Assembly: GCF_016717175.1 (NCBI RefSeq)
Contig: NZ_JADKFZ010000004.1
DNA from: Nannocystis sp.
GTDB lineage: Bacteria; Myxococcota_A; Polyangia; Nannocystales; Nannocystaceae
Direction: 5' to 3' (one strand)
Length of the DNA stretch: 64,000 nt
Shown here: one piece after another, positions 1 to 64,000 of the stretch
Layout of the letters: each line of letters starts with the position of its first letter
Position numbering within the stretch: the stretch's first letter is position 1
Program-made: the position numbers and the translations under genes
Notes under the pieces: generated by a model
What the model saw: the letters and a program-made list of their open reading frames with translations, nothing else
The model's database searches: none
What the model was told of the DNA's origin: nothing

Positions 1-826
1 TGTGGTCGCCGCCGGACACGAGGATCGTCGCGTCGGCGAGGCCGCTGACGGGGGCGGGCGCGCTGTGCTTGCTGGCGCCGTCACCGAGCTGTCCCTCGGG
101 ACCTGTCCCGAAGCACAGGACCTTGCCGGCCCGGGTGCGGACGCAGGTGTGCTGCGCGCCGGGGGCGACCTCGATGATGTCCGTGAGGCCCGGTACCTGG
201 GTCGGCGTGACCCAGGCGGTGCGGACCTCGTTGCCGAGCTGACCGCCGCGGTTGTCGCCCCAGCAGACCACGCCGCCGCTGCGGCGCAGGGCGCAGGTGT
301 GGTCGTCGCCGGCGCGCAGGTCGGTGGCGTCGTTGATACCGCGGACGACCACCGGCATGGCGCTGCGCGAGCCGGGTCGACCCTGGCCGTCGCCGAGCTG
401 GCCGTGGACGTTGCTGCCCCAGCACACGACCTGGCCGTCGCGGGTGCGGGCGCAGCTGTGGCTGGTGCCGAGGGCCAGCTGCACGGCGTCGGCGAGGCCG
501 CGGACGCCGACGGGCTTGGGGCTGTCGCGGAGGTTGCCGTCGCCGAGCTCGCCGCTGCTGCCGCGGCCCCAGCAGTCGACGCTGCCGTTCTCGCTGCGGG
601 CACAGGCATGATCGCCGCCGGCGGCGATCTCGACGGGGGGGCCGAAGGGGCTGACCTGGGTGCCCGTGCCGGGGCCGGGCTTGGTGGCGGTGCCGGTGCT
701 GCCGGTCGGTTTGCTCGGGGTGGTGCCGGTCTTGGTCGGGGTGTGCGTGCCGTAGCCGCGGGGGCCCTCGTCGCAGGCGGCGAGCGCGAGCAGGGGGAGG
801 GCGAGCAGGAGCTTACGGGCGGGCAT
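1..826 (-). CDS. RCC1-repeat lipoprotein, 5' complete, 3' end runs off the window
   Basis: Reverse-complement translation from the ATG at 824-826 gives MPARKLLLALPLLALAAC (lipobox) followed by repeated ...CWGxxxxGQLGDG... RCC1-type blades. Absent from the ORF track because there is no stop inside the window. Confidence 0.75.
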   Translation of the reverse strand, partial: MPARKLLLALPLLALAACDEGPRGYGTHTPTKTGTTPSKPTGSTGTATKPGPGTGTQVSPFGPPVEIAAGGDHACARSENGSVDCWGRGSSGELGDGNLRDSPKPVGVRGLADAVQLALGTSHSCARTRDGQVVCWGSNVHGQLGDGQGRPGSRSAMPVVVRGINDATDLRAGDDHTCALRRSGGVVCWGDNRGGQLGNEVRTAWVTPTQVPGLTDIIEVAPGAQHTCVRTRAGKVLCFGTGPEGQLGDGASKHSAPAPVSGLADATILVSGGDH

Positions 827-1298
827 CGAGCAGCAGTATGTGGGTGGCGCGCATTGGACTGCAATGCTCGTGCTGGGCTCGGGCTGGGCTCGCTGGGCTC
901 GGGTGGGCGACGCGGGGCGAGGCTGCCTGGGCCGGGGAGGGGGCCGACGGACTGTGGGGCCCTGCGACGCGGGTCCTCCCGGGGCACGTGCTCGCCGCCC
1001 ATCTGTCCCGATGGACAGGTTGATTTCACCGACCCTGGGGTCGCGGGGACGGGCGGCCGAGGGGCGTCTGCGCGCGAGCCCCGGGTCCTCCCGCTGCGCC
1101 CTCGCCGTCGGCCCCTTGTCCCCGGGCGGACAGCGTCGGCGCCCCGCTCACCGGCCCAGGTGCTCTCGCCCCGCGTGCTCACTCCGCGAGATGTCCGGAG
1201 CGAGACGTCGGGAGAGACGGCGGGCGCGAGACGTCGGGGGCCTTAAAAGGTCGCGGCCCGAAGCGGGAAGCTTCAGGCCGGTCGACGATCTGCTTGCT

Positions 1299-1373
<75 letters not shown>

Positions 1374-1469
1374 AGGAGGAGGGTGTTTATAGGAGCCCCG
1401 GGCGCTTGTCAAAGGCTTTTCGCTGCCATCTGGCTGCGGGTGCGATGGGGCGTTAGGCTGCACGCCGCG

Positions 1470-4400
1470 ATGAAGCCGTCGGACGCAGATCTCGGCGATA
1501 CGACGGGTGTGCCCGAGTCGCCGGGCGTGAAGGCCACGCGATCGTCGGGGCCGCCGCTGCACACCTCGGGCGCGTCGATCGATCCGCTGGCGATGACCGG
1601 CACGAGCTCGGGTCAGGCGACGGCGCGGGTGGGTCGGCCGGGCTTCGACGTCGACGCCGAGCTGGCGCGCGCGCAGCTCGAGACGCGGCTCTACGGGGCC
1701 GGGCGCGGCGAGGGCGGGCCGCGGATCGGGAAGTATCAGATCCTCGATCACCTCGGGCGCGGCGGGATGGGCTCGGTGTACACGGTCTACAACCCGGACC
1801 TCGATCGCAAGAGCGTGATCAAGCTGGTCCGGCCCGATCGATCGAGCCCGGACAGCCGGCGGCGGCTGCTGCGGGAGGCCCGACTGACGGCGACGCTGTC
1901 GCATCCGAACGTGGTCCAGATCCACGACTCGGGCGAGTACCTCGACGAGATCTACGTGGTGATGGAGTTCATCGCCGGGGTCGACCTCGACGCGTGGCGG
2001 CGGCAAGGGCCGCACGCGTGGCCGGAGGTGCTGGCGGTGTATCGCCAGGCGGGGCTCGGGCTGGCGGCCGCGCACGCGCAGGGGGTCGTGCACCGCGACT
2101 TCACGCCGCGCAACGCGATGCTCGGCGAGGATGGGCGGGTGCGGGTCCTCGACTTCGGGCTGGCGCACGCGCGGCGCGATGCGGGCGAGGTGATCGACGG
2201 TGCGCCGGGGTCTGGCGGACCACGGCCCGCTGCGGTGGCGGTGAGCGACGCGATGTCGGAGCCGGGGTCGGGGGACAGCTTGACGGCGACGGGGGCGATC
2301 GTCGGCACGCCGCGCTACATGTCGCCCGAGCAGTTGCGGAGCGTGCCGACCGACGGGCGCAGCGATCAGTTCAGCTTCTGCGTCGCGCTGTGGGAGGCGC
2401 TGCTCGGGCACCTGCCGTTCATGGGCGCCGATCTGTTCGAGTACAACGAGGCGGCGCTGGCCGGGGACATCCGGCCGCCGGAGGATCTGCGGGGGGTGCC
2501 GCGGCGGGTGTTGAAGGCGCTGCGGCGCGGGCTGGCGCCGCGGGCGGACGATCGCTTCGCGGACATGCACGCGCTGCTGGCGGAGCTCGACGTGCGGCCG
2601 CTGCGGCCGTGGATCGGGCTCGCGGGGGTGGCGGGGGCGCTGGCGCTGGTCGGGCTGTGGTTCCTCGCCCTGCCGGCGACGCCAGTGTCGCCGCGCGAGC
2701 AGTGTGCGAGCGAGTTGGCGGACGAGCTGCCGGTGACGTGGTCGGCGCTGCCCGGGCCGATCGCGGGGCGACTGGGGGAGTTCGCGGACCGCTGGCGGGC
2801 GGCGCGGGTCGAGCTGTGCGCGGCGGGTGTGGCGGGCGGGCTGCCGGCGCCGGCGCTGCGGCGCGGGCTGCGTTGCCTGGAGAAGCAGCGGGCGGTGTTC
2901 GTGGGGCTGGTCGATCGGGTGACGGCCGGCGATGCGCTCGAGCTCGACCTCGGGGCGCTGCCGGACAGCGATCGGGTGGCGGCGTGCACGGATCCGCTGC
3001 GCCTCGCCGACGGGGCCGCGCCGCCGTCGCCCGCGGCGCGCGAGGCGGTGAGCCGGGTCGAGGCGGACCTGGCCCGCGCCGAGACGGCGCTGATCCTCGG
3101 GCGCTACGCCGAGAGTGAGGCGATCGCCGCGAGCGCGGTGCGGCGGGTCCGGGAGATCGGTCATGCGCCGACGCTGGCGGCGGCGCTGTACCAGCTGGCC
3201 CGCGCCGAGACCTACGGGCCGAACGCGGACGCGGCCGAGGCGACGTTGCGCGAGGCGGCGGGGCTGGCCGAGCGGCACGACCTGCACGACCTCGCGGCGG
3301 ACATCTATCTGCGCCTGGTGCGGGTGGCGATGGCCCACGGGCAGCGCAGCGCCGACGGCAGCGTGTGGTTCGCGGTCCTCGGCTACAAGCTGGCGCGGCT
3401 CGACGAGCGTCGCGGTCGGCGCTGGGCGGAGGGGCTCGAGTACCTCGGGGCGATCGCCCTCGACGCGCGTGAGCTGGCGACCGCCGAGAGTCTGTTCGAG
3501 CGGGGCGCGGCGGCCGAGGAGGGGGCCGGGCCGCTGCGTCGCGGCCTGGTCGAGCTGCGGCTCGGGCGGGTGCAGCGGCTGCGTGGCGATGCGGCGGGGG
3601 CGGCCGGGCGCTTCGCGCGGGGGCTCGCGCTGGCGGAGGAGGAGCTCGGGCCGGAGCACCCGCAGCTGGTGCAGTTCCTGGTCAACCTCGGCGAGGTGCA
3701 GCTCGAGCTGCGCGAGCTGGAGGCGGCGGAGGCGACGATCGGGCGCGGGCTGGCGATCTCTACGGGCGGGGCGGGCGGGGCGGGGCGCGGCGTGTACCGG
3801 CCGCAGCTGCTGCTCGCGGCGGCGCAGGTCGCCGAGCTGCGGGGCGACATGGCGGGCGCGGGGGCGCTGGCGCGGCAGGCCCGGGCCTTGCTGCGCGACC
3901 GGGCCCTGCCGGCCGATGTCCGCAGCTACCGCGGGGCGGTGCTCGACCTGGTGGCCCGGGCCGCGTTCGCGGCGGGCGACGCGACGGCGGCGCTGGACGC
4001 CTACAGCGAGCTGCTCGCGGTGCCGGAGGGGCACCTGTCCCGAGAGGCAGCTCGCTTGCTGATCGCGTACCGCAACGCGGCCGGGCTGGCGGTGACGCGC
4101 GAGCAGCCGGCGCTGGCGCTGCGCTTCGTGGCCGCGGCGGTGCCCCTGCTGGGCGAGCCGGGGCTGGCGGAGGCGGCCGGCGAGGCGCTGCGGGTCGATC
4201 TGGCGGCCCGCGAGGGGGAGGCCTTGCTGGCCCTGGGGCGGCCGGCGGCGGCGGTCCTGGTCGCCGAGCGCGCGCTCGAGCGCTGGGACCCGCAGGGCCG
4301 GCGGGAGGACGCCTCCACCGCCGACCTGCACCTGCTGTGCTTCGAGGCGCTGAAGCAGCGGGCGCCGACGCAGGCGCTGCCGCACGCGCGGGCGGCCCTG

Positions 4401-4487
4401 CGATACTTCGCGAACGAGGCGTCGCTGCGCGAGATCACGGAGATCCTCGAGACATGGTTGCGCCGCTACCCGGGACCCTCGCGCTGA
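1470..4487 (+). CDS. Ser/Thr protein kinase with TM segment and long C-terminal TPR-like helical-repeat domain
   Basis: Gly loop LGRGGMGSVY, VIK lysine, catalytic loop HRDFTPRN, DFG, SPE. TM helix after the kinase domain. C-terminal ~650 aa Ala/Leu-rich repeats. ATG at 1470 is in frame with the track ORF 840..4487; the stretch upstream of 1470 is low-complexity. Confidence 0.85.
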   Translation: MKPSDADLGDTTGVPESPGVKATRSSGPPLHTSGASIDPLAMTGTSSGQATARVGRPGFDVDAELARAQLETRLYGAGRGEGGPRIGKYQILDHLGRGGMGSVYTVYNPDLDRKSVIKLVRPDRSSPDSRRRLLREARLTATLSHPNVVQIHDSGEYLDEIYVVMEFIAGVDLDAWRRQGPHAWPEVLAVYRQAGLGLAAAHAQGVVHRDFTPRNAMLGEDGRVRVLDFGLAHARRDAGEVIDGAPGSGGPRPAAVAVSDAMSEPGSGDSLTATGAIVGTPRYMSPEQLRSVPTDGRSDQFSFCVALWEALLGHLPFMGADLFEYNEAALAGDIRPPEDLRGVPRRVLKALRRGLAPRADDRFADMHALLAELDVRPLRPWIGLAGVAGALALVGLWFLALPATPVSPREQCASELADELPVTWSALPGPIAGRLGEFADRWRAARVELCAAGVAGGLPAPALRRGLRCLEKQRAVFVGLVDRVTAGDALELDLGALPDSDRVAACTDPLRLADGAAPPSPAAREAVSRVEADLARAETALILGRYAESEAIAASAVRRVREIGHAPTLAAALYQLARAETYGPNADAAEATLREAAGLAERHDLHDLAADIYLRLVRVAMAHGQRSADGSVWFAVLGYKLARLDERRGRRWAEGLEYLGAIALDARELATAESLFERGAAAEEGAGPLRRGLVELRLGRVQRLRGDAAGAAGRFARGLALAEEELGPEHPQLVQFLVNLGEVQLELRELEAAEATIGRGLAISTGGAGGAGRGVYRPQLLLAAAQVAELRGDMAGAGALARQARALLRDRALPADVRSYRGAVLDLVARAAFAAGDATAALDAYSELLAVPEGHLSREAARLLIAYRNAAGLAVTREQPALALRFVAAAVPLLGEPGLAEAAGEALRVDLAAREGEALLALGRPAAAVLVAERALERWDPQGRREDASTADLHLLCFEALKQRAPTQALPHARAALRYFANEASLREITEILETWLRRYPGPSR

Positions 4488-4512
4488 GCGAGGCCACCAG
4501 AAGGACCGAGAC

Positions 4513-4833
4513 ATGCCAGACCTGCTCACTGCATCCACGAATAGCTGCGATGACCCGAAGACCCCGCTGGTCGAGCTGTGTAGCGCGATCCGGCGGCCGA
4601 GGCCGTTGACGGGGAGCGTCGGCGGCGGCGGCGGCTCGGGTGGCAGCGGCCACATGCCGAACCCCGAGGAGCTGGTGGCCAAGGCGCTCGAGCACGTGTG
4701 GGACGCGCTGTCGGATCAGATCCAGACCCTGCGGGCCGAGAACCGCAGCTTGCAGGAGAAGATGGACGCGATGCAGCACAGCTTCGGCAGCGAGCTGGCG
4801 GCGGCGCGCAAGGTCGCCGAGCGCCAGCGCTGA
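4513..4833 (+). CDS. small hypothetical protein: N-terminal Cys pair, Gly-rich linker, coiled-coil
   Basis: 106-aa ORF with a weak SD (gaaggaccgag) and non-random composition (ELVAKALEHVWDALSDQIQTLRAENRSLQEKMDAMQ). No family recognised. Confidence 0.4.
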   Translation: MPDLLTASTNSCDDPKTPLVELCSAIRRPRPLTGSVGGGGGSGGSGHMPNPEELVAKALEHVWDALSDQIQTLRAENRSLQEKMDAMQHSFGSELAAARKVAERQR

Positions 4834-4920
4834 GCGTGACGGGTCGCCGCGGCGGCGCGACGCGAGGCCCTGGGATGAGGGGGCCGGCGTGCGCCGCCGC
4901 GGGATGTTGGCCTCGCTGGT

Positions 4921-5379
4921 TCACGCGGCGGCGCGGCGCGGGCGGGCGATCCGGAGATCGGGGCGCCCGCGCTCGAGCATGAAGCGCCACAGCGGCTTGT
5001 CGCTCTTGGCCCGGTTGCACGGGCCGCAGCTGGGCACCAGGTTGTCCGGGTGGTTGCTGCCGCCGCGCGAGCGCGGGACCACGTGGTCCCGCGTCACCTC
5101 GCGCTTGCACAGGCGCGCGCCGCAGTAGGTGCAGAGCGTGCGCACGTGCCAGAGGTAGTGGCGGAACTCGCTGGTGAAGCAGACATCGAGGCGATCGTGG
5201 ATAACGTCGGCGACGGAGGTCTTCTTGTAGCGTGCGGTCTCCCGGAGCCGGCCCAGACGCCCGTCGCCCTTGCCCTGGCGCAGGCCCATCTTGCGCAGAT
5301 GGCGTGCCAGGTAGAACTCGGGGCCGCGCTCCGGGCGGGGCGTGAGGGTGTCGTATTCGTGTTTCAGCTTGACGTACAT
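4921..5379 (-). CDS. HNH endonuclease
   Basis: CTYCGARL...TRDHVVPRSRGGSNHPDNLVPSCGPCNRAKSDK is a canonical HNH/zinc-finger nuclease motif. Consensus SD AAGGAGG 6 nt upstream of the ATG. Confidence 0.85.
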   Translation of the reverse strand: MYVKLKHEYDTLTPRPERGPEFYLARHLRKMGLRQGKGDGRLGRLRETARYKKTSVADVIHDRLDVCFTSEFRHYLWHVRTLCTYCGARLCKREVTRDHVVPRSRGGSNHPDNLVPSCGPCNRAKSDKPLWRFMLERGRPDLRIARPRRAAA

Positions 5380-5419
5380 GACGGCGCCTCCTTTCGGCTT
5401 GGAACGGGTGGTCGGTGGA

Positions 5420-5626
5420 TCAATCGCGGTAGGTCAGGGTGCTCCACTGCGGGACGGCGACCGGGCCGCCGCGGCGCAGCTCGACCTGGGCCTCGACCTC
5501 CATGTCGCCGCCGGCCAGGCGCACGCGGTCGCCGGTGCGGATGCACAGCTCGCGCAGGCGGGCGGGGGACAGGGGGATGCAGTGGTCCTCGGTGCGGACC
5601 GTGATATCGGCGTGGATCGTGCGCAT
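5420..5626 (-). CDS. 68-aa AbrB/MazE/SpoVT-like (swapped-hairpin) small protein
   Basis: Internal ATG at 5624-5626 preceded by a perfect SD AAGGAGG. VRTEDHCIPLSPARLRELCIRTGDRVRL fits the AbrB/MazE pattern VR..IP...R..L.I..GD.V.L. Lies 40 nt upstream of the HNH gene on the same strand. The longer track ORF 5420..5782 has a non-protein-like N-terminal extension. Confidence 0.6.
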   Translation of the reverse strand: MRTIHADITVRTEDHCIPLSPARLRELCIRTGDRVRLAGGDMEVEAQVELRRGGPVAVPQWSTLTYRD

Positions 5627-5870
5627 GACGGCCTCCTTCTCGGCGGAGCGATGGATGAATGGACAGAGATAAAGCGCGCAGAGGGAGTTGAACCCTCGCT
5701 TCCTCCGTGGCAGGGAGGCGTGCGGCCACCAGCACCTTGCGCGCAGATCGATGGATCGACGGGTGTGGCCGCGACGGGCCAATGCCGCGGCGAATCGGTG
5801 CCCACGGATATGTGGGCACTTGCGGAGCTGCGACGGCGGGCCGCGGTCCGACGGAGGGCCGATCGAGCGG

Positions 5871-5928
5871 GTGTCCCGATGTCGGGGTGCCCCGATGTCG
5901 GGGTGCCCCGATGTCGGGGGGCGCTCGC
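5871..5928. repeat. 17-bp direct repeat x3 (GTGCCCCGATGTCGGGG)
   Basis: gtgtcccgatgtcggggtgccccgatgtcggggtgccccgatgtcgggg read directly, between the two small minus-strand ORFs. Confidence 0.8.
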
Positions 5929-5946
5929 TCGCTCAGCGAGCGGGGC

Positions 5947-6129
5947 TCATTCGCTGCGGAGGTCGGGGCTGGCCTGCAGGTGATAACCTGTGTGGCCTGG
6001 CGCCGTACCTGCGAACCAGCGACCTCGTCCCGACTCGCTCGCATCGTTCGCGGCGAACAGGCCCTTCGCCTGCACTGGGGCGGCGATCGGGAGCTGGGCG
6101 CGAAGCGGCATGTCGTGGACGGAAAGCAT
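5947..6129 (-). CDS. 60-aa hypothetical protein
   Basis: ATG preceded by AAAGAGGTGAACC (strong SD). An upstream TTGACA hexamer. Located in a ~600-bp stretch otherwise free of convincing ORFs. Confidence 0.45.
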   Translation of the reverse strand: MLSVHDMPLRAQLPIAAPVQAKGLFAANDASESGRGRWFAGTAPGHTGYHLQASPDLRSE

Positions 6130-6190
6130 GGTTCACCTCTTTTACAGGCGGGCAGTGTTCCCGAACGCCGCGCCGCTGTCAAGCACCTGA
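6130..6190 (-). promoter_or_regulatory. putative sigma70-like promoter for the 60-aa ORF (TTGACA -35)
   Basis: Minus-strand TTGACAgcggcgcggcgttcgggAACACT....AAAGAGGTGAACCATG. The -35 is a perfect match; the -10 is weak. Confidence 0.25.
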
Positions 6191-6283
6191 ACGCGACGAT
6201 TGTACGAATGCGGTGATAATTTTGTGGCCGGTCCGCGGGGCCTGCTTATATGCGCACTTTCGTTCTGATGGGTTTGTTCCGGA

Positions 6284-8626
6284 TCAGGGCGGCGCGATGC
6301 GGGCGCGGAGGATGTGGTCGCCGAGGGCGAGGGCGTCCAGGCGATCGGGATGACCGTGCTGGTCTGGGCGCAGGCGGCCGATCCAGGTGTAGCGGCCCTC
6401 GAGGTGCGGGGCGCGGGCGTGCATGAAGAAGAACTGGCTGCCGCCGGTGTCCTTGCCGGCGTCGGCGATGCCGACCGCGCCGCGATCGAAGGCGTGGTCG
6501 CCGGGCTCGCTCGGGAGCACGAAGCCGGGGCCGCCCCAGCCGTTGCCGTCGGGGTCGCCGCCCTGAAGCACGAAGCCCGGGACGTCGCGGTGGAAGCGGA
6601 GGCCGTCGTAGTAGCCGCGGCGGGTGAGGGCGACGATCTCGGCGACGGCCCAGGGCGCGGCGGTGGGGTCGAGGTCGATCTCGAGGTCGCCGACCTCGGT
6701 GCTGAGGATCCAGCGGATCGGGGCGCCGGGCAGGCTGCGCGGGTCGAGCGGCGGCGGGGGCAGTGCTGCGGCGGTGGCGATCGAGGCGGCGTTGCCCGGG
6801 CCCGGGTCGGGGGCGGTGGCGATCGCGGCGGCGGGGCCCTGGCCCTGGCCGCGGAGCTGCTGCACGCAGGCGCGGGCGGCCTTGCGGACGGCGGGGCTGG
6901 CGTGGGCGCGGCTGGCCTCGCAGACGGGGAGACCGGCGGCGACACCGGTGGCCGCGAGGGTGGCGAGGAGGGTGCTGTGCAGCTCGGGCTCGCGGGCGGC
7001 GTGGGCGGTGGCGAGGGCGGCGAGGCGCTGCCACAGCGGATCGCTGGCGGCGAGGAGCGATGGCTTGGCGTGGGTCGGTGGCTTGTCGTGCGGTGCGGCG
7101 ATCACATCGGCGGCCGATCCGACGACGCCGAGGACCGGGTCGGCGAGGGCGCGCAGCAGCCAGGCGTGGACGATCGTGGTGGTCGCGGGGTCGTGCCACA
7201 GCGGGCCGAGAGCGGCGACGGCGGCGAGGCGCAGCTGTGGATCGGTGGCGGTGAGGAGCGCGTCGAGCCGGGCGGCGCGCGCGGGCCAGGGGCCGCCGAA
7301 GCCGTGGATCAGCGGGCCGAGCTCGTGGGCCTCGCGCTCGCCGGGGCGCAGCAGCGGGCTCTGGCAGACGAGCGGCGGGCGCCAGCGCGGGTCGTGGGCG
7401 AGGCGCGCGGCGAGCAGGCAGTCGATGCGGGCGAGCAGGCGACGACGAGCTTCGCGGCGGGCGTCGTCGAGGTTGGCTGCGTTGGTGGGTGGGTTCGTGG
7501 GCGAGTTGTTGTTGGTCGCGGTGGGTGGGCTCGTTGGTGTGTTGTTGTTGGTCGTGGCGGGTGGGTTGATCGGCGAGTTGTTGGTGGTCGTGGTGGTGTT
7601 GCGATCGATCGCGGTGCGCAGCTGCTCGAGGGCGTGGCGCTCGCGGATCGAGGGGGCGGTGGTCTCGCTGGCGAGGCACGCGAGGGCGGCGTGGAGCTGG
7701 CGGGCGTGGGCGAGGCGCTGGGGCTCGTCCTGCGTGCGGTCGGCGATGCTGCTGCGGGCCCAGGCGAGGACGGCGAGGACGGCGGTCTGGCGATCGGGGG
7801 CGATGAGGGCGGCGAGGCGGCGCGGGTCGCTGGCGGCGGCGGGCAGCTCGCGGGTGAGGCAGGCTTGCAGCGGCGGTGTGGCGCTGCGGCGGACCAGGCC
7901 GGCGAGGGCGAGGCGCTGGAGCTCGCGGTCGCTGCTGCGGGTGTGGTCCCGCAGGAGGGCGAGGATCGACGGATCGGGGGGCGGCGTGTGCTCGTTGGCG
8001 AGGGCGTAGAGGGCGGCGTAGGTGAGCGCGGGGTCGCTGGCCAGGGCGAGGAGGTTGGCGCGGGTCGGGGCGTCGAGCGGGTGCTTGCGGCGACCGAGCA
8101 CGCCGAGGGCGATCGCGGCGGTGCTGCGCAGGGCCGGGCTCGCGGTCGGGGCGAGGGCGTCGCGCAGGACGGGCAGAGATGCGGGGCCTCCGAGGCGGCC
8201 GAGAGCCTCGGCGATGGCGCGGCGCTCGTCGGCGTCGGCGCGCGGCCAGGCGGTGAGGAGGGCGGCGTCGAGGTCGGTGAGCTCGGTGTCGAGGAGGGCG
8301 GCGATGCCGAGCGCACGCGCGGCGTGCTCGCGTCGGCGAGGATCGTCGCCGCGGAGCAGGGTGAGCAGGGCGGCGATCGCCGGCGGGTCGCCGACGCGTG
8401 CGAGGGCGAGGATCACCGGGCCGGGATCGGGGTCGCCGAGGCGAGCGATGAGGGGGGCGCTGTCGCGGCGCAGCTCGAGCTCGAAGAGGGGGGTCGCGGG
8501 GATCGTTGTCGTGGTTGGGGCGGGGCCGGGGGGCGCGGCGGGGACCTGCGGGGGCGCAGCGGGGACCTGCGGGGGCGCGCAGGCGAGCAGGCAGCTCAGG
8601 GTCGTGAGGGCGAGGGCCGGGCGCAT
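6284..8626 (-). CDS. HEAT/ARM-repeat lipoprotein with C-terminal cyclophilin-type peptidyl-prolyl isomerase domain
   Basis: Signal/lipobox MRPALALTTLSCLLAC. Long PxxAxxALxxL HEAT-like repeats. C-terminus FHRDVPGFVLQGGDP...GGPGF...GSQFFF matches the cyclophilin signature. Confidence 0.85.
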   Translation of the reverse strand: MRPALALTTLSCLLACAPPQVPAAPPQVPAAPPGPAPTTTTIPATPLFELELRRDSAPLIARLGDPDPGPVILALARVGDPPAIAALLTLLRGDDPRRREHAARALGIAALLDTELTDLDAALLTAWPRADADERRAIAEALGRLGGPASLPVLRDALAPTASPALRSTAAIALGVLGRRKHPLDAPTRANLLALASDPALTYAALYALANEHTPPPDPSILALLRDHTRSSDRELQRLALAGLVRRSATPPLQACLTRELPAAASDPRRLAALIAPDRQTAVLAVLAWARSSIADRTQDEPQRLAHARQLHAALACLASETTAPSIRERHALEQLRTAIDRNTTTTTNNSPINPPATTNNNTPTSPPTATNNNSPTNPPTNAANLDDARREARRRLLARIDCLLAARLAHDPRWRPPLVCQSPLLRPGEREAHELGPLIHGFGGPWPARAARLDALLTATDPQLRLAAVAALGPLWHDPATTTIVHAWLLRALADPVLGVVGSAADVIAAPHDKPPTHAKPSLLAASDPLWQRLAALATAHAAREPELHSTLLATLAATGVAAGLPVCEASRAHASPAVRKAARACVQQLRGQGQGPAAAIATAPDPGPGNAASIATAAALPPPPLDPRSLPGAPIRWILSTEVGDLEIDLDPTAAPWAVAEIVALTRRGYYDGLRFHRDVPGFVLQGGDPDGNGWGGPGFVLPSEPGDHAFDRGAVGIADAGKDTGGSQFFFMHARAPHLEGRYTWIGRLRPDQHGHPDRLDALALGDHILRARIAPP
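7480..7620. repeat. lower-GC ~36-bp tandem repeat x3 inside the HEAT-PPIase gene (encodes an Asn/Thr/Pro-rich insert)
   Basis: ggtgggtgggttcgtgggcgagttgttgttggtcgc-type units encode ...TTTTTNNSPINPPATTNNNTPTSPPTATNNNSPTNPPTNAAN... Confidence 0.7.
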
Positions 8627-8639
8627 CGTCGGCGAGTGT

Positions 8640-8796
8640 ACAGAACAATGTTGCGAGGGACCGCGGGCGAGCGAGAGAACAATGTTGCGAGCGGGATGGG
8701 TTGCGCGGGGTATCGCGGCGGGCGTGCCTGATAGCGCGGTGCGGGGTGCCTGATAGCGCGGTGGCGGCGGCGGGGCGCGCCTGATAGCGTGGGGGC
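8640..8796. promoter_or_regulatory. divergent promoter region with direct repeats: AGAACAATGTTGCGAG x2 and TGCCTGATAGCG(C/T)GG x3
   Basis: Repeats read directly between the divergent HEAT-PPIase gene and the cNMP-binding gene, at spacings of ~38 bp and ~23-31 bp. Confidence 0.4.
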
Positions 8797-9330
8797 ATGG
8801 CGAGGTCGGTGCATATTCTGTCGTTGCTGGACGACAGCGACATCGAGTGGTTGGTGCAGGTCGGGCTGCGCCTGAGCGTGCCGCCGGTGGCTCCGCTGGT
8901 GGAGGAGGGGCTGCGCACGCCGTTTCTCTACATCATTCTTTCGGGGGCCTTTCTCGTGACGCAGAGCGCGACGGGGGCGACGGAGCGGTCGCTGTCGGTG
9001 ATCCAGCGCGGGGAGCTGGTCGGGGAGCTGTCGTATCTCGACGCGCGGCCGCCGTCGGCGACGGTGCGGGCGGCCCGGGCCTCGCAGGTGCTGGCGGTGG
9101 CGCGCTCGGAGGTCGCGCGCAGGCTGCAGACGGACGTCGGGTTCGCGGCCCGCTTCTACCGGGCGCTGGGGATCACGGTGGCGATGCGGCTGCGGGCCCT
9201 GACGCGCGGCGAGCCGGAGGACGAGCCGGACCTCGAGCAGCTCGGGCTGGTGACGGTGGACGAGCGGCGCTTCGAGGCGATCATGCGCCGGCTGGAGGGG
9301 CTCCCAGGCGACGCAGACGCAGCGAGTTGA
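8797..9330 (+). CDS. cyclic-nucleotide-binding domain protein (no DNA-binding domain)
   Basis: [11 protein letters not shown]...RSATVRA is a cNMP-binding beta-barrel signature. 177 aa with no C-terminal HTH. Confidence 0.8.
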
Positions 9331-11818
9331 GCACGACGGTGAGGCTGCTGAGGGCCATCGCCAGGGCGGCGAGGGCGGGGTGGAGCGCGCGCAGGAAGCC
9401 CGGGGCGGCGGCGATCGGGTAGAGGGCGCCGGCGGCCACCGGGATCAGGACGAGGTTGTAGATCGAGGCCCACAGCAGGTTCTGGCGGACCACGGCGAGG
9501 GTGCGGCGCGACAGCTCCAGGGCCTCGGGCAGGCCGCGGAGGTCGCTGCGCATGAGGGTGAGGTCGGCGGCGTGGATCGCGACCTCGGCGCCGCTGCCCA
9601 TGGCGACGCCGAGGTCGGCCTGGGCCAGGGCGGGGCCGTCGTTGATGCCGTCGCCGACCATGCCGACCGGGCCGTCCCGCTGGAGCGTGACGATCGCGGC
9701 GGCCTTGTCGGCCGGGAGCACGCCGGCGATCACGTCGGCGGCGGGGATGCCGGCCTGGGCGGCGATGGCGATGGCGACCTGGCGGTGGTCGCCGGTCAGC
9801 ATGAGCACGCGCAGGCCGGCGCGGCGCAGGGTGGCGACGGCCTCGGCGGCCTCGGGGCGCAGGGCGTCGGCCAGGGCGAGCAGGCCGAGCAGGGCGCCGT
9901 CGCGGGCCAGCCAGACGAGGGTCTGCGGGGCCTGCAGGGCGGCGGCGGGGAGGGCGAGGAGGGCGGGTGTCGCTTGGGACAGGTGGGTGGGCGCGGGTGA
10001 GGGTGTCTCTTGGGACAGGTCGATGGTGGGCGCGGGGGAGGGTGGTTCTTGGGGCAGGTCGGTGGTGGATGTCCCGGCGGACAGGTCGGGTGTCGCTTGG
10101 GACAGGTGGGTGGCGGCTGTCCCGGGGGACAGGTTTGATGTCTCTTGGGACAGGTTGATCGTGGCGCTGGCGGTGGCTGTCCCGGCGGACAGGTCGGCGG
10201 CGAGGGCGGTGAGGGCGGTGGTGTCGACGTGGTTGCTGGTGAGCCAGCGTTCGCTGCCGATGAGGAGGTCGTGGCCGTCGACGCGGGTGCGCAGGCCGTG
10301 GCCGCCGACGGCGCGGAGGCTGTCGCTGGCGGGGAGCGCCTGGCCGGCGTCGCGGGCGGCGCTGACGATCGCGCGGGCGAGCGGGTGCTCGCTGCGCTGC
10401 TCGGCGGCGGCGGCGAGGCGGAGGAGCTCGCGCGGGTCGACGCCGGGGGCGGGCGCGAGGGCGCTGAGCGTGGGGCGGCCGCGGGTGAGGGTGCCGGTCT
10501 TGTCGAGGACGAGGGTGCGCAGGGCCTGGGCTCGCTCGAGCGCGGCCATGTTCTTGAACAGGACGCCGCGGCGGGCGGCGGCGCCGGTGCCGACGACGAT
10601 CGCGGTCGGGGTGGCGAGGCCGAGGGCGCAGGGGCAGGCGATCACGAGGACGGCGACGGCGCGCAGGAGGGCCGCGCCGGCGCCCTGGTCGGCGAGCAGC
10701 CACCACAGCGTGAAGGTGAGGCCGGCGAGGGCGAGGACGACGGGGACGAACACGGCGGCGACGCGGTCGACCAGGCGCTGCACGGGGGCCTTGCTGGCCT
10801 GGGCGGCGCGGACGAGGCGGACGATCTGGGCCAGGGCCGTGGCTGCGCCGACGCGGGTGGCCTCGATCTCGAGGGCGCCGTCGCCGTTGACGGTGGCGCC
10901 GGTGACGGGGTCGCCGGTGGTCTTGCCGACGGGGCGGCTCTCGCCGGTCAGCATGCTCTCGTCGACCTCGGAGGCGCCGCTGCGGACGACGCCGTCGACC
11001 GGGATCGCGGCGCCAGGGGCGACCAACACGGTGTCGCGGACCCGGACCTCTGCGGCGGGGATCTCGAGCTCGTGGCCGTCGCGGCGGACCCGGGCGGTGG
11101 CGGGGCGGAGCGCGAGCAGGGCCCGGATCGCGGCGCCGGCCTGGCCGCGGGCGCGGGTCTCGAGCAGGCGGCCGACGGCGACGAGGGTGACGATCGCGGC
11201 GGCGGTCTCGAAGTGGACGTGGTGGCCGAGAGCGTGGCTGCCGAGGGACTCGGCGACGACCACCGGGACGCTGGCGAGGAAGGCCACGCCGGCGCCGAGG
11301 CTGATCAGGACGTCCATGGTGGCGGCGCGGGCCTTGAGCGCGTGCCAGGCCCCGCGCAGGTGCGGCGCGCCGGTGTAGGCGAGGACCGGCAGGGCGAGCG
11401 CCAGCATGAGCCACAGGAGCCACGGGGCGGCCGTCCAGGCGCCGAGCAGGTCGAAGTCGCGGCCCATGCCGAGGACCATCAGCGGGGCGGTGCAGGCGAT
11501 CCCGACGAGGACGCGGCGGCGCTGACTGGCGAGCTCGGCGGCGCGGGCCAGCAGCTCGGCATCGTCGCCGCCCTCGCTGCCCGCGATCACGCTGTAGCCG
11601 GCGGCCTCGACGGCGGCGACCAGCTCACCGCGAGTGACTGTGCCGGGGGTCGCCAGGTGCACGCGGGCGGTCTCACTGGCGAAGTTGACGGCGGCCGCGG
11701 CGACGCCGGGGACGCTGGTGAGCGCGCGTTCGACGGTGTTCGCACAGTTGGCGCAGCGCAGCCCGGCGATCGCCAGCTCGAACTCGGGGTCGTCGGCGGC
11801 GGGCACGGAGCCGAGCAT
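9281..11818 (-). CDS. copA: heavy-metal (Cu+-type) P1B-type ATPase with N-terminal HMA domain
   Basis: [19 protein letters not shown], transmembrane CPC (IACPCALG), [15 protein letters not shown]. Carries an in-frame repeat insertion at 9960-10200. Confidence 0.8.
9960..10200. repeat. in-frame tandem repeat array (~24-27 bp units carrying GGGACAGGT/ACCTGTCCC) inside the P-type ATPase nucleotide-binding region
   Basis: gggtgtcgcttgggacaggtgggtgg...gggtgtctcttgggacaggtcgatgg... encodes (DLSAGT/HLSQAT/NLSQET...) repeats between LLIGSERWL and the [10 protein letters not shown] segment. Confidence 0.8.
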
Positions 11819-11898
11819 ATCGCCGAGTCGGCGGCGGGGTGAGCGCGGCGTGTGAAATTGCTGGACGTGCTGGTGGGGTCGCGGCGATCGTCACGCCG

Positions 11899-12714
11899 AT
11901 GCATCGCATTTCGGTCGCGGCCTTGTTGTTGTTCGCGTGCGGACCCTCGGGCGGCAAGGACCCGTCCTCGACGAGCGAGACCGGCGAGTCCGCGACGGCG
12001 ACGGGCGGGTCGACGACGGTGACGGGCGGGTCGACGACGATGACGCCGACGAGCGACGGGACCGGCGCGACGAGCGACGGGACCGGCGCGGCGAGCGAGG
12101 GGACTGGCGAGACCGCGGGGGTGGATTGCTCGCCGGTCGGGCTGGACGCGTGCCCGGTGACGCAGTGCATCGAGCGCTGGGCCTTCGAGTGCCCGGGCTG
12201 CGGTGTGGAGGTTAACCCGGTGACCTGCTTCGAGATCGATGTCGGCTGCGCCTACCCGCTGCAGAATTGTCCGCTGGCGACGCCCTGCGATCGGGTGTGG
12301 GGGATGGGCTACGACGCGATCGAGGCGTTCGAGAGCGAGGCGGCGGCGCTGTGCATGTTGACGGCGCTGCGCGACGGGACGCCCGGCAGGTTCGAGGTGC
12401 TGTGGGGCGAGATGGGCGACGAGGGCATCAACTACATGCAGGTGTACAGCGGGGGCAAGGGCACGGTGCTGATCGAGTGGGAGGTGGACTGTCAGGGCTG
12501 CCCGGAGTCGGGGGCGGTCGGTCGCTCGGGCCAGCTGACCCTTCAGCCAGGTAGCTACTTCGACGACTGTCTGGCGGCGCCGGACACCGCGTCGCTGATC
12601 CAGTGCGTGTTTGGCTTCGTCGACTTCGCCGCCGGTCAGCCGCCGCCGGACGCCTACGCGCCGCCGTTCACGACCGGCGAGTGCGCGTCGCTGGATCTGA
12701 GCTGCCCGACCTGA
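11899..12714 (+). CDS. secreted Cys-rich lipoprotein, hypothetical
   Basis: MHRISVAALLLFACGPSGG lipobox, Thr/Gly-rich linker, then a Cys-rich domain (>14 Cys). Confidence 0.7.
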   Translation: MHRISVAALLLFACGPSGGKDPSSTSETGESATATGGSTTVTGGSTTMTPTSDGTGATSDGTGAASEGTGETAGVDCSPVGLDACPVTQCIERWAFECPGCGVEVNPVTCFEIDVGCAYPLQNCPLATPCDRVWGMGYDAIEAFESEAAALCMLTALRDGTPGRFEVLWGEMGDEGINYMQVYSGGKGTVLIEWEVDCQGCPESGAVGRSGQLTLQPGSYFDDCLAAPDTASLIQCVFGFVDFAAGQPPPDAYAPPFTTGECASLDLSCPT

Positions 12715-12730
12715 GGTCGCGGGCGCGGGC

Positions 12731-13444
12731 TCAGGTGCAGTAGTTGCCGTTCATGTTGTTGGGCAGGGCGAGGCCGGTGCAGGCCATGCCGATCGGGCAG
12801 TCGGCGACGCCGGTGCACTTGAGGGCGCACACCTTCTGCGCCGGGTTCAGGCTGATCGTCAGGCACTCCTGGACGGCGGGGGCCTTGGGCGCGGGGCCGC
12901 AGTCGGCGACCTGGTTGCACAGCAGGGTGCAGTAGCCGTCGATGACCTTCATCGTCATGGCGTCGGTGATCGTGAAGCAGCCGTCGGTGAGGTTGACGTT
13001 GCAGGGGGTGTTGTCGAGGCAGGACTCGTAGAGGCCGTCGGCGGGCTGCGGGTCCTTCGGGTCGGGTGGGTCGCCGGTGGTGGTGCTGGGGTCGACGTTG
13101 GTGGTGCTGGGGTCGACGCCGGTGGTGGTGCTGGGGTCGACGTTGGTGGTGCTGGGGTCGACGCCGGTGGTGGTGCTGGGGTCGACGCCGGTGGTGGTGA
13201 CGGGGTCGCTGCTGGTCTCGCCGGGGCCCTGGGTGGTCGCGCTGACCTCACCGGTGGTGACGCCGCCGGTCTCGCCGCCGGTGGCGCTGGGGTCGGAGCT
13301 GGCCTGGGTGGGCTGGCTAGCGCTGATGCTGCTGGAGAAGCCGGAGACGTTGGACTTGTCGTCGCCGCAGGCGCTGGCCAGCGAGAGCAGGGAGACGAGC
13401 GCGACGGAGCCTCGCAGGCGGTGAGCGGACGATAAGTAGTGCAT
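12731..13444 (-). CDS. lipoprotein with Thr-rich tandem repeats and Cys-rich C-terminal domain
   Basis: MHYLSSAHRLRGSVALVSLLSLASAC lipobox. (TTGVDPSTTNVDPS)n repeats from the 13075-13205 DNA repeat. C-terminal domain has ~12 Cys. Confidence 0.7.
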   Translation of the reverse strand: MHYLSSAHRLRGSVALVSLLSLASACGDDKSNVSGFSSSISASQPTQASSDPSATGGETGGVTTGEVSATTQGPGETSSDPVTTTGVDPSTTTGVDPSTTNVDPSTTTGVDPSTTNVDPSTTTGDPPDPKDPQPADGLYESCLDNTPCNVNLTDGCFTITDAMTMKVIDGYCTLLCNQVADCGPAPKAPAVQECLTISLNPAQKVCALKCTGVADCPIGMACTGLALPNNMNGNYCT

Positions 13445-13521
13445 TGTCAACGACCCTCCGGGGCGCGCCTGATCTGCGAGCGCCAGCCTCGCTTTGTCTT
13501 ATCGACAACGCGAGCGCAGCG

Positions 13522-15108
13522 TCAAGCGGGAACTCGCGGGGCCGGGGCGGGGGCAGGAGCCGGGGCCTTGCGGCGGCGCAGCCACAACTGCCGACAGGCG
13601 CGCAGGGCCAGGAGCAAGGCCAGCAGGAAGCAGGCGGCCCGGCCCTGGACCAGCAGCATGCTGGCGAGGCCGGTGCTGCTCGGCATCAGCGGCGGCGTGG
13701 CGAACAGGAGGGCGTCCGGGGCGCGACAGAGGACCAGGGCGGCGAGGGTGATGAGGGCCCAGGGGACCAGGGCGGCGCGCAGCAGGGCAGCGTCGCTGCA
13801 GTCCCAGCGCCACACGGCGACGCCGGCGAGGACCAGCAGGCCGAGCAGACCGGGGCCGCTGGCGTAGAGCATGGCCTGACCCTGCGGCGGGTAGACGGCG
13901 GGGTTGGAGAGCGAGGGCCAGCCGCACTCGGCGGTCACGCCGAGGAGGGCGAGCAGGAGCCAGCCGACGCCGAGGGCGGGCGGGAGCCAGCGCGGGCCGC
14001 CGAGCGGCGGTGAGAGCAGGGCGAGGCGGCTGGTCCATGGGACATGGTGCGAACGACCTGTCCTCAGGGACAGGCTGGCGAGGATGATGATGAGGCCGGC
14101 GACGGTCCAGCGCAGCGGGCCGGGGCGGGGGATCGTGGCGCCGCGGGCGGGGTCCTGGAGGGCGGCGGCGAGGGGCCGGCCGCGGGCCTCGGGGTGGAGC
14201 TCGGCGCTGAGGGCGTCGGCGAGGGCGCGGGACAGGTCGACCAGGTGGACCAGCGCCGGCAGGCCGGGGGCCACGGCGCCGCCGAACAGGCAGGCGCGGA
14301 CGATGCGGATCTCCGGCTCGGCGCCGCCGTGGCCCCCGGCGGCGCGGTGGCCGTGATCGGAGAGCACGAGCCAGAGGGTGCCGGGGTCGGAGGGGGCGGC
14401 GGTGTGGAGGACGCCGAGGAGGCTGTCGGCCCACGCGGCCGCGGTCGCGTAGTCGAGGGAGGCGGCGCCGCTGCGGTGGCCGGCCTCGTCGACGCGCAGG
14501 AGGTGGACGAAGGCGAGGCGGGCCGGCGAGGCGATGGCGGCGTGGGCGGTGGGGATGAAGTCGTGGGCGCGCCAGTTGGGCAGGTCGTCGGAGGTGGGGT
14601 CGTCGCTCGCGTCCCATTGCGGCAGGGCGCGGCTGAAGCCGAAGGCGTGGACGATCTCCGGGTGCGATTCGGCGACGGCGACGCTGTCGACCTGACGCGG
14701 GAGCGCGGCGCGGGGCGGCTCGGGGAGGCCGCCGACGTGGTACTGCACGCCCGACTGCTGCTGCGTGCGCCCGGTCCACAGGACGTGCTGCACGGGCAGG
14801 GAGACGGTCGGGAAGCCGACGTCGACGTGGAGCTCCTGGCCGCGGGCGCACAGCTCGGAGAGGTGCGGGAGGCCGGCGGCGTGGCTGCGCGAGAGGCCGT
14901 CGAGGAGGACGACGCGGACGCGGACGACTGGTTCGACGCCGGCGCCGATCGGGGCGCGCGGCCACACCGGGGCGTCGTCGGCGACGGCGCCGTCGACGAA
15001 GAACTGGCGGATGAAGGCGCGACGCCCGGCGCCGATGCCGAGGCCCGCGAGCACGAGCGCGAGCAGCAGGAGGCCGCGGAGCGCGAGGGTGCGGGCGAGG
15101 AAGGTCAT
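13522..15108 (-). CDS. alkaline-phosphatase-superfamily (type I phosphodiesterase/sulfatase-like) enzyme with N-terminal TM and C-terminal polytopic membrane domain
   Basis: ATG at 15106-15108 (MTFLARTLALRGLLLLALVLAG). RVDEAGHRSG and LVLSDHGH metal-site motifs of the AP superfamily. The C-terminal third is hydrophobic. Confidence 0.7.
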   Translation of the reverse strand: MTFLARTLALRGLLLLALVLAGLGIGAGRRAFIRQFFVDGAVADDAPVWPRAPIGAGVEPVVRVRVVLLDGLSRSHAAGLPHLSELCARGQELHVDVGFPTVSLPVQHVLWTGRTQQQSGVQYHVGGLPEPPRAALPRQVDSVAVAESHPEIVHAFGFSRALPQWDASDDPTSDDLPNWRAHDFIPTAHAAIASPARLAFVHLLRVDEAGHRSGAASLDYATAAAWADSLLGVLHTAAPSDPGTLWLVLSDHGHRAAGGHGGAEPEIRIVRACLFGGAVAPGLPALVHLVDLSRALADALSAELHPEARGRPLAAALQDPARGATIPRPGPLRWTVAGLIIILASLSLRTGRSHHVPWTSRLALLSPPLGGPRWLPPALGVGWLLLALLGVTAECGWPSLSNPAVYPPQGQAMLYASGPGLLGLLVLAGVAVWRWDCSDAALLRAALVPWALITLAALVLCRAPDALLFATPPLMPSSTGLASMLLVQGRAACFLLALLLALRACRQLWLRRRKAPAPAPAPAPRVPA

Positions 15109-15254
15109 CCGCGGCGAGGGTAGGCGATCGGGCGCGGGATGTCGCCGCTGCGGGGAGTGCACGCCAGAAGCGGGCAGGCGATCGGGCGCGGGATGCGGGG
15201 AGCGCGGGGCGGTGAGACGTTGAGTGCTGGGGTCGGGCGGTGGAGCCGACGGAT

Positions 15255-16202
15255 TCAGCGCTTCTGCGGGTGGGCCTGGAACCACGCGACGGTGGCCGCG
15301 ACGGCGCGCTCGTGGGGCGTGACCTCGGCGCCGAAGGCTCGCTCGAACTTGGCGTGGCTGAACTGGTAGGGGCGCTCCCACTGGTAGAGGAGCTCGGAGA
15401 GCTCGCGCATGACGGGGATGAAGAGGCCGAGGATCTTGAACACGGCGCCGGGGGCCTCGCCGAGCTTCGGGGGCTTGCCGGCGGCCTGGAAGATCAGGGT
15501 GAGGAGCTCGCGCTGGGTCAGGGTCGGGGCGCAGGGGAGGTGCCAGACCTGGCCCATGGCCTCCTCGTGGCTGCCGAGGGTGATGAGGCCGCGGGCGAAG
15601 TCGTCGAGGTAGATGAACGTGTGGGGCAGGTCGAGCTTGCCCATGACGGCGACCTTCTTGCCGGCGATCGCGGGGTAGAAGACGCGGTCGCCGTAGATCG
15701 TTGTGGTGGTAGCGAGCGGGCCGTAGAAGTCGGGGGCGCGGCCGATCGCGGCGCGCAGCTTGCCGGCGGCGTGGGCCTCGAGGAGCATGTTGGACATCTC
15801 GGCGCGCAGGCGGCCCTTGCGGGTGGTGGCGGCGTACGGGAGGTCCTCCGTCATCGGGCCGGCGACGGGGCCGTAGGCGTAGACGCTCTCGGCGCTGACG
15901 AGGCGGGCGCCGCTGGCCTCGGCGGCGGCCATGACCCCGCGCTGGATCGGCGGGTAGAGCTCGGCCCAGCGGGTGTAGTCGGGGGCGGCGGTGTGGTAGA
16001 GGACGGCGGCGCCGTGGGCCGCTTTGGTGGCGGCGGCGGGGTCGGAGGCGTCGGCGCGGACGACCTCGACGCCGGCCGGGGCCTGCAGGTTGCCGCCGCG
16101 GCTGACCATTCGGACAGGTAGGTCGCGGGCCACGAGCTGGCGCATGATCGCCTGGCCGAGAGCGGCCGACCCGAACACCACGTGGAGGCCCTGGCTTGTC
16201 AT
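15255..16202 (-). CDS. NAD-dependent epimerase/dehydratase (SDR family)
   Basis: HVVFGSAALGQAIMRQL is a Rossmann GxxGxxG-like N-terminus. YxxxK-type SDR fold. Start taken at the ATG at 16200-16202; an alternative ATG lies 12 nt upstream. Confidence 0.8.
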   Translation of the reverse strand: MTSQGLHVVFGSAALGQAIMRQLVARDLPVRMVSRGGNLQAPAGVEVVRADASDPAAATKAAHGAAVLYHTAAPDYTRWAELYPPIQRGVMAAAEASGARLVSAESVYAYGPVAGPMTEDLPYAATTRKGRLRAEMSNMLLEAHAAGKLRAAIGRAPDFYGPLATTTTIYGDRVFYPAIAGKKVAVMGKLDLPHTFIYLDDFARGLITLGSHEEAMGQVWHLPCAPTLTQRELLTLIFQAAGKPPKLGEAPGAVFKILGLFIPVMRELSELLYQWERPYQFSHAKFERAFGAEVTPHERAVAATVAWFQAHPQKR

Positions 16203-16437
16203 CGAGGCTCCCATATCACGATCGCCGGGCGGCCGGCAGCGGCGGCGGAAGGGCATCTGCGAGCGCGTGCCGGGGCTGCCGGGGCGCGGGCGAGGCGGGC
16301 GCTCGCGTGGGGTGGGGGCGGGACGGCGTTTCTCGGGGGTGTGGGCTCGCAGGCGCGGACTGGCAGCGATCGCGCCCGCGGCTGCGGGGCGGCCGATCTC
16401 AGGGGCGGCGCATCAGCAGCGCCGGACATCCCGGATC

Positions 16438-17856
16438 TCAGCCGCGCCGCATCAGCAGCAAGTACGCCGCGCCGGACACCAGGACCCCCGAGAACCACGC
16501 CCCCTGGAACAGGAACAGCGCGCCAGGGATGAGCTTGCCGGCGAGGACGACGGCGACGCCGAGCAGCATCGCGGCGATGGCCTTGAGGTTAAATCCACGG
16601 GTATAGCGATAGGGGCCGCGGCTGTCGTAGAGGCCGTCCAGGTCGAGCTGGGTGCGGCGCAATAGCCAATAGTCGGCGAGCAGGACGCCGCTGACGGAGC
16701 CGAGCAGGCCAGAGTAGCTGACGAGCCAGCCGATGTACATATCGAGGACCAGCCAGGGGCAGAGCAGGACGCCGAGGACGGCGGCGATGAGGCCGCCGCT
16801 GCGGAACGAGACGCGGCGGGGGAAGGCGCTGGCGATCGAGTTGGCCGGGCCGACGACGTTGGCGGCGATGTTGGTGGATAAGGTGGCGACGGCGAGTGTG
16901 AACATTGCGACGAAGGCGAGCAGGGGGCTATCGGCGTCGTGGGCCAGGCGGACGACGAGGTCGACGGGGTTCCAGATCGCGTGGCCGTAGAGCAGGACGG
17001 TGGCGGAGGTGACGGCGACGCCGATGAAGCTAAACAGCAGCATGGTGGTCGGCAGGCCGTAGAGCTGGCCGAGCAGCTGCTCGCGCTGGTCCTTGCAGTA
17101 GCGGGTGAAGTCGGGGATGTTGAGCGAGAGGGTGGCCCAGAACCCGACCATGGCGGTGAGGCCGGGGAGGAACACGTGGATAAACCAGGACAGGCCGCTG
17201 TACTCGGATTCAGTGACGAGGCTCGCTGAATGGGCGAGGATCGTGCCGAGGCCGCCAGCGGCGCTGACGGCCCAGCCGAGCAGGGCGAGGCCGACGACGA
17301 TGAGGAAGGGGGCGGCGAAGTTCTCGAGCCATTTGATTGAGTCGGTGCCGCGCCACACGAACACGACGTTCATGAGCCAGAAGGCGACGAAGCAGATCCA
17401 GCTCGGGAGGGTCAGGCTGATGAAGGTCGCGCCGCCGCCGAGGGTGAGCCATCCGGGCCAGAGGATGCCGACCATGGCGGAGATGGCTTGGCCGCCGATA
17501 TACGTCTGGATGCCGAACCAGCCGCAGGCGACCAGGGCGCGGGCGAGGCTGGGAATGTGGGCACCGAATACGCCGAAGGAGGCGCGGGCGAACACGGGGA
17601 AGGGGACGCCGTAGCGGGTGCCGGCGTGGCCGCAGAGGATCATCGGCACCAGCACGACGAGGTTGCCGAGCAGGATCGCCAGCATGGCCTGCCACCAATT
17701 CATGCCGCTGTCGACCAGCGAGGCGGCCATCATGTAGGTCGGGACGCACACGGCCATGCCGACCCACAGGGCGGCGAGGTGCCAGCGGTTCCAGGTCCGC
17801 TCGTCGGGGCGCGTGGGCGCGAGGTCGGGGTTGTGGAGGACCGGGTCGGTGGTCAT
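16438..17856 (-). CDS. NCS1-family nucleobase/allantoin/thiamine-type permease
   Basis: 12-TM profile. WNRWHLAALWVGMAV...GQLYGLP...NIAANVVGPANS are NCS1 hallmarks. A duplicated start region leaves the alternative start at 17898. Confidence 0.85.
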   Translation of the reverse strand: MTTDPVLHNPDLAPTRPDERTWNRWHLAALWVGMAVCVPTYMMAASLVDSGMNWWQAMLAILLGNLVVLVPMILCGHAGTRYGVPFPVFARASFGVFGAHIPSLARALVACGWFGIQTYIGGQAISAMVGILWPGWLTLGGGATFISLTLPSWICFVAFWLMNVVFVWRGTDSIKWLENFAAPFLIVVGLALLGWAVSAAGGLGTILAHSASLVTESEYSGLSWFIHVFLPGLTAMVGFWATLSLNIPDFTRYCKDQREQLLGQLYGLPTTMLLFSFIGVAVTSATVLLYGHAIWNPVDLVVRLAHDADSPLLAFVAMFTLAVATLSTNIAANVVGPANSIASAFPRRVSFRSGGLIAAVLGVLLCPWLVLDMYIGWLVSYSGLLGSVSGVLLADYWLLRRTQLDLDGLYDSRGPYRYTRGFNLKAIAAMLLGVAVVLAGKLIPGALFLFQGAWFSGVLVSGAAYLLLMRRG

Positions 17857-17898
17857 TGGCGCGCTGCGCTCGTGGTGGAGGACCGGGTCGGTGGTCAT
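17833..17898. repeat. 42-bp in-frame tandem duplication of the permease start (MTTDPVLHHERSAP | MTTDPVLHNP...)
   Basis: gtggaggaccgggtcggtggtcat occurs at 17833-17856 and 17875-17898, so two in-frame ATGs with near-identical first 8 codons. Confidence 0.85.
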
Positions 17899-17930
17899 GG
17901 CATACGCTCGTGGTGGCGGACCGGGGATGG

Positions 17931-18671
17931 TCATGGGCAGTTCTGGACCGGGAGGTCGGTGACCTGCATCGGCTCGCTGGCGGGCACCCAGGGCATGTCC
18001 TGCGGGAAGTCGAGGGTGAGGTCGAGGTCGACTGTGTGCGGGCAGCCGAGCATCGGGTCGATGATGAAGTCGACGGTGCCGGCGCCGGCGATCGCGGCGA
18101 CGCCCATGTTGCCAGGCATGCCGTCGAGGCAGCCGGCGACGCCCTGGGTGATGTTGGCGTTCTGGGCGCCCCACTCGGCGGGGGCGACGATCTTGAGGTT
18201 GGGGTCGCCTTGCGTGGGGTGGGCGACGTGGAGCGTGGTGCAGCGATCGTTCACCACGTCGGCCTTGTGGATCAGGACGTGGTCGAGGCCGCCGGCGAAG
18301 AAGAAGGCGACGTACTGGGCGTCGGGGTCGACGCCGGTGGTGGTGTCGGTGGTGCTGGTCGTGGTGCTGGTCTCACCGGTGGTGCTGGTCTCACCGGTGG
18401 TGGCGTCGCTGGTGGCGGCGTGGGTGGTGATGCTGGCGTGCGTAGTGGCGAGGCCAGTGTCGTGGCCGGTGTCGTGGCCGCTGTCGGTGGTGGTCGACGG
18501 GGTGGTGTCGCTCGAGAGCGGGCTGGTCGGGACGTCGCCGGTGTCGTCGGGGGTCGTGGTGACGTCGGTGGCGCCGGCGGTGCTGCTGGTGCCGGCGGTC
18601 TCGCCGGTGCTGTCGGCCTTGTCGGGGCCGCAGGCGGCGAGGAGGGGCAGAACCAGGAGAAGGCGAGTCAT
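17931..18671 (-). CDS. lipoprotein with Thr/Ser-rich linker and C-terminal Cys-containing domain
   Basis: MTRLLLVLPLLAACGPDKAD lipobox. Linker has TTGETSTTGETSTTTSTTDTTTG repeats. Folded-looking C-terminal ~120 aa. Confidence 0.65.
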   Translation of the reverse strand: MTRLLLVLPLLAACGPDKADSTGETAGTSSTAGATDVTTTPDDTGDVPTSPLSSDTTPSTTTDSGHDTGHDTGLATTHASITTHAATSDATTGETSTTGETSTTTSTTDTTTGVDPDAQYVAFFFAGGLDHVLIHKADVVNDRCTTLHVAHPTQGDPNLKIVAPAEWGAQNANITQGVAGCLDGMPGNMGVAAIAGAGTVDFIIDPMLGCPHTVDLDLTLDFPQDMPWVPASEPMQVTDLPVQNCP

Positions 18672-18729
18672 GAGCCCGGGTGTACGCCGGGCGGCCGCGG
18701 GCTGTCCACGGGGCCGACGAAGCAGGACG

Positions 18730-19142
18730 TCAGGGGCACACGCAGCGGACCTTGTCGCCGCCGTTCGGGACCTTGCCGGTCTGGCCGCAGTCGAGGTCGT
18801 AGCGGGCGCCGGTACAGCGTTGGGCGCCCTTCCCGTCGGGGCTGCAGGCGGAGTACATCTCGACGCAGCCGTCGCCGAGGCCGGGGCGCGGGTGGAGGTC
18901 GCGGTGGCCGGCGAGCGGAGGGGGCGGGGCGGCGGGCGGTGGAGTTGGTGGGGTTTCGGCGAGCGGGGGTGGGGGTGTCGGAGGCGTCGGTGGGGTTTCG
19001 GCGATTGGGGGTGGTGGTGTCGGAGGCGTCGGGGGGTGGGTGCGGTCGGGGGTGTCGGTGGCGTCGGGGCGGCGGGCTTGGTCGGCTCGGTCGGGGCGGT
19101 GCAGGCGAGGAGCAGGGCGCCGAGGAGGAGGAGGCGGTGCAT
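18730..19142 (-). pseudogene. small Pro-rich lipoprotein with 6-Cys C-terminal domain, split by an apparent 1-nt frameshift in a C6 run
   Basis: Signal MHRLLLLGALLLAC in one frame from ATG 19142. The C-terminal GCVEMYSACSPDGKGAQRCTGARYDLDCGQTGKVPNGGDKVRCVCP lies in the +1 frame ending at 18730. The frames join if the run acccaCCCCCCgacg has one extra C. The DNA carries (TPPTPP) repeats. Confidence 0.5.
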
Positions 19143-19190
19143 GGTGGGACGATAACCTGGGTGGGAGCGCGGGCGGTGGGGCACGGGCCG

Positions 19191-19272
19191 GGGTGGGGGG
19201 GGGGGGGGGGGGGGGGGGCGGGGGGGGGGGGCGGGGGGGGGGGGGGGCCCGGGGGGGGGGGGGGGGGGGGGT
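19191..19272. repeat. ~80-nt near-pure poly-G (poly-C on the minus strand) homopolymeric tract
   Basis: gggtgggggg gggggggggg ggggggggcg gggggggggg gcgggggggg gggggggccc ggggggggggggggggggggg read directly. Lies 50-130 nt upstream of the minus-strand lipoprotein start at 19142. Confidence 0.95.
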
Positions 19273-19618
19273 GGGGCCCTGGGGCCCGGGGGCCCGGGGG
19301 CGCCGCCCCGCGCCGCGGGGGGCCCTCCGGCGCGCGACGCCTCCGCTAAAGGCAAGGCGGTCGGCGTCGCCGAGAGCCGGCCCCACCCCGGCCCTGAATG
19401 GGGTGACGTCGCTGCGCGGTATGTAGCAGCGAATGCGACGGGTTGCACTCGATATGTCGCATTGCTGTGAGCCTCGAAGCGCTCACCGTTCAATGCACTC
19501 AAATGGGTCCGGGGCAGTCCTGCGGAGCGTCCGTGTCGGGCGCGCACATTGCTGTCGGGCCCATGTCGCCGCAACAATCGTCGTGGCTGCAGAGGATGCA
19601 ACTCCATTCGAAGCAGGC

Positions 19619-19832
19619 CGTGATGCGTCCAATGTGAATGAGTTGTGGTCGCCGTGTGGCACCTTTCGTTCCTGTCCGAAGAGGCAGGTTGCGAGTCTCA
19701 GGCCGGGGCGGGCCTCGGCGACGCCGTGATGCATGCAATGTGAATGAGTTGTGGTCGCCGTGTGGCACCTTTCGTTCCTGTCCGAAGAGGCAGGTTACGA
19801 GTCTCAGGGCCGGGGCGGGTCCGGCCTCGGCA
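19619..19832. repeat. 107-bp tandem duplication (2 copies) of a lower-GC element
   Basis: gtgatgcgtccaatgtgaatgagttgtggtcgccgtgtggcacctttcgttcctgtccgaagaggcaggttgcgagtctcaggccggggcggg... repeats from 19726 with ~6 mismatches. Copy 2 ends in the hairpin GGCCGGggcgggtCCGGCC. Confidence 0.9.
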
Positions 19833-20013
19833 GGGCCGACCGTACCGTCCTTTAGCGGAGGCTTCGCTTGCCGGAGGGCCGACGGGGGGGTCGACCGAGT
19901 CAAGGGGCGCCGTGGAGAACGAAGTTCTCCAAAGGCGAACCCGCCCTGTCTGAGGCCCTGACCCCCGTCGGACATCCGGCTTCTCGAGGATACGCGCGCG
20001 CCCGCCGGACCCG

Positions 20014-20170
20014 CCCCGGTCCGTGCCACGATACTCGCGGAGTCCTGCTGTGATAGCGAGGATACTCGCGGAGTCCTGCTGTGATAGCCCGGTCCGTGCC
20101 ACGATACTCGCGGAGTCCTGCTGTGATAGGCCGGTCCGTGCCTTGATATTCGCGGACCTGCGATAGCGAG
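20014..20170. repeat. 41-bp tandem repeat (~3.5 copies), lower-GC
   Basis: cccggtccgtgccacgatactcgcggagtcctgctgtgatag repeated, last copy degenerate. Immediately 3' of the cbiX stop on the minus strand. Confidence 0.85.
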
Positions 20171-20180
20171 GGGTCGGCCT

Positions 20181-20558
20181 TCAGGGCAGCTGGGCGCGGC
20201 GCAGGGCGGCGGCGGCGAGGGCGTCGAGCACGGGCTCGTCCATGCCGATCGCGCCGGGGCTCAGGTGGAGGGTCAGCTGCGGGTATGCGGCCTGGACGGC
20301 GGCGATGAGGGCCGGGACGTCGCGCTTGATGTGTTTGCCGCCGGGGCTGAGGAACAGGGGGACGACGGCGATCGTGCGGTGGTCCGTGGCGAGCCTGGCG
20401 ATCGCGGCGGCGAGGGTGGGCCCGTGCTCGAGGGTGGCGACGTGGACCGGCGTGTCCGGGCTGAGCAGGCGGAGGCGAGCCGCGGTGAGCTCGACCGGGG
20501 CGAGCCAGTCGGGGTCGGGGCTGCCGTGGGCGAGCAGGACGATCGCGTCGGCGATCAT
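20181..20558 (-). CDS. cbiX: sirohydrochlorin cobalto/ferro-chelatase CbiX (small form)
   Basis: MIADAIVLLAHGSPDPDW...VVPLFLSPGGKHIKRDVP matches CbiX/SirB motifs. ATG overlaps the serA stop (ATGA). Confidence 0.8.
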   Translation of the reverse strand: MIADAIVLLAHGSPDPDWLAPVELTAARLRLLSPDTPVHVATLEHGPTLAAAIARLATDHRTIAVVPLFLSPGGKHIKRDVPALIAAVQAAYPQLTLHLSPGAIGMDEPVLDALAAAALRRAQLP

Positions 20559-21760
20559 GCGCGGGCGGCTCGCAGCTCGACGGCGAGGATCGAGGCGTGG
20601 TCGCGCAGGCGCTGCAGGAGGGCGGGCGTGGGCTCCTGCTCGAAGGTGATGGTGGCGCAGGCTGCCTGGCCGCCGGCGAAGATGATGTTGCTCATGTTCT
20701 GCACGTTGACCTGCTCCTCGCGCAGGGCCGTGAGCACGCCGGCGAGCACGCCGACGTGGTCGAGGTGGCGGATGACGAGGCTGTAGCGGGTGCTGCGGTC
20801 CGCGAGGTTGACGCTGTGGTGGACCACGCCGTGGGCGGCGTAGTCGTGGACGATGCGCAGGACCTCCTCGGCGATCGCGGCCTCGGCCTGCTCGGTGGAG
20901 GCGCCGATGTGCGGGGTGGCGTAGATGTCCGGGAGCTCGGCGGCGAGGCTCTTGTAGCTGGCCTTGCTGTCGGCGGGCTCGCCCTCGAAGACGTCGAGGC
21001 CGGCGCGCAGCTGGCCGCTGCGGACGGCGGCGGCGAGGGCGGCGTCGTCGACCACGCCGCCGCGCGAGGTGTGGAGGACGATGCTGCCGGGGCGCAGGAG
21101 GGCGAGCTGCTCGGCGCCGATGAGGTGGTGGGTCGCCTTGTTGAAGGGGACGTGGACGCTGACGACATCGGCGGCGCAGAGGAGATCGGCGAGGGACGGC
21201 TGGGGGGTGACGCCGAGGTGCTCGTAGAGCTCGGGGCCGGGTATCTGCGGGTCGTAGGCGAGGAGCTTCATGCCGAAGGCGCGGGCGCGGACGGCGACCT
21301 CGCGGGCGATGACGCCGAAGCCGACGAGGCCGAGGGTCTGGCCCTTGATGCCGCGGGCCTTGCCGAACTTGCCCTTGTTCCACGTGCCCTGGCGCAGCTC
21401 GAGGGTGGCGTCGACGATGCGGCGGTCGAGCGCGAGGAGCAGGCCCATGGTGAGCTCGGCGACGGCGATGGCGTTCTTGCCGGGGCAGTTGGCGACGAAG
21501 ATGCCGCGGGCGCTGGCGGCCTTGAGGTCGATGGTGTTGACGCCGGCGCCGGCGCGGATGACCAGCGAGAGGTTGGCGCTGGCCTGCATCGCGGCGGCGT
21601 TGACGACGGTGGATCGGACGACGAGGATGTCGGCGCGGGTCTCGGCGATCGCGGCGGGCAGGTCGGCCTCGCCGAGCTCGGGGCGGTACACGACCTCGCC
21701 TGTGCGGGCCAGGATGTCGCGGCCCTGGGTCGGGAACTTGTCGGCGATCAGCACCAGCAT
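20555..21760 (-). CDS. serA: D-3-phosphoglycerate dehydrogenase with C-terminal ACT domain
   Basis: GLVGFGVIAREVA NAD-binding GxGxxG, 2-hydroxyacid dehydrogenase catalytic HIGASTEQA, C-terminal ACT-like domain. ~400 aa. Confidence 0.9.
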   Translation of the reverse strand: MLVLIADKFPTQGRDILARTGEVVYRPELGEADLPAAIAETRADILVVRSTVVNAAAMQASANLSLVIRAGAGVNTIDLKAASARGIFVANCPGKNAIAVAELTMGLLLALDRRIVDATLELRQGTWNKGKFGKARGIKGQTLGLVGFGVIAREVAVRARAFGMKLLAYDPQIPGPELYEHLGVTPQPSLADLLCAADVVSVHVPFNKATHHLIGAEQLALLRPGSIVLHTSRGGVVDDAALAAAVRSGQLRAGLDVFEGEPADSKASYKSLAAELPDIYATPHIGASTEQAEAAIAEEVLRIVHDYAAHGVVHHSVNLADRSTRYSLVIRHLDHVGVLAGVLTALREEQVNVQNMSNIIFAGGQAACATITFEQEPTPALLQRLRDHASILAVELRAARA

Positions 21761-21789
21761 GCGCGCAGAGATATCACAGGCGCGGGGAG

Positions 21790-21892
21790 CGGTGGATCGC
21801 GGATCTGGCGGTGGGCGGGTCGTGTCTGGCAGGCGGCGGATCGGCGTGCGGTGTGCAGGAGCGGGTGGATCGCGGATCTGGCGGTGGGCGGG
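21790..21892. repeat. ~35-bp direct repeat (74-bp period) immediately upstream of the lipoprotein start at 21903
   Basis: gagcggtggatcgcggatctggcggtgggcggg recurs as gagcgggtggatcgcggatctggcggtgggcggg. Confidence 0.7.
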
Positions 21893-21902
21893 AGATCCCG
21901 GT

Positions 21903-23975
21903 ATGTGTGGGGCCGTGCGTGGCGCGGAGCGACTGCTGTGGGGTTCGTTGTGGCTGCTCGGCTGCGGGGCGGGCGAGCGGGGGCCGTCGGCCAGCCCGTC
22001 GCCGCCGCCGGCGAGCGGGGCGGTCGGTGGGCAGGAGCGCAGCGCGGGGCCGCCGGCTGCGGGTGCGGGGACCGGTGGTGGGATCGCGGGTGTTGCGGGT
22101 CTCGGTGGTGGGTCGAGCGCTGCGGGGCCGGGCGTGGTGGCGCAAGCGGTCGCGGCGAGGCCGGGGCCGGCGGACGCGGGCAGCTGCCCGGCGCAGGACG
22201 ATCCGGGCTACGGGCTGCTGGTGGTGCCGCAGCGGGCGGTGGTCGGGCAGCAGCTGACGATCCTGGCGGCGACGCTCGACGACGAGGCGGCGATCGCCGT
22301 GCGCGTCGACGCCGGGCCGCGGGTGCAGGAGGCGGGGGAGGGTGTCCCTGCGGACATGTCCTTTCGGACTGGTGTGCCGGCGGCGACGATCGTCCGCCTG
22401 ACGCCGACGCAGGCCGGCGAGCTGACGGTGGTCGCCGGGCGCGGCGGGGTCGGGCACGCGTGCTTGCGGGTCAAGGTGCGGGCCGCGGCGGCGCGCGAGG
22501 CCCCGCCGGCGGCGCCCGGGAATCAGGCGTGGCCGAGCGTGCGCGGGTGGGACGCGGGCGAGGAGGCGTTGTACTCGGCGTGGCTGCGCGAGCTGTTCCA
22601 CGCCGAGCTCGGGGCCGACCTGGCGACCACGGCGCTCGACCAGATCACGAGCGACGCGGGGCGCAACCTGCTGCATGGGTCGCTCGGCTGGGACGAGGAC
22701 GCGAAGCACCCGACCGGGCTGGCGATGCGGCCGGACTGCGCCGACGTGCCGTACTTCTTGCGGGCGTACTACGCGTGGAAGCGCGGGCTGCCCTTCGTGT
22801 TCCGCGGCTGCTCGCGCGGGAGCCCGGGCAAGGCGCCGCGCTGCGGTGAGGGGACGGACAACGCGGCGGCGCAGGACGGCACCGGGCCGCAGCCGGGGCA
22901 GCTCGGGGCGGTGCAGTACTACCTGCGGCGGACGCTGGCGTGGGGGGTGCACACGGGCAACGGGCGGGTGGCGATGACGGACGAGCGCAGCGACCTGTAC
23001 CCGGTCCGCCTCGATCGCCGGGCGCTGCGGCCGGGCACGGTGTACGCGGATCCCTACGGGCATATTTTGGTGCTGGTGGAGCTGTTCGAAGGGACAGGTG
23101 GTCGACCGGGGGTGCTGTACGCGGTCGACGGTCAGCCGGACGGGAGCATCACGCGCAAGCGGTTCTGGGAGGGCAACTTCCTGTGGAACCCGGACCCGGG
23201 GCTCGGCGGATCGGGGTTCAAGAACTTTCGTCCGGTGGTGGTGAGGGACGGGGTGGCGGCGCAGATGACCGACGCGGAGATCGCCGGGGCGCCGGGCTAC
23301 GGGGATGGATCGCCGGCGCAGGCCGAGCTGGCGGCGCCGGCCTTTTATGACGCGATGGAGCGCATCATCACGCCGGGGACCCGCGACGCGCTGCTGGCCC
23401 AGGAGGAGGCCGTGGCGGCGCTGTTCGAGCAGGCCCGCGTGCGCGTGACCTCGGTGGCCAACGGCGACGACTACTTTAAAAAGAACCCGGGCGCGACGGT
23501 GGCGATGCCGGAGGGCTTCAAGGTGTTCGAGACGACGGGGGCGTGGGAGTCGTACTCGACGCCGGCACGCGACCTGCGGCTGCTGATCGCGATGGACGTG
23601 GTGCGCGGCTTCTCGGACAAGGTGCGGCGCCAGCCGGCGGTGTTCGGGGTGACCGAGGGGCCGGGGCTGGACGAGTTGATCGTGAAGCTCGAGCAGGCGC
23701 GCGGGGAGCTGCTGGCCGCGCCGCGCTTTCGCTTCGAGTACCGGCGCAGCGACGGGTCGACGTGGGGGCTGACGCTCGCGGATCTGATGACGCGGGCGAG
23801 CGCGCTCGAGGCGGCCTACAACCCGAACGACTGCCCGGAGCTGCGCTGGGGCGCGAAGCCGGGGAGCGACGAGGCGAGGACCTGCGGGCGCACGGCGCCG
23901 GCGGAGCAGCAGGCGAAGATGCAGCGGTACCGGAGCTGGTTCGCGGAGCGCAAGCGTCCGGCGCGGGGGACCTGA
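21903..23975 (+). CDS. large secreted lipoprotein, hypothetical
   Basis: MCGAVRGAERLLWGSLWLLGCGAGE lipobox, Gly/Ala-rich linker, then a ~550-aa globular region with balanced composition (WGVHTGNGRVAMTDERSDLYPVRLD...). No family recognised. The upstream part of track ORF 21270..23975 is low-complexity. Confidence 0.7.
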   Translation: MCGAVRGAERLLWGSLWLLGCGAGERGPSASPSPPPASGAVGGQERSAGPPAAGAGTGGGIAGVAGLGGGSSAAGPGVVAQAVAARPGPADAGSCPAQDDPGYGLLVVPQRAVVGQQLTILAATLDDEAAIAVRVDAGPRVQEAGEGVPADMSFRTGVPAATIVRLTPTQAGELTVVAGRGGVGHACLRVKVRAAAAREAPPAAPGNQAWPSVRGWDAGEEALYSAWLRELFHAELGADLATTALDQITSDAGRNLLHGSLGWDEDAKHPTGLAMRPDCADVPYFLRAYYAWKRGLPFVFRGCSRGSPGKAPRCGEGTDNAAAQDGTGPQPGQLGAVQYYLRRTLAWGVHTGNGRVAMTDERSDLYPVRLDRRALRPGTVYADPYGHILVLVELFEGTGGRPGVLYAVDGQPDGSITRKRFWEGNFLWNPDPGLGGSGFKNFRPVVVRDGVAAQMTDAEIAGAPGYGDGSPAQAELAAPAFYDAMERIITPGTRDALLAQEEAVAALFEQARVRVTSVANGDDYFKKNPGATVAMPEGFKVFETTGAWESYSTPARDLRLLIAMDVVRGFSDKVRRQPAVFGVTEGPGLDELIVKLEQARGELLAAPRFRFEYRRSDGSTWGLTLADLMTRASALEAAYNPNDCPELRWGAKPGSDEARTCGRTAPAEQQAKMQRYRSWFAERKRPARGT

Positions 23976-24073
23976 GGCGCTGCAGGGCGCAGGGGACCGG
24001 AGGGGGGGCAGGGCCTGGCATGAGGGACCTGAGGCCCGGGGCCGGGCTGGCGCGAGGGACCTGAGGGCCCGGG

Positions 24074-24721
24074 TCAGGGGTGGCGCGGGGCGTGCTCGAG
24101 GGCGCCGAGGATCATGCCGGTCATGGCGGCGGCCATCGCGGGGTCGTCGAGGCGCTTGGGGTCGCGGCGCAGGGTGGTGCGCACGAGGCCGCCGAGGGCC
24201 TGCACGAGGGCCGCGCCGAGCAGCTCGGGGGCGGCGAGGCGGAGCTCGCTGCGGGCGCGCAGGGCCTCGCCGACCCGCAGCTCGAGCTCTGTCTCGAAGT
24301 GGTCGATGCTGGCGCTGGCCTGGCGGGCGGCGCACTGGTGGAGGGCCTGGTGGAGGCGCGGGGCGACGCGGTGGGCGGCGACGATGGCGGCGACCAGCTG
24401 GGCGACCGCGCCGGGCAGCGGGCGGTCGCGGATGCCGGCGAGGGCTTCGCCGAGGACGCTGCTCATGACGGCGATGTGGCGGCGCACCAGCTCGTCGATG
24501 AGGGCGTCGCGGTCGGTGAAGTACTGGTAGAGCGAGCCGATGCTGACGCCGGCCCGCTCGGCGATCGCGTTGGTGGTGGCGGCCTCGGCTCCGTGGCGCT
24601 CGAGGATCTGAGCCGCGGCCTTGAGGATCGCCTCGACGGTCGCCTGGGCTCGACCCTGGATCGGGCTGCGACGGGGCTGGGGGCGCTTCTTGTGGGCTTT
24701 CGGGCGGGTGGGGGTGGGCAT
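24074..24721 (-). CDS. TetR-family transcriptional regulator
   Basis: N-terminal HTH ILKAAAQILERHGAEAATTNAIAERAGVSIGSLYQYFTDRDALI is the TetR signature. Confidence 0.85.
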   Translation of the reverse strand: MPTPTRPKAHKKRPQPRRSPIQGRAQATVEAILKAAAQILERHGAEAATTNAIAERAGVSIGSLYQYFTDRDALIDELVRRHIAVMSSVLGEALAGIRDRPLPGAVAQLVAAIVAAHRVAPRLHQALHQCAARQASASIDHFETELELRVGEALRARSELRLAAPELLGAALVQALGGLVRTTLRRDPKRLDDPAMAAAMTGMILGALEHAPRHP

Positions 24722-24792
24722 CGGGAGAACGCGAGTGGCGAATATCTGAGCAAAGGCTCATCTTCTTCGCAAGCCAAAAAGGAAAGGCCACC

Positions 24793-25470
24793 ATGCGAAA
24801 GATCGTCAAGCTGTTGCGCTTTGGAAGCACGTACATCCGCCTCGTCCGCGACGCGGGTCGCCTTGATCTGGTGTTCGCCCTCGCGGACGCGCTGGCCGAC
24901 CCGAAGGAGCCGCCGCCGGGGCTCACCGAGATGCTGGGTCGGCCGGGAGTCGCGGAGTATATGGCCGGGTCGATGGCGCCGCTCCAGGTCGAGTTGGTGG
25001 CGCTGCGGGCGATGCCCGCGGGCAGCCTGGGGCGGGCCTTCGCGGCCTTCCTCGACCAGCGTGGGCTCGATCCGCACGGGCTCTATCACAGAGACGCGGA
25101 GCAGGTCGTCACAGATGTCGATCGCTTCAAGCTGCACATGGAGCGGACCCACGACGTGTGGCACACGGTGCTGGGCTTCGAGACGGACGTCGCGGGCGAG
25201 CTGGGGCTGCAGGCGTTCACGATGGCGCAGCTGGATTCACCGCTGGGCGCGGTGCTCCTGTCGGCGGGGCTGCTCAACGGGCTGCTGTTGGCGCCGGAGG
25301 ATCTGACGCGGCGGATGGAGGCGATCGTCCGCGGCTGGCGGCTGGGGCAGAGCTTGCGGCCGCTGTTCGGCGCCGACTGGGCCAGCATGCTGGGCTGGCA
25401 GCTCACGGAGGTGCGGGCCCACTTCGGCGTGCGTGACGAGGACGTGCGGGTCGCGGCGATGGCGGCGTGA
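24793..25470 (+). CDS. Coq4-family (ubiquinone biosynthesis Coq4-like) protein
   Basis: THDVWHTVLGFETDVAGELGLQAF matches the Coq4 HDxxH(x)10-11GE motif. Divergent from the TetR gene. Confidence 0.65.
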   Translation: MRKIVKLLRFGSTYIRLVRDAGRLDLVFALADALADPKEPPPGLTEMLGRPGVAEYMAGSMAPLQVELVALRAMPAGSLGRAFAAFLDQRGLDPHGLYHRDAEQVVTDVDRFKLHMERTHDVWHTVLGFETDVAGELGLQAFTMAQLDSPLGAVLLSAGLLNGLLLAPEDLTRRMEAIVRGWRLGQSLRPLFGADWASMLGWQLTEVRAHFGVRDEDVRVAAMAA

Positions 25471-25589
25471 GCGTGGCTGCGGCGGGGGAATAATCGCCGC
25501 GATGGGCGTGCGGGGGTGACGACGCGGTGGAGCGGGCGAATGGCGCCCGCGGTTGACACCCGCGGGCGCGCGCGCGAGAACGCGGGCCC

Positions 25590-26451
25590 GTGCGCCGCCT
25601 CGCCTGTCTCTGGCTCGCCTCCTCGCTGATCGCGGTGGGCGGGCCGGCGCGCCCGCTGCACGCGGCGCCGGTCAGCGAGCGCGCGGCCGATGTGCCGCTC
25701 GCGGTCGAGGGACCTGCGCCAAAGGACAGGTCGGGAGAGGCTGGCGCGGAGGACAGGTCGGCTGGCTCCGGGGTCGGGGTCAGCTGGCCCGGAGGACAGG
25801 TCGGGAGAGGCTGGCCCGGAGGACAGGTCGGGGTCGGCTGGCCCGGAGGACAGGTCGGCTGGCTCTGGGGACAGGTCGACGCCGCGGTCGGCGGCCGAGG
25901 GGATGCCCGCGGCGCCGCGGGTGCCGGCGCCGACGGCTGCGATCAAGGATGGGGGCCCAGAGCTGGTCACGGTGGCGGTCGGGCTCGGGCCCTCGGCGCC
26001 GGGCTCGAAGGCGGAGACGGCGGTGGTCGACGCGCTCGAGCGCGCCGCCCGGGCCTCGCAGGCGCCGCCGACGCTGGTTCGCCGCCTGCGGGCCGGGGCG
26101 GGCGAGGGGCGGGCGATCTGCCGCGAGCGTCGCGACGACCTGGTGCTGCTGCTCGAGTACATGCCCGATCGACCCGAGCCGGTGTTGGTGCCCCGGGACT
26201 GCCGCCTCGACCGTGAGCTGGCGCTCCGGGGGAAGGAGGCCGCAGGTGAGCCGGCCCTCATCGGCGTACTGTGGGAGGAACATCGGGCGCTCGTCCGCGG
26301 CGGGGCCCGCGAGCGCAAGGTGAGGATCAGCCGCAAGGTGAAGACGGGCCTCATCGCTGGCGGGGCGATCGTGGTCGTCGGGCTGGCGATCGTGCTGGTT
26401 GTGGTCAACAGCTTGCGCCGCGAGACGGTCGTGCTCACAGTGGGGCCATGA
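25590..26451 (+). pseudogene. secreted repeat protein with C-terminal TM helix; apparent 1-nt frameshift in a G4 run within the repeat array
   Basis: Signal (V)RRLACLWLASSLIAVGGPARPLHA in the frame starting 25590. The downstream part (PEDRSGEAGPEDRSGSAGPEDRSAGS...VLVPRDCRLDRE...IAGGAIVVVGLAIVLVVV) is in the next frame (track ORF 25690..26451). The frames join if tccGGGGtcgggg loses one G. The stop overlaps the next gene's ATG (ATGA). Confidence 0.5.
25720..25875. repeat. 27-bp tandem repeat array with AGGACAGGTCG core (5-6 copies)
   Basis: ...ggaggacaggtcgggagaggctggcccggaggacaggtcggggtcggctggcccggaggacaggtcggctggctctggggacaggtcgac... Units are multiples of 3 except for one 43-bp unit. Confidence 0.85.
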
Positions 26452-27491
26452 CGCTTGCGGCACGTTTCGGGCGCTGGTTCATTTCTTTGTCCCTCGCGCT
26501 CGTGGCGGCTGTATTGCTGTACGTGGGGCTGTTCGTGGGGCTGTTCGTGGGCCCCGTCGGGGTGGCACACGCGGAGTCGGGCACGCTGGCGGGCTGGCAG
26601 CTGTCGACGGCGAGCAGCGAGCTGATCGTCGGGCGGGTGACGCTGCGCTACGACCCGAGCCTGGCCGACGAGGCGCGCGAGCTGGCGGACTACATCCCGG
26701 GCTCGTGGCGGGAGATCGAGAAGGCGCTGGCCGGCGACCTCGACGACCGGCTGACGATCAACTTCGTGGCCCACGCGGGGCGCATCGCCGAGGGCACCGG
26801 CATGCCGCGCTGGGCCGCCGGGGTGGCCCACTCGGAGAGCGGGGAGATCGTGATCTCGAAGCACGCGCCGGACGGCTCGCTCAGCGACCTCGACTCGCTG
26901 CTGCGCCACGAGATGGCCCACGTCGCCCTGTATCGGGCCACGGGCGGGCAGGAGCTGCCGCGCTGGTTCCACGAGGGCGTGGCCGAGAGCTTCGGCAACG
27001 AGATCGATCTGCTGCGCAGCCAGACCCTCGCGGGCGCGGTGTTCGGGCCCGGCGTGCCGGCGCTCGATCAGCTCGAGGACAACTTCCACGGCATCGACCC
27101 GATCGCGGTCACGGTGAGCTACGCGGCGGCCCGCGACTTCGTGAACCACCTCCGCTACCGCGACGACGGCTCCGACCTGCGCCAGCTGATGACCGAGCTG
27201 CGCCGCGGCACCAACTTCGAGGCCGCGTTCGTCAAGGCCTTCGACCGCAGCCTCGGGGAGCTCGACGGCGAGTGGCGCAGCGGGCTGACGGGGCGCTTCG
27301 TGTGGTTCCCGGTGATCAGCTCTGGCGGGCTGCCCTTCGCCGCCCTGTCGCCGCTGGTCGTGATCGCGGCGGTGCGTCGGCGTCGCCAGCTGAAGGCCGG
27401 CTGGGACCGCCTGAGCCGCGAGGACGAGGCGCTGCACGCCGAGGTCGCGGCGGTGCTGCGCCGGCCCGGGCTGGTGCTGGCGCCGTCCTGA
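26448..27491 (+). CDS. HExxH zinc-metallopeptidase-like membrane-anchored protein
   Basis: N-terminal TM (FISLSLALVAAVLLYVGLFVGLFVG), HEMAHVALY...HEGVAESFG (HExxH + downstream E), C-terminal TM. Confidence 0.65.
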   Translation: MTLAARFGRWFISLSLALVAAVLLYVGLFVGLFVGPVGVAHAESGTLAGWQLSTASSELIVGRVTLRYDPSLADEARELADYIPGSWREIEKALAGDLDDRLTINFVAHAGRIAEGTGMPRWAAGVAHSESGEIVISKHAPDGSLSDLDSLLRHEMAHVALYRATGGQELPRWFHEGVAESFGNEIDLLRSQTLAGAVFGPGVPALDQLEDNFHGIDPIAVTVSYAAARDFVNHLRYRDDGSDLRQLMTELRRGTNFEAAFVKAFDRSLGELDGEWRSGLTGRFVWFPVISSGGLPFAALSPLVVIAAVRRRRQLKAGWDRLSREDEALHAEVAAVLRRPGLVLAPS

Positions 27492-27518
27492 GCGGGTGAG
27501 ACCTCGCCTGGCCTCAGG

Positions 27519-27590
27519 GACATGTCCGTGGGGCCTCGGCTGCTGACTCCGTCCTGAGGGGGGCGCTTCGCCTGGCCCCACGGACATGTC
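27519..27590 (+). terminator. long GC-rich inverted repeat (17-19 bp stem, ~35-nt loop) 28 nt after the metallopeptidase stop; possible terminator/regulatory hairpin
   Basis: gggacatgtccgtggggcc ...loop... ggccccacggacatgtctg. Each arm contains the GACATGTC palindrome. No U-tract. Confidence 0.35.
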
Positions 27591-27692
27591 TGCAAGGCCA
27601 GGTGGATCGGCGCGGCCGAGGTCGAGGGGGCAGGTGGCGCGCCGAGGGCGCGGCTTTACAGGAGGGGGCGCGCTGGGCTATGGCCCCGGACG

Positions 27693-28274
27693 ATGCAACG
27701 GATCGGTGCAGGGACGCTGCGCGGGCGGGTGCTTCGGCCGCTGCCGGCTGCGATCGCGGGCCTGCGTCCGACCGGGTCGAAGGTGCGGGGGGCGATCTTC
27801 GATCGCCTGCACCTCGGGCTCCCGGACATGGTGGTGCTCGATCTGTTCGGGGGCAGCGGGGCCCTGACGATCGAGGCGCTGAGCCGCGGCGCAGCCCGGG
27901 CCACGATGTTTGAGCAGCACCCGAAGGTGCTGGCACACCTGCGGACGCAGCTCCGTGAGTTCGCGCTCGAAGATCGGGTGCGGCTGTTCGCGGGCGACGC
28001 GTGCGAGCTGCTGCGGCGCCCCGTGGCGGTGCTCGGTGGGCCCTTCTCGCTGGTGCTGGTCGATCCGCCCTACGCGATCACCACGGCCGTGCTGCCGATC
28101 GTGGCGGCGCGCCTGAGCGGGGGTCTGCTGGTCCCGGGGGCCACGCTGGTGTGCGGGTACGATCGCGCGACTCGCCTGCCCGCGTGGCCGGCGGGGTTCA
28201 CCGTCGAGACCTCGCGTCACTACGGTCAGGCCGGGGTGGATTTTGTCCGCTGGGACGGCGGCTCCAGCCGCTAA
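27693..28274 (+). CDS. rsmD: 16S rRNA (guanine966-N2)-methyltransferase RsmD
   Basis: RIGAGTLRGRVLRPLP...RPTGSKVRGAIFDRL...DLFGGSGALTIEALSRGA...VLVDPPY are RsmD family motifs. Confidence 0.85.
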   Translation: MQRIGAGTLRGRVLRPLPAAIAGLRPTGSKVRGAIFDRLHLGLPDMVVLDLFGGSGALTIEALSRGAARATMFEQHPKVLAHLRTQLREFALEDRVRLFAGDACELLRRPVAVLGGPFSLVLVDPPYAITTAVLPIVAARLSGGLLVPGATLVCGYDRATRLPAWPAGFTVETSRHYGQAGVDFVRWDGGSSR

Positions 28275-28309
28275 GCTGGGGACACCCGAAAAACCCCGAG
28301 GCGACGCCG

Positions 28310-29527
28310 ATGATCGACCTACCCACCAACGCTCGCGCCGGCATGCTGAGCTCGTCGCCCACTCTGGCGATCTCCGCCCGTGCGGGCGAGCTGCGGGCGC
28401 AGGGCAAGGCGGTGCTCAACTTCAGCGCTGGCGAGCCCGACTTCCGCCCGCCGGCCGCGGTCACGGCGGCGCTCACCGAGTTCCTGGCCACGCGGCCGGT
28501 GCACTACACGCCGGTCGCGGGGATGCCCGAGCTGCGTGACGCGGCGGCGGCCGAGCTCGGTCGCTACCACGAGCGGCCGGTGCTGCGGAGCGAGCTGCTG
28601 GTGTCGTGCGGGGCCAAGCACAGCCTGGCCAACCTGTTCATGGTGACGCTGGCGCCGGGCGACGAGGTCGTGATCCCGGCGCCGTACTGGGTGTCGTACG
28701 TGGACATGGTGAAGCTCGGGGACGGCGTGCCGGTGGTCGTGTCGACCCGGCGCGAGGACGGGTGGCGCCTGCAGCCGGACGATCTGGCGGCGGCCCTGAC
28801 CCCGCGGACGCGCTTCGTCGTGATCGGCAACCCGACCAACCCGACGGGCGCCGGCTACAGCGCGGCGCAGCTGCGGGCGCTCGGCGAGGTGATGGCCCGG
28901 GTGGCGCCGCAGTGCTGGCTGCTGGTCGACGACATCTATCGCCGGCTGGTGTACGGCGACTTCGTGCACGCGAGCGCGTTCACGGCGCTGCGCGGGGTGA
29001 CGGAGCAGATCGTGGTGATCGACGGGGTGTCCAAGAGCTTCGCGATGACGGGCTACCGCATCGGCTTCATGCTCGCGCCGGCGAAGGTGGTCGCGGCGGC
29101 GTCGCGGCTGCAGGGGCACGTCACCTCGGGCGCGGCGACAACCTCGCAGGTGGCGGCCCTCGCCGCGCTGCGCGACCCGAGCTGCGAGCCGGCGGTGCAG
29201 GCGATGCACGCCGCCTTCACGCGGCGCCGCGAGTTCATGCTCGCGGGGCTGCAGGCGCTGCCGGGGGTCGACACCTTCGCGCCGGACGGGGCCTTCTATT
29301 TGTTCGCGGACATCTCGCGCCACCTCGGGCCGGGCACGCCCTTCGCGGACGATCTGGCGCTGGCGACCTGGTTGCTCGAGCAGAAGCTGGTGGCGACGGT
29401 GCCGGGCACGGCCTTCGGCACGCCCGGGTTCCTGCGCATCTCGTATGCGACCGACGACGAGAGTCTGCGGGCCGGGCTTGTGCGGATCGGCGAGGCGATC
29501 GGCGGGCTGGCGACGGCGCGGGCCTGA
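28310..29527 (+). CDS. class I/II pyridoxal-phosphate aminotransferase (aspartate/aromatic aminotransferase-like)
   Basis: LNFSAGEPDF, NPTNPTG, PLP-lysine motif SKSFAMTGYRIG, and a 406-aa length typical of AspC-family. Confidence 0.85.
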   Translation: MIDLPTNARAGMLSSSPTLAISARAGELRAQGKAVLNFSAGEPDFRPPAAVTAALTEFLATRPVHYTPVAGMPELRDAAAAELGRYHERPVLRSELLVSCGAKHSLANLFMVTLAPGDEVVIPAPYWVSYVDMVKLGDGVPVVVSTRREDGWRLQPDDLAAALTPRTRFVVIGNPTNPTGAGYSAAQLRALGEVMARVAPQCWLLVDDIYRRLVYGDFVHASAFTALRGVTEQIVVIDGVSKSFAMTGYRIGFMLAPAKVVAAASRLQGHVTSGAATTSQVAALAALRDPSCEPAVQAMHAAFTRRREFMLAGLQALPGVDTFAPDGAFYLFADISRHLGPGTPFADDLALATWLLEQKLVATVPGTAFGTPGFLRISYATDDESLRAGLVRIGEAIGGLATARA

Positions 29528-29619
29528 GGTCTCGTCGCGGCGCGGCGGAGCTCGTGCCGCTCGTCGGCGAGGCGATCGGCGGGCTGGCGACGGCGCGGGC
29601 CTGAGGTCTCGTCGCGGCG
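29489..29619. repeat. 76-bp tandem duplication (2 copies) spanning the aminotransferase stop codon
   Basis: cggcgaggcgatcggcgggctggcgacggcgcgggcctgaggtctcgtcgcggcg occurs at 29489-29543 and 29565-29619. The second copy re-encodes the C-terminal GEAIGGLATARA* in another frame. Confidence 0.85.
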
Positions 29620-29623
29620 AAGC

Positions 29624-31381
29624 TCAGACGCGGGCGTCGGTCTCGAACAGGCGCTCGAGCTCGTCGGCGGACTGCTTGGCGTGGGCGATCAGGGCCTGCT
29701 CGTTGTCGCGGAGGGTGAATTGCTCGGCGAGGACGCGCTCGTCCCAGCGGCGGAAGGCGAGGGTGAGCTCGTGGGCGTCGGCGCGGCCGAGCTCGGTGAG
29801 TGCCTGCTCGGCGAGCTCGAGGCTGGACACGAGGGTCTCGCGGATCACCGTGTCGGCGCCGGCGGCGACGAGCGCGTGGTTGTGCTGGCGGTTGCGGCTG
29901 CGGGCGAGGATCCGCAGCTGGGGGAAGTGCTGGCGCGCGTGCTGGACGATGTGGAGCGCGGCCTCGGTGTCGTCGACGGCGACGATCAGGAGGCGGGCCT
30001 TGTGGGCGCCGGCGGCGTGGAGCAGGTCGAGGCGGGCGGCGTCGCCGTAGAAGATCTTGCTGCCGTAGCGGCGCACGAAGTCGATCTGGGTCGGGCTGAC
30101 CTCGAGCGCGGTGAAGCCGACGCGGGCCATGCGGAGCACGCGGGCGACGATCTGACCGAAGCGGCCGAAGCCGGCGATGATGACCCCGTGGGCCTCGTCG
30201 ATGGTGTCGAAGGGGCGCGGATCTGCGGCTGTCTCTCGGGACAGGCGGTCGCGCAGCAGGAAGAGCAGCGGGGTGGTGACCATCGACAGGGTGACGACCA
30301 GGATCAGCATGTCGGCGGTCGGGCGGTCGAACACGCCGGCCGCGATCGCGGCGCTGCAGACGACGAAGGCGAACTCACCGCCCTGGGACAGGGCGATAGC
30401 GAGGTCGAGGGCGCCGTGGCGCGGCAGCTTGAAGACCAGGCGGCCGAGCACGAGCACGGCGAGCAGCTTGACGGCGACCAGCGCGAGGACCAGGCCGGCG
30501 AGGGTGAGCGGCTGCTCGGCGAGCAGGCCGAGGCGGGCCGACATGCCGACGGCGACGAAGAAGAGGCCGAGCAGGAGGCCCTTGAAGGGGTCGATGTCGG
30601 CCTCTAGCTGGTGGCGGTAGGGCGAGTCGGCGAGCAGCACGCCGGCCAGGAAGGCGCCGAGGGCCATCGACAGGCCGACCTGTTCGACGAGGATCGCGGT
30701 GGCGAGGACGATGAGGAGGGCGAGCGCGGCGGAGAGCTCGCGGATGCGGGTGCCGGCGACGACGCGGAACAGCGGGCCGAGCAGGTAGCGGCCGGCGAAC
30801 ACGAGGCCGACGATGACGCCGAGGGCGAGGCCGACCTGGGCGAGGCCGCTGCGGCCGGCGGCCTCGGCGGCGCGGGCCGTGCCGAGCAGGGGGAGGACGG
30901 CGAGGAGCGGGCTGGCGGCGACGTCCTGGAACAGGAGGATGCCGAACGCGGCGTGGCCGTGAGGGGTGGCGAGGCTGTGGCGGTCGGCGAGGATCTGCAG
31001 GACGATCGCGGTGGACGAGAGGGCGAGGGCGAGGCCGGTGACGATCGCGGCGCTCGGGGGCAGGCCGAGCAGCCAGGCGAGCGGCGCGAGCAGGACGGCG
31101 CTGACGGCCACCTGCAGGCCGCCGTACTCGAACACCTGGGCGCGCAGCTGCCACAGGCGGGCGGGCTGCAGCTCGAGGCCGACGAGGAACATGAGCAGGA
31201 CGACGCCGAGCTCGGCGAAGTGGAGGGTCGAGTCGACCTCGTGGATGAAGCCGAAGCCGGAGGGGCCGATCGCCACGCCCGCGGCGAGGTAGCCGAGCAC
31301 GGCGCCGAGGCCGAGGCGCTTGAACACCGGGACCGCGACGACGGCAGCGGCGAGGAAGATCGTGGCCTGGGCGAGCTGCAT
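29624..31381 (-). CDS. kefB: CPA2-family K+/H+ antiporter with C-terminal TrkA-N (KTN) domain (KefB/KefC-type)
   Basis: MQLAQATIFLAAAVVAVPVFKRLGLGAVLGYLAAGVAIGPSGFGF matches the KefB N-terminus. Na/H-exchanger TM core. C-terminus has GVIIAGFGRFGQIVARVL Rossmann. Start taken at the downstream ATG (31379-31381) of a duplicated start region. Confidence 0.8.
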   Translation of the reverse strand: MQLAQATIFLAAAVVAVPVFKRLGLGAVLGYLAAGVAIGPSGFGFIHEVDSTLHFAELGVVLLMFLVGLELQPARLWQLRAQVFEYGGLQVAVSAVLLAPLAWLLGLPPSAAIVTGLALALSSTAIVLQILADRHSLATPHGHAAFGILLFQDVAASPLLAVLPLLGTARAAEAAGRSGLAQVGLALGVIVGLVFAGRYLLGPLFRVVAGTRIRELSAALALLIVLATAILVEQVGLSMALGAFLAGVLLADSPYRHQLEADIDPFKGLLLGLFFVAVGMSARLGLLAEQPLTLAGLVLALVAVKLLAVLVLGRLVFKLPRHGALDLAIALSQGGEFAFVVCSAAIAAGVFDRPTADMLILVVTLSMVTTPLLFLLRDRLSRETAADPRPFDTIDEAHGVIIAGFGRFGQIVARVLRMARVGFTALEVSPTQIDFVRRYGSKIFYGDAARLDLLHAAGAHKARLLIVAVDDTEAALHIVQHARQHFPQLRILARSRNRQHNHALVAAGADTVIRETLVSSLELAEQALTELGRADAHELTLAFRRWDERVLAEQFTLRDNEQALIAHAKQSADELERLFETDARV

Positions 31382-31486
31382 CCCGGCGGTGATGGTTACG
31401 CGAGCTCGCGGGCGGCGGCGAGGAAGATCGTGGCCTGGGCGAGCTGCATCCCGGCGGTGGTGATTACGCGAGCTCGGGGCGGGCGC
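31351..31486. repeat. 68-bp tandem duplication (2 copies) at the bioB stop / kefB start junction, creating a 17-codon uORF
   Basis: gcggcgaggaagatcgtggcctgggcgagctgcatcccggcggtgatggttacgcgagctcg repeated from 31419 with ~4 mismatches. The upstream copy encodes MQLAQATIFLAAARELA* (31396..31449, minus). Confidence 0.9.
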
Positions 31487-32567
31487 CGAGGACGGGGAGG
31501 CGGCGGACCGGCGCACGGGGGGAAGCGGCCGCTGCGGCGAGCTCGGGGCGCGGGGCGCCGCAGACGGAGCCCTCGAGGCCGAGCTGGGCGAGCATGTCGA
31601 GGTCGTCCTGGACCGAGCGGTTGGGGGTGGTGAGGAAGTCGCCGATCATCATGCCGGAGGCGCCGGCGCTGAAGATGAGCGGCTGGAGCTGGCCGAGGTG
31701 CTGGCGGCCGGCGGCGATGAAGATGTTCTGGCGCGGGAGGGCGAGGCGGAAGCAGGCGATGATGCGCAGCATCTCGAGCGGCTGCAGCGGCTCGGAGCGG
31801 GCCAGGCGGGTGCCGTCGACGCTGACGAGGAAGTTGATCGGGACCTCGTCGACGTCGAGGGCGCGCAGGTCCATGGCCAGCTCGGCGCGGTGCTCGGGGC
31901 GCTCGCCCATGCCCATGATGCCGCCGACGCAGGTGCGCAGGCCGAGCTCCCTGGCGTGGCGGATGGTGGCGATGCGGTCGTCGTAGCTGTGGGTGGTGAC
32001 GACCTCGCCGAAGTAGCCGCGGCCGGTCTCGAGGTTGTGGTTGAACTCGGTCATGCCGGCGTCCTTGAGCCGCTGCAGGCCGGCCTTGCTGACGAAGCCG
32101 AGCGAGGCGTGGGCCTCGGTGAAGCCGGCCTCACGCACGGCGCGGATGCCCTCGACCATGTGCTCGAGCGCGCGGGAGCCGTCTTCGTAGCCGCGGGTGG
32201 CGGTGACCAGGCCGAGCGCGCTGGCCCCCTGGGCCTGGGCGCGCAGGCTGGCGCTGACCATCTGATCGTGCGTGAGGAATTTTTCGGCGCTGACGCCGGT
32301 GTCGAAGTGCTTCGACTGGGCACAGAAGCCGCAGTCCTCGGGGCAGCCGCCCTGCTTGGCGTTGACGATCGAGCACAGGTGGACGTGGTTGCCGAAGCGC
32401 CCGCGGCGGACGCGGTCGGCGGCGGCGATGAGCTCCCAGGTGTCGTGCTCACCGGCGAGGTAGCGGGTCAGGCTGGCAGCGTCGAGCGCGTCGAGCTCGC
32501 CAGCGAGGACGCGATCGGCGATCGCGTGCGGGGCGGGGAGATCGAGGGGCCGCGCTTCATGCTGCAT
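31464..32567 (-). CDS. bioB: biotin synthase
   Basis: Radical-SAM CSIVNAKQGGCPEDCGFC (CxxxCxxC), a YNHNLET-type motif, and biotin-synthase length. Confidence 0.9.
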   Translation of the reverse strand: MQHEARPLDLPAPHAIADRVLAGELDALDAASLTRYLAGEHDTWELIAAADRVRRGRFGNHVHLCSIVNAKQGGCPEDCGFCAQSKHFDTGVSAEKFLTHDQMVSASLRAQAQGASALGLVTATRGYEDGSRALEHMVEGIRAVREAGFTEAHASLGFVSKAGLQRLKDAGMTEFNHNLETGRGYFGEVVTTHSYDDRIATIRHARELGLRTCVGGIMGMGERPEHRAELAMDLRALDVDEVPINFLVSVDGTRLARSEPLQPLEMLRIIACFRLALPRQNIFIAAGRQHLGQLQPLIFSAGASGMMIGDFLTTPNRSVQDDLDMLAQLGLEGSVCGAPRPELAAAAASPRAPVRRLPVLGARPELA

Positions 32568-32823
32568 GGCCGCGAGATATACCGCAGGCGACCGGCGTGG
32601 CCGAGTGCGCAGCGCTCAGGCTGCGACGGCGGCGTGCATGGCCCTGCGCGGGAGGTCGGAGGGAGCTCGTGCGGCCGGCGGGAGGCGATCGCGGTGGTCT
32701 GCGGGCTCGTGCGGCCGAGGGGAGGCGAGCGCGGTGGCAGGAGGGGGCCTCGCGCGGCCGGGGAGGCTATCGCGGCGGGGGAGCTGTGTTACCCTCCCGG
32801 CGCCCTGCGAGGGGGAGATCGTG

Positions 32824-33870
32824 ATGACCGCATCCACTGCTACATCCGAGGCCGCGGCGACGACGACGGCGGAGCACGCCGCCGCCGAGATCGCCGCCCA
32901 GTTCAAGGGCCAGAGCAAGGACGACACGCTGCGCGACTATCTGGCGATGCTGCGGATCCGTCGCTTCGAGGAGTCTGCCGCGCGCGCGTACACGCGCGGG
33001 AAGATCAGCGGCTTCCTCCACCTCTACATCGGCCAGGAGGCGATCGCGGTGGCGACCAAGCAGGCGATCGCGGCCCACGACCGGGTCGTCTCGGCGTACC
33101 GCACCCACGGCTTCGCCCTCGCGCTCGGCAGCGACATCAAGGCCTGCGCGGCGGAGCTGTTCGGCAAGGCGGCGGGGCTGGTCGGCGGGATGGGCGGGTC
33201 GATGCACTTCTTCGACAAGGCGCACCAGCTGTGGGGCGGCTACGCGATCGTGGGCAACCACATCCCGGTCGCGACGGGGCACGCCTTCGCCAGCAAGTAC
33301 ACCGGCGACGGCGCGGTGACCCTGGTGTTCATGGGCGACGGGGCGGTCGGCATCGGCCCGGTGCACGAGGGCATGACCCTGGCGGGGGTGTGGAAGCTGC
33401 CGATCGTGTTCATGGTCGAGAACAACCAGTACTCGATGGGCACGCCGCTCAAGCGCAGCGTGCCGGTCGAGGACATCACGGCGCGGGCGGCCGGCTACGG
33501 GTTTCCCAGCGACCGCTTTCACGTGACCTCGGTGCACGAGACGCGGGCCCGCATCGCCGCGGCGGTGGACCGGGCGCGGGCCGACAACCAGCCGAGCCTG
33601 CTCGAGCTCATCACGTACCGCTTCCGCGGGCACAGCATGAGCGACCCGGCGAAGTACCGGCAGAAGGAGGAGGTCGACACCTGGCGGCTGCAGGACCCGC
33701 TCGAGCGCACCTTGCTGGCGCTGCAGCAGCTGCACGGCCTCGACGAGGCGACGCTCGAGCAGCACGACGCGAAGATCATCGCCGAGGTCGACGCGGCCTA
33801 CGAGTTCGCCGAGGCGACGCCGCAGCCGCCGCCCGAGGCGCGCTTCGAGAACATCCTGGTGGGGGAGTAA
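32824..33870 (+). CDS. pdhA: pyruvate dehydrogenase E1 component alpha subunit
   Basis: TPP-binding GDGA...NN motif (VFMGDGAVGIGPVHEGM...VENNQYSMGT) and phosphorylation-loop-like YRFRGHSMSDP. Confidence 0.9.
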   Translation: MTASTATSEAAATTTAEHAAAEIAAQFKGQSKDDTLRDYLAMLRIRRFEESAARAYTRGKISGFLHLYIGQEAIAVATKQAIAAHDRVVSAYRTHGFALALGSDIKACAAELFGKAAGLVGGMGGSMHFFDKAHQLWGGYAIVGNHIPVATGHAFASKYTGDGAVTLVFMGDGAVGIGPVHEGMTLAGVWKLPIVFMVENNQYSMGTPLKRSVPVEDITARAAGYGFPSDRFHVTSVHETRARIAAAVDRARADNQPSLLELITYRFRGHSMSDPAKYRQKEEVDTWRLQDPLERTLLALQQLHGLDEATLEQHDAKIIAEVDAAYEFAEATPQPPPEARFENILVGE

Positions 33871-33873
33871 GCC

Positions 33874-34854
33874 ATGGCCATCTTGCAGATCCGTCAAGCC
33901 ATCCGCGACGCGATGAAGGAGGAGATGCTCCGCGACGAGCGGGTGTTCCTCATGGGCGAGGAGGTCGGCCACTACAACGGGGCGTACAAGGCCAGCGAGG
34001 GGCTGCTCGAGCAGTTCGGGGCGCGGCGCGTGATCGACACGCCGATCGTCGAGACCGGCTTCGCCGGGGTCGGGATCGGGGCGGCGATGTGCGGGCTGCG
34101 GCCGATCATCGAGTTCATGACCTTCAACTTCTCGGCCGTGGCCTTCGACCAGATCTTGAACAACGCGGCCAAGATCCGGCACATGACGCACGGGCAGTTC
34201 GGGGTGCCGATCGTGTTCCGCGGGCCGAACGCAGCGGCGCACATGCTGGGTTCGACGCACAGCCAGGCATTCGAGCCGTTCTACGCGCACATCCCCGGGC
34301 TCAAGGTGGTCGCGGTGGCGACCCCCTACGACGCCAAGGGGCTGCTCAAGTCGGCGATCCGCGACGACAACCCGGTGGTCTTCCTCGAGGCCGAGCTGAT
34401 GTACTCGGTGAAGGGCGAGGTGCCCGACGAGGAGTACACGATCCCGATCGGCAAGGCCGACATCAAGCGCGAGGGCAAGCACGTCACGCTGATCACCTGG
34501 GGGCAGGCGGTGCCGATCTCGCTGAAGACGGCCGAGCTGGCGGCGAAGGAGGGCATCGAGGTCGAGGTGATCGACCTGCGGACGCTGCGGCCGCTCGACA
34601 CCGACGCGATCCTCGCCAGCGTGATGAAGACCAACCGCGCGGTGGTGCTGTTCCACGGCTGGCCCTACGGCGGGGTCGGCTGCGAGGTCATCGCCCGCAT
34701 TCAGGAGCTGGCCTTCGACCACCTCGACGCGCCCGTGCTGCGCGAGTGCTACGAGGACGTGCCCTTCCCGTACGCCGAGAACCTCGAGCACCTGTGCCTG
34801 CCGACCCCCGAGAAGGGGCTCGCGGCGGTCAAAAAGGTGCTCTACAAGCGATAA
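33874..34854 (+). CDS. pdhB: pyruvate dehydrogenase E1 component beta subunit
   Basis: LMGEEVGHYNGAYKASEGLLEQFG...IIEFMTFNF is a transketolase-like E1-beta signature. 4 nt after pdhA. Confidence 0.9.
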   Translation: MAILQIRQAIRDAMKEEMLRDERVFLMGEEVGHYNGAYKASEGLLEQFGARRVIDTPIVETGFAGVGIGAAMCGLRPIIEFMTFNFSAVAFDQILNNAAKIRHMTHGQFGVPIVFRGPNAAAHMLGSTHSQAFEPFYAHIPGLKVVAVATPYDAKGLLKSAIRDDNPVVFLEAELMYSVKGEVPDEEYTIPIGKADIKREGKHVTLITWGQAVPISLKTAELAAKEGIEVEVIDLRTLRPLDTDAILASVMKTNRAVVLFHGWPYGGVGCEVIARIQELAFDHLDAPVLRECYEDVPFPYAENLEHLCLPTPEKGLAAVKKVLYKR

Positions 34855-34908
34855 CGGGCGATAACGGGCGATAACGGGCGATAGAAGCGACAGAAGGAAA
34901 CAGACGCC

Positions 34909-36327
34909 ATGGCAACCGTGGTCCAGCTCCCGCGACTCAGCGACACGATGGAAGAGGGCGTGATCGCCAAGTGGCGGATCAAGGTCGGCGACAAGGTCAA
35001 GCGCGGCCAGGTCATCGCCGAGATCGAGACCGACAAGGCGACGATGGAGTTCGAGTCATTCGACTCGGGCGTCGTGCTCAAGCTGATAGCGACGGAGGGC
35101 GAGACGCTGCCGCTCGGGGCGCCGATCGCCGTGCTCGGGCAGGCGGGCGAGAGCCCGGACGGGGCGAGCGCGGGTGCCGGCGCGAGTGTTGGCGCGAGCG
35201 AACCGGCAGCGGCGACGCCGGCGGCTGAGGCGAGCAAGCCGGCAGCGGCGGCTGAGGCGAGCAAGCCGGCAGCGGCGGTGGCCGAGGCGGCGGCGAGCAG
35301 TCCCGAAGGCCAGGTAGCGAAGGACATGTCCAAAAAGCCAGCCGGGGACGGCGCGCGGGTGCCGGCGTCGCCGCTGGCGCGGCGTCTGGCGCGGGAGCAC
35401 GACCTCGAGCTCGGCGAGATCAGCGGCAGCGGCCCGCACGGGCGGGTCGTGAAGGCGGACGTCGACCAGGCGATCGCGGCGGCTGGCAAGGCGCCAGCGA
35501 CCGCTGCGGCTGCGGGGACGAGCGCTGCTGCGGCGCCGGTTGCTGCGGGGACGCGCTCGGGGGGAGCGACGGCCGCGGCCGCCGTGAAGCCCGTGGGTGC
35601 GGCGACGGCCGAGGTCGACGCCGACGGGCGGCCCTACGTGTCGCGCCCGGCGCGGACGATCAAGCTGAGCCAGATGCGCAAGACGATCGTCAAGCGCATG
35701 GGCCAGAGCAAGCGCGAGGCGCCGCACATCTACCTCACGACGGCGATCCGCATGGACCGGGCGCTGGCGGTGCGGGCCGAGATCAACGCGGCGGTCGACG
35801 GGACCAAGGTCAGCGTCAACGACCTCATCGTGCTGGCCTGCGCCAAGGCGCTGCGCAAGCACCCGAAGGTGAACGCCAACTACACCGAGGCCGGCATCGT
35901 CGAGCACGGCGACATCCACGTCGGCGTGGCGGTCGCGCTGGACGACGGGCTGGTGGTGCCGGTGGTCCGCTTCGCCGAGCAGAAGTCGATCACGGCGATC
36001 TCGCGCGAGACGCGGGACCTCGGCCTGCGGGCCAAGGCCAAGGAGCTGCGCCCGGAGGAGATGGCGGGGAGCACCTTCACGATCAGCAACCTCGGGATGC
36101 TCGGCGTGGAGAGCTTCATGGCGGTGATCAACCCGGGCGAGGGGGCGATCCTCGCGGTCGGGGCGACGGCCGACGAGGCGGTGGTCGAGGACGGGGCCGT
36201 GGTGATCCGCAAGGTCATGCGCGTGACGATGTGCTCCGACCACCGGGCCTTCGATGGGGCCGACAGCGCCCGCTTCCTGCAGACGCTGAAGGCGCTGCTC
36301 GAGGCGCCGCTGGCGATGTTCAGCTGA
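34909..36327 (+). CDS. pdhC: dihydrolipoamide acetyltransferase (E2) of the pyruvate dehydrogenase complex
   Basis: Lipoyl domain IETDKATMEF, Ala/Pro-rich linkers, E3-binding PLARRLAREHDLEL, catalytic DHRAFDGA. Confidence 0.9.
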   Translation: MATVVQLPRLSDTMEEGVIAKWRIKVGDKVKRGQVIAEIETDKATMEFESFDSGVVLKLIATEGETLPLGAPIAVLGQAGESPDGASAGAGASVGASEPAAATPAAEASKPAAAAEASKPAAAVAEAAASSPEGQVAKDMSKKPAGDGARVPASPLARRLAREHDLELGEISGSGPHGRVVKADVDQAIAAAGKAPATAAAAGTSAAAAPVAAGTRSGGATAAAAVKPVGAATAEVDADGRPYVSRPARTIKLSQMRKTIVKRMGQSKREAPHIYLTTAIRMDRALAVRAEINAAVDGTKVSVNDLIVLACAKALRKHPKVNANYTEAGIVEHGDIHVGVAVALDDGLVVPVVRFAEQKSITAISRETRDLGLRAKAKELRPEEMAGSTFTISNLGMLGVESFMAVINPGEGAILAVGATADEAVVEDGAVVIRKVMRVTMCSDHRAFDGADSARFLQTLKALLEAPLAMFS

Positions 36328-37003
36328 GCGAGCGGCCGCTGACCGCGGTGACGAGGGCGGCGAGGCTGGTGCTCGCGTCGCCCTCGACGCGCTGGATCGC
36401 GAGCTCGATCAGGTCGATCGGGGTGGGGTCGTCGGCGGCGAGGAACGCGAGGGACAGGGCGGCGTGCTCGTCGTCGAGGATCCAGCGGCCGCCGTGGCGG
36501 GCTCGCAGGAGCTCGCCGGCGAAGGCTGCGAGCTCGACGACGGCGCGCCAGTGGCGGAGCTCGTCGGCGTCGCGGAGGACGATCGGGGTGGCCTGCTCGA
36601 GCTGCGCGAGGCCGGCGAGGTCGCGGCCGAGCCCGCGATCGCGCGCGATGCGGGTGGCGAGGCCGGCGAGGGCGAGGCGGACGATCGCGGTGAGGTCGGG
36701 CGGGACGCCAGCGAAGGGGTGATGGACGTCGGTCCACAGCTCGGCGCCGGCGGCCGCGATCGCGGCGCGCAGGAAGGCGGGCGGCAGATGCTGGCACCTG
36801 TACTCGAGGACAGGTGGCGGAGCATCGATCGGGAAGTCGCGCCGCGGCGAGCGCAGGCGCAGGGCGGCGTAGATCAGGGAGAGCTCGGGCTCGGCCTCGA
36901 TGTGGGCGGGGCGGCGGTGGTCGGTCTGCAGCCAGCGAGTGCGGCCCGCAGGGTCGGTGTAGACGAGGTCGACGCAGTCGAGCGAGCTGAACAAGGCGGG
37001 CAC
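36320..37003 (-). CDS. hypothetical protein
   Basis: ~228-aa C-terminal portion of track ORF 36320..37378 with protein-like composition (LDCVDLVYTDPAGRTRWLQTDHRRPAHIEAEPELSLIYAALRL...). GTG start at 37003 is tentative; the upstream extension is Pro/Arg low-complexity. Confidence 0.45.
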   Translation of the reverse strand: MPALFSSLDCVDLVYTDPAGRTRWLQTDHRRPAHIEAEPELSLIYAALRLRSPRRDFPIDAPPPVLEYRCQHLPPAFLRAAIAAAGAELWTDVHHPFAGVPPDLTAIVRLALAGLATRIARDRGLGRDLAGLAQLEQATPIVLRDADELRHWRAVVELAAFAGELLRARHGGRWILDDEHAALSLAFLAADDPTPIDLIELAIQRVEGDASTSLAALVTAVSGRSLS

Positions 37004-37095
37004 GCTAGCATGCGGCGGCGGGGGGGCCGGTGGGCGCGGGCTTGCTCGCGGCGGTGGGGTGTCGGGGTGGCGCGGGTCCGTGGTAGGGTGGCGAC

Positions 37096-37569
37096 GTGCG
37101 GGGACTGCCTCGAATTCTCCTCGTGGCTGCGGTGGTCGTGGCGCCGCTGGCGTGCGCGAGCGGGCCGCGGCGGACCAACGGCGAGCTGCGGATGCCGGTG
37201 GCATCGAGTTCGTCGGGGGCGTCGGGGTCATCGGGGCGGACGACGCGGCAGCAGGTGCTGGACCGCGACCGGGCGTTGATCGCCGGGCTGGCGACCAGCC
37301 TCGCGTTCGGGATCGTCGGGCTCGGGATGCTGCTGGCCAACGCCAACCTGGCGCGACCGGCCGACACGGCGCCGCCACCCGGGATGCCGGCCGTGTTCGC
37401 GGTGTCGGGCGGGGTGATGAGCGCGGGCTTCCTGGCGGCGATCCCGTTCGGTGTGGCGGTCGAGCGCCACCGCAATCGCCATCCGGAGTACTTCAGGCCG
37501 CGTGCGCCGCGGCCGAGCGCGTCGCTGCGGCCAGGGGTTCGTCTCGCGCCGACGCCCGCGCAGCCGTGA
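37096..37569 (+). CDS. small membrane/lipoprotein, hypothetical
   Basis: Signal LLVAAVVVAPLACASG plus two further hydrophobic segments. GTG start. Confidence 0.4.
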   Translation: MRGLPRILLVAAVVVAPLACASGPRRTNGELRMPVASSSSGASGSSGRTTRQQVLDRDRALIAGLATSLAFGIVGLGMLLANANLARPADTAPPPGMPAVFAVSGGVMSAGFLAAIPFGVAVERHRNRHPEYFRPRAPRPSASLRPGVRLAPTPAQP

Positions 37570-37667
37570 CGGCGGGTCCGATCTCCGACTGATGGCGTCA
37601 CTGATCGCTGATCGCTGATCGCTGACCCATGATCGGTGCTCGCGGATCGCCGAGCAGTGATCGGCGA

Positions 37668-39197
<1,530 letters not shown>

Positions 39198-39240
39198 CGA
39201 GCCCCGGGATCCTAGCCAGGTTTGAGCGCGTGAACGTTGG

Positions 39241-40167
39241 CTAAAAGCGCAGACCGAGGCCGCCGGGGCCGACGGCGACGCGGGTCCGCGGCCGCGTCTT
39301 GGCGAGGGCCATGAGGGCCGCACCGGCGACGAGGGTGACGCCAGCCAGGACACCGCCGACGACGGCGAGGCGGTTGCCGGCGCGGCCGCGCTGGATCAGG
39401 CCCTCGGCGAGCAGGGCGTCGATATCGCGCCCGGGATCGGCGGCTCGCTCGTCGCGCAGGCGGGACTCGGCGTGGGCGCCGACGCCGAGGCCGGTGGCGA
39501 ACAGGGCGAGGCAGAGGCCGCCGGCGCCGAGCAGGGCGGCGCCGGCGATCACCCGCGGGTCGGGGCCGGGGACCGGGGCGGGGGCGAGGCGCAGCGGGGG
39601 TGCACGCGGCGGTGGCACCTCGGCGACGGGCTGGTCTTCGGGACAGGTCGCTTCGGCCAGCTGGGCGTCGAGCTCGTCGCGCAGCTGGAGCGCCTGGCGC
39701 ACGCCGTCGAGCTCGTGGGCGGCGAGGCCGTGGGCCGCGTCGGCGGCGGCGAGGTAGTCGCGGACGAGGGTGCGGGCGCGACACAGCTGCGCGGGGTCGT
39801 GGCTGCGGGCGTGGGCCTGGCGGCGGGCGGCGACGCTGTCGAGGAGGGCGAGGGCGCGGCTCTCGTGGGTCTCGCGCGACTCGACGAGCAGGGCGAGGAC
39901 CTCGGCGTAGCGGTCGGCGGCGGCGGCGAAGTCACCGGCCTGGGTGGCCTCGTTGGCGGCGCCGTAGATCGCCTCCAGGCGGGCGCGCTCGTCGGATGGC
40001 GGCGCCTCGCTGCTGTGGGCGCCGGCGTGGGCCGGGGTCGCGAGGGCGAGGACGACGGCGGCGATCAGGGTCCGCAGGCCCCTGGCGCCCTGGCGGGCAC
40101 CCGCCTGCAGGCCCGCTGGGCCGCGATCCTGGCGCTTTCGCGGGCAATTGCGAGCCGCAAGGTACAC
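39241..40167 (-). CDS. membrane-anchored hypothetical protein (TPR-like helical N-domain, C-terminal TM pair), co-oriented upstream of the kinase
   Basis: Signal LIAAVVLALATPAHA, helical repeats, C-terminal hydrophobic segments. Ends 44 nt before the kinase start. Confidence 0.5.
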   Translation of the reverse strand: MYLAARNCPRKRQDRGPAGLQAGARQGARGLRTLIAAVVLALATPAHAGAHSSEAPPSDERARLEAIYGAANEATQAGDFAAAADRYAEVLALLVESRETHESRALALLDSVAARRQAHARSHDPAQLCRARTLVRDYLAAADAAHGLAAHELDGVRQALQLRDELDAQLAEATCPEDQPVAEVPPPRAPPLRLAPAPVPGPDPRVIAGAALLGAGGLCLALFATGLGVGAHAESRLRDERAADPGRDIDALLAEGLIQRGRAGNRLAVVGGVLAGVTLVAGAALMALAKTRPRTRVAVGPGGLGLRF

Positions 40168-40230
40168 CGGTGTGCAGGATCACCGATGGCCGGCCCCGGT
40201 GCAAGCCGACGAGGGTGATAGCATCGGCCG

Positions 40231-40632
40231 ATGTTCGCGCGGAGCCAGCGACGAGCCGGCCGGCGCTCGCTGAGGGGCGCCGCGGGGCTGGCTCTCGGGG
40301 GGCTGCTCGGCTGCTTCGTGCCGGATTTCCTGGCTTATACGCCGTGCCTGAGCGCGGACAGCTGCGCGGAGGCCGGGCTGCTCGGCTGCCTGTTGCCGCC
40401 GGCGGACAGCGGCCTGCGCGGGCTGTGCACGCTGGCCTGCGAGGACGACGCGGGCTGTCCGGAGGCGGCCGACGGCGACGCGCCGGCTCGCTGCGCGGGG
40501 GTCGGCGAGCGGCGCCTGTGTGTCCTTTCGTGCATGGACGGAGAGACATGTCCCGAGGGACATGTCTGTAAGGAGGTGTCCGGGATCGACGAGGGCGCGG
40601 CGCGGCTGTGCTTCCCGGAGGCGGCGCCGTGA
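40231..40632 (+). CDS. small Cys-rich lipoprotein
   Basis: LALGGLLGC lipobox and 12 Cys in 133 aa. The stop overlaps the next gene's GTG (GTGA). Confidence 0.5.
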   Translation: MFARSQRRAGRRSLRGAAGLALGGLLGCFVPDFLAYTPCLSADSCAEAGLLGCLLPPADSGLRGLCTLACEDDAGCPEAADGDAPARCAGVGERRLCVLSCMDGETCPEGHVCKEVSGIDEGAARLCFPEAAP

Positions 40633-42221
40633 GGGGGCTGGGGCGCGGGCTGGTGGTCGGGCTGGGCCTTTGGCGCGGGTTGGGGCTGGTGGTCGGGCTG
40701 GTGCCGGTGGTGGCGGCGGCGATGGTGCCGGTGCACGCGCAGCAGCAGCCGATCGTGGCGCCCGTGCGCGGGGCGGGCGATCAGTTCGGGTCGGCGATCG
40801 CGGTCGACGGCGACTTCGCGGTGATCGGCGCGCCGACGCGGACCTCGGTGTACCTGGGCGCGGGCGCGTTCTATCTCCTGCAGCGCAGCGGCGACACCTG
40901 GACGGTGACGCTGACCTACGACGAGCTGACGACGACGAGCCCGAACCGGGCGCTCGGGAGCTCGCTGGCGATCCGCGGCGATCTGCTGGCCGTGGGGGCG
41001 CCCGGGGCCAGCGCCGTCGGGCAGACCTACCTGTACCGCTACACGCGGGGGCTCGGCTGGACGATGGCGACGCTGCTCGGGTCGCCGCTGCCGACGGTGG
41101 GGGCCCGCTTCGGCGCGGCGGTCGGGGTGGCGCAGGGGCAGGTGCTGGTCGGCGAGACGGTCGAGAGCTTGCCGCCGGTCGACATGGTGACGGGCAAGGC
41201 CCATGTGTTCGACGAGGCGAGCAGCTGGGTCGCCACGCAGACGCTGACGCCGGTCGACAGCGAGGCCGGCGATCGCTTCGGGCTGGCGATCGCGGTCGAC
41301 GGCGACATCGCGGTGATCGGGGCGCCAGGCAAGGAGGGGGCGCGCGGGGCGGCCTATGTGTGGACGCGCTTCGGCGCGACGTGGACGCAGGCGCAGAAGC
41401 TGGTGATCGCGGGCGACCGGGTGATCGACGACTTCTTCGGGCAGACGGTGGCGGTGGCGGGGGAGCGGGTGCTGGTCGGGGCGTACGGTCGCAATGGTCA
41501 GCTCGGGGCGGCGTACCTGTTCGTGCGCAGCGGCGACACGTGGACGCAGACGCAGGAGCTGACCGCGGACGAGCCGACGATGTTCGAGGTGTTCGGCGGG
41601 CGGGTGGCGCTGACGTCCGAGCACGCGCTGGTGGCCGGCTGGGGCTACGAGTTCGTCGACGCGATCGGCTCGCGCGGGGGCGGGTACCTGTTTCGCGGCA
41701 GCGGCGAGGCGCTGACAATGCTGGCGGCGCTGCGGGCCGACGACGGGGTGCCGGGCGATCTGCTCGGCGTCGGCGCGGCGCTGTCCGACCAGGCGGCGCT
41801 GCTCGGCGCGCCCTTCGACGACGCGCCGGCCAATCCGCCCAACATGAGCAAGGCGCCTGGCTCGGCGCAGGTGTTCGGGCTGCTGCAGGCGGTCGGGGAG
41901 GGCTGCGTCGACGACCTCGACTGCGGGGCGGAGGCCCGCTGCTGCGAGGATGTGTGCGCCGAGGTGTCGCTGTGCGCGGTGGCCGGCTCGAGCAGCGGCG
42001 GGGGCGAGGGGTCGAGCGGCGGGGCGGCGACGACGCCGACGACCGGCGGTCCAGAGCAAGGCAGCAGCGGGACGGGCCCGCCGGGCGTGAGCTTCGAGCC
42101 GGGTGAGGCGGGCTGCGCCTGCGGGGCGACGCGGCCCAGCGGCGTCGCCGCCGCGTGGTGCTTCGCGCTGCTGCTGAGTTTGCGCAGGCGACGGGTGGCG
42201 AGTCGCCGGGTCGGGATGTAA
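40629..42221 (+). CDS. FG-GAP/integrin-alpha-like beta-propeller repeat protein with MYXO-CTERM sorting tail
   Basis: Repeated DxFGxAVAV/DGDxAVIGAP blades. The C-terminus GCACGATRPSGVAAAWCFALLLSLRRRR is the MYXO-CTERM pattern. Confidence 0.8.
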   Translation: MRGLGRGLVVGLGLWRGLGLVVGLVPVVAAAMVPVHAQQQPIVAPVRGAGDQFGSAIAVDGDFAVIGAPTRTSVYLGAGAFYLLQRSGDTWTVTLTYDELTTTSPNRALGSSLAIRGDLLAVGAPGASAVGQTYLYRYTRGLGWTMATLLGSPLPTVGARFGAAVGVAQGQVLVGETVESLPPVDMVTGKAHVFDEASSWVATQTLTPVDSEAGDRFGLAIAVDGDIAVIGAPGKEGARGAAYVWTRFGATWTQAQKLVIAGDRVIDDFFGQTVAVAGERVLVGAYGRNGQLGAAYLFVRSGDTWTQTQELTADEPTMFEVFGGRVALTSEHALVAGWGYEFVDAIGSRGGGYLFRGSGEALTMLAALRADDGVPGDLLGVGAALSDQAALLGAPFDDAPANPPNMSKAPGSAQVFGLLQAVGEGCVDDLDCGAEARCCEDVCAEVSLCAVAGSSSGGGEGSSGGAATTPTTGGPEQGSSGTGPPGVSFEPGEAGCACGATRPSGVAAAWCFALLLSLRRRRVASRRVGM

Positions 42222-42271
42222 GAGTTTCATTGCCGCTGCAACGAGGGCGGCGTCGCGGACGAACGCCGGCC

Positions 42272-44131
42272 ATGCACACACGCAACACGGCAGCGATCAT
42301 CGGGATCGGGATGATGTGGGTCGCGCTCGTCGCTGGCTGTTACACCGGGGCGGTGGCACAGGAGGCGAGCGAGGGCGGTGAGATCGAGGGCAGCGGGGGC
42401 AGCGGCGGCAGCGGGGGCGCGGCGGGTGAGAGCAGCGGCGAGGTCGGCGAGAGCAGCGGCGGTGAGTCCGAGGGGCGCATGCTGGACGCGGGCAACCAGG
42501 CGCCGGAGATCGTCGACCCGGGGCCGCAGAGCGTCGCAGAGGATGAGTCGCTGGCGCTGGCGCTGACGGTCCACGATCCCGACGGCGATCCGCTGCGGGT
42601 GTGGGCGCTGGGGCTGCCGCCCGGGGCCAGCTGGGACGAGCCGGCGCGGGTGCTGCGGTTCCGGCCGGACTTCATCCAGGGCGGGCAGCAATGGACGGTG
42701 ACGATCGTCGCCGACGACGGGGCGCGCCGCAGCACGCTCGCGGTGGAGGTCGCGGCGATCGACAGCATCCGTCCGCCCGAACCGGAGATCCTCGGGGTCG
42801 AGGAGCTCGACGGCTTCACTCGCATCACCCTGTCGCAGATCACGGACGACTACCTGGCGAGCCCGGGCAACGCCGGCCAGGAGTTCGCTGCGTTCGTGAT
42901 GGTGCCGGCGTTCATGGACGAGGCTGAGCGCTTCCCGGTGCGGATCGGGCTGCACGGGATCGGCACCGCGACGCCGCCGAGCAGCGGCAGCGCCAGCGAG
43001 TTTCGCATCGGCCCGCACGACCCGGACAACACCTACTGGTGGGGCTACGACGCCGGCCTGCCGGACGCCGACCCGCTCGGCGTGGACGTGCCGGACTACA
43101 CGCAGCGGCGGGTGATGCACCTGCTCGGCTGGGTGCTGGAGTCGTATCCGCAGGCCGACGCGGGGCGGGTGTACGTGGCCGGGAGCTCGATGGGCGGGGC
43201 CGGGGCGATGACGCTGGGGCTGTGGTACGCGCGGCACTTCGCGTACCTGAGCGCGCAGCTCGGGCAGTCGGTGCCGCGCAACCACCGGCCGTCCCGCGTG
43301 GCCCAGCTCGAGGGGCTGTGGGGTCCGAGCGACGCGCCGGTGTGGGACAGCCTCGACCTGACGTGGGTGCTGGCGACGTCGGCGGAGGCGCGCGAGCAGT
43401 ACATGTTCGTCCGCCACGGGAAGGACGACCCGACGATCCACTTCGGGGCCGCGGTGCTGGCGAGCCCGCGGACCGGCGAGCGCCTGTACGACGCGCTGCA
43501 GGGGCTGGCGGTCGGGCACCTCGCGGTGTGGGACGAGGGGGCGCACGGTCCGGCGGACCCGAAGCTCGGCGCGGGCTGGTGGGACGACGGCTTCTCGCCG
43601 ATCTACGACGGGACCAGCTTCCTGCGCAGCGACCTCGCGTTCCCGGCCTTCAGCCTGTCGTCAGCGGACGGCGATCCGGGCGACGGCGGCGGCAACGGCA
43701 AGCAGAGCTGGGACGTGAACGCCGGCTACGCGGGCGTGCTGGAGGTGGCGGGGGACACCGGCTGGAACGGCGAGATCGCGGGGGCGCTGAACCGCTTCCT
43801 GCGCTGGGACGCGACCGCGGTCGTCGACACGCTCGACCGCTTCGCCGTGCCGCTGCACGTCCACGACGGCGACGGTGAGGATGCGCCGGCGGCCGGGTAC
43901 CCGAGCCGCGGCGACCGCTTCGACGGCGAGCTGCCGGTGGTGGTCGACGTGACGCCGCGGCGAGTGCAGGCGTTTCGTCTGCGGCCGGGCGAGGTGGTGG
44001 CGTGGCGCTTCGGCGCGCAGTCGGGCGAGGCGATCGCGAACGCGACGGGCGAGCTGACGATCCCGGGGCTCGAGCTGGGGCTCGACTGGCAGCTGCTCGA
44101 GCTGCGTCGGGTGGCGATCCTGGTGCGCTGA
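42272..44131 (+). CDS. lipoprotein with cadherin-like (CADG-type) domain and alpha/beta-hydrolase (esterase/peptidase-like) domain
   Basis: VALVAGC lipobox. NQAPEIVDPGPQSVAEDESLALALTVHDPDGDPL is a dystroglycan-type cadherin-like domain. GSSMGG is a nucleophile elbow. Confidence 0.7.
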   Translation: MHTRNTAAIIGIGMMWVALVAGCYTGAVAQEASEGGEIEGSGGSGGSGGAAGESSGEVGESSGGESEGRMLDAGNQAPEIVDPGPQSVAEDESLALALTVHDPDGDPLRVWALGLPPGASWDEPARVLRFRPDFIQGGQQWTVTIVADDGARRSTLAVEVAAIDSIRPPEPEILGVEELDGFTRITLSQITDDYLASPGNAGQEFAAFVMVPAFMDEAERFPVRIGLHGIGTATPPSSGSASEFRIGPHDPDNTYWWGYDAGLPDADPLGVDVPDYTQRRVMHLLGWVLESYPQADAGRVYVAGSSMGGAGAMTLGLWYARHFAYLSAQLGQSVPRNHRPSRVAQLEGLWGPSDAPVWDSLDLTWVLATSAEAREQYMFVRHGKDDPTIHFGAAVLASPRTGERLYDALQGLAVGHLAVWDEGAHGPADPKLGAGWWDDGFSPIYDGTSFLRSDLAFPAFSLSSADGDPGDGGGNGKQSWDVNAGYAGVLEVAGDTGWNGEIAGALNRFLRWDATAVVDTLDRFAVPLHVHDGDGEDAPAAGYPSRGDRFDGELPVVVDVTPRRVQAFRLRPGEVVAWRFGAQSGEAIANATGELTIPGLELGLDWQLLELRRVAILVR

Positions 44132-44163
44132 GCGACGGGTGAGGGCCGCGGGGGCGCGGCGGC

Positions 44164-44706
44164 TCAGGGCGCCGGCTGGCCGTCGCGGCGGGCCTCGCTG
44201 AGCAGGCGCTCGAGCAGCTGGATCTGCTGCTGTTGCATCTGCACGAGCTCGGACCACTGGCGCTCGCGCAGGAGGTCGAGCTTCTCGTGGAGGTAGCGGA
44301 TCTCGAGCTCGGCCTTGAGGTTGACCTCGTAGTCGTGGGCGGCGTCGGCCCGGTCGCGGGCGGCCTGGCGGTTCTGCGACATGAGGATGACCGGGGCCTG
44401 GAGGGCGGCGAGCATCGACAGGGCGAGGTTTAGCAGGATGAAGGGGAAGGGGTCGAAGGCGCCGCGGCCGAGCGAGACGTTGCAGATGATCCACACGGCG
44501 AGCACGCCGAGGCAGATCAGGATGAAGGTCCACGAGCCGCCGAAGCTGGCGATGCGGTCGGCGATGCGCTCGCCGAAGGTGCGCTGGTCGTCGAGGGCCT
44601 GCTGAACGTCGCGGCTGATCGCCGTTCCGGCGCGCAAGGCCTCGACGACGCGGAGCTCCTGGGCGTCGAGCTCACGGGAGTCGCTGGGCGGTTCGAGGGG
44701 CTGCAT
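44164..44706 (-). CDS. DUF1003-family membrane protein
   Basis: GGSWTFILICLGVLAVWIICN...PFPFILLNLALSMLAALQAPVILMSQNRQ is the characteristic DUF1003 core. Confidence 0.7.
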   Translation of the reverse strand: MQPLEPPSDSRELDAQELRVVEALRAGTAISRDVQQALDDQRTFGERIADRIASFGGSWTFILICLGVLAVWIICNVSLGRGAFDPFPFILLNLALSMLAALQAPVILMSQNRQAARDRADAAHDYEVNLKAELEIRYLHEKLDLLRERQWSELVQMQQQQIQLLERLLSEARRDGQPAP

Positions 44707-44738
44707 GGCCTGGCGAGCCTACACCGGCGGTCTGCGGT

Positions 44739-45735
44739 TCAGGAGGTGGCGATCACGGCGATGCCCAGGACGATGAGGTAGGGGACGAAGGGGAGCAGGC
44801 CGACGCGCACGAGCAGGGTCATGAGGGCGCGCAGGGTCAGGCTGCCGACCGCGAAGCTGGCGGCGAAGCCGAGGGCGTAGCTGGTCGGGGCGATGCTCGT
44901 GGCGCTGCCGTGCTGCCACAGGTCGAGCGACTCCTTGAGCGAGGCGCCGAGGATCGCGGGGATCGCGAGCAGGAAGGAGAAGCGGGCCGCGGGCAGGCGA
45001 CCGAGGCCGAGGGCCATCGCGGCGGCCATGGTCGAGCCGCTGCGCGAGATGCCGGGCAGGATCGCTACCAGCTGGGCGAGGCCGATGACGAGGCCCTGCC
45101 ACGGGCGCGGGGCCTCGAGGCTGGCGACGCTGTCGTCGCGGCGGTGCGAGAAGGCGAGCAGGGCGGCGGTGATGAGGAAGCCGCAGCCGATCCAGCGGGT
45201 GCTGGTCTCGGCGGCGAGGACGATCGCCATGGTCGTGTCGCTGAGCGCGAGGGCCAGCGGGAGGGTGCCGAGGATGAGCGCGAGCAGGAGGGCGCGGGCG
45301 GTGTTCAGGGGCGGGCCGACGCGCGCGGGGACCAGGTCGCGCGAGGGGCCAGGTGGTGGGCCAGGGTTAGCACCTGGCCGGGCCCGCGGCGGGGGGGGGC
45401 CAGGGGCCTGGCCGTGAACCTGGCCCATTGGACAGGTCGTCGGCGAGCGCGAGGGGGTCGCCGACGGGGGCTGTGGGGGTCCCGGTGTGGTGGACGATCG
45501 CGACCTGGCGCGGCTGGAACACGGCGCGGGCGAGGGCGCCGAGGTCGTGGCGGTAGAACAGCAGGACGGCGACCAGGGTGCCGGCGTGGACGACGATGTT
45601 GAAGGTGTGGCCGCCGCTGGCCGCGTCGACGCCGAGCCAGGTCTGGGCCAGGGCGAGGTGGCCCGAGGAGGAGATCGGGAGGAACTCGGCGACGCCCTGG
45701 AGGGCGCCGAGGGCGAGGGCCAGCAGCGGGCCCAT
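44739..45735 (-). CDS. uppP: undecaprenyl-diphosphatase (UppP/BacA), interrupted by a 1-nt frameshift at a C9 (G9 on plus) homopolymer at 45391-45399
   Basis: N-terminal half (MGPLLALALGALQGVAEFLPISSSGHL...) is in the frame of track ORF 45367.. The C-terminal half (...LLLALILGTLPLALALSD...PGISRSGSTMAAAMALG...) is in ORF 44739..45428. Removing one C from the C9 run joins them. Confidence 0.75.
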
Positions 45736-45746
45736 GCCGGGGTCGC

Positions 45747-47597
45747 TCACGCATCCTCCGCGGGGGCCTCGTTGGCGGCGGAGCTGTCCTCCGGGACAGC
45801 CGCGGACGCGTGCTCGGCGGAGCTGTCCTCCGGGACAGCCGCGGACGCGTGCTCGGCGGAGCTGTCCTCCGGGACAGCCGCGCGCGCGCGCTCGACGACG
45901 CCGCGCTCCCACAGCTGCTCGTCGATCGCGCGCATGAGGGCCGCGGTGCTGCGGCGCTCGTTGGCGCTGATGAAGTAGGTGTGGCGGTCGGCGTCGGCGC
46001 GGCGCTGGTTGAGCTCGTCGGGACCCAGGCGGTCGATCTTGTTGTAGACCCACAGGCGGGGCACGGCGCCGGCACCGATCTCGCCGAGGATCGCCTCGAC
46101 GGTGGCGCGCTGCTGGTCCTGGTCGGGGTCGCTGGCGTCGACGACGACGAGCAGGAGGTCGGCCTCGGCGACCTCCTCGAGGGTGGCGGAGAAGGCCTGG
46201 ACGAGCGCGGGGGGGAGGTCGCGGATGAAGCCGACGGTGTCGAGGAGGACGACCTCGTAGTCCTTGGGGAAGCGGATCCTGCGGACGCTGGGGTCGAGGG
46301 TGGCGAACAGCTTGTCCTCGGCGACGACGGCGCTGTCGGTGACGGTGTTGAGCAGGCTGCTCTTGCCGGCGTTGGTGTAGCCGACGATCGCGACCACGGG
46401 GACGCCGGTGCGCCGGCGCAGGGCTCGACGCTGGTCGCGGCGCTGCTTGAGCGCGAGCAGGCGGCGCTCGAGGTCGTGGATGCGCTCCTTGGCGCGGCGG
46501 CGGTCGATCTCGAGTTTGGTCTCGCCGGGGCCGCGACCACCGATGCCGCCGGCGAGCCGCGACATGGCGGTGCCGTGGCCGATCATCCGCGGCAGGAGGT
46601 AGCGCAGCTGGGCCAGCTCGACCTGCAGCTTGCCGTCGGCCGAGGTGGCGTGCTGGGCGAAGATGTCGAGGATGAGGGTGGTGCGGTCGATGACCTTGAG
46701 GTCGGTGCGCTCGCCGATCTCGCGGGCCTGCGAGGGGGTGAGGTCGGGGTCGCAGATCAGGAGCTCGACGTCCTGGGCGAGGGCCCGCACGAGCACGTCG
46801 CGCAGCTTGCCCTGGCCGAAGAAGGTGCGCGGGTCGGGGCCGGGGCGGCGCTGGGTGGCGAGGTCGACTAAGTGGAGGCCGTCGGTGCGGCACAGCTCGC
46901 GCAGCTCCTGCTCGCGGGCGTGCAGCTCGGGGCCCTCGCCCTGGTGGATCATGAGGGCCATGGCGCGGGTGCCCTGCGACTCGGCGCGCGCGCCCGCGGT
47001 GGCGGCGACGAGGCCGGCCTCGAGGTCGCGGATGAAGCCGAGGAAGTCGGAGGGCATGTCCGCGGCGGGCCGCATGCCGGTGGTGTGGCCGGGGTCGTCG
47101 TCGTCGCGGGCGAGCACGCCGAGCGGGACGCGCGGGAAGCCGCGCACGACGAAGATGTCCTTTGAGCCAGGTTGTGGCGGGGCCAGGCTGGCGAGGTCGA
47201 TCTGGACGCCGGCGGGGCCGCGGTGGATCGCGGCGAGGAGGTCGAGGCGCAGCTTGGCGAGGTCGGCGAGCTCCTCGCGGGTCGGCGGGTCGGGGACCAG
47301 GTGGGTGAGGACCAGCCGGACGCCGCGCAGGCGGCCGCCCTGGCCGCGCACGCGGGTGAACTCCGGGAGGGCGAGGCTGTGGGCGTCGCCGAGGATGACG
47401 CGCTGGACGCGGCCGCGGCGGTCGATGAAGAGGCCGAGCTGGCGGTTGAGCTGGTGCGAGAGCTCGAGCAGGTCGCGCGCGAGCACGGCCGAGATGACGC
47501 TCGTCGGCGGGACCTGGCGCGCGCCGAGCCGCTGCAGCGCGCGGGCCTGGCTGCTCTTGAGGTTCGCCGTGTCGCCGTGGACGATCGGGTCGCTCAC
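45747..47597 (-). CDS. hflX: GTPase HflX with C-terminal repeat extension
   Basis: G-domain VAIVGYTNAGKSSLLN...DTVGF...NKID. N-terminal HflX domain. GTG start overlaps the upstream gene's stop. C-terminal (AAVPEDSSAEHAS)x3 encoded by the 45778-45895 repeat. Confidence 0.85.
   Translation of the reverse strand: MSDPIVHGDTANLKSSQARALQRLGARQVPPTSVISAVLARDLLELSHQLNRQLGLFIDRRGRVQRVILGDAHSLALPEFTRVRGQGGRLRGVRLVLTHLVPDPPTREELADLAKLRLDLLAAIHRGPAGVQIDLASLAPPQPGSKDIFVVRGFPRVPLGVLARDDDDPGHTTGMRPAADMPSDFLGFIRDLEAGLVAATAGARAESQGTRAMALMIHQGEGPELHAREQELRELCRTDGLHLVDLATQRRPGPDPRTFFGQGKLRDVLVRALAQDVELLICDPDLTPSQAREIGERTDLKVIDRTTLILDIFAQHATSADGKLQVELAQLRYLLPRMIGHGTAMSRLAGGIGGRGPGETKLEIDRRRAKERIHDLERRLLALKQRRDQRRALRRRTGVPVVAIVGYTNAGKSSLLNTVTDSAVVAEDKLFATLDPSVRRIRFPKDYEVVLLDTVGFIRDLPPALVQAFSATLEEVAEADLLLVVVDASDPDQDQQRATVEAILGEIGAGAVPRLWVYNKIDRLGPDELNQRRADADRHTYFISANERRSTAALMRAIDEQLWERGVVERARAAVPEDSSAEHASAAVPEDSSAEHASAAVPEDSSAANEAPAEDA
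45778..45895. repeat. 39-bp in-frame tandem repeat x3 at the 3' end of hflX, containing the near-palindrome CTGTCCTCCGGGACAG
   Basis: ggcggagctgtcctccgggacagccgcggacgcgtgctc repeated three times. Confidence 0.85.
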
Positions 47598-49560
47598 GAG
47601 GCGTCGCTGTCGCCGGTGTCGAGCACGCGCAGGGCCACGGCGAGGGCCTGCTGGGCGTGCAGCGCGGCCTCGCGGCGGCGGTGGAGCCCAGCCTCGGCGC
47701 GCTCGAGGTTGCCGGTCAGGTCGTCCTGGATCGCGACGAGCTCGCGGATCCTGGCGGCGGCCTCGTCGGCCTGGCTCTGGGCCTGGTCGGCGGCGATGTC
47801 GGCGGCCTGCTGGAGGCGCTGGATCTCGGCGCGGGCGTGGGCCTCGGCGGTGGCGAGGTTGTGGGTGAGGCGCTGGATCTCGGCGCGGGCGCTGTCCTCG
47901 GTGGCGGCCAGGCTCTGGGTGAGCTGGGAGATCTGGAGGCGGGCGTTCTCCTCGGTCTCGGCGAGCAGCTGGGACATGCGCTCGCGCTCGTGCTGGGCCT
48001 GCTGCTGGGCCGCGGTGAGCTGGCGCTGGGCCTGCTGCTGGGTGTCGGCGAGCTGGCGCTGGGCCTGCTGCTGGGTGTCGGCGAGCAGGTGCTGGGCTTG
48101 CTGCTGGGTGTCGGCGAGCTCCTTCTGCAGGCCGTCGACGGTGATGCGGTGCTCCTGCGTGAGCTCGTCGATCTCGGCCTGGTGCTGATCACCGAGCGAG
48201 GCGATGGCGGCGGCGCGCTCCTTACGGGCGGTGGCGAGGCCGTCGGCGAGCTCCTGGCGGGCCAGCTCGAGCTGCTGGGCGAGACTCGCGGCCTGTTCGC
48301 GGGTGTTCTCGAGGTCCTCGTGGATGCCGGCGACCTGCTCCGAGAGCGCCTGCACGCGGGCGGCGAGGCCGTCGCGCTCCTGCTCGAGCTCGGCGATCTG
48401 GCTGGCCTGCGTGGCGATGTGCTGGCGGGCCTCGGTGGCGGCGGCGCCGGCCTGCTGTTGGGTCTGGGCGAGCTGCTGCTGGACGCCGACGAGCTGGGCC
48501 TCGGTGTCCTTGAGCTTCTTGAGGGTGACCTCGAGGCGGGTCTTGAGGCCCTCCTCGCGCTTGAGCAGCGTCTGCTTGTCGCGCTGGGCGGCCTCGGAGG
48601 TCTCGCGCGAGGAGAGGACCTGCTCCTGCGAGCTGACCAGCTGGGTCTCGAGCTCGCCGAGCTGGGCCTGGAGCTCGCGGTGGTGCTTCTTGGCGTCGAG
48701 GACGGCGCGCTCACGCAGCTCGAGCTCGTCCTTGAGGGCGAGGATCTCGCGGTTCTTGGCGTTGAGCTGCGACTTGAGCTGGAGCGCCTCGCGCTGGGCC
48801 TTGAAGCCGGCGCCGGACGACTCGCCGTCGCCGACGGCGAGCTCGGGGACGGGTCCGGAGATCCGGCTGGCGCCGGAGGCCTCGCTGACGACGCCGCTGC
48901 GCGAGCGGGCCGGCGGCTCGGCGCTGCGGCGCACGGCGACGGTGTGATCGTCGTCGTCGCGGAGCTCACCCGTCTGGTTGCCGCTGGTGGCGGTCAAGTT
49001 GTTGAACTCGTCGGCGAACTCGCGTTCGAACTGCTGGTGCGGGGCGGGTGGCGGGGCTCGGATGCCGGAGGGCTCGCTGAGCTCGACGTCGAGGCGGGGG
49101 CGGGCGCGGGCCTCGGGGCGGGAGATCGGGCGCGGACTCGCGGGCGCAGCGGCGGCGGCCGGGGCGGCGCGGCCGGGCTCGCCGAGGTTCAAGTACGGGC
49201 GCACGGCGGCGAGCAGGCGATCGGCGTCGACCGGGAGGCGCAGGTACTGGTCGGCGTGGGTCTTGAGGTTGCGGTGCTGCTCGATGACATCGTCGCTGGC
49301 GTTGGACGAGTAGAGCACCAGCGGGATCTTGCGCGTGTCCTCGTTGCGGCGCAGGCGGTTGCACACCGAGAAGCCGGTGGTCAGCGGCAGCTCGGCGCGC
49401 AGGAGGATGATGTCCGGCGCGGCCTGGCGGGCGACGTTGACGGCCTCCGGTCCGTTCTCCGTGACCGTGAACTCGAACCCGTACGGCGCGAGGATGCTCT
49501 TGAGGGTGGCGGGAGTCTTGCCGTCAGCGTCGATGATCAGGGCAGAGAACACGGGCGGCA
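47594..49560 (-). CDS. FrzS/AglZ-like protein: N-terminal response-regulator receiver-like domain plus long C-terminal coiled coil
   Basis: ALIIDADGKT...DIILLRAELPLTTGFSVCNRLRRNEDTRKIPLVLYSS is a CheY-like fold, followed by ~450 aa of heptad coiled coil with ADTQQQAQ repeats. The start is uncertain: a GTG near 49560 or the ATG at 49711 with a Pro/Arg-rich extension. Confidence 0.65.
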
Positions 49561-50020
49561 GGTTATCCGACCTGCCGGTGCTGTGACCAGAGGCGCGCCG
49601 AAAGTCGAGGCGGGGTGGGGCGCGGGGGCGGGTCGTGGGGTGCAGGCCGGGCTGTCGGGGCGGGTCCTGGGCCAGGAGCAATTGCTGGCCAGGCGCGGCG
49701 TTGCTGGCCATGGCGGGGCGCGGGGCGATTTAGCGCATGATGAACGGTCGCGGGTGCGGGAGTTGCCGGGCCGGGGGCCGCGTCGGATCGGGCCGGGACC
49801 GGAGCCAGACCTCCGGACCTCGCCGCGTCGACGAGCCGGGCGCGGCGGGTGTCGGGGCCGGGCCTTTTGGACATGTTCCTTTGGACATGTCCCTTGGCGC
49901 AGGCCGTGGCGCGTGGCGACGCGCGTGTGTCCAGAGCGGCGGGCCGACGCGCGGCGGCGTGGCTTGACCGGGGTCGGCGGTCTGGCTACGAAGGATCGGT
50001 TTTTGGCGGGAGGTGCTGCG

Positions 50021-51346
50021 ATGGGCGTGCGTCATTGGTCGGTGTTGGTGTCCCTCACGGTGGGCAGCGCGGGGCTGCTGGTGGCGCATCCGTTGCTCGC
50101 TGCGCCGCAGCTCAAGAAGACGACGCCGCAGGTCGCAGTGCAGCCCGCGCGCAAGCTGGAACCGGCGCCGGGGACCGGGGGCGGGCGCTTCGTCACGTTG
50201 CCGCAAGCGGGCGGCCCGGTGGTGCGAGACAACCAGACCGGGCGCATGTGGCTGCGGGCGCCGGCGACCAGCAAGTACGGGTTCGCGGCGGCGAAGGCCG
50301 CGTGCGATGCGAAGGTTGTCGGGGGCCACGACGACTGGCGGCTGCCTCGCATCGAGGAGCTCAAGGGTTTGCTGTCCGGACCGGTGGAGGCGCCGCTGCC
50401 GGCGGGGCACCCGTTCACCGTGACCGGGACGTACTGGTCGTCGACCGAGACCTCGGACACAGGGGCGCTGCAGATCCTGGTCTTCAACGGCAACATGTTC
50501 CACGACATGAAGACCAGCGAGCTCGGGGCGTGGTGCGTGCGTGGCGGGGGCGACACCTCGTACCCGAACAGCAACCCGCGCTTCCACGTGATCGGGGCGG
50601 ATGTCGAGGACGCGCAGACAGGGCGGCTGTGGAAGCGGCAGCCGACCGGGATCGGTGGCTGGCACGCGGCCCGGATCGAGTGCCGGGCGCACGGGGCGGG
50701 CTGGCGGCTGCCGACGATCGCCGAGCTGACGGGGCTGCTCGACATGAACGCGGCGGAGACCAAGCTACCGGCGGGGCACCCGTTCCTCAACGCGTGGGCG
50801 CCCTATGATCAGCGGCAGATGTGGTCGAACGACTCGAGCAGCATCAGCGCCGCGGCGACGCTGCGCTTCGCGGACGGCGTGGTCGGGGGGGCCGACAAGG
50901 CGGCGTCCGACGGGATGAGTCGCTGCATCAAGATGGACCTCGGCGCGGCCTGGCCGGTCGGTCCGGTGGGTCGCTTCGCGCTGCGCCTCGGCGACGCGGC
51001 GGTGCTCGACCAGGAGACGCGGCTGCTGTGGGAGCGCGCGCCGGCGGCGAGCGGCGTGCAGTACCCCGACGCGGCGGCGGCGTGCGCGGGCAAGTCGATC
51101 GCCGGGGTCGGCGGGTGGCGGCTGCCGACGCTCGTCGAGATCACGACGCTGATCGACTACAACATCTCGAGCGGGGCCAAGCTGCCGGCGGGGCACCCCT
51201 TCGTCGGCATCGTCACGGGCGACTACTGGACGACCACGCCGCACACCTCGGACATGAAGACGCTGGACCTCGGCAACGGGCTGCCGGGGCACATGTCGCA
51301 GATGGGCGGGCACCTCTACGGCTGGTGCGTGCGCGCCGAGCCGTGA
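50021..51346 (+). CDS. secreted protein with three DUF1566 (Lcl C-terminal-like) repeats
   Basis: Signal peptide, then three repeats of D..TGL.W.R...........A...C......GGWRLPT..EL..L....KLPAGHPF....YWSST. Confidence 0.75.
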   Translation: MGVRHWSVLVSLTVGSAGLLVAHPLLAAPQLKKTTPQVAVQPARKLEPAPGTGGGRFVTLPQAGGPVVRDNQTGRMWLRAPATSKYGFAAAKAACDAKVVGGHDDWRLPRIEELKGLLSGPVEAPLPAGHPFTVTGTYWSSTETSDTGALQILVFNGNMFHDMKTSELGAWCVRGGGDTSYPNSNPRFHVIGADVEDAQTGRLWKRQPTGIGGWHAARIECRAHGAGWRLPTIAELTGLLDMNAAETKLPAGHPFLNAWAPYDQRQMWSNDSSSISAAATLRFADGVVGGADKAASDGMSRCIKMDLGAAWPVGPVGRFALRLGDAAVLDQETRLLWERAPAASGVQYPDAAAACAGKSIAGVGGWRLPTLVEITTLIDYNISSGAKLPAGHPFVGIVTGDYWTTTPHTSDMKTLDLGNGLPGHMSQMGGHLYGWCVRAEP

Positions 51347-51406
51347 CGGCTGGTGCGTGCGCGCCGGGCCGTGCGCGCCGAGCCGTGACGGTCCTTGTGC
51401 GGGGGC

Positions 51407-52270
51407 TCAGCGCGGGCGCTCGGCGTCGCGGAGGGCGTGGCCGAGGCTGAGCAGCAGCATGTACTCACGGGCGTCGCGCAGGGTCTGTTCGTCGCCGCTG
51501 CTGAGGGTGTGGCGGACGCCGTCGGACTCGAAGGCGACGGCGGGCCGGCCCTGGACCTGGCCGAGCCAGTAGCTGCGGCCGCGGTACTCGTGGGCGCGGC
51601 TCGGCCCGGGCTGCTCGGCGCCGGCGGGCCCCCTGGCGGGCCCCCTGGCGGGCTGATGGCGATCGAGCACCAGGCGGGCGCCGACGCGGCGCTTGACGAT
51701 GACGGAGCGGGCCTCGCCGAGCTCGGGGTTGTCCCCCGGGAGGGCCGCGCCGACCAGGCGCACGCCGGCGGCGGGGCGTTCGCCCGGAGCTTCGGCGCCG
51801 ACGATCAGCGGGGCGGCGGTCGCCACGGTGCTCGCGGCGGTGGCGACGGTCGGGCTGGCCTCGAGGACATGTCTCTCGGTTCCTGTCCGCGTGACCAGGA
51901 AGAGGGCGAGGGCGGTGGCGCCGGCGGGGACCATGACGGCGGCGCCGCGGAGGAAGCTGCGCAGGCGGGCGGCGAGGCCCGGGCGGAGCTCGCCGGCGGG
52001 GCGGAGCTCGGCCTCGGCGGCGTGCTCGCGGTCGACGGCGTCGAGCTCGAGCAGGACGCGGGCCTGCAGCGCCTGCGGGGCTGGCTCTCGGGACATGTCC
52101 CGGAGGACCTGGCGGACGGTTCGTTGCTCGTCGACCATGTCCCGAAGGACAGGATCTTCGGCGAGCACGGCCTCGACCCGGGCGCGCTCGGCGGGCCCGA
52201 GCTCGTCGTCGACGAAGGGCTGGATGAGGGCGATGAGGCTGTCGCTGGCGGACTTGGCTTCGGGGCTCAT
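51407..52270 (-). CDS. anti-sigma factor (single TM) cognate to the upstream ECF sigma
   Basis: ATG overlaps the sigma stop (ATGA). Short cytoplasmic N-domain, one TM (AAVMVPAGATALALFLVT), periplasmic C-domain. Confidence 0.6.
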   Translation of the reverse strand: MSPEAKSASDSLIALIQPFVDDELGPAERARVEAVLAEDPVLRDMVDEQRTVRQVLRDMSREPAPQALQARVLLELDAVDREHAAEAELRPAGELRPGLAARLRSFLRGAAVMVPAGATALALFLVTRTGTERHVLEASPTVATAASTVATAAPLIVGAEAPGERPAAGVRLVGAALPGDNPELGEARSVIVKRRVGARLVLDRHQPARGPARGPAGAEQPGPSRAHEYRGRSYWLGQVQGRPAVAFESDGVRHTLSSGDEQTLRDAREYMLLLSLGHALRDAERPR

Positions 52271-52917
52271 GCTTGACCTCGCTTGCGGTACGCGGCGAGC
52301 GACACGGGCGGCTCGGCCTTTGCCTCCACGACCAGGCCGGCCTCGACGGCGGCGGGGTAGAGGAGGGTGTGGAGCTGGCGGCGGCCGCGGTAGATGCGGC
52401 TCATGACGGTGCCGATCGGGCACTCCATGACCTCGGCGATCTCCTTGTAGGAGAGGCCCTCGATGTCGGCGAGGGCGACGGCCATGCGGTAGTCCGGGGG
52501 GAGCTGCTGGAGGGCGGCGTCGATGCGCTCGCGGGTGCCGAGGCGGCCGAGGGCCTGCTCCGGGGTGAGCATGTGGGCGGGGGCGGGGCCGCAGGCGCCG
52601 TCGTCGGCGGCGCTCTCGTGGTGGACGGCGAGCGCACCGTTGGCGATGCGGTCGCGGTTGGCGGTGTGATAGCGGGTGATGAAGGTGTTGCGCACGATGG
52701 TGAAGAGCCACGAGCGGACGCTCGTGCCGGGCTTGAAGCTGGCCCAGAAGCGGTAGGCGCGGACCATGACGTCCTGCGCGAGATCTTCGGCCTCGGCCCG
52801 GCTCCGGGTCAGGCGGAGGGCCATGCCGAAGACGCGGTCCAGCTGGGGGAGGACCGTGTCCTCGAAGGCGCGACGAGCAGCGGCGTCCATGCGGGGGTCG
52901 GAACCGGAGGGGGTCAT
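52267..52917 (-). CDS. ECF-family RNA polymerase sigma factor
   Basis: Region 2 (AEDLAQDVMVRAYRFW...RSWLFTIVRN) and region 4 HTH (LSYKEIAEVMECPIGTVMSRIYRGR). An alternative start is the second in-frame ATG (MDAAARRAFED...). Confidence 0.85.
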   Translation of the reverse strand: MTPSGSDPRMDAAARRAFEDTVLPQLDRVFGMALRLTRSRAEAEDLAQDVMVRAYRFWASFKPGTSVRSWLFTIVRNTFITRYHTANRDRIANGALAVHHESAADDGACGPAPAHMLTPEQALGRLGTRERIDAALQQLPPDYRMAVALADIEGLSYKEIAEVMECPIGTVMSRIYRGRRQLHTLLYPAAVEAGLVVEAKAEPPVSLAAYRKRGQA

Positions 52918-53035
52918 GGGCTATTCCCGTGCGCTTTCTCGTGTTCCTCGAGCGGTGTCGGAGCGGGGGTGGAGCGGCGGTCCGCGGGGGCAGGCGCGCC
53001 ATCACGGGGTCCGGGGCGAGTATGTTCTCGCCGCG

Positions 53036-54490
53036 ATGACCACGCGACCGTCCGTCACGGAGCCCGAGGCAACATACACGAGCCCGCTCGGCCAGCGCTA
53101 CGCCACGCCGGCGATGCTGGCCAACTTCTCGGACCGGCGCCGGGTGCTGCTGTGGCGCGACCTGTGGATCGCGCTCGCGGAGGCCGAGCGGGGGCTCGGG
53201 CTGCCGATCTCGGCGGCGCAGGTCGAGGCGCTGCGGGCCGCTCGCGAGCAGATCGACATGGGCCGGGTCGCCGAGCTCGAGGCCCGCCTGCGCCACGACG
53301 TGATGGCGCACGTGCACCACTTCGGCGAGGTGGCGGGGGCGGACGCGGCGAAGATCATCCACCTCGGGGCGACCAGCTGCTTCGTCACCGACAACGCGGA
53401 GCTGGTGATGATCCGGGCCGGGCTCGAGCTGGTGATGGACCGGCTGGTGGCGGCGCTCGAGCGGCTGGCGGAGTTCGCCCGGGCCCAGCGCGAGCAGCCC
53501 TGCCTGGCCTTCACGCACTTCCAGCCGGCCCAGCTGACGACGGTCGGGAAGCGGGCCTGCCTGTGGGCGCAGGACCTGGGCCTCGACCTCGAGACGATCG
53601 CGGCGCTGTGCGAGCGCCTGCCGCTGCGCGGGGTGAAGGGGACGACGGGGACGCAGGCGTCGTTCCTCGGGCTGTTCGCGGGCGACCACGCGAAGGTCCG
53701 CGAGCTCGATCGACGGGTCTGCGCGGCGATGGGGTTCGCGGGGTCGATCGCGGTGAGCGGGCAGACCTACACGCGCAAGCTCGACACCTGGGTGGTGTCG
53801 GCGCTGGCCGACGTGTGCGGCTCGGCGGCCAAGCTGGCGACCGACCTGCGCCTGCTGGCGCACAAGCGGGAGGTCGACGAGCCCTTCGAGGCGCACCAGG
53901 TCGGGTCGTCGGCGATGGCGTACAAGCGCAACCCGATGCGCAGCGAACGGATCTGCAGCCTGGCGCGCTTCGTCCACTCGCTGGCGAGCAGCCCGCGCGA
54001 GACGCACGCGAATCAGTGGTTCGAGCGCACGCTCGACGACAGCGCGAACCGGCGGCTGGTGATCACGGAGGCGTTCCTGGCGACCGACGCGGTGCTGAAC
54101 CTGGTGGTCGACGTGTGCGGCGGGCTGATCGTCCACCCGGCGGTGATCGCCGCCAACATGCGCGACGAGCTGCCGTTCATGGCGACCGAGGACGTGATCA
54201 TGCGCGGGACGGCGGCGGGGGCGAGCCGGCAGGCGCTGCACGAGGCGGTGCGCACGGCCAGCCTGGCGGCGGTGGCCGGCATGAAGGAGGGAGCGGGCAA
54301 CGACCTGGTCGCGCGCATGCTGGCCGACCCGGAGCTGGCGCCGCACGTGAACCCGGGGGCGATCGACCCGCGGCGCTACGTCGGGCGCGCGCCGGAGCAG
54401 GTCGACGAATTTCTCGGCGAGACGCTGGGGCCGCTGCTGGCCGCACACGCGCAGCGTCGCGGTCGCTTCGTGCCGGGGGTGCGGGTCTAG
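53036..54490 (+). CDS. purB: adenylosuccinate lyase
   Basis: Fumarate-lyase signature GSSAMAYKRNP. Length and N-terminal YATPAM...W match PurB. Confidence 0.9.
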   Translation: MTTRPSVTEPEATYTSPLGQRYATPAMLANFSDRRRVLLWRDLWIALAEAERGLGLPISAAQVEALRAAREQIDMGRVAELEARLRHDVMAHVHHFGEVAGADAAKIIHLGATSCFVTDNAELVMIRAGLELVMDRLVAALERLAEFARAQREQPCLAFTHFQPAQLTTVGKRACLWAQDLGLDLETIAALCERLPLRGVKGTTGTQASFLGLFAGDHAKVRELDRRVCAAMGFAGSIAVSGQTYTRKLDTWVVSALADVCGSAAKLATDLRLLAHKREVDEPFEAHQVGSSAMAYKRNPMRSERICSLARFVHSLASSPRETHANQWFERTLDDSANRRLVITEAFLATDAVLNLVVDVCGGLIVHPAVIAANMRDELPFMATEDVIMRGTAAGASRQALHEAVRTASLAAVAGMKEGAGNDLVARMLADPELAPHVNPGAIDPRRYVGRAPEQVDEFLGETLGPLLAAHAQRRGRFVPGVRV

Positions 54491-54554
54491 CAGCCCGGCG
54501 TTCGCGGGCTCGCGGCGGGAGAAAAAAGCGACGCTCGCCGGTTGATTCGCGCGC

Positions 54555-54824
<270 letters not shown>

Positions 54825-54839
<15 letters not shown>

Positions 54840-54905
54840 GGCTGTCCGAGGGGACAGGTTGCGGCCGGCGTGCTTGATGTGAGGCTGTCCGAGCGGACAG
54901 GTCAG
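54825..54905. repeat. ~45-bp tandem duplication (2 copies) carrying GTCCGAG(G/C)GGACAGGT, between convergent genes
   Basis: cctgatgtgaggctgtccgaggggacaggttgcggccggcgtgcttgatgtgaggctgtccgagcggacaggtcagcgg read directly. Confidence 0.7.
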
Positions 54906-55804
54906 CGGCGACGACGGAGCAGGAGGGCGAGCGGGAGCAGGAGGGCGAGCGAGGCGGGCTCGCCGGGGCTGCCGTTGCAGCCGCAGCCGCTGCTGCGCTC
55001 GGGGTCGGTGTTGATGCAGTCGCAGTCGCTGCAGTCGGGCGGGCGCAGGTCGAGGCCCGAGGCCTGCTCGAGCCAGCACAGGCCGCCGATCGGCGCGGCG
55101 TAGAAGCCGCCCTTGCCGCAGGTGTAGCCGCGCGAGGTGACGCCGGCGAGCACGTACTCGCCGCTGGCGAGCTTGGCGAAGGCGGGGCCGCCGGAGTCGC
55201 CCTGGCACGAGTCGAGGCCCATGCCGCCGGCCTGGAACTCGAGGCCGGAGCCGCTGAACTTGGTGATCGGGACGTCGACCTGGCGCTTGATGCCGGTGAT
55301 GTCGCCCTCGTTGAGGCCGTAGCCGACGACGGTGACCTTGTTGTCGACGGCCATGAGCTCGTCCCACTCGTCCTGGTCGGCGATCGGGCGCGGGAACTCG
55401 AGGATGTCGGACTGCGGCTTGGTGAGCACGAGGAAGCCGTAGTCGTGGATGTCCTCCTTGCAGCTCTTCGCGCCGCAGAACTCGGGGTCGAAGCCGATGG
55501 CGGCGACCTTGTAGACCGGGACCGGGAAGTTGACGTCGTCGCCGCGGCGGACGGTGATGCTGCTGAGCGAGGGCTCGGACTCGAGGCAGTGGGCGGCGGT
55601 GAGGACGATGGTCGGGCTGACGAGGGTGCCGGTGCACAGCGAGCTGCCGAGGGTGATGGCGACGACCGCCGGCCAGGCGCCCGGCTCGACGACCTGGCCG
55701 CCGTAGATCGGGACGGGCGGCGGTGGGACGGCGGTGAGGGTGCCCGTGGGGGTGGCGAGGGCGATCACGGCGGCGAGCCCGGAGAGCAGCATGGCGGCCA
55801 GCAT
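54902..55804 (-). CDS. trypsin-like (S1 family) serine protease with MYXO-CTERM tail
   Basis: Signal peptide, TAAHC (His), GDSGGP (Ser). C-terminal GCGCNGSPGEPASLALLLPLALLLRRRR. Confidence 0.8.
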   Translation of the reverse strand: MLAAMLLSGLAAVIALATPTGTLTAVPPPPVPIYGGQVVEPGAWPAVVAITLGSSLCTGTLVSPTIVLTAAHCLESEPSLSSITVRRGDDVNFPVPVYKVAAIGFDPEFCGAKSCKEDIHDYGFLVLTKPQSDILEFPRPIADQDEWDELMAVDNKVTVVGYGLNEGDITGIKRQVDVPITKFSGSGLEFQAGGMGLDSCQGDSGGPAFAKLASGEYVLAGVTSRGYTCGKGGFYAAPIGGLCWLEQASGLDLRPPDCSDCDCINTDPERSSGCGCNGSPGEPASLALLLPLALLLRRRR

Positions 55805-55849
55805 ACCGTGTTCACCGTGGGGCCGCGGTGAGCGATGCTGCGCCCGTGA

Positions 55850-57232
55850 TCACAGGCTGGCGGCGGGGAGGTCGACGATCGGGCCGAGGTCGAGGTCGGC
55901 GAGCGGGGCGTCGACGAGGGACGGGTCGCCGACGACGACGATCTGGAGGTCGTCGAGGGCGAAGTGGCTGCGCAGCGAGCGGGTGACCGCGGCGGCGTCG
56001 CAGGGTGGGGGGCGAGCGTTCGGGAGCGCGTGCCAGTGGGCGCGGGCGAGGCTCTGCAGCTGGTCGGCGTCGGTCTGGCGGCGGTACAGCTGCTCCAGGG
56101 CCTCGTGGACGCAGACGCGGGCGACGAGCCCGGGAGCGAGGCCCTGGCGGCGCAGGCGGGCGAGGGTGTCGGCGATGACGCCGAGGCTGCGGCCGACGGC
56201 GGCGGCGTCGACCTGGGTGACGATGCGGAGCAGGCCCGGGCCGCGGGCGGGCTCGCGGCTCACTTCGACGCCGTAGGTCGCGGCCATGTCGTCGCGCAGG
56301 CGCTCGCCGAGGGCGCTCTGCACGATGTCGGCGGCGACCTGGGTGGCGAGGTCGTCGTCGGCGATCGCGGCGGCGCGGCCGAGCACGACGACGGCCTGGG
56401 CGAGGCCCGGGCGGGCGATGCGGTGGATGGCGCGGCGCGGGGCGGGCGCGAGGGCGGGGAGCCCCTGCGGGTCGGCGGGGCCGCTCCAGCCGGCGAGTCC
56501 GGGGGCGGCGGCGGCGACGAGGGCCTGCGGGTCGGCGTCGCCGGCGACGACGATCGTCAGCGCGGCGGGGCCGAGGCTGCGCTGGCCGTGCTCGCGGACC
56601 TGCTCCAAGGACCATGTCCCGGAGGACAGCTCGCTGGTCGCGTGGGGGTGGCCGGGCGGGAGGCTGACGCGGCGCAGGCCGGCGAGCGCGAGGGTTGTTG
56701 GGTCGTCGCGGGCGCGGGCCCGGGCGGCGGCGAGTTCGGCGGTGATGTCGGCCAACTCGGCGGCCAGCTCGGCGGCGTCGCCGGGCTGGTCGAGCGGGCG
56801 GCGGATCGCAGCGAGGAGGGCGCGCAGCGCCGCGGGGGCGTGCTCGGCGGGGACCTCGGTGGCGAGCAGGGCGCCCGAGCTGCTGATGTGCAGCTGCGGC
56901 GCGCCGCCGAGGTCGGCGAGGGCGGCGGCGAGGCTGCCCTCGCGCTCGTCGTGGCCGCGCAGGAGGCCGAGCAGGAGGGCGCTGAGGCCCGGGCGATCGG
57001 GCGGGTCGCTGGCGTGGCCGAGGCGGAGCGACAGGCCGAGGGCGACGCTGCGCGGGCCGGCGCCGGGGCGCGTGATCGGGGTGAAGTGCAGCGGCACGTC
57101 GGCGACGACGAGGCGACGGGTGGCGGGCGCGGGCGGGAGCGCGGGCGCGGGCGGGGCCGGCGGCGGCGTGCGCCGCCAGACCGAGCAGGCGAGGGTGGCG
57201 GCGGCGAGGGTGAGGACGAGGGCGCGAGACAT
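55850..57232 (-). CDS. M16-family (insulinase-like) peptidase, non-catalytic/beta-type subunit
   Basis: Signal MSRALVLTLAAATLAC. M16 fold-like length and conserved C-domain features. No HxxEH motif. Confidence 0.75.
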   Translation of the reverse strand: MSRALVLTLAAATLACSVWRRTPPPAPPAPALPPAPATRRLVVADVPLHFTPITRPGAGPRSVALGLSLRLGHASDPPDRPGLSALLLGLLRGHDEREGSLAAALADLGGAPQLHISSSGALLATEVPAEHAPAALRALLAAIRRPLDQPGDAAELAAELADITAELAAARARARDDPTTLALAGLRRVSLPPGHPHATSELSSGTWSLEQVREHGQRSLGPAALTIVVAGDADPQALVAAAAPGLAGWSGPADPQGLPALAPAPRRAIHRIARPGLAQAVVVLGRAAAIADDDLATQVAADIVQSALGERLRDDMAATYGVEVSREPARGPGLLRIVTQVDAAAVGRSLGVIADTLARLRRQGLAPGLVARVCVHEALEQLYRRQTDADQLQSLARAHWHALPNARPPPCDAAAVTRSLRSHFALDDLQIVVVGDPSLVDAPLADLDLGPIVDLPAASL

Positions 57233-57382
57233 GGCGCGGGGGACAGGTGCGAGGAGACAGGTGCGAAGGGACAGGTTGGAAGGGACAGGTGGGATGGCCG
57301 CGGGGACAGGTGCGAAGGGACAGGTGGGGATGGCCGAAGGGACAGGTGGGAGGGGACCGGTGGGGATGGCCGAAGGGACAGC
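57233..57382. repeat. intergenic tandem array of ~14-25-bp units built on GGGACAGGTG (about 9 copies)
   Basis: ggggacaggtgcgaggagacaggtgcgaagggacaggttggaagggacaggtgggatggccgcggggacaggtgcgaagggacaggtggggatggccgaagggacaggtgggaggggaccggtggggatggccgaagggacagctcaggtgg. Lies directly upstream of the ATG at 57232, between the two M16 genes. Confidence 0.9.
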
Positions 57383-58723
57383 TCAGGTGGGTGGGGTGGC
57401 GAGGATGATGGCGCGGCGCGGGGCGGCGAGGAGGGTCCTGGCGGCGGCGGCGACGTCGGCGGGGGTGACGGCGAGCCACTGGGCGAGGTCGTGCTCGAGG
57501 CGGTCGGGGTCGCCGAATGCGGCGGCGTAGCCAGACAGGAGGCTGGCGCGGGTGAGCAGGTCCTGGGGGGCGCGGCGCAGGCGCTGGGCGAGGCGCAGGC
57601 GGGCGCGGCGGAGCTCGGGCTCGGCGAGCTCGCCGGCGGCGACGCGGGCGAGCACGCCGTCGATCGCGGCGAGCAGGCGGGCCCCGTCGCTGCCGGGCGG
57701 GCCGATCAGCTCGATGACGGCGACCGACTGCTGCGGCTGGCTGAACTGCTCGGCGCCCAGGGCGGCGACGAGGGCGGCGTCGGGGCCGGCGAGGCGGCGG
57801 AAGGCGCCGGCGTGGAGGGCCGCGAACAGGACGTCGAGGGCGGCGTCGCCGTCGGCGTGCAGGCCCGGGCTGGCCCAGCCGCACAGGGCGCTCGGCGGGC
57901 CGCCGGTGGCGACGCGCTCGTGCTGCGGGCCGTCGGCGGGGAGCGGCGGGAGCGGGCGCGGGCGCCTGTCCCGGGGGACAGGTGAGCCGGGGATGCTGGC
58001 GAAGTAGCGGTCGATCTGGGCGCGGGTGTCTTGCGGGAGGTCGCCGACGATCGTGAGGGTGGCGTTGCTCGGGGTGTAGTGGGCGGCGAGGAAGGCGTCG
58101 ACGTCGGCGGGGCGGATCGCGGCGATCGCCGCGTGCGGGCCGATGACGGTGTGGTGGTAGGGGTGCTCGGGCGGGAAGAGGCGGGCGAACAGGCGCTCGA
58201 TGCGGGCGCCGCGGGGGTCGGTCTCGCGTCGCTGGCGGCGCTCCTGGGCGACGATCGCCTGCACCGAGGCGAGGGTGTGGGCGCCGGTGCTGCCGCGCAG
58301 GTAGCCCATGCGGTCGGCCTCGAGCCACAGCACGGTGGCGAGGCCGGCCTGCGGGGCGAGGGTGTAGTACTCGCTGCTGTGGAGGTCGGTCTCGGCGTTG
58401 TCGTGGTGGATGAAGGCGCGGGCGCGGGCGCGTTCGCGGGCCTCGGCGTCGATGTGGCGCGAGCCCGCGAACATGAGGTGCTCGACGACGTGGGCGAGGC
58501 CGCGGCGCTGCGGCGGATCGTCGACGGCGCCGACGTGGTAGCGCAGGTGCACGGCGACGAGCGGGAGCCGGGCGTCGCGGCGGAGGATGACCTCGAGGCC
58601 GTTGGCGAGGTGGTAGTGCGCGTCGCCGGGGGCGCGGGCGGAGCTCGGGGTCGCGGGGGCGAGGTCCGGTGCCGCGGGCGCGAGGGCCAGCCAGGCGGGC
58701 AGCAGGGCGGCGAGGATGCGCAC
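57383..58723 (-). CDS. M16-family zinc peptidase (catalytic, HxxEH)
   Basis: Signal (V)RILAALLPAWLALAPAAP. Inverted zinc-binding motif HVVEHLMF...E. GTG start at 58721-58723. The upstream extension of track ORF 57383..60163 is low-complexity. Confidence 0.8.
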   Translation of the reverse strand: MRILAALLPAWLALAPAAPDLAPATPSSARAPGDAHYHLANGLEVILRRDARLPLVAVHLRYHVGAVDDPPQRRGLAHVVEHLMFAGSRHIDAEARERARARAFIHHDNAETDLHSSEYYTLAPQAGLATVLWLEADRMGYLRGSTGAHTLASVQAIVAQERRQRRETDPRGARIERLFARLFPPEHPYHHTVIGPHAAIAAIRPADVDAFLAAHYTPSNATLTIVGDLPQDTRAQIDRYFASIPGSPVPRDRRPRPLPPLPADGPQHERVATGGPPSALCGWASPGLHADGDAALDVLFAALHAGAFRRLAGPDAALVAALGAEQFSQPQQSVAVIELIGPPGSDGARLLAAIDGVLARVAAGELAEPELRRARLRLAQRLRRAPQDLLTRASLLSGYAAAFGDPDRLEHDLAQWLAVTPADVAAAARTLLAAPRRAIILATPPT

Positions 58724-58942
58724 GAATTGACCATGGGGCGACGACGTCGCGGGGGTCAAGGGCAGGGCCGGTCGCGGTCCGATCGGGTGGGCGCGAAGCG
58801 GGGCGCGCAGGGACGGCGGAGCGTGAAAGGCGGCGCACACTCGGGCCGGGGCGGGCCTGGGATCCGTACGGGGCGGGCGGCGCCGCGGTCGTGAAGGCCG
58901 GCGGAGAAATCTGGTAATGCTCGGGCCGCCGCGGAGCCTCGC

Positions 58943-60199
58943 TTGTCCACCTCCTCGACTCCTCCCTCCGGCGATCGCCAGACCCCGCCCCAGGTGGTGC
59001 GGCCGGACCTGCCGCCGCGCTTCGAGCTCGACCACGACTTCACGGAGGCGCTGGCCCACATCGCGGCGATCCGGACCCGCCGCAAGCTCGAGCGCGACCC
59101 GGTGTACCGCGAGATCAAGCCGCAGCTCGAGCGGGTGCTGCGGGGCTTCGAGTGGGACCTCGAGCCGACGCTCGGGACCTCGCTGACGGCGCGGCGGCCG
59201 GGCGTGGTGCGGGTGGCGGCGTGGAACGTCGAGCGAGGCAAGCGCTTCGCCGGGCTGCGGCACGCGCTGACCCACGACCCGGTGCTGCGCGAGGCGGACG
59301 TGCTGCTGCTGACCGAGGTCGACATCGGCATGGGTCGCTCGCAAAACCTCAACGTGCCGCGCGAGCTGGCGGCGGCGCTGGGCATGGGCTACGTGTTCGC
59401 CAACTATCACATCGTGCTGGCGGAGGGCGACCGCGGCGAGCGCGGGCACGGGATCCCGAACACCAAGGCGATGCACGGCTGCGCCCTGCTGACGCGCTTC
59501 CCGGTGCTGCGCTTCGAGGCGGTCGACCTGGCGGAGCGCAAGGACAAGTTCCACGCGACCGAGAAGCGCATCGGCAACAAGCGCACGCTGCTGTGCGAGC
59601 TGCTGCTGCCGGACGGGCCGCTGTCGCTGGCGCTGGTCCACCTCGATCCGTTCACGGGGCCGCGTCACCGGGCCAACCAGCTGCGCCAGATCGTGGCCCG
59701 GATGCGCCGCTTCGGCGGCGAGCGGATGCTGCTGGGCGGCGACCTCAACACCAACACCTACGACCTCGGCAGCGGCCGCGGCATGGTCTACAACATGCTC
59801 TACAAGCTGACGCGCTTCGGCTTCGAGGGCACGGTGGAGCAGTACATGAAGCCGGAGGAGATCCTCGAGCGCAAGGTGTTCGACGCGCTGCGAGCGGGCG
59901 GGCTGGCGATCGAGGGCTTCAACGACTTCGCCCGCGGGACCATTTACTACGACGTGTACGACCCGGAGATGGCGCGCAAGGCCCTCGACTACCTGCCGAA
60001 GCCGGTGTGTCGGTGGTTGATGGGCTGGCTCGAGCGCCGGCTCGAGCCGTGGGACGGCCGGGTGCCGCTGCGGGTCGACTGGTTCGCGGGCGCCGGGCTG
60101 CGACCGCGCTCGCCGCAGGTGATCGAGCGGCCGATGGTCGACGGGCAGATCATCAGCGACCACAACCCGATCCTCGTCGACCTCGAGCTGGCGAACTAG
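58943..60199 (+). CDS. endonuclease/exonuclease/phosphatase (EEP) family protein
   Basis: VAAWNVERG...LLLTEVD...GGDLNTN...SDHNPILVDL are EEP catalytic motifs. Start uncertain (TTG 58943 or a downstream GTG). Confidence 0.7.
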   Translation: MSTSSTPPSGDRQTPPQVVRPDLPPRFELDHDFTEALAHIAAIRTRRKLERDPVYREIKPQLERVLRGFEWDLEPTLGTSLTARRPGVVRVAAWNVERGKRFAGLRHALTHDPVLREADVLLLTEVDIGMGRSQNLNVPRELAAALGMGYVFANYHIVLAEGDRGERGHGIPNTKAMHGCALLTRFPVLRFEAVDLAERKDKFHATEKRIGNKRTLLCELLLPDGPLSLALVHLDPFTGPRHRANQLRQIVARMRRFGGERMLLGGDLNTNTYDLGSGRGMVYNMLYKLTRFGFEGTVEQYMKPEEILERKVFDALRAGGLAIEGFNDFARGTIYYDVYDPEMARKALDYLPKPVCRWLMGWLERRLEPWDGRVPLRVDWFAGAGLRPRSPQVIERPMVDGQIISDHNPILVDLELAN

Positions 60200-60360
60200 G
60201 GCGCCGCGGACGTCGCACGACGTCGCCGATGCTGTGTCGAGCTACGAGGCGGCCACGAAGCGTGGTCGCGCGGGCGCGTGGTCGCGCGGGCGGGTGTGGG
60301 TGGGCCTGTCGCTGCGGGCGAGAGACGGGTAAATTCGCGGCCCGTGGAGGCGCAGCGGAC

Positions 60361-62148
<1,788 letters not shown>

Positions 62149-62210
62149 CCCGGGCTGGCCCCCGGGACATGCGCCGAAGGACATGGCAGATCGGACATGT
62201 CCTCGCGGCC

Positions 62211-64000
62211 ATGTTGATCGCGGGCTGCGCGGCGCGGGGCAAGGGGACGGCGGCAGCGAGCGCGCCAGCGGCCGAGCAGGCGGCGACGGGCGGCGGGGCG
62301 GCGATCGCTGCGTGCACGCAGCAGGCGGCGGTCGTGGAGCTGGCGCTCGAGCGGCACGCGGATCGCTACCTGTGGGAGGAGATCGAGGCGCTCGTGCAGC
62401 GCTGGGTCGCGGCGGGTGGGGCGGGGTCCGGCGTCACGGCGGGCGGCGGGACGGCGGGGTCCGGCGTCACGGCGGGCGAGCTCGTGGCCTGCGGGCAGGT
62501 GGCCGAGGCGGCCTTGTTGGCGGCGGCGCGGCGCTGGGCCGAGGCGGGTGCGCGTGGCGGCGGTGGGCAGGACCACGACCTGGCGCAGCGGGCCTACCGG
62601 GCGCTGGCGAGCCACTTCCCGGGGGCGGAGCAGGAGCTGGACTTCGCGTTCGGGCGGCTCGACTGGGCGCGGGCGCTGCGGACCGCGAACGAGCTCGGCG
62701 AGCAGACGCTGGCGGCCGAGCTCTACGCGTCGGCGCAGCAGCACCACGCAGCGGCGCTGCGGCGCGGCGGGCTGCGGCCGGAGCAGGCGCGCATGGCAGC
62801 GAGCGAGCAGCTCGAGGCGACGCGGCGGGTGCTCGACTACCAGGCGGGCTGGCAGCCGACGGCGTGGTCGCCCGAGCCGTGGATCTGCGCGCCGGACCCG
62901 GGCGGGCGCTGCGTGACGCGGCCGAGCTCGGCGGTGACGATCCCGCTGCCGCCGGCCGAGGCGCAGATGCTGGCGGCGTACGAGCTGTACCTGGGGGAGC
63001 CGGCGACGCGCGAGCTGCCGGAGGCGGCGACGGTGGCGGTCGATAGGGCCGAGCTGCTGCTGCGGCATGGTCGGCTGGCGGAGGCGGAGGCGGGGCTGCG
63101 CGAGGTGCTGCGGGCGCGCGACGGCGACGCGGTGGGGGCGCGGGCGGGGCTGCTGCTGCTGCGATCGCTGCAGGCGCGCTGGCAAGATCCGGCGGCCTCG
63201 CCGGCCGCGCAGGCGCAGGCGCGGGCGGGGCTCATCGCCACCACGAGCGAGCTGCAGCGGCTGCGGGCGTGGCACCTGGCGACCCCGGCGGGCGAGGAGA
63301 TCCGGCGGGCGACGCCGGGGCTGCGGGCGGCGGCGCTGTGGCAGGCGGCCGCGGCGGCGCGCGCGAGCGGGGCCTTCGCCGAGTGCGCGCAGGTCCTCGA
63401 GGACATGTCCGAAGAGACCGGTCCCGAAGGCCAGCCGGAGTCGACGCTGCGCTTCGAGGCGGCGGCGTGTCACGAGGAGGGCGGGGCCTTCGCGGCGGCG
63501 ATCGCCGGCTACGGCGAGTGGCTGCGCCGCTTCGTCGGCGAGCCGCGGACGGCGGAGGCCTTGCTGCGCCTGGCCCGGATCAACGAGCGGGTGCAGAACG
63601 TCGAGGACGCGCGCGACTACTACATCCGCTTCGTGGCGCTGGCGCCGGGCGACGCGCGGGCGAACGAGGCGAGGCGGCGATCGATCGCGCTGGCGCTGGT
63701 GACCGGGACGGTCGACGCGGAGCAGGTGGCGGCGCTGACCCGCGATCGTCGCAGCGGTGATCGGCGGCTGGCGGCGGCGATCCGGTTTCGTACGGAGGTG
63801 CGCCCCGGGAGCCCGCTCGAGCGGGTGGCGGCGTACCTGCAACAGTTCGGGCGCGACGGCGGGGAGGAGCGGCTGGCGATCGCCCACCTGCGGGCGGCGG
63901 AGGCGTTGATGCGCAGCTCGTGCCCGGTCGGGGCGCTCGAGGGTCTGTGCGTCGAGGTGACGCGCGACCGGACGCTCGGGCGGGTGCTGCCGCGGGACCG
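62211..64000 (+). CDS. TPR-like helical-repeat lipoprotein, 3' end beyond the window
   Basis: ATG at 62211 with MLIAGCAARG lipobox, then ~590 codons open to the window end with Ala/Leu/Arg-rich TPR-like repeats. Absent from the ORF track because no stop is reached. Confidence 0.55.
   Translation, partial: MLIAGCAARGKGTAAASAPAAEQAATGGGAAIAACTQQAAVVELALERHADRYLWEEIEALVQRWVAAGGAGSGVTAGGGTAGSGVTAGELVACGQVAEAALLAAARRWAEAGARGGGGQDHDLAQRAYRALASHFPGAEQELDFAFGRLDWARALRTANELGEQTLAAELYASAQQHHAAALRRGGLRPEQARMAASEQLEATRRVLDYQAGWQPTAWSPEPWICAPDPGGRCVTRPSSAVTIPLPPAEAQMLAAYELYLGEPATRELPEAATVAVDRAELLLRHGRLAEAEAGLREVLRARDGDAVGARAGLLLLRSLQARWQDPAASPAAQAQARAGLIATTSELQRLRAWHLATPAGEEIRRATPGLRAAALWQAAAAARASGAFAECAQVLEDMSEETGPEGQPESTLRFEAAACHEEGGAFAAAIAGYGEWLRRFVGEPRTAEALLRLARINERVQNVEDARDYYIRFVALAPGDARANEARRRSIALALVTGTVDAEQVAALTRDRRSGDRRLAAAIRFRTEVRPGSPLERVAAYLQQFGRDGGEERLAIAHLRAAEALMRSSCPVGALEGLCVEVTRDRTLGRVLPRD

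Follow-up and report, generated by a model that had tools for sequence, protein, structure and literature searches.

Can a Hanks-type kinase that lacks the lysine of its catalytic loop, and carries an arginine two residues further on, still transfer phosphate, and if so, to which residues? The question is raised by K1, the first of three kinases encoded in a 64,000-nucleotide stretch of DNA from Nannocystis sp. (contig NZ_JADKFZ010000004.1), the whole of which was analysed and is called the window here. The first-pass annotation of this DNA had compared the loop of K1, HRDFTPRN, to the HRDLAARN loop of tyrosine kinases and proposed that it could indicate altered substrate specificity or reduced activity. 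An Rfam scan of the window returned two tRNAs and nothing else.

The K1 gene (1470..4487, plus strand) is an intact open reading frame of 1005 codons, running from an ATG at position 1470 to a stop codon at 4485-4487. Its start coincides with that of the near-identical NCBI Nannocystis protein P0001, and the two proteins have the same N-terminus; P0001 is annotated with a length of 666 aa only. From the N- to the C-terminus, the 1005-aa product consists of a kinase domain, a single putative transmembrane helix, read from the hydrophobic stretch WIGLAGVAGALALVGLWFLAL (residues 381-401; 2610..2672, plus strand), and a TPR-like region (residues ~658-885; 3441..4124, plus strand). Pfam scores are 119.9 bits for Pkinase (PF00069, cut-off 31.7 bits), 31.5 bits for TPR_12 and 25.9 bits for TPR_MalT, and this domain order is kept along the entire length of the orthologues.

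The catalytic loop (residues 208-215) is encoded by CAC CGC GAC TTC ACG CCG CGC AAC at 2091..2114 on the plus strand, inside the interval 2090-2125 to which it had been assigned. Since it is an in-frame motif within the Pkinase domain, its occurrence by chance is not an issue. The loop contains the catalytic Asp (D210), Thr212 at the Lys position two residues downstream (D+2; codon ACG, 2103..2105, plus strand), Arg214 (D+4; codon CGC, 2109..2111, plus strand) and N215; in the nearest Lys-type relative, P0006, the two codons are AAG and AGC (Ser). K1 thus lacks the D+2 Lys (HRDxKxxN) of Ser/Thr-specific Hanks kinases. The remaining Hanks motifs are present, as had been stated for the Gly loop, the beta3 Lys, DFG and SPE. 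They comprise the Gly-rich loop GRGGMGSV (residues 96-103; 1755..1778), the beta3 motif SVIK with K118 (1812..1823), which is a clade-specific version of VAxK with Ala changed to Val at K-2, the alphaC Glu in LLREARL, DFG (residues 228-230; 2151..2159) and SPE (residues 285-287), all on the plus strand; the Asp of DQFSF and the Arg of DDRF were also found. The P+1 motif of Tyr kinases is P-[IV]-[KR]-W-x-APE and that of Ser/Thr kinases G-[TS]-x-x-[YF]-x-APE; the P+1 loop of K1, GTPRYMSPE (residues 279-287; 2304..2330, plus strand), is of the Ser/Thr type, with Thr280. The activation loop carries a long insert (2160..2303, plus strand) that is predicted to be disordered (residues 154-187 of the AF2 model, pLDDT <50), and a similar long insert is seen in the paralogue K3, another kinase of the window. 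The two other kinases of the window have canonical loops, HRDFKPDN (60916-60939, plus strand) and HRDIKPEN (38741-38718, minus strand), in agreement with the earlier description.

Five orthologues (P0001-P0005), with 97 to 51% identity over their full length, all retain HRD[FY]TPRN, and the clade as known counts six sequences. Thr212 and Arg214 are invariant in kinase domains that are 65-78% identical, and the codons vary synonymously (ACG/ACC for Thr, CGC/CGA/CGT for Arg). Both residues therefore appear to be held by purifying selection, as judged from codon variation, synonymous sites being saturated at 65-78% amino-acid identity. Outside the clade the picture is the reverse: the 115 other top homologues carry Lys at D+2 without exception and never Arg at D+4, and an exhaustive representative search yielded 171 Lys-type loops with a single Arg at D+4 and no GK in the P+1 loop, against Arg at D+4 in 5/5 members of the K1 clade. 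Homologue sets serve as this Lys-type background in place of 120 genome loci, which yielded just 6 extra kinases. The K1 kinase domain is 46-52% identical to its HRDFKPxN relatives and shares no more than 38% identity with other [ST]PRN kinases. As the nearest relatives are all HRDFKPxN kinases, the loop of the K1 clade reads as a recent and independent double change; on the sequence comparison, its state is derived and arose independently, through AAG to ACG and AGC to CGC. The clade also has about 25 other specific substitutions, among them R233H after DFG. The change of VAxK to SVIK, together with others, may reduce activity or tune it differently.

The HRDFKPxN kinase-TM-TPR proteins of Nannocystaceae and other Myxococcota, which include P0006 (Nannocystis poenicansa), P0007 (N. 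pusilla) and, for the kinase domain, K3, have their family and architecture in common with K1. They share with it the Phe at D+1, the long activation-loop insert and GTPxYMxPE, and differ from it by Lys at D+2, by D, S, E or A and never Arg at D+4, and by VAxK instead of SVIK.

Upstream neighbours differ among the orthologous loci, and the only conserved neighbour is a small gene located just downstream. This 106-aa ORF (4513..4833, plus strand) encodes CDDP[KR]T..VE.C..IRRP, a Gly-rich linker and a coiled coil. It lies directly downstream of the kinase in 5/5 loci of the TPRN clade and is absent downstream of P0006; no Pfam family was found for it. Its product is a possible partner or substrate of K1, a candidate by position only. 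MasK, the reported Hanks-type 'tyrosine kinase' of M. xanthus, was considered as a possible bearer of this loop; the Myxococcus TPRN kinase in locus L013 is not MasK, because it is without recR or mgl neighbours.

Loops that lack the D+2 Lys are not confined to this clade. Scans detected at least 120 HRDx[ST]PRN kinases, spread over seven phyla. Among the matches listed with patterns that admitted only CGN codons for Arg, only ACN/TCN codons for Thr/Ser and exactly 12 residues before DFG, kinases with Ser/Thr at D+2 and Arg at D+4 have G[TS] in the P+1 loop in 98 cases and GK in 3, while those with Ser/Thr at D+2 and no Arg at D+4 have GK in 95 cases and G[TS] in 5. The association of the D+4 Arg with the P+1 residue is strong among these matches (Fisher p = 8e-47, not corrected for phylogeny). 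Grouping the matches listed into 60%-identity clusters gave 53 that were purely Arg+GT and 77 purely non-Arg+GK, the rest being 2 pure Arg+GK, 5 non-Arg+GT and two others (one mixed). Parsimony on a neighbour-joining tree of the matches listed counted about 26 and 16 state changes, and swapped states occur in pairs of related kinases that are 47-57% identical. In bacterial kinases of the HRDx[ST]PxN + GK type (e.g. HRDVSPQN ... GKxxYMSPE), the D+2 Lys is lost and Pro is found at D+3, as in K1, but the basic residue stands in the P+1 loop, where PKA has T201, and not at D+4. Such GK-class kinases are abundant in Myxococcota-rich metagenomes, some being 47-57% identical to [ST]PRN kinases.

The sequences thus point to the D+4 Arg and the P+1 Lys as near mutually exclusive alternatives in kinases with Ser/Thr at D+2, a pattern that is predicted if one basic residue is needed near the phosphoryl-transfer site. 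A more general rule, 'one basic residue, three addresses', would state that this residue takes one of three places, D+2 (Lys, the canonical case), D+4 (Arg) or the P+1 loop (Lys), and that lineages switch repeatedly between them; we regard the chances for and against it as evenly balanced. No description of such a rule was found in the literature searched, string searches with HRDFTPRN-type loops found no relevant literature, and the D+2 Lys is not a topic of the microbial-kinome paper. K1, with HRDFTPRN and GTPRYMSPE, belongs to the [ST]-P-R + G[TS] loop class defined here, which accounts for 98/101 of the sampled Arg-type loops among the matches listed. Under the three-address rule, the K1 clade would represent a recent and cleanly resolved Lys-to-Thr and Ser-to-Arg switch within a Lys-type family.

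The reading that we favour, with a probability of roughly 0.6, is that K1 is anchored in the membrane and works as a catalytically competent Ser/Thr kinase of the Hanks type, the lost Lys being compensated by Arg214; HRDFTPRN would then probably be an under-described, compensated variant of the loop. In the lineage leading to K1, the D+2 Lys (equivalent to PKA K168) became Thr, and the D+4 Ser became Arg, each by a change that takes a single nucleotide substitution. The guanidinium group of Arg214, from the geometry that we presume, would take over the role of the Lys in neutralising the gamma-phosphate in the transition state, and would pair with the catalytic Asp and with the P+1 Thr. Its location would be that of the D+4 Arg in receptor tyrosine kinases, and the rest of the substrate site, with Pro at D+3 and a GT P+1 loop, would remain of the Ser/Thr type. 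Published work documents the role of the Arg in the HRDLAARN loop (PMC4771162) and that the P+1 Ser/Thr contacts the catalytic loop (PMC6213207). A conceptual precedent is provided by the WNK kinases, where the 'invariant' beta3 Lys is supplied from another structural element (PMC1821047), although there it is the beta3 K72 that has moved, to the Gly loop, and not the catalytic-loop Lys. The AF2 model of K1 (pLDDT 86.3, pTM 0.83; pLDDT 93-97 in the catalytic-loop blocks) has the bilobal kinase fold, with Foldseek TM-scores of about 0.7-0.84 to Stk1, PknA/B/E and CaMKII; every one of its best 50 fold matches is a Ser/Thr kinase, and by sequence PknE, StkP and PknB are the nearest solved relatives. 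From these features we infer catalytic competence and a preference for Ser/Thr.

A comparable loop is found in the RqkA (DR_2518) family of Deinococcota, whose members are Ser/Thr quinoprotein kinases that respond to DNA damage. RqkA phosphorylates FtsZ at S235/S335 and FtsA at T272/S370/S386 in vitro (PMC6052341). As in K1, Thr is found at D+2 (120/120), Pro at D+3 (with one exception) and GT in the P+1 loop, and 36/120 members have Arg at D+4. The best matches between this family and the K1 kinase domain are at about 34-38% identity, and K1, with its TM and TPR-like regions, is without the C-terminal PQQ/WD40-like eight-bladed beta-propeller (PF13360/PF13570/PF01011) of RqkA-like proteins. 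The Deinococcus RqkA-type proteins, one of them annotated as RqkA, carry HRDLTPGN, with Gly at D+4. A 668-aa Deinococcus member stands in here for the D. radiodurans sequence; its K42, N142, M154 and D155 agree with the published RqkA numbering. Since these proteins combine HRDLTPGN with a GT P+1 loop and show no obvious substitute for the Lys, compensation by Arg may be only partly needed, or may be supplied elsewhere. As evidence against its proposal, the first-pass annotation had named orthologues that commonly carry the loop and for which Ser/Thr activity is demonstrated. RqkA comes close, being active with Thr at D+2, but it is not an orthologue of K1, and the Deinococcus members have Gly, not Arg, at D+4.

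Could K1 instead be an attenuated kinase or a pseudokinase-like scaffold, signalling mainly by binding through its TPR region and the small downstream partner? In Ser/Thr kinases the D+2 Lys is almost invariant, and the scanning mutagenesis of yeast PKA by Gibbs and Zoller in 1991 reportedly found the charged residues of the catalytic loop to be important. Other changes of the clade, Ala to Val at K-2 in the adenine pocket and R233H after DFG, go in the same direction. However, K1 still has its beta3 Lys, alphaC Glu, HRD Asp, catalytic Asn and DFG Asp, so that, with K118, D210 and D228 in place, it does not have the usual marks of a pseudokinase. Purifying selection on both Thr and Arg likewise speaks against attenuation, and the mutual exclusion of the D+4 Arg and the P+1 Lys would be difficult to account for in proteins that could do without catalysis. 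LIMK1, which also has Val at K-2 (MVMK) and no D+2 Lys, is active with HRDLNSHN (PMC8750758). LIMK1/2 differ from K1 by having Asn/His in place of Thr/Arg, by belonging to the eukaryotic TKL group and by acting on a dedicated substrate, cofilin, and their relationship to K1 is limited to the kinase fold. The wide occurrence of HRDx[ST]PRN loops, and the presence of an active Ser/Thr kinase in the RqkA family with its Thr at D+2, also weigh against the reduced activity that had been proposed. We consider attenuation unlikely.

A shift of the acceptor towards Tyr, marked by the T-P-R loop and making K1 a Tyr-directed or dual-specificity kinase, is improbable as well. In HRDLAARN, the D+4 Arg works at the site of the phospho-acceptor and forms a hydrogen bond to the hydroxyl of the substrate Tyr (PMC4771162); RqkA is reported to phosphorylate RecA at Y77 besides T318 (PMC8093518); and LIMKs, without a D+2 Lys, have been called kinases for Ser/Thr as well as Tyr (PMC10000741). 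In addition, 176/205 other [ST]PxN loops match a PROSITE-type pattern for the Tyr-kinase active site. K1 itself does not fit that pattern, because of the Ala after its Asn, and the mapped substrate sites of RqkA are mostly Ser/Thr. The Tyr-kinase loop motif is HRDLAARN or HRDLRAAN (PMC4771162), in which a basic Arg stands at D+4 or D+2 among otherwise small residues. With HRDLAARN, K1 shares the absence of the D+2 Lys and the Arg at D+4 before the invariant Asn, but it has Thr-Pro instead of Ala-Ala at D+2/D+3 and a P+1 loop with the Ser/Thr-type Thr and no P-x-x-W. The Pro at D+3 is that of Ser/Thr kinases. By profile and fold, K1 is closer to Ser/Thr than to Tyr kinases: its scores against Pkinase and PK_Tyr_Ser-Thr (119.9 / 86.4) are similar to those of the canonical K3 (123.4 / 89.7), and Tyr kinases are absent from the best 50 fold matches. 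As there is no homology at the subfamily level, the resemblance to HRDLAARN is convergent. The apparent relocation of the basic residue from Lys to an HRDLAARN-like Arg, which had been pointed out earlier, is supported by orthologue conservation and covariation, while the consequences proposed for it, an altered (tyrosine) specificity or a reduced activity, are not supported by the sequence data.

Neutral drift would require that Thr212 and Arg214 be unrelated chance fixations in a small clade, of six known sequences, that has accumulated about 25 other specific substitutions; RqkA-type proteins, moreover, manage without Arg at D+4. This is very hard to reconcile with the invariance of both residues at 65-78% kinase-domain identity although their codons vary, with the frequency of the D+4 Arg (0/115 and 1/171 in Lys-type loops vs 5/5 in the clade) and with how strongly and reciprocally it is tied to the P+1 residue in many lineages. 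That the loop is an artefact of sequencing or assembly, or the gene a pseudogene in decay, is effectively refuted by the orthologue data, given an intact ORF, the same Thr and Arg specified by other codons in five orthologues, the same loop in five independent assemblies and metagenomes, and a domain organisation conserved over the full length.

Taken alone, K1 would be one more myxobacterial Ser/Thr kinase, and its context is more useful. The D+2 Lys is regarded as a Ser/Thr-kinase hallmark, and large bacterial groups appear to replace it in one of two ways that exclude each other. The K1 lineage would offer a natural experiment, in which little evolutionary distance separates the two states and each residue was switched by one nucleotide change, and for which K3, an ancestral-type paralogue in the same genome, could serve as a control. 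It suggests that the D+4 Arg solution can evolve on a Ser/Thr-kinase background with an unchanged P+1 loop. For annotation, loops of this kind should not count as evidence for tyrosine kinases or pseudokinases. If the three-address rule is true, HRDxxxRN would have arisen many times in bacteria without Tyr specificity, and signature-based calls of a bacterial 'tyrosine kinase active site' would be systematically misleading.

K1, the 1005-aa kinase with the HRDFTPRN catalytic loop, is encoded on the + strand between an ATG at 1470, the likeliest start, and a stop codon at 4485-4487; the resulting N-terminus is that of the NCBI annotation of the 97% identical Nannocystis sp. orthologue P0001. 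The loop lies at 2091-2114 (+; CAC CGC GAC TTC ACG CCG CGC AAC) and places Thr212 two residues (D+2) and Arg214 four residues (D+4) after the catalytic Asp, D210. The claim of the first-pass annotation that this loop stands among otherwise intact Hanks motifs is fully borne out by the translated reading frame: the Gly-rich loop (GRGGMGSV), the beta3 SVIK with K118 (1812-1823, +), the alphaC Glu, D210, N215, DFG (residues 228-230), GTPRYMSPE (residues 279-287), the subdomain IX Asp and the subdomain XI Arg are all present. The two other kinases of the window (73.8% G+C) likewise read as canonical, as had been stated, with HRDFKPDN at 60916-60939 (+) and HRDIKPEN at 38741-38718 (-). The C-terminus of K1 matches the Pfam families TPR_12 and MalT-like TPR, and a hydrophobic stretch of 21 residues (381-401) separates the kinase and TPR-like parts. 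From this stretch, a predicted TM helix, and the Pfam domains, K1 would be a membrane-anchored kinase-TM-TPR protein, an architecture common to thousands of myxobacterial homologues. It is a Hanks-type (PknB-like) kinase that departs from type in one feature, the D+2 Lys.

A homologue search over 5.8 billion proteins found HRD[FY]TPRN in all five of the closest full-length relatives, the orthologues P0001-P0005 (97-51% identity). The next-best matches, P0006 (Nannocystis poenicansa, 44% identity) and P0007 (N. pusilla, 41%), and all further top matches keep the D+2 Lys and lack an Arg at D+4. In the DNA of four orthologues the Thr codon is ACG or ACC and the Arg codon CGC, CGA or CGT; this synonymous variation rules out a sequencing artefact and shows that Thr212 and Arg214 are maintained by purifying selection. 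In the nearest Lys-type relative the two codons are AAG (Lys) and AGC (Ser), each a single nucleotide away from the K1 state. With its HRDFKPxN relatives the K1 kinase domain shares 46-52% identity, and with no other collected [ST]PRN kinase more than 38%. When 1.84 billion representatives were searched exhaustively with HMMER, the only TPRN loops of the K1 family belonged to K1-clade members, and the best 150 proteins held 171 Lys-type loops, with Arg at D+4 in one and a P+1 Lys in none. The identity pattern and the HMMER result together show that the TPRN loop arose independently, recently and in two steps within a family of the Lys type. Only six sequences of this clade are known, and all of them apparently come from Nannocystaceae. 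Clade members also carry SVIK where the family has VAxK, an Ala-to-Val change at K-2 in the adenine pocket, and about 25 further clade-specific substitutions, such as R233H after DFG.

Such loops are not uncommon. A scan of bacterial genomes, one per species, looked for HRDx[ST]PRN with DFG 12 residues on, its DNA patterns being limited to CGN Arg and ACN/TCN Thr/Ser codons, HRD, DFG and the 12-residue spacer. This gave at least 120 loci, all in long ORFs with the DFG that the pattern demands. Among the matches listed, a G-x-x-x-x-x-[AS]PE P+1 motif can be recognised in 101 of 120, TPR (86) outnumbers SPR (34), and the hosts belong to the Myxococcota, Deinococcota, Planctomycetota, Actinomycetota, Alphaproteobacteria and Acidobacteriota, with one Ruminococcaceae MAG. 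Metagenomes were scanned as well, with any residue allowed at D+4 (HRDx[ST]PxN); among the matches listed there, D+4 is mainly Gln, Ser or His, and Arg in 4 of 123.

PKA K168 forms a hydrogen bond with T201. In canonical Ser/Thr kinases, this conserved P+1 Ser/Thr (GTxxYxAPE) touches the catalytic loop (PMC6213207). Among the matches listed, kinases with Ser/Thr at D+2 and Arg at D+4 have G[TS] in the P+1 loop in 98 cases and GK in 3, whereas those without the Arg have G[TS] in 5 and GK in 95 (Fisher p = 8e-47, for non-random samples and with kinship ignored). The metagenome matches listed, taken alone, give GK/G[TS] ratios of 0/4 with Arg and 95/5 without (p = 3e-5). In Lys-type kinases, 90 of 94 scorable loops carry GT or GS (89 and 1) and none GK. 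Since the sampled kinases are related, replication was sought through clusters, a tree and swapped pairs. Single-linkage clusters at 60% identity comprise 53 pure Arg+GT, 77 pure non-Arg+GK, 2 pure Arg+GK, 5 non-Arg+GT, 1 mixed Arg+GK/non-Arg+GK and 1 other. Parsimony on a neighbour-joining tree, built with the three scored columns masked, requires the Arg state to change about 26 times and the P+1-Lys state about 16 times, and the states are swapped in kinase pairs at 47-57% identity (for instance HRDVSPRN/GTFAYMAPE and HRDVSPEN/GKFAYVAPE); the tree being crude and the scans non-random, these covariation figures are indicative only. Such a family-wide exclusivity would be expected if a basic group were required near the junction of the gamma-phosphate, the Asp and the P+1 loop, supplied by Lys at D+2, Arg at D+4 or Lys in the P+1 loop. 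K1 (T212, R214, T280) falls in the D+4-Arg class, and this, with the near-exclusivity of the two residues, supports the structural analogy drawn earlier with HRDLAARN, which has the same D+4 Arg arrangement (PMC4771162).

Three loci (L078, L081, L087) combine Arg at D+4 with a P+1 Lys (HRDV[ST]PRN and GKxxYMSPE) and are plausible evolutionary intermediates linking the two compensation classes. Several proteins of roughly 700-1240 aa, matched by the search over multiple stretches, carry HRD[VL]TP[GS]N (in P0292, HRDLVPGN) with a GT P+1 loop (in P0259, no recognised one) and so have neither compensating basic residue. A separate group reads HRDLTP[LV]N...GDFG and has no recognisable APE motif. 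These kinases (P0255, P0259, P0268, P0292, P0307; metagenome loci L138, L152, L167) may have kinase domains that are degenerate or regulatory.

Altered specificity, which the first-pass annotation had thought possible, finds little in its favour. K1 retains Pro at D+3 and a GT P+1 loop, in which the P-x-x-W of tyrosine kinases is absent. It scores 119.9 bits with Pkinase (cut-off 31.7) and 86.4 with PK_Tyr_Ser-Thr, compared with 123.4 and 89.7 for K3, its canonical HRDFKPxN-type paralogue in the window. Of the sequences with a solved structure, PknE, StkP and PknB come closest. The AlphaFold2 model (56 homologues) is confident (pLDDT 86.3; catalytic-loop blocks 93-97), disordered only in the long activation-loop insert, and its best 50 PDB matches are all Ser/Thr kinases. 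Because P+1 loop, profile and fold agree, K1 was rejected as a tyrosine kinase. It fits neither the Ser/Thr nor the Tyr active-site pattern in what we take to be the PROSITE wording; the Tyr pattern fits 176 of 205 other [ST]PxN loops. None of the pseudokinase-defining losses occurs in K1, and it was rejected as a pseudokinase; reduced activity, also raised earlier, is further weakened by active kinases on record without the D+2 Lys.

One is LIMK1, active with HRDLNSHN and a beta3 MVMK (PMC8750758) that has Val at K-2, as does the SVIK of the K1 clade. Another is RqkA, from a Deinococcota kinase and beta-propeller family that, like K1, has Thr at D+2 (120 of 120 members). At D+4, 61 of the 120 have Gly, 36 Arg and 14 His, and every scorable P+1 loop is GT. 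RqkA is tied to this family by one annotated member (D. xinjiangensis), and K42, N142, M154 and D155 of a 668-aa Deinococcus member match the published D. radiodurans RqkA numbering exactly. RqkA phosphorylates FtsZ S235/S335 and FtsA T272/S370/S386 in vitro (PMC6052341) and was reported to phosphorylate RecA at Y77 and T318 (PMC8093518). The activity of RqkA and LIMK1 implies that Ser/Thr phosphorylation can do without the D+2 Lys. The compensation model is tempered by the Deinococcus TPGN loop, which implies that there is no strict need for the D+4 Arg either. Among the RqkA-like P0121-P0240, the loci examined from Deinococcales, Trueperaceae and Meiothermus include Arg at D+4, and the named Deinococcus species examined have Gly there, with a few His or Asn; Arg may have been lost secondarily within a family that remained functional. 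K1 was rejected as a member of this family because its C-terminal domain differs and its best matches are only about 34-38% identical.

We favour, at a probability of about 60%, an active Ser/Thr kinase, with Arg214 standing in for the missing catalytic-loop Lys; the Arg214 side chain would take up the corresponding position, and K1 would be catalytically competent and prefer Ser/Thr acceptors. An attenuated or scaffold kinase is unlikely: the SVIK and R233H changes of the clade speak for it, the other catalytic residues, all retained, and the Val of LIMK1 for an active enzyme. Dual or tyrosine specificity is more doubtful still, a minor possibility kept alive by RecA Y77 and set against the Ser/Thr-type P+1 loop and fold. 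That Thr212 and Arg214 are unrelated neutral substitutions is improbable in view of their conservation and the covariation. An error or pseudogene can be dismissed on the codon variation.

Directly after K1, 25 nt past its stop, begins a 106-aa ORF (4513-4833, +) with an N-terminal CDDP[KR]T..VE.C..IRRP, a Gly-rich linker, HMPNPE and a coiled coil. It matches no Pfam family, its sole match being a sub-threshold ZapB-like coiled coil. A small homologous gene lies directly downstream in all four other TPRN-clade orthologue loci (L121, 8991-9341; L122, 8932-9201; L124, 4319-4639, more divergent; L125, 3162-3485) and is absent at the locus of the Lys-type P0006 (L246); its product is a possible K1 partner or substrate. 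A tRNA-Pro(CGG) gene (1299-1373, -) lies just upstream of K1. A 152-aa ORF (4921-5379, -) with an HNH-nuclease-like Cys/His motif, CxxC...DHVVPRSRGGSNHPDNLVPSCGPCN, adjoins a tRNA-Gly(GCC) gene (5673-5744, -), and ORF and tRNAs may mark a small mobile or integration-prone region. A 780-aa ORF (6284-8626, -), named by eye, has HEAT-like repeats, a C-terminal cyclophilin-like segment (FHRDVPGFVLQGGDP...) and a low-complexity Thr/Asn/Pro insert with a 36-bp tandem repeat at 7483-7611. At 19185-19300 the + strand consists almost entirely of G for about 90 nt and then turns GGGCCC-rich. This is unusual even at 74% G+C, and may reflect an assembly or basecalling artefact or a tendency to form G-quadruplexes. 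A 106-bp unit is repeated 1.9 times (95% identity) at 19617-19819, in an apparently intergenic stretch of lower G+C.

The literature searched, in which subscription journals are thinly covered, contains no mention of the loop strings or of the relocation rule, and both are provisionally taken as undescribed. K1 alone is an ordinary gene, and its interest lies in the general rule that it exemplifies; with K3 it forms a clean ancestral/derived pair in one genome, and hence a tractable test case.

Follow-up and report, generated by a model that had tools for sequence, protein, structure and literature searches.

Several conserved genes of Nannocystis carry arrays of short repeats that are centred on one palindromic DNA motif. 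We consider it probable that these arrays are local tandem amplifications around a Nannocystis-specific repeat, which is actively maintained at the level of DNA. The analysis was based on a stretch of 64 kb (hereafter the window) from a metagenome-assembled genome (MAG), whose HflX matches an NCBI 'MAG: Nannocystis sp.' protein at 100% identity, and on the corresponding loci of its relatives.

The first array lies in a P1B-type copper ATPase (CopA-like, 845 aa; 9281..11818, minus strand), recognized from its open reading frame and its alignment to the CopA structures 3J09 and 3RFU. Eight palindrome-centred units occupy residues 542-618 of this protein (77 residues; 9965..10195, minus strand) and are in frame with it. 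The unit can be written (A)CCTGTCC-N3/4-G(G/A)GACA and codes for [DNH]L(S/P)x(G/E/A)(T/P), resulting in peptides of the [DNH]LSxGT type such as DLSAGT.., NLSQET.., NLSPGT.. and HLSQATP. Seven copies of GGACAGGT were found in 9977-10194, with spacings of 36/36/30/21/27/21/39 bp, each a multiple of 3. Query residues 528-628 stand for 19 residues of Archaeoglobus (A. fulgidus) CopA (3J09), that is, ~82 are extra, in good agreement with the in-frame insertion of ~80 residues at 9960-10200 described in an earlier note on this DNA. That note had also proposed modelling whether the insert sits in a surface loop. With AlphaFold2, the array is predicted to be a disordered surface loop where the N-domain ends, between a helix (534-545) and a strand (632-639), with pLDDT < 50 at 558-615. 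Pfam assigns the domains HMA, E1-E2_ATPase and Hydrolase to the homologues of the ATPase, and the precomputed Pfam hits of the ATPase and HflX homologues are to enzyme domains only.

The insert is both old in position and labile in content. In all ATPase orthologues from the Nannocystis clade, down to ~58% identity, the corresponding position is occupied by an insert of differing content, and in five orthologues the palindrome is found within every unit. In the orthologue comparison, no insert at that position was found outside the clade. A 54-bp indel flanked by ACCTGTCCCAAG cores separates two relatives whose remaining gene is 95.7% identical, with two 3-nt indels only, and a 26-aa indel was observed with respect to a 98%-identical protein. 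The insert had been expected to be lineage-specific, as opposed to an ancient feature shared by distant relatives. It is lineage-specific in that it is confined to the clade and its content turns over, but the shared position speaks against a recent gain at the level of strains; it comes close to the ancient alternative, except that its content is not conserved.

A near-perfect tandem repeat of 3 x 39 bp (45776..45894, minus strand) forms the C-terminus of HflX (gene 45747..47597, minus strand). Each unit carries GCTGTCC-CGGA-GGACAGC and is read as AAVPEDSSAEHAS, giving a tail of 3 x 13 aa. The 95%-identical relative L085 has two units instead of three, owing to a clean 39-bp indel in a 97.4%-identical alignment. 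The in-frame array of 3 x 13 aa was thus correctly identified at first sight, but not its derivation from the same core as the ATPase array: the HflX units carry GGACAGCC/GGACAGCT, no match to GGACAGGT occurs between 45437 and 54852, and the only element common to both sets of units is the palindrome CTGTCC-N4-GGACAG, which is read in different frames (AVPEDSS versus LSxGT).

The family consensus is a 20-bp palindrome, ACCTGTCC-N4-GGACAGGT. The core singled out previously, GGACAGGT alone, is one half-site variant of it, and the larger family, over-represented genus-wide, had been overlooked. Allowing for at most one mismatch, 42 sites are present in the 64-kb window versus 1.3 expected (~30-fold excess), and GGACAGGT is found 32 times against an expectation of 1.44. 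CTGTCC-N4-GGACAG, with 10 copies, is the top hairpin with a 6-bp stem in the window, where any other has 3 copies or fewer, and both GGACATGTCC and GGACAGGT belong to the 8- to 10-mers with the strongest over-representation. The arrangement of the sites follows a strict grammar. Half-sites are spaced by N4 or N0, and chained units have a 14-bp period, with GGACATGTCC at their junctions; the half-site behaves as the unit, whether repeated directly or inverted. The core spans 14-20 bp, and the length of the units varies from 14 to 39 bp.

Sites in the window are read in all three frames and on both strands, and they also form intergenic arrays. According to genes predicted within this analysis from GC3, ~30 of the 42 sites (~70%) are intragenic. 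Those that could be placed on a protein all fall in permissive segments: the N-domain loop, the C-terminal tail, a signal-peptide linker, loops following transmembrane segments, and a probable inter-domain linker. The last corresponds to the site at 30230, which maps to about residue 379 of a KefB-like protein, past Na_H_Exchanger (11-374) and ahead of TrkA_N (400-514) in Pfam coordinates. An isolated CCTGTCC-CTGA-GGACAGG (in coding-strand reading; 14059..14072, minus strand) follows a transmembrane helix, in a loop of a phosphodiesterase-family protein. The site occupies a conserved position genus-wide and is kept in four genomes, with a loop sequence that differs per species; N. pusilla has the same GGACAGGTCG in another reading frame. 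Two chained units at 22343..22370 (plus strand) lie within a gene and are read GVPADMSFRTG, and a small Cys-rich protein contains the palindrome at 40549..40562 (plus strand) in the third frame, as ETCPEGHVC.

Outside genes, we observed ~9 direct GGGACAGGTG half-sites with 14/21/22-bp spacing between two M16 peptidase genes (57233..57382, plus strand), and an intergenic chain of 14-bp period (62150..62215, plus strand; fold z = -4.4) consisting of three GGACATG followed by a GGCCATG that includes the start codon of a lipoprotein gene. The gap between two convergent genes (54836..54905, plus strand) is filled by TGATGTGAGG-CTGTCC-N4-GGACAGGT in two copies. Two chained CCTGGCC-N4-GGACATGTCC units lie in the 3' untranslated region past a Peptidase_MA gene (27500..27605, plus strand), and relatives also have chains of this type, away from the orthologous position. 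Besides tandem arrays, inverted pairs with the fixed N4 spacing are found after stop codons.

Two further genes carry the motif within arrays and are broken there in this assembly. At 25715..25880 (plus strand), GGACAGGTCG units, read EDRS, form the linker between signal peptide and domain in a secreted or membrane-anchored protein of Nannocystaceae. The spacings are 27/43/27/27/21 bp, that of 43 bp corresponding to a 21-bp unit minus 5 bp. In this assembly the 43-bp spacing splits the frame of the signal peptide (that of 25590) from that of the conserved domain (25690..26451), while in the 96%-identical L086 the open reading frame is continuous and its units are arranged differently. The array near 25.7 kb, first described as the body of a secreted protein with unit lengths in multiples of 3, is therefore real, but it is a linker, and the 43-bp spacing breaks the rule. 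The second gene encodes the undecaprenyl-diphosphatase UppP/BacA, with a motif insert in a loop (45340..45440, minus strand; LADDLSNGPGS plus degenerate CCTGGCC/GGCCAGG units). Its reading frame is shifted in the window and intact in L085, where two copies are present; BacA of N. punicea has an insert in the same loop.

These two genes, frame-broken exactly within motif arrays, together with the origin of the window from a MAG and a ~90-nt poly-G tract in it, could suggest that the arrays themselves are artefacts of assembly. We find this extremely unlikely, since equivalent arrays are present at the same gene positions in independent JGI metagenome contigs and in complete genomes from isolates (N. 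pusilla, N. punicea), and dozens of orthologues in databases have such inserts. The two frame disruptions may be assembly errors, and the exact unit counts given here should be taken with caution. Comparison of copy number, which the earlier note had recommended for strains or reads, revealed differences of whole units between close relatives in the ATPase, HflX, UppP and the secreted protein.

We considered whether the peptides, rather than the DNA, are under selection, with DLSxGT, PEDSS and EDRS serving as linear motifs, for instance flexible linkers or sites for kinases; codon choice would then yield the palindrome as a by-product. The units are rich in Ser/Thr and lie in disordered segments, and myxobacteria have many Ser/Thr kinases, two of which are encoded in the window. 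However, a single DNA motif yields unrelated peptides in its three frames, arrays exist in non-coding DNA, and the phosphodiesterase site of N. pusilla retains the DNA while shifting the frame. In many relatives, the motif recurs in the HflX tails and secreted-protein linkers as PEDSS, EDMSE, PEDRS or PADSS. Moreover, the motif overrides codon bias: in the ATPase array, Thr is encoded by the rare ACA in 7 of 18 cases (versus 4.3% in window genes), Ser by TCC in 9 of 13 (versus 13%) and Gln by CAA in 5 of 7 (versus 4%), and one relative even uses TTA. Selection on the protein is thus already largely refuted, and we regard it as very unlikely, although peptide-level constraint could account for part of the conservation of orthologous coding sites. 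The data support repeats that are DNA-level and motif-centred, in frame apart from the 43-bp case.

The motif is restricted to the genus Nannocystis. The palindrome family was present in every Nannocystis sample examined: perfect sites numbered 52 across 216 kb from the Nannocystis clade and 6 across 21.7 kb from N. punicea, and samples of Enhygromyxa and Pseudenhygromyxa contained zero perfect sites. As a negative control we used 1.29 Mb from other bacteria, consisting of loci obtained from a contig scan with universal P-type ATPase patterns, whose listed matches were from distant phyla and included no Nannocystis; it yielded 2 perfect sites, and its subset with GC > 0.62 (308 kb) yielded 0. 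In viral contigs, 96 stretches had the motif, nearly all of them in single copy, and thus no link to phages is apparent. We found no description of a Nannocystis repeat in the searchable literature, where GGACATGTCC turns up only as a p53 half-site.

If the repeat is maintained as DNA, its hairpin might be what is selected. This possibility was rejected, for RNA and DNA structure alike, because compensatory changes are absent: of the motif sites with a double mismatch, 5 of 119 are Watson-Crick compensated (4.2% versus 3.7% by chance). A recurring arm variant, TGGCC, leaves a G.A mismatch, the direct-repeat array at 57233-57382 has no hairpin potential (no fold, z = +0.9), and an Rfam scan of the window returned two tRNAs and nothing else. 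In single-stranded DNA, individual hairpins reach moderate stability (-4.5 to -7.8 kcal/mol, z = -2.2 to -4.2), and could therefore still play a part in slippage. The palindrome had been suggested to be a hotspot of slippage or recombination that generates coding repeats. The DNA-level character of the repeats, their turnover by whole units and the association of motif and arrays are all consistent with this idea, with the qualification that hairpin formation is not required. The association itself is modest: 4 of 24 motif loci lie in strong tandem arrays, which make up 4.1% of the sequence (p = 0.015). As many as 22 of the 26 strong arrays in the window are free of the motif, which makes array formation a general habit of this genome.

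We therefore return to local tandem amplification around a maintained DNA repeat. Arrays would gain and lose whole units as the repeated cores slip during replication or recombine unequally and, inside genes, mostly those lengths that preserve the frame (multiples of 3) would persist. The extra peptide would then be a passenger rather than a functional domain. Abundance throughout the genome would in addition require an ongoing, sequence-specific process. The most likely candidate for it seems to be a protein that recognizes the 8-bp half-site, with selection or drive acting on the latter; selection on a DNA or RNA hairpin is a less likely one.

Such a process could also be transposition. The palindrome might be a miniature mobile element, either REP/REPIN-like, mobilized by a RAYT or another HUH enzyme, or MITE-like, with arrays representing clustered insertions as in BIMEs. 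A dispersed, genus-specific palindrome of REP-like size, with intergenic copies just past stop codons and between operon genes in the style of REPs, fits this explanation, and palindromic elements inserted in frame are known from Rickettsia (PMC10969869). Nevertheless, no duplications, target-site or other, were seen beside single sites, and the flank profile of the palindrome shows ACC/GGT as its only palindromic extension, without a GTAG-like head tetranucleotide. Among related genomes we saw no pairs of filled and empty sites: in syntenic comparisons isolated sites lack presence/absence polymorphism, changes consist of point substitutions or of unit number, and orthologous positions keep their sites across the genus. 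The high intragenic fraction also argues against mobility. The scanned proteins of the window (~39 of ~49 predicted), which come from ordinary housekeeping genes, include no transposase, and likewise no recognizing protein or methyltransferase. Altogether, a mobile element appears unlikely.

Alternatively, the palindrome may be a recognized DNA signal, similar to DNA uptake sequences or Chi, spread by molecular drive or selection, of which the coding arrays would be a side effect. The density of ~0.65 sites per kb, the occurrence in coding as well as non-coding DNA, the frequent inverted pairs after genes, the enrichment in weakly constrained parts of proteins, the restriction to one genus and the use of the half-site in direct or inverted arrangement all point in this direction. 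So does maintenance beyond the flanks: some copies are intact at orthologous positions despite flank divergence, and L089 has the identical chain at 22343, with flanks that are just 82% identical. On the other hand, tandem arrays and the strict N4 are atypical for uptake sequences, and neither competence nor a link to it is known to be documented for Nannocystis. The strand bias of GGACAGGT was considered as a sign of a replication-oriented signal (Chi, KOPS), which was rejected, since this bias simply tracks a GC skew that is very strong, and it reverses with the orientation of the locus. Lineage 'dialects' (DLS versus DMS units) fared no better: ATPase arrays vary by lineage, yet the half-site variants GGACAGGT and GGACATGT are found together genome-wide in most longer samples, leaving no clean dialects. 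A signal of the uptake or Chi kind thus seems to us improbable, much as a mobile element does.

A more specific version of protein recognition can be offered, tentatively, as a conjecture with a somewhat better chance of being right. The 8-bp half-site GGACA(G/T)GT may be a genus-specific signal (used singly, in N4 inverted pairs and in 14-bp chains) that is read by a dedicated protein, akin to an uptake, recombination, nucleoid or hairpin-independent REP system; selection or drive would keep writing it into all tolerant stretches of the genome and thereby remodel loops and tails of core proteins throughout the genus. The strict grammar of half-sites makes a concrete bait for such a recognizing factor.

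If the census of the window holds genome-wide, Nannocystis would offer a clear example of insertions and length variation in conserved enzymes (such as CopA, HflX and UppP) that are driven by a DNA-level repeat and not by protein function. It would bear on the origin of disordered segments in bacterial proteins, and on the upkeep of over-represented oligonucleotides, which is unsettled for HIP1 and REP elements. In that event, the 12-13 Mb genomes of Nannocystis would contain thousands of copies. The motif also matters for the annotation and assembly of such genomes, because two genes of the MAG are frame-broken exactly at motif arrays.

The Nannocystis motif shares features with several known systems. 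One of them is HIP1 of cyanobacteria, the highly iterated palindrome GCGATCGC, an 8-mer with no spacer. HIP1 is likewise a lineage-specific short palindrome, strongly over-represented in coding and non-coding DNA and with no agreed function; in Nannocystis, too, a short palindrome confined to one lineage occurs far above expectation, whether the DNA is coding or not. The two differ in sequence and taxon, and HIP1 is not known to form hairpin chains or in-frame tandem arrays. The uptake sequences DUS and USS of Neisseriaceae and Pasteurellaceae appear comparable in their density (~1/kb), their occurrence inside genes, preferentially in poorly constrained protein segments, and their inverted pairs downstream of genes, but tandem arrays are not known to be described for them, whereas the inverted pairs of Nannocystis are fixed at 4 bp. 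REPs, BIMEs and REPINs resemble the motif as short imperfect palindromes of ~20-40 nt and of high copy number, arranged in arrays, after stop codons and between operon genes. By definition, however, REPs are extragenic, and they have a head tetranucleotide and a cognate RAYT, while the copies in Nannocystis are mostly intragenic and headless.

Rickettsia palindromic elements (RPEs) are genus-restricted selfish palindromic repeats found in frame in protein-coding genes (PMC10969869). Like them, the Nannocystis motif lies within unrelated housekeeping genes in permissive regions with the frame kept, and has intergenic copies too (PMC10969869). In-frame presence in unrelated conserved genes, a trait of RPEs and MITEs, is found here in the ATPase, HflX, UppP, the secreted linker and the phosphodiesterase loop. 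In contrast, RPEs are single insertions of ~100-150 bp with a conserved peptide, and Nannocystis has a 14-20-bp core, read in three frames, in tandem arrays of variable units; a 100-150-bp element, terminal inverted repeats and target-site duplication are absent from the motif. PARCELs are intragenic tandem repeats of dyad-symmetric DNA with variable copy number (PMC2996958). They are horizontally transferred and encode a defined amphipathic domain of 25 residues that belongs to accessory membrane proteins, whereas the units of Nannocystis encode 7-13 residues, with unrelated peptides and no such amphipathic domain, in core genes inherited vertically within one genus. Finally, the arrays have the traits of coding VNTRs, with head-to-tail units in multiples of 3 (save for the 43-bp spacing in the 25.7-kb array), strain-variable number and location in disordered segments. 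An ordinary VNTR has a unit specific to its locus; in Nannocystis, one palindromic core recurs across unrelated loci and is over-represented as single copies as well.

The window contains the word GGACAGGT 32 times, versus 1.44 expected, and this word and the perfect palindrome GGACATGTCC rank with the most strongly over-represented 8- to 10-mers of this DNA. CTGTCC-N4-GGACAG is the commonest perfect hairpin with a 6-bp stem (10 copies; any other has at most three). TGTCC is followed by GGACA at a spacing of 4 only (15 cases), and GGACA by TGTCC at a spacing of 0 only (7 cases); the family thus forms a chain, TGTCC-NNNN-GGACA directly followed by TGTCC-NNNN-GGACA, with a 14-bp period. Allowing up to one mismatch, we found 42 sites in the window (an order-2 Markov model predicts 1.3), and a profile of 138 sites from all the Nannocystis-clade DNA sampled gave the 20-bp consensus ACCTGTCC-N4-GGACAGGT. 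Predicted genes (called in this analysis from GC3) contain about 30 of the 42 sites, in all three frames and both orientations; these are read as LSxGT, VPxDxS or TCPEGH, peptides that are unrelated to one another. Among the other 12, which are intergenic, a chain with the 14-bp period ends on a start codon at 62150-62215, a pair takes up the gap between convergent genes at 54836-54905, and some nine direct half-sites form an array between two peptidase genes at 57233-57382. The sequence evidence points to DNA, and not a peptide, as the repeated entity.

An ORF without a Pfam match at 51407-52270 (minus strand), downstream of an ECF sigma factor (52267..52890) and likely an anti-sigma factor, has three sites in one frame (HVLEAS, QVLRDMS, PVLRDMV). 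In a small Cys-rich ORF (40222-40632, plus strand), the chain is read in the third frame as ETCPEGHVC, using rare codons (ACA, TGT), and may overlap a myxobacterial Cys-repeat pattern. The N. pusilla locus L083 has a long in-frame run of TGTCCGGAGGGACAGGTTCGTCGGG-type units with 51/57/54-bp spacing in a 984-aa protein (840-1260), and also 14-bp-period chains 3' of stop codons (18100-18160 and 18920-18990).

Pooled Nannocystis-clade DNA (the window and 14 fetched loci, 216 kb, taking in N. pusilla and several metagenome lineages) contains 52 perfect sites, and a 21.7-kb N. punicea locus contains 6, plus 11 with one mismatch. Among 80 loci from other phyla (1.29 Mb) there are two perfect sites, with none in the 308-kb subset with GC >0.62, and none occur in loci of ∼21.8 kb each from Enhygromyxa and Pseudenhygromyxa, sister genera in the same family as Nannocystis. 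These counts suggest that the site family is confined to Nannocystis and the metagenomic lineages closest to it; what is claimed genome-wide is built on ∼240 kb of Nannocystis DNA and not on whole genomes. Rfam and the searchable literature yielded nothing on this family.

The window proteins scanned are housekeeping proteins. The P1B copper ATPase (845 aa; ORF 9281..11818, minus strand), whose homologues have HMA, E1-E2_ATPase and Hydrolase domains and whose best homologues come from Nannocystis, aligns to the CopA structures 3J09 and 3RFU. Its array holds seven copies of GGACAGGT and one GGGGCAGGT variant at 9977-10194, with spacings of 36, 36, 30, 21, 27, 21 and 39 bp; the coding-strand unit is (A)CCTGTCC-N3/4-G(G/A)GACA, translated as [DNH]L(S/P)x(G/E/A)(T/P) over residues 542-618. 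Since residues 528-628 correspond in the alignment to 19 residues of A. fulgidus CopA, the ∼80 extra residues claimed in the earlier note are borne out. In an AlphaFold2 model built on 30 orthologues (mean pLDDT 73.7), the insert lies between helix 534-545 and strand 632-639, and pLDDT is <50 at residues 558-615; to the question of whether it sits in a surface loop, the model thus answers with a loop, predicted to be disordered, where the N-domain ends. Codon usage in the insert differs sharply from that of window genes (Thr ACA 7/18 versus 4.3%, Ser TCC 9/13 versus 13%, Gln CAA 5/7 versus 4%), and the palindrome is present in every unit of all five orthologues with fetched DNA. When 30 ATPases are aligned, an insert stands at exactly the same position in every Nannocystis-clade orthologue (58-98% identity); it is very unlike in content and length from one to another, with D[LM]S-type units predominating, and all four non-Nannocystis sequences lack it. 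The same position with differing content suggests an insertion site that is old within the genus and whose content turns over. The insertion is therefore lineage-specific, as had been supposed, but at the level of the Nannocystis clade and not of the strain.

HflX (45747..47597, minus strand), 100% identical to a protein of NCBI "MAG: Nannocystis sp.", has at its C-terminus three 39-bp units, near-perfect at 96% matching, that encode AAVPEDSSAEHAS. The 3 × 13 aa reported earlier thus stand, but not the identity of the core: the units contain GCTGTCC-CGGA-GGACAGC and lack GGACAGGT, and the HflX and ATPase arrays have only the palindrome CTGTCC-N4-GGACAG in common, in different frames. In HflX tails of relatives the motif is read as AAVPEDSS or (P)EDMSE, the latter encoded by GGACATGTCC. 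Directly downstream, UppP/BacA is a fourth conserved gene with a motif-bearing insert, located in a loop, with one copy in the window and two in the relative locus L085; N. punicea also has an insert in this loop. The window UppP/BacA gene (44739-45750, minus strand) consists of two overlapping ORFs, with a frameshift inside the insert adjoining a nine-C run (nine G on the plus strand, ∼45390-45400), and the L085 ORF is intact. An error in the homopolymer or in the assembly may account for the frameshift, or the gene may be a real pseudogene.

The array at 25.7 kb had been described as the body of a secreted protein, a description that does not hold. In dozens of homologues a signal peptide is followed by motif repeats and then a conserved domain, so that the array is a linker; in relatives it carries the motif as PEDRS, PEDMSE or VPADSS. 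On the plus strand the window array gives EDRS, with spacings of 27, 43, 27, 27 and 21 bp. The 43-bp step is a 21-bp unit with 5 bp missing, GGGG[ACAGG]TC (25765-25785), and in this assembly it shifts the frame between the signal peptide (frame of 25590) and the conserved C-terminal domain (frame of 25690..26451). The 96%-identical relative L086 has a continuous ORF with another unit arrangement.

Copy number, which the earlier note had proposed to compare among strains or reads, differs between close relatives by whole units in ATPase, HflX and UppP. The window ATPase differs by a 26-aa indel from a 98%-identical protein and by a 54-bp indel, with ACCTGTCCCAAG cores at its bounds, from that of the relative locus L082, the other parts of the gene being 95.7% identical with two 3-nt indels only. 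Close relatives have 3 versus 2 units in HflX (gene alignment 97.4% identical) and 1 versus 2 in UppP, and the secreted-protein array is rearranged between proteins of 96% identity. Exact unit counts here are provisional, as the window is a MAG in which two genes are broken in frame within motif arrays and a poly-G tract of ∼90 nt occurs. Such unit-level differences are what slippage or unequal recombination inside an array would leave behind.

Tandem repeats form freely in this genome (window G+C 73.8%) regardless of the motif, which is absent from 22 of 26 strong tandem arrays in the 64 kb. Motif loci fall in strong tandem arrays in 4 of 24 cases, versus 4.1% of the sequence for random positions (p = 0.015). 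The tandem-repeat loci, mostly without the palindrome, include 5869-5919, 7483-7611, 13072-13208, 19617-19819, 20030-20156, 31343-31492 and 47992-48120. Most of the 26 have periods that are multiples of 3; exceptions include a 106-bp repeat (×1.9, 19617-19819) and a 68-bp repeat (×2.2, 31343-31492) close to a gene start. The poly-G tract (19185-19300; ∼90 nt, on the plus strand almost entirely G) has the look of an artefact of sequencing or assembly, or of a chimeric join, and lies inside or beside a long GC3-supported minus-strand stop-to-stop ORF (17931..19697). Near two minus-strand tRNA genes (1300-1373 and 5673-5744) are a perfect palindrome site at 1004 and a 16-bp repeat (×3.2, 5869-5919).

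As DNA, single units form hairpins of moderate stability (-4.5 to -7.8 kcal/mol). The sites give no sign of pairing as the conserved property: compensation is near chance level (only 5 of 119 two-mismatch sites Watson-Crick compensated, 4.2% versus 3.7%), TGGCC, the commonest variant arm, results in a G.A mismatch, and the direct half-site array at 57233-57382 gives no fold (z = +0.9). From the lack of a pairing signal and from this array, the recognition unit looks like the 8-bp half-site GGACA(G/T)GT, direct or inverted. The strand bias of GGACAGGT (29 plus, 3 minus) arises because the GC skew, (G-C)/(G+C), is unusually strong (+0.18 over the window, +0.15 to +0.23 in each 8-kb bin); the bias is reversed in loci of opposite orientation, and in one such syntenic locus, L001, the skew is -0.21. 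Across the window, minus-strand genes such as the ATPase appear C-rich and plus-strand genes G-rich.

A burst of insertions in the ancestor of the genus, with neutral decay thereafter, does not agree with the two-unit chain at 22343, identical in a relative despite flanks only 82% identical, or with the site at 14059 in a phosphodiesterase-family gene, retained at one position in four genomes with a different loop in each and using rare codons (ACA, even TTA); at this site N. pusilla has the same GGACAGGTCG in another reading frame. Recent transposition is argued against by syntenic comparisons, in which isolated sites displayed neither filled/empty pairs nor target duplications. Intact sites amid diverged surroundings, with no fit to burst and decay, suggest that an ongoing sequence-specific process, selection or drive, would be needed to maintain the motif.

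Among known systems, Rickettsia palindromic elements are also placed in frame, but are ∼100-150 bp and single (PMC10969869). REP/BIME elements resemble the family in size and in their placement between genes, but are by definition extragenic, and HIP1 of cyanobacteria and uptake sequences are further near analogues. PARCELs are likewise dyad-symmetric coding repeats, but form a defined 25-residue domain in accessory genes (PMC2996958). The Nannocystis feature departs from each of these in at least one defining property. It has all the defining features of a coding VNTR, with the addition of one over-represented core common to unrelated loci.

Follow-up and report, generated by a model that had tools for sequence, protein, structure and literature searches.

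Repeated start codons of an NCS1 permease gene: a probable lineage-specific local duplication in a 64-kb Nannocystis window

The NCS1 start region and its counterparts in relatives

The window, by which we mean the whole 64-kb stretch of Nannocystis DNA that was analyzed (G+C 70-80%), carries on its minus strand a gene for an NCS1 nucleobase:cation symporter and, upstream of it, a gene for a lipoprotein-like protein, with a short array of repeats lying where the two genes meet (Table 1). The NCS1 protein matches Pfam PF02133 with E = 2e-119 over positions 5-438 of the 440 in the profile, and it scores 378 bits against TIGR00800 (cut-off 353), a profile that starts 8 codons past the ATG at 17856. 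The genes that most resemble the NCS1 gene come from Nannocystis genomes and MAGs. No strain closer than 93% amino acid identity was found at this locus, and the exact protein, read from each of three possible starts, is not on record in the assembly collection.

The first-pass annotation of this DNA had reported a 42-bp in-frame duplication of the NCS1 start region that yields two alternative in-frame ATGs. Reading the minus strand directly, we find that the duplication is genuine and in frame, but that the exact repeat covers 24 of the 42 nt and that the ATGs number three (17934, 17898, and 17856) rather than two, the third belonging to a degenerate copy that we call copy A. All three are in frame with the intact NCS1 gene, and the two upstream ones, 17898 and 17934, give proteins of 486 and 498 aa. 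In minus-strand order, the region reads CTGCCC ATGACCATCCCCGGTCCGCCAC CACGAGCGTATGCC / ATGACCACCGACCCGGTCCTCCAC CACGAGCGCAGCGCGCCA / ATGACCACCGACCCGGTCCTCCAC AACCCCGAC... The 24-nt head, ATGACCACCGACCCGGTCCTCCAC, has exactly two occurrences, both on the minus strand and 42 nt apart, at 17898-17875 (copy B) and 17856-17833 (copy C); with up to 3 mismatches allowed, the number of chance matches to it expected from 100 dinucleotide shuffles is 0. TRF describes 17833-17936 as a repeat with a period of 42, 2.7 copies, 85% matches, and a score of 132. Neither the head nor the spacer CACGAGCGCAGCGCGCCA occurs again elsewhere in the 64-kb window, and a scan of metagenome contigs gave no match to the 24-nt head.

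Set out by codons (5' to 3'), the array reads CAG AAC TGC CC[ATGA]CC ATC CCC GGT CCG CCA CCA CGA GCG TAT GCC on the copy A side, ATG ACC ACC GAC CCG GTC CTC CAC CAC GAG CGC AGC GCG CCA in copy B, and ATG ACC ACC GAC CCG GTC CTC CAC AAC CCC GAC CTC GCG CCC from copy C onward. The lipoprotein gene ends in a TGA (17933-17931) that forms, with the copy A ATG (17934-17932), a 4-nt overlap, ATGA. Relative to copy B, copy A has been shortened by 2 nt and by 4 nt, each of which would shift the frame alone and which jointly preserve it, and its decay consists of one substitution and the two small patches that bring about this shortening. What copies A and B share is the head plus 8 nt at the beginning of the tail (P ~0.006 for the similarity of the tails). 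The 18-nt tail of copy B matches the 18 nt that follow the head in copy C, the NPDLAP codons, at 9 of 18 positions, which is not significant (P ~0.09-0.17), and we therefore rejected a reading of this spacer as a diverged copy of those codons. Codon usage is poor in copy A (GC3 7/12 vs ~0.9 for genes) and good in copy B; the codon-usage signal of the NCS1 gene begins near 17901, which corresponds to copy B rather than copy A.

Table 1. Coordinates of the NCS1 locus and of the companion repeats in the window
Feature	Position	Strand	Remarks
NCS1 nucleobase:cation symporter gene	16438..17856	-	472 aa from the conserved start
Copy C head, ATGACCACCGACCCGGTCCTCCAC	17833..17856	-	Contiguous with NPDLAP..., the start of the NCS1 core
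18-nt spacer (tail of copy B), CACGAGCGCAGCGCGCCA	17857..17874	-	HERSAP codons; without counterpart in relatives
Copy B head	17875..17898	-	24/24 identical to copy C; in-frame ATG 17898-17896
Copy A, degenerate, 36 nt	17899..17934	-	ATGACCA-TC-CCCGGTCCGCCAC + CACGAGCGTATGCC
Upstream lipoprotein-like gene	17931..18659	-	MTRLLLVLPLLAAC...; TGA stop 17933-17931
Divergent intergenic repeat	21790..21892	.	Two ~33-nt heads, 72 nt apart; ends 11 nt before ATG 21903
Stop-codon counter-example	29487..29619	+	Two identical 56-nt heads, 77 nt apart
kefB tandem duplication	31343..31492	-	68 nt, 2.2 copies, 92-94% identity

The DNA of the four closest relatives (L081, L082, L083, and L002) holds a single head, and the spacer has no counterpart there. 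The NCS1 proteins of L081 and L082 are 93% and 89% identical to that of the window, and those of L081 (P0001), L082, L083, and L002 start MT(P)PDP[IL]LHN... at the position of copy C. Among the closest proteins in a collection of 5.8 billion, P0001 (93% identity) begins MTPPDPILHNPDLAPTRPDERTW, and P0002-P0004 and P0007 begin MTPDPILHNPDL... In L081 and L082, the ATGA overlap of the lipoprotein gene sits straight on the single head. The lipoprotein/NCS1 gene pair with its 4-nt overlap is thus found in L081 (9267-10004 and 10001-11455) and L082 (429-1145 and 1142-2575), and also in L001, a member with P0005 and P0006 of a sister group that has a longer N-terminus (M..DLVEL..PPDDPVL) and a single GACCCGGTCCT; L001 has kept the ATGA overlap and lacks the NCS1 spacer. 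Since the relatives have a single copy, lying on the ATGA overlap in two of them, sequence comparison marks the 78 nt of copies A and B as an insertion that arose in the window's lineage alone and ATG 17856 as the conserved start. Copy A together with ATGACCACC could be taken for a remnant of the long N-terminus of L001, as both measure 45 nt from the ATG to GACCCGG; we rejected this reading, since in L081 and L082, the closest relatives, it is the short form that sits right at the ATGA overlap. Among the relatives, the N-terminal tail may be no more than MERSPDL... or may exceed 30 residues ahead of NPDL, and with variation of about 30 residues among relatives, the N-terminal tail of the NCS1 family is evidently tolerant.

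Repeat arrays in the rest of the window and at other NCS1 loci

Two further events, at kefB and at 21790-21892, had been described as being of the same kind as the one at NCS1. For kefB we agree: a 68-nt tandem duplication includes the ATG and 13 codons of the gene. The unit spans the last codons and TAA of an upstream bioB-like gene, a 14-nt spacer, and the kefB start, so that the duplication repeats the original stop-to-start geometry; the 68-nt copy is clean, with CTCGSCGCC-like strings on its flanks. One result of the duplication is an upstream ORF of 17 codons (MQLAQATIFLAAARELA*); its stop is the duplicated TAA, and the real kefB ATG, at 31381, follows 14 nt later. An independent metagenome contig (L084; 96.3% nucleotide identity over 2.1 kb) carries the same kefB duplication with the upstream ORF intact, and the duplication is therefore no assembly artefact and arose before the two strains diverged. 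The repeat at 21790-21892 is likewise a lineage-specific local duplication, L081 having one head and no spacer, but it contains no start codon and stops 11 nt short of one.

Duplications also lie across stop codons. Each head of the repeat at 29487-29619 takes in the final 13 codons and the TGA of a neighbouring aminotransferase-like gene together with the next 15 nt, and the duplication is absent from the 96%-identical L084, which makes it a very recent event. Further duplications run across stop codons at 51318-51387 and 34848-34883, with two more, at 45776-45894 and 54916-54951, in 3' gene ends. The arrays in the window that touch a start are those of NCS1 and kefB and possibly those at 26516-26551 and 49682-49720. 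Each array is made from its own local sequence, and the units are unrelated to one another in sequence and in length (10-106 nt).

We compared 49 arrays in the window with random placement: 47 reported by TRF (period at least 10 nt, at least 1.9 copies, at least 85% matches) and two spaced repeats, with copies 72 and 77 nt apart (1.4 and 1.7 copies), that were found by eye and by a repeat search. The gene map came from a codon-usage log-odds caller (48 genes, 87% coding) and is crude, with starts accurate to some tens of nt. Gene interiors hold 26 arrays where 38.2 are expected (p = 1e-4). Intergenic arrays number 9 vs 3.8 expected (p = 0.011), arrays within 30 nt of a stop only 7 vs 2.7 (p = 0.017), and junction arrays, which touch both a stop and a start, 4 vs 1.2 (p = 0.03), while start-only arrays, at 3 vs 3.2, are not enriched. 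Seven of the 23 arrays outside gene interiors touch a start, which is not above the share of space. The period is divisible by 3 in 23 of the 26 interior arrays vs 11 of the 23 elsewhere (Fisher p = 0.004). With other thresholds, start-touching arrays reach 1.5-2.4 times the expectation, stop-touching arrays 2.4-3 times, and intergenic arrays 2.5-4 times; at stricter thresholds, starts including junctions become nominally enriched (7 vs 2.95, p = 0.02), less so than stops. A similar but weaker pattern is seen in 157 kb of related high-GC loci. Array density in the window is about twice that of the related loci (0.77 vs 0.40 per kb), which hints at a raised duplication rate in this lineage.

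Start-codon duplications are also present at NCS1 genes of two unrelated lineages. L020 has its own, of 18 nt in two copies, where its sister L023 has one copy, and L038 has one of 51 nt in 2.1 copies across a TAAATG junction; both are independent events built of unrelated sequence. Across 81 NCS1 loci, arrays occur at the start no more often than in the background, and the bin at the 3' end is higher.

History of the NCS1 array and the explanations compared

In our assessment, the array is a lineage-specific local duplication of the NCS1 5' end, of an ordinary kind and fixed as harmless, a reading to which we assign a probability of roughly 0.8. The ancestral gene would have resembled that of the closest relatives, reading ATGACSCC(C)GACCCGRTCCTCCAC AAC CCC, with its ATG overlapping the TGA of the lipoprotein gene. 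In the most economical history, the head would have been copied together with an 18-nt spacer, and the unit of head and spacer would then have been copied again, which would have moved the conserved start 78 nt (26 codons) away from the ATGA overlap. A second copying of this kind would account for the identical heads of copies B and C and for the CACGAGCG that opens both spacers. Copy A, as the oldest, would have decayed subsequently. Neither gene is damaged, because the downstream copy retains the native start and the first copy retains the native stop/start overlap, and whichever of the three ATGs is used for initiation, the permease would be functional, its N-terminus 0, 14, or 26 residues longer. 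Two features count against this explanation. The head-spacer-head arrangement is not a clean tandem copy, with 9 differences in the tail vs 0 in the 24-nt head, too uneven a distribution for simple divergence, and the array density of the window is about twice that of related loci.

As for where translation begins, none of the three NCS1 ATGs has a Shine-Dalgarno-like purine run in front of it. Termination-reinitiation coupling requires an overlap or a very short distance between the genes, and about 20 nt almost abolishes it (PMC10666635). From the missing Shine-Dalgarno-like sequence, the 4-nt overlap kept in relatives, and these published distance limits, we infer, weakly, that NCS1 translation probably starts through coupling to termination at the ATGA, by way of the copy A ATG, with 26 extra codons being read. 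The situation resembles the ATGA coupling described by Huber et al. (PMC6728339, PMC10666635) in the canonical 4-nt overlap, present at copy A and in L081, L082, and L001, and in the lack of a Shine-Dalgarno-like sequence; it differs in that the conserved NCS1 start now lies 78 nt downstream of the overlap, and the putative coupling would give an N-terminally extended protein. With a start at the copy A ATG, it would be understandable that the array has stayed in frame through two length changes. The case for it is weakened by the chance of about 1/3 that any one copy is in frame, by the poor codon usage of copy A, and by a codon-usage signal that starts only at copy B.

Much the same evidence bears on whether the extra copies were retained as useful, with the N-terminal extension or the alternative starts tuning the amount, targeting, or turnover of the permease. 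Such a role would fit the three ATGs that stay in frame despite the cancelling 2-nt and 4-nt changes in copy A, the good codon usage of copy B, and the kefB upstream ORF that is intact in two strains. We nevertheless regard it as quite unlikely, given that in-frame copies arise by chance about a third of the time, that copy A does not have the codon usage of a gene (GC3 7/12 vs ~0.9), and that the extension is found in no relative, the extension sequences of L020 and L038 being unrelated to it. Assembler stutter in a GC-rich region is highly improbable as the source of the array. It would be in keeping with the absence of the 24-nt head from the metagenome collection and of the exact proteins from the record, and the same window does hold a suspicious G run of about 90 nt; however, the three copies differ from one another, copy A having diverged and the tails being different, unlike the product of a stuttering assembler. 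In addition, a comparable duplication, at kefB, is reproduced in the independent contig L084, and similar arrays occur in other, independently assembled genomes. The position of the array exactly at the ATGA stop/start overlap, with each unit beginning ATGA, recalls the MIRUs, a dispersed family of related, apparently mobile mycobacterial sequences that insert at start codons with a 4-nt overlap, that is, at a spacing of -4 nt (PMC12548453). The NCS1 array shares with them tandem units of tens of nt, a co-directional junction, a start codon, and a 4-nt overlap that would keep coupling. The NCS1 unit, however, copies its own locus, as the single-copy relatives identify the head as the gene's own 5' end, and it is dispersed nowhere else, being found neither at another place in the window nor in the metagenome collection, while the units of the other arrays are unrelated to it; a small mobile repeat of this type is the least credible of the explanations, and we give it almost no weight. 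A target-site duplication around an inserted element was rejected as well, the "element" being merely 18 nt long and not repeated elsewhere.

The recurrence of short duplications at starts had been attributed in the first-pass annotation to a common mechanism tied to translation initiation, either slippage at initiation-region structure or a site-specific process, with a shared flanking motif as a possible mark. A mutational process that duplicates DNA preferentially at starts could draw on the several arrays in one 64-kb window that touch a start, on the roughly twofold excess of start-touching arrays at stricter thresholds, and on the NCS1 start-codon duplications in L020 and L038. Our census speaks against it: start-only arrays match their expectation, stops and other intergenic DNA are enriched equally or more, and the excess at starts comes from the stop/start junction arrays. 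The survey of 81 NCS1 loci, with start bins at background and a higher bin at the 3' end, agrees with the census. The k-mers at array boundaries are shared no more than at random positions, so that no flanking motif beyond chance emerges, and the units (10-106 nt) have no sequence in common. Slippage at structure finds no footing either, as the NCS1 initiation region, taken as folded RNA, is no better than shuffles (z = -0.02); Rfam has nothing at the array, its sole matches in the window being two tRNAs elsewhere. A start-specific process is thus very unlikely. The best reading of the recurrence at starts is that local duplications arise frequently and everywhere and are then filtered by selection. 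The genome would make many short local duplications, of which those inside genes would be purged unless in frame and those at boundaries or in non-coding DNA would persist; boundary-spanning copies persist because both genes are left intact. The apparent recurrence at translation starts is survivorship.

Three young repeats, those at NCS1, 21790-21892, and 29487-29619, have the form head-spacer-head, with spacers of 18-39 nt that are absent in single-copy relatives. A search within 400 nt on either strand returned no template for these spacers (P = 0.35-0.94), and the NCS1 spacer, the sole one so tested, is not copied from sequence downstream of the head. These repeats could be the scars of an unusually active local duplication in this lineage that leaves untemplated filler of 18-39 nt, with selection then mainly keeping the stop/start geometry and the frame at coupled junctions, a scenario that we consider unlikely. 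Candidate causes would be end-joining of staggered breaks and template switching; possible examples are the NCS1 array, whose two length changes compensate for each other, and the relay upstream ORF at kefB.

Comparison with known repeats and implications

Short tandem duplications and minisatellite-like arrays in bacteria arise by slipped-strand mispairing or unequal recombination. The NCS1 array resembles them in its head-to-tail copies with a period of 36-42 nt, its lineage-specific occurrence, its origin from local sequence, and the decay of its older copies, and the arrays inside genes are, as in minisatellite-like repeats, almost always in frame; it differs in that the newest pair consists of 24 exact nt and an 18-nt spacer rather than a clean 42 contiguous nt. 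Phase-variable contingency loci, known from Neisseria, Haemophilus, and Mycoplasma, have units of 1-9 nt in many copies, lie in 5' coding or promoter sequence, and switch by frameshift. The NCS1 repeats likewise lie at the 5' end of a gene, and their copy number could in principle vary, but there are 2-3 copies of 36-42 nt, and because the unit lengths are multiples of 3, a change in copy number cannot switch the frame; by unit length and copy number, this is no phase-variation locus. A literature search for tandem repeats in Nannocystis found nothing.

For annotation, the array means that gene callers will pick any of the three NCS1 ATGs, of which 17856 is the conserved start, and the kefB upstream ORF is likewise open to miscalling. 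If duplications with filler were a distinct mutational signature of this lineage, their interest for bacterial repair biology would be modest. More generally, duplications that span gene boundaries are automatically harmless, and no special mechanism is needed for them to build up at starts, stops, and junctions, which is why a reader going through the sequence by eye sees "recurrent duplications at starts."

Tandem duplications at NCS1 starts, gene junctions and stop codons

Independent tandem duplications within the N-terminal region of NCS1 genes are found in four loci of other lineages (L020, L023, L026 and L038; see table) and include the start codon in two of the four. In the L038 duplication, a TAA in the first copy reads CAA in the second.

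At the bioB/kefB junction, a 68-nt duplication (31343-31492) is shared with L084, an independent metagenome contig (positions 184-333, 96.3% nucleotide identity), where the 17-codon upstream ORF that arises from it is kept as well. Across the TGA of an aminotransferase-like gene (29487-29619), two identical copies of a 56-nt unit lie 77 nt apart, with a 21-nt spacer between them; this duplication is missing from L084, which is 96% identical, and is therefore very recent. At 34848-34883, a perfect GCGATAACGG array (x3.6) holds the TAA stop of the ORF at 33871-34854 within its first unit, and the next gene starts ~25 nt downstream of that stop.

Coordinates of duplications, repeat arrays and genes in the window and in NCS1 loci of other lineages
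Feature	Locus	Position	Strand
NCS1 N-terminal-region tandem duplication	L020	2878-2913	
NCS1 N-terminal-region tandem duplication	L023	2932-2969	
NCS1 N-terminal-region tandem duplication	L026	2232-2288	
NCS1 N-terminal-region tandem duplication	L038	about 2900-3005	
Small lipoprotein-like gene, proline-rich	Window	18731-19141	minus
42-nt repeats inside this gene	Window	18947-19037	
106 nt x1.9 array, within 18690-20180	Window	19617-19819	
42 nt x3 array, within 18690-20180	Window	20015-20156	
tRNA gene	Window	1300-1373	minus
tRNA gene	Window	5673-5744	minus

The repeat-rich stretch at 18690-20180

This 1.5-kb stretch, rich in repeats, takes the place of 5.4 kb (3856-9248) in L081, a relative with 90% identity; the L081 segment carries genes for an RCC1-repeat protein, an ECF sigma factor and a Ser/Thr kinase. 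In the small lipoprotein-like gene, the signal peptide (MHRLLLLGALLLAC, ATG at 19141) and the Cys-rich C-terminus, which ends in CVCP and a stop, lie in different frames, which implies that a frameshift falls inside the gene's 42-nt repeats (18947-19037) and that this is a pseudogene or a mis-assembly.

At 19185-19300, ~90 nt are nearly all G on the plus strand, which translates to poly-proline in one of the frames of the minus strand; the run sits immediately upstream of a small lipoprotein-like ORF. The run could be an artifact of two-color sequencing or of assembly, or else a true homopolymer tract.

Other repeats in the window

The tRNA gene at 5673-5744 is preceded, at a distance of ~125 nt, by a 16-nt x3.2 array (5869-5919). 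Repeats with GGGACAGGT / TGTCCC motifs at their core occur at four loci (9950-10200, 25714-25875, 45776-45894 and 57231-57381), one of which is an in-frame 39-nt x3.1 array at the 3' end of a gene, with the palindrome GCTGTCCCGGAGGACAGC inside it; these repeats may represent a dispersed motif family.

What the first reader, a model, noticed from the sequence alone, without database searches (positions are those of the whole stretch)
19191..19272. ~80-nt homopolymeric G tract upstream of a small lipoprotein gene
An almost uninterrupted G run of about 80 nt is extraordinary for any bacterial chromosome. If real, it would form G-quadruplexes and be hypermutable, and it sits at -50 to -130 of the 19142 lipoprotein start (a contingency-locus layout). 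The gene downstream is also frameshifted at a C6 run. It could equally be a two-colour-chemistry poly-G sequencing artefact trapped in the assembly.
Basis: seen in the sequence. Interest (0 to 1): 0.6.

Follow-up and report, generated by a model that had tools for sequence, protein, structure and literature searches.

The report
Unconserved poly-G block in Nannocystis hairpin
The ~80-base G run is really in the sequence, but it is a one-off G/C-only block that replaces the core of a conserved hairpin element in a decaying stretch of a Nannocystis genome; close relatives lack it, so it is not a conserved gene switch, and only raw reads can show whether it is real DNA or a bad consensus.

Summary
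Observation confirmed. Window 19190-19271 reads GGGGT-G24-C-G12-C-G15-CCC-G21 (75 G in 82 nt). It lies 49-130 nt upstream of the ATG (19142, minus strand) of a small lipoprotein gene that is one base short of being in frame. A composition model gives runs of at most 14.

The organism is a Nannocystis (Myxococcota). The tract is part of a 127-nt G/C-only block (19195-19321) inside a palindromic element. Relatives that are 90-95% identical where they align (L100, L103) have 134 nt of ordinary, strongly hairpinned sequence at that spot, and L102 has 24 nt. None has a G/C run. Their lipoprotein genes are intact and share the same proximal upstream motif (GGTTATCGTC), which lies downstream of the tract.

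The contingency-switch reading is therefore not supported. The locus is degenerate: an upstream gene remnant, a broken element and a frameshifted gene.

Real or artefact is unresolved. I lean slightly (0.5) to a genuine, strain-specific G-run expansion whose exact length is unreliable. The flanks are collinear. An intact copy of the same hairpin 600 nt away assembled cleanly. The window's only other broken gene (uppP) breaks at its C9 run, which suggests a platform prone to homopolymer-length errors and not a dark-cycle poly-G artefact. A consensus or polishing artefact remains about 0.4.

The parts
19190..19271 (+). Near-homopolymeric G tract: GGGG T G24 C G12 C G15 CCC G21 (poly-C on the gene's strand)
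19195..19321 (+). The full 127-nt G/C-only block between two conserved anchors (GGCACGGGCCGGGGT at 19180-19194 and GCCCTCCGGC at 19322-19331). It contains the tract plus degenerate G(4-5)CCC units (19273-19301). Relatives have 134 nt (L103) or 24 nt (L102) of ordinary sequence here.
19185..19397 (-). Palindromic element, copy B (orthologous copy, next to the lipoprotein gene). The 5' half is intact (97% identical to L103). The core and part of the 3' terminal-stem arm are replaced by the G/C block, and only 14 bp of the 20-bp terminal stem remain.
   Evidence: (I11)
19804..20022 (+). Palindromic element, copy A: an intact long form in inverted orientation. It includes the inner hairpin, of which 59 nt are identical to L100 and L103.
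   Evidence: (I1, I6, I7)
18730..19142 (-). Small lipoprotein gene (lipobox LLAC, Pro-rich linker built of 42-nt repeats, 6-Cys C-terminal domain). 413 nt, with a -1 frameshift at 19031-19036. Intact in five relatives (120-136 aa).
19143..19189 (-). Conserved proximal upstream region of the lipoprotein gene, including GGTTATCGTC 5 nt before the ATG. It is shared with L083, L100, L101 and L102. The tract begins immediately upstream of it.
19490..19618 (-). Remnant of the 3' end of an LRR-domain gene that is intact upstream of the element in L102
19617..19825 (+). 106-nt tandem duplication (2 copies, about 90-95% identical). The second copy runs into the 5' end of element copy A.
   Evidence: (D4)
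20015..20171 (+). 42-nt direct repeats, 4 copies, just downstream of cbiX. Also present in the 94%-identical short-read contig L099, which ends in them.
   Evidence: (D3)
20181..20558 (-). cbiX, the last conserved gene before the 1,038-nt non-coding gap. In L083/L084 the gap to the small lipoprotein gene is only 66 nt.
45391..45399 (+). G9 (C9 on the coding strand), the second-longest homopolymer in the window. The uppP/bacA gene changes frame here, which is relevant to judging the assembly's homopolymer accuracy.

Best explanation
The tract is most likely a genuine but evolutionarily very young, strain-specific low-complexity expansion. It is G runs within an array of G(n)CCC units, on the strand that is G-run-rich genome-wide. 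It has replaced the core of a palindromic hairpin element in a stretch of the Nannocystis chromosome that is decaying. It has no conserved regulatory role. The lipoprotein gene beside it is itself frameshifted, the gene upstream survives only as a remnant, and the element, probably a terminator or insulator hairpin, is destroyed. If real, it would be G-quadruplex-prone and length-unstable, and it would be a fragile site and not a switch. The exact number of G's and the interruptions should not be trusted, because the assembly shows homopolymer-length errors elsewhere. Shown: the anatomy, the non-conservation, the replacement of the hairpin core, the degenerate state of the locus, and the lineage-wide G-run strand bias. 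Inferred: that the tract exists in the DNA, that it arose by slippage under relaxed selection, and that the assembly comes from a platform prone to homopolymer errors.
For: (1) The flanks are collinear and syntenic. serA-cbiX on one side and small lipoprotein-lipoprotein 2-NCS1 permease on the other are in the ancestral order seen in L083/L084. The immediate flanks (element 5' half; proximal upstream region) match L103, L100 and L102 up to the block's edges. So the block is not a chimeric join. (2) The tract is internal and interrupted, and it grades into (GGGGCCC)n-like units at 19273-19301, like a decaying microsatellite. (3) Copy A of the same element, with the same very stable inner hairpin, lies about 600 nt away and is assembled cleanly, with 59/59 nt identical to L100 and L103. 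The platform therefore could read that structure, so a structure-induced read failure at copy B is not a sufficient explanation. (4) G lies on the strand where G runs of 4 or more outnumber C runs 699:56. The same asymmetry is mirrored in independent short-read assemblies of relatives. (5) The only other broken gene in 64 kb is uppP, at the C9 run. Thirteen orthologue comparisons are single-frame and L098 shows 10 substitutions and no indels in 1,503 nt. Rare errors confined to G/C runs are typical of long-read consensus, and such platforms span tracts physically and are not known to invent poly-G. The window also runs through repeats where three short-read assemblies of relatives broke (L001 in the element, L099 in the 42-nt repeats, L100 in the hairpin). 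(6) The locus is degenerate: gene remnant at 19490-19618, element z-score -1.3 against -10 for the intact form, and a frameshifted gene. That is consistent with relaxed selection.
Against: No bacterial homopolymer-like tract of this size is known to me, and relatives have no run longer than 8 in about 150 kb. The block's length (127 nt) is suspiciously close to the 134 nt it replaces in the nearest relatives, which looks like replacement by garbage and not like an insertion. It contains no A and only 2 T on the + strand, which resembles low-signal base calls. The adjacent gene's frameshift could mark a local drop in consensus quality. No independent assembly of the same strain covers the site: L098, at 99.3%, stops 1.3 kb away. 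I have no demonstrated mechanism for expanding a C4 run to about 80 nt. The sequencing platform is inferred and not known.
Confidence: 0.5

Rival explanations
1. Sequencing, assembly or polishing artefact. The true sequence at copy B is the ordinary long-form hairpin core, as in L100 and L103. The 127-nt G/C-only block is a bad consensus, for example dark-cycle G calls from two-colour Illumina chemistry incorporated by gap-filling or by a polisher's local reassembly at a coverage hole in a region that is 85-100% GC.
For: The block replaces 134 nt with 127 nt, a near-equal length. It is unique in the window and absent from all relatives. Its composition is almost purely G with C/T interruptions and no A. 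The replaced segment is the most stable hairpin of the element, -97.7 kcal/mol, inside a region that is 80-100% GC, which is the kind of place where short-read coverage drops. The neighbouring gene carries a 1-nt indel although every orthologue is intact. Poly-G is the known signature of no-signal cycles in two-colour chemistry (my own knowledge).
Against: Dark-cycle tails are at read 3' ends and are pure G. They give contig-end poly-G, not an internal, reproducibly interrupted tract joined in register to unique sequence on both sides (inference from de Bruijn assembly logic). No residue-level trace of the expected sequence survives in the block: 56-60 ungapped matches against a sliding null of 50.7 +/- 6.3, p 0.08-0.22. 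A simple channel-loss transform does not reproduce it. Copy A, with the same hairpin, is assembled correctly. The uppP C9 frameshift points to a platform prone to homopolymer errors and not to Illumina.
Confidence: 0.4
2. Functional contingency locus. Length changes in the poly-C/G tract upstream of the lipoprotein gene switch its transcription on and off, with a second switch at the C6 run in the coding sequence.
For: The tract lies upstream of a surface-lipoprotein-type gene, and the gene is out of frame at a short C run. The layout superficially resembles promoter-associated homopolymer switches.
Against: No orthologous upstream region has any G/C tract. The conserved proximal region lies downstream of the tract. 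The tract starts at -49, outside the -10/-35 spacer where such switches act. The tract is 5-8 times longer than functional switches (PMC6321876). The coding-sequence break looks like loss of a base that created the C6 run (CCCCACCG to CCCCCCG), not a change in length of a conserved run. Other G/C runs in the genome are short, so there is no phasome-like pattern.
Confidence: 0.05

Closest known systems
Homopolymeric-tract phase-variation (contingency) loci, e.g. poly-G/C tracts of Campylobacter, Neisseria, Helicobacter and Bordetella fim promoters
   Same: A G/C homopolymer close to the 5' end of a surface-protein-type gene, which is expected to be prone to slippage.
   Different: The tract is 5-8 times longer and is broken into four runs. 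It lies upstream of the conserved promoter-proximal region instead of within the spacer or coding sequence. It is absent from all orthologous loci, and there is no genome-wide set of such tracts. Functional tracts peak at 9-10 nt (PMC6321876).
Two-colour (NextSeq/NovaSeq) poly-G dark-cycle artefact
   Same: Almost pure G with no A; the interruptions are C and T.
   Different: It is internal to a contig of at least 64 kb, has unique collinear sequence on both sides, and is reproducibly interrupted and partly periodic (G(n)CCC). The classical artefact sits at read and contig ends.
G-rich expandable repeats that form G-quadruplexes or hairpins, e.g. the human C9orf72 (GGGGCC)n repeat
   Same: The right flank is an array of GGGGCCC-type units (19273-19301) and the tract looks like the same units with expanded G runs. 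The sequence is G4-prone and palindrome-prone (GGGCCC).
   Different: This is a bacterial chromosome. The unit is irregular, and no evidence of length polymorphism is available.
REP/BIME-like or MITE-like palindromic intergenic elements and I-shaped (U-tract-less) terminator hairpins of high-GC bacteria
   Same: The element that the tract disrupts has a 20-bp perfect terminal inverted repeat and a long inner hairpin. It sits between convergently or co-directionally transcribed genes, about 70 nt after an upstream stop codon in L001 and L102.
   Different: Very low copy number: two copies in 64 kb, both at this locus, and one exact core hit in all JGI metagenome contigs. No target-site duplication was identified and no Rfam family matches.

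Membership tests
SSR-mediated phase-variable (contingency) locus | Repeat tract placed where length changes alter expression (inside the coding sequence, or between or overlapping the -35 and -10 promoter elements) | tested here: not met
   The tract spans -49 to -130 from the ATG. The upstream segment conserved among orthologues (including GGTTATCGTC at -5 to -14) lies entirely between the tract and the ATG. The promoter itself is not mapped.
SSR-mediated phase-variable (contingency) locus | Tract present, with differing lengths, at the orthologous site in related strains or species | tested here: not met
   L100, L101, L102, L103 and L083/L084 have no G/C run at the site. No same-strain replicate was available.
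SSR-mediated phase-variable (contingency) locus | Tract length in the functional range (about 7-15 for poly-G/C) | tested here: not met
   Runs of 24, 12, 15 and 21 within 82 nt, against a peak of 9-10 with 13-15 rare in Campylobacter (PMC6321876).
SSR-mediated phase-variable (contingency) locus | Length heterogeneity within a population, coupled to ON/OFF expression | not testable with these tools
   Needs reads, clones or expression data.
Two-colour-chemistry poly-G artefact | Poly-G at read 3' ends, hence at contig ends or unsupported junctions | tested here: not met
   The tract is internal, with at least 19 kb and 44 kb of contig on either side. Both flanks are collinear with relatives.
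Two-colour-chemistry poly-G artefact | Data produced on a two-colour instrument, with the tract lacking support from high-quality spanning reads | not testable with these tools
   There are no reads and no assembly metadata. The window's genome is not in the searchable collections (best SerA hit 99%).
Two-colour-chemistry poly-G artefact | Replaces or masks genuine sequence that related genomes possess | tested here: inconclusive
   127 nt occupy the place of 134 nt in L103 and L100, but there is no significant residue-level correspondence. A short form (24 nt) also exists in L102.
MITE/REP-like palindromic element (the element hosting the tract) | Terminal inverted repeats and a strongly folded single strand | tested here: met
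   20-bp perfect terminal stem. -97.7 kcal/mol with z = -10 (L103) and z = -6.1 (L102).
MITE/REP-like palindromic element (the element hosting the tract) | Many dispersed copies per genome | tested here: not met
   Two copies in 64 kb, both at this locus. None elsewhere in the fetched loci. One exact core hit in JGI metagenome contigs.

The most novel reading that the evidence does not exclude
The tract is real: a roughly 80-nt or longer, nearly pure G tract in a free-living myxobacterium, which to my knowledge would be by far the longest homopolymer-like tract in a bacterial chromosome. In this reading it arose recently by runaway expansion of G runs inside a palindromic element, in a lineage whose replication-strand bias already favours G runs about 12:1. 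It would be a natural G-quadruplex and fragile site, and a handle on the unusual mutational regime of this Nannocystis clade.
Probability: 0.45. Interest if true: 0.6.

Novelty: new variant of a known kind. Interest (0 to 1): 0.4.

Why it matters
If the tract is real, it shows that a bacterium with intact housekeeping genes can carry an 80-nt G tract. It also gives a concrete locus for studying G-quadruplex or fragile-site behaviour, and the very strong G-run strand bias of this Nannocystis clade. If it is an artefact, it is a useful warning: a public assembly contains a 127-nt stretch of invented sequence that would be annotated as promoter DNA of a lipoprotein gene. In either case the practical message is the same. 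The tract is not a conserved regulatory device, and the local sequence, including the frameshifts in the lipoprotein gene and in uppP, should not be used for functional inference until it is verified by reads.

Tried and rejected
(1) Looked for the source genome by exact protein look-up. It is not in the collection, so there are no metadata or reads.
(2) Rfam at gathering threshold and at permissive threshold on 19000-20300: nothing near the tract. Promoter and terminator consensus scans were uninformative.
(3) Tested whether the 127-nt block is a miscalled, in-register copy of L103's 134 nt. The gapped alignment gave 73 matches against 66 +/- 3 for shuffles. The ungapped register gave 56-60 matches against a sliding null of 50.7 +/- 6.3. 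Neither is significant. A hand-checked green-channel-loss transform (T to G, A to C) gave about chance agreement.
(4) Tested whether the block is a short-form element (L102's 24 nt) plus insertions. The local alignment score was 19 against 20.2 +/- 3 for shuffles, so this is not significant, although the only two A's in the block resemble the 3' terminal-arm motif.
(5) A metagenome scan for the promoter/start pattern found nothing. The second scan, with the element core, found one contig, L103.
(6) Suspected further frameshifts at about 11876, 39171 and 52280 from a frame-tracking Viterbi pass. The two I inspected (11876 and 39171) are ordinary gene boundaries or an antisense shadow; 52280 was not inspected further. 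The automated stop and start bookkeeping is unreliable at 74% GC and I did not use it.
(7) L098 (99.3% identical) was the best hope for a same-species comparator, but it stops aligning inside cbiX and its tail diverges.
(8) Literature searches for internal poly-G assembly artefacts and for Nannocystis GC skew returned nothing specific. One apparent hit was to 'polygalacturonase'.
(9) Considered a chimeric join through a poly-G k-mer hub. Rejected because both flanks are syntenic.

Full report
OBSERVATION. The tract is present as described. On the + strand it reads GGGG-T-G24-C-G12-C-G15-CCC-G21-T over 19190-19272. The next-longest homopolymer in the 64 kb is G9. A third-order Markov model of the window gives a longest run averaging 9 (max 14) and at most 57 G in any 82 nt. 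The tract is the core of a larger anomaly: 19195-19325 (131 nt) contains no A and only two T. The next-longest stretches without A or T in the window are 30 nt, and 132 kb of related sequence has none of 30 nt or more. On the minus strand the tract is poly-C at -49 to -130 from the ATG (19142) of a small lipoprotein gene.

ORGANISM AND BACKGROUND COMPOSITION. SerA (20555-21760, minus strand) has its closest relatives in Nannocystis MAGs. The window is 73.8% GC with a GC skew of +0.18 throughout. This skew is real biology. Independent short-read assemblies of relatives, held in the opposite orientation, show -0.14 to -0.24, and the bias sits at third codon positions. G runs of 4 or more outnumber C runs 699:56 in the window, and the same asymmetry is mirrored in relatives (L083 5:108, L088 31:224). 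The tract therefore lies on the strand that favours G runs genome-wide. No relative has any run longer than 8.

LOCUS ANATOMY. The gene order on the minus strand is serA, cbiX (20181-20558), 1,038 nt of non-coding DNA, the small lipoprotein (19142-18730), lipoprotein 2 (18671-17931) and an NCS1 permease. More distant relatives (L083/L084) have the same order, but with only 66 nt between cbiX and the small lipoprotein gene. The 91%-SerA species carries 5.4 kb of other genes there (WD40, ECF sigma, Ser/Thr kinase), and L001 carries two beta-propeller genes. This junction is therefore an insertion hotspot. No coding signal exists in the window between 19197 and 20180. The gap contains four 42-nt repeats (20015-20171, also in L099, which ends in them), a palindromic element copy A (19804-20022, +), a 106-nt tandem duplication (19617-19825), a remnant of the 3' end of an LRR-domain gene (about 19490-19618, minus strand; intact in L102), and element copy B (19185-19397, minus strand), which contains the tract.

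THE DECISIVE COMPARISON. Three independent contigs cover the orthologous upstream region. L100 encodes an intact small lipoprotein (P0083) and is about 95% identical to the window in alignable coding positions. L103 is 97% identical to copy B's 5' half. L102 is a more distant relative (66% protein identity). All share the window's sequence up to two anchors: GCCGGAGGGC on the element side and ACCCCGGCCCGTGCC on the gene side. Between the anchors L103 has 134 nt of ordinary sequence, and L100 has the same form as far as its contig reaches. L102 has 24 nt. The window has 127 nt of G/C-only sequence. The intact element is exceptionally structured: a 20-bp perfect terminal stem (GGGCCGGGGTGGGGCCGGCT / AGCCGGCCCCACCCCGGCCC) encloses a long inner hairpin, with -97.7 kcal/mol and z = -10 for L103, and z = -6.1 for the short form. 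The window's copy B keeps 14 bp of the terminal stem and has z = -1.3. The block therefore replaces the hairpin core and part of the 3' arm.

No residue-level homology between the block and the replaced sequence is detectable.

The proximal upstream segment (...CCCGTGCC.CACCGCCCGCGCTCCC...CAGGTTATCGTCC...ATG) is conserved in the window, L083, L100, L101 and L102, and it lies wholly downstream of the tract.

THE NEIGHBOURING GENE AND ASSEMBLY QUALITY. The small lipoprotein gene is 413 nt long. One base is missing at 19031-19036, where the gene's own second 42-nt repeat reads CCCCACCG. Five orthologues are intact at 120-136 aa. Thirteen orthologue comparisons elsewhere are single-frame, and L098 (99.3% identical) differs by 10 substitutions and no indels over 1,503 nt. 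One further gene is broken. In uppP/bacA, Pfam positions 1-72 lie in one frame and 80-256 in another, and the change falls in the ~30-nt interval that contains the C9 run at 45391-45399, the longest ordinary homopolymer in the window; C8 would restore the frame. Two other candidate frame switches that I inspected are normal boundaries. Two indels in 64 kb, both at G/C runs, would extrapolate to hundreds of broken genes per genome if they were real. Residual homopolymer-length errors of a long-read-type consensus are the more economical reading (inference).

WHAT IT IS. Two explanations remain. (A) A real, very recent, strain-specific expansion of G runs within G(n)CCC units, in a locus under relaxed selection (gene remnant, broken element, frameshifted gene), with an unreliable reported length. 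In favour of A:
- The flanks are collinear and syntenic.
- The tract is internal and interrupted, and it grades into GGGGCCC units.
- It lies on the G-run-rich strand.
- The same hairpin is assembled cleanly in copy A, 600 nt away.
- The error signature and the contiguity through repeats, where three short-read assemblies of relatives broke, suggest a platform that spans tracts physically.

(B) A consensus or polishing artefact that replaces the true hairpin core. In favour of B:
- The size is unprecedented.
- The tract is unique to this assembly.
- The replacement has nearly the same length as what it replaces (127 vs 134 nt).
- The composition is G with C/T interruptions and no A.
- A frameshift lies next door.
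- The setting is extreme in GC content and hairpin stability.

The classical dark-cycle mechanism fits poorly, because such tails are terminal and pure G, but polisher or gap-filler misbehaviour cannot be excluded. I put A at about 0.5, B at about 0.4, and the functional contingency-switch reading at about 0.05.

COMPARISON WITH KNOWN SYSTEMS. The tract resembles phase-variation tracts only in being a G/C homopolymer near a surface-protein gene. It fails the tests for position, conservation and length; functional tracts are about 9-10 nt, and 13-15 nt is rare (PMC6321876). Its flank resembles expandable G-rich repeats of the GGGGCC type. The host element resembles REP/MITE-like palindromes or U-tract-less terminator hairpins of high-GC bacteria, but its copy number is very low and it matches no Rfam family.

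VERDICT. The functional interpretation is not supported. Whether the tract is real cannot be decided without reads. Interest is moderate: if real, it is a record-length bacterial G tract tied to an unusual strand-biased mutational regime; if not, it is a local assembly error.

Noticed in passing
window 44739-45792 (minus strand), break at 45391-45399: uppP/bacA (undecaprenyl-diphosphate phosphatase) is split into two frames at a C9 run. Pfam BacA positions 1-72 and 80-256 fall in different ORFs, and C8 would restore the frame. This is either a homopolymer-length error in the assembly or a real slippage pseudogene.
   Followed up: yes
whole window; also L001, L083-L085, L088-L099: Very strong strand asymmetry for a 74% GC genome: GC skew +0.18, and G runs of 4 or more outnumber C runs 699:56. 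It is carried by third codon positions regardless of gene strand and is mirrored in independent short-read assemblies of relatives. Two other Nannocystis loci (L002, L086) lack it locally. I found no literature on it.
   Followed up: partly
window 19804-20022 (+) and 19185-19397 (-); L103 197-410; L102 1123-1240; L100 1-98; L001 13600-13663: A low-copy palindromic element with a 20-bp perfect terminal stem and a long inner hairpin (-97.7 kcal/mol, z = -10). It exists in a long form (about 215 nt) and a short form (about 120 nt). It sits about 70 nt after upstream stop codons and directly upstream of the small lipoprotein gene. It matches no Rfam family and had only one exact core hit in JGI metagenome contigs. 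It may be a terminator or insulator, or a rarely mobile element.
   Followed up: partly
window 19143-20180, compared with L083 2406-2471, L090 11603-17013 and L001 11581-13663: The cbiX / small-lipoprotein junction is an insertion hotspot. Its content differs in each lineage: 66 nt; WD40 + ECF sigma + Ser/Thr kinase, with the small lipoprotein gene lost; two beta-propeller genes; or repeats and remnants.
   Followed up: partly
window 19490-19618 (minus strand): Remnant of the last ~130 nt of an LRR-domain protein gene (Pfam LRR_EndoS and Recep_L_domain in the L102 orthologue). The rest of the gene is missing from the window.
   Followed up: partly
window 19617-19825 and 20015-20171: There is a 106-nt tandem duplication; each copy contains a small hairpin followed by a T-rich stretch. 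There are also four 42-nt direct repeats, two of them 100% identical. The latter are also present in L099 (94% identical), whose contig ends in them. Their function is unknown.
   Followed up: no
window 18730-19142 and 17931-18671 (minus strand); also 11839-12714 (+): A Nannocystis-specific pair of lipoproteins with no Pfam match. The small one has a Pro-rich linker built from 42-nt repeats, whose copy number varies between relatives (120-137 aa), and a 6-Cys C-terminal domain. A third lipoprotein with a similar N-terminus (MHRISVAALLLFACGP...) lies at 11839-12714.
   Followed up: partly
L098 2281-2379: The last ~100 nt of this wastewater-metagenome contig, which is 99.3% identical to the window, diverge completely from the window inside cbiX. 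This is probably a chimeric contig end.
   Followed up: no
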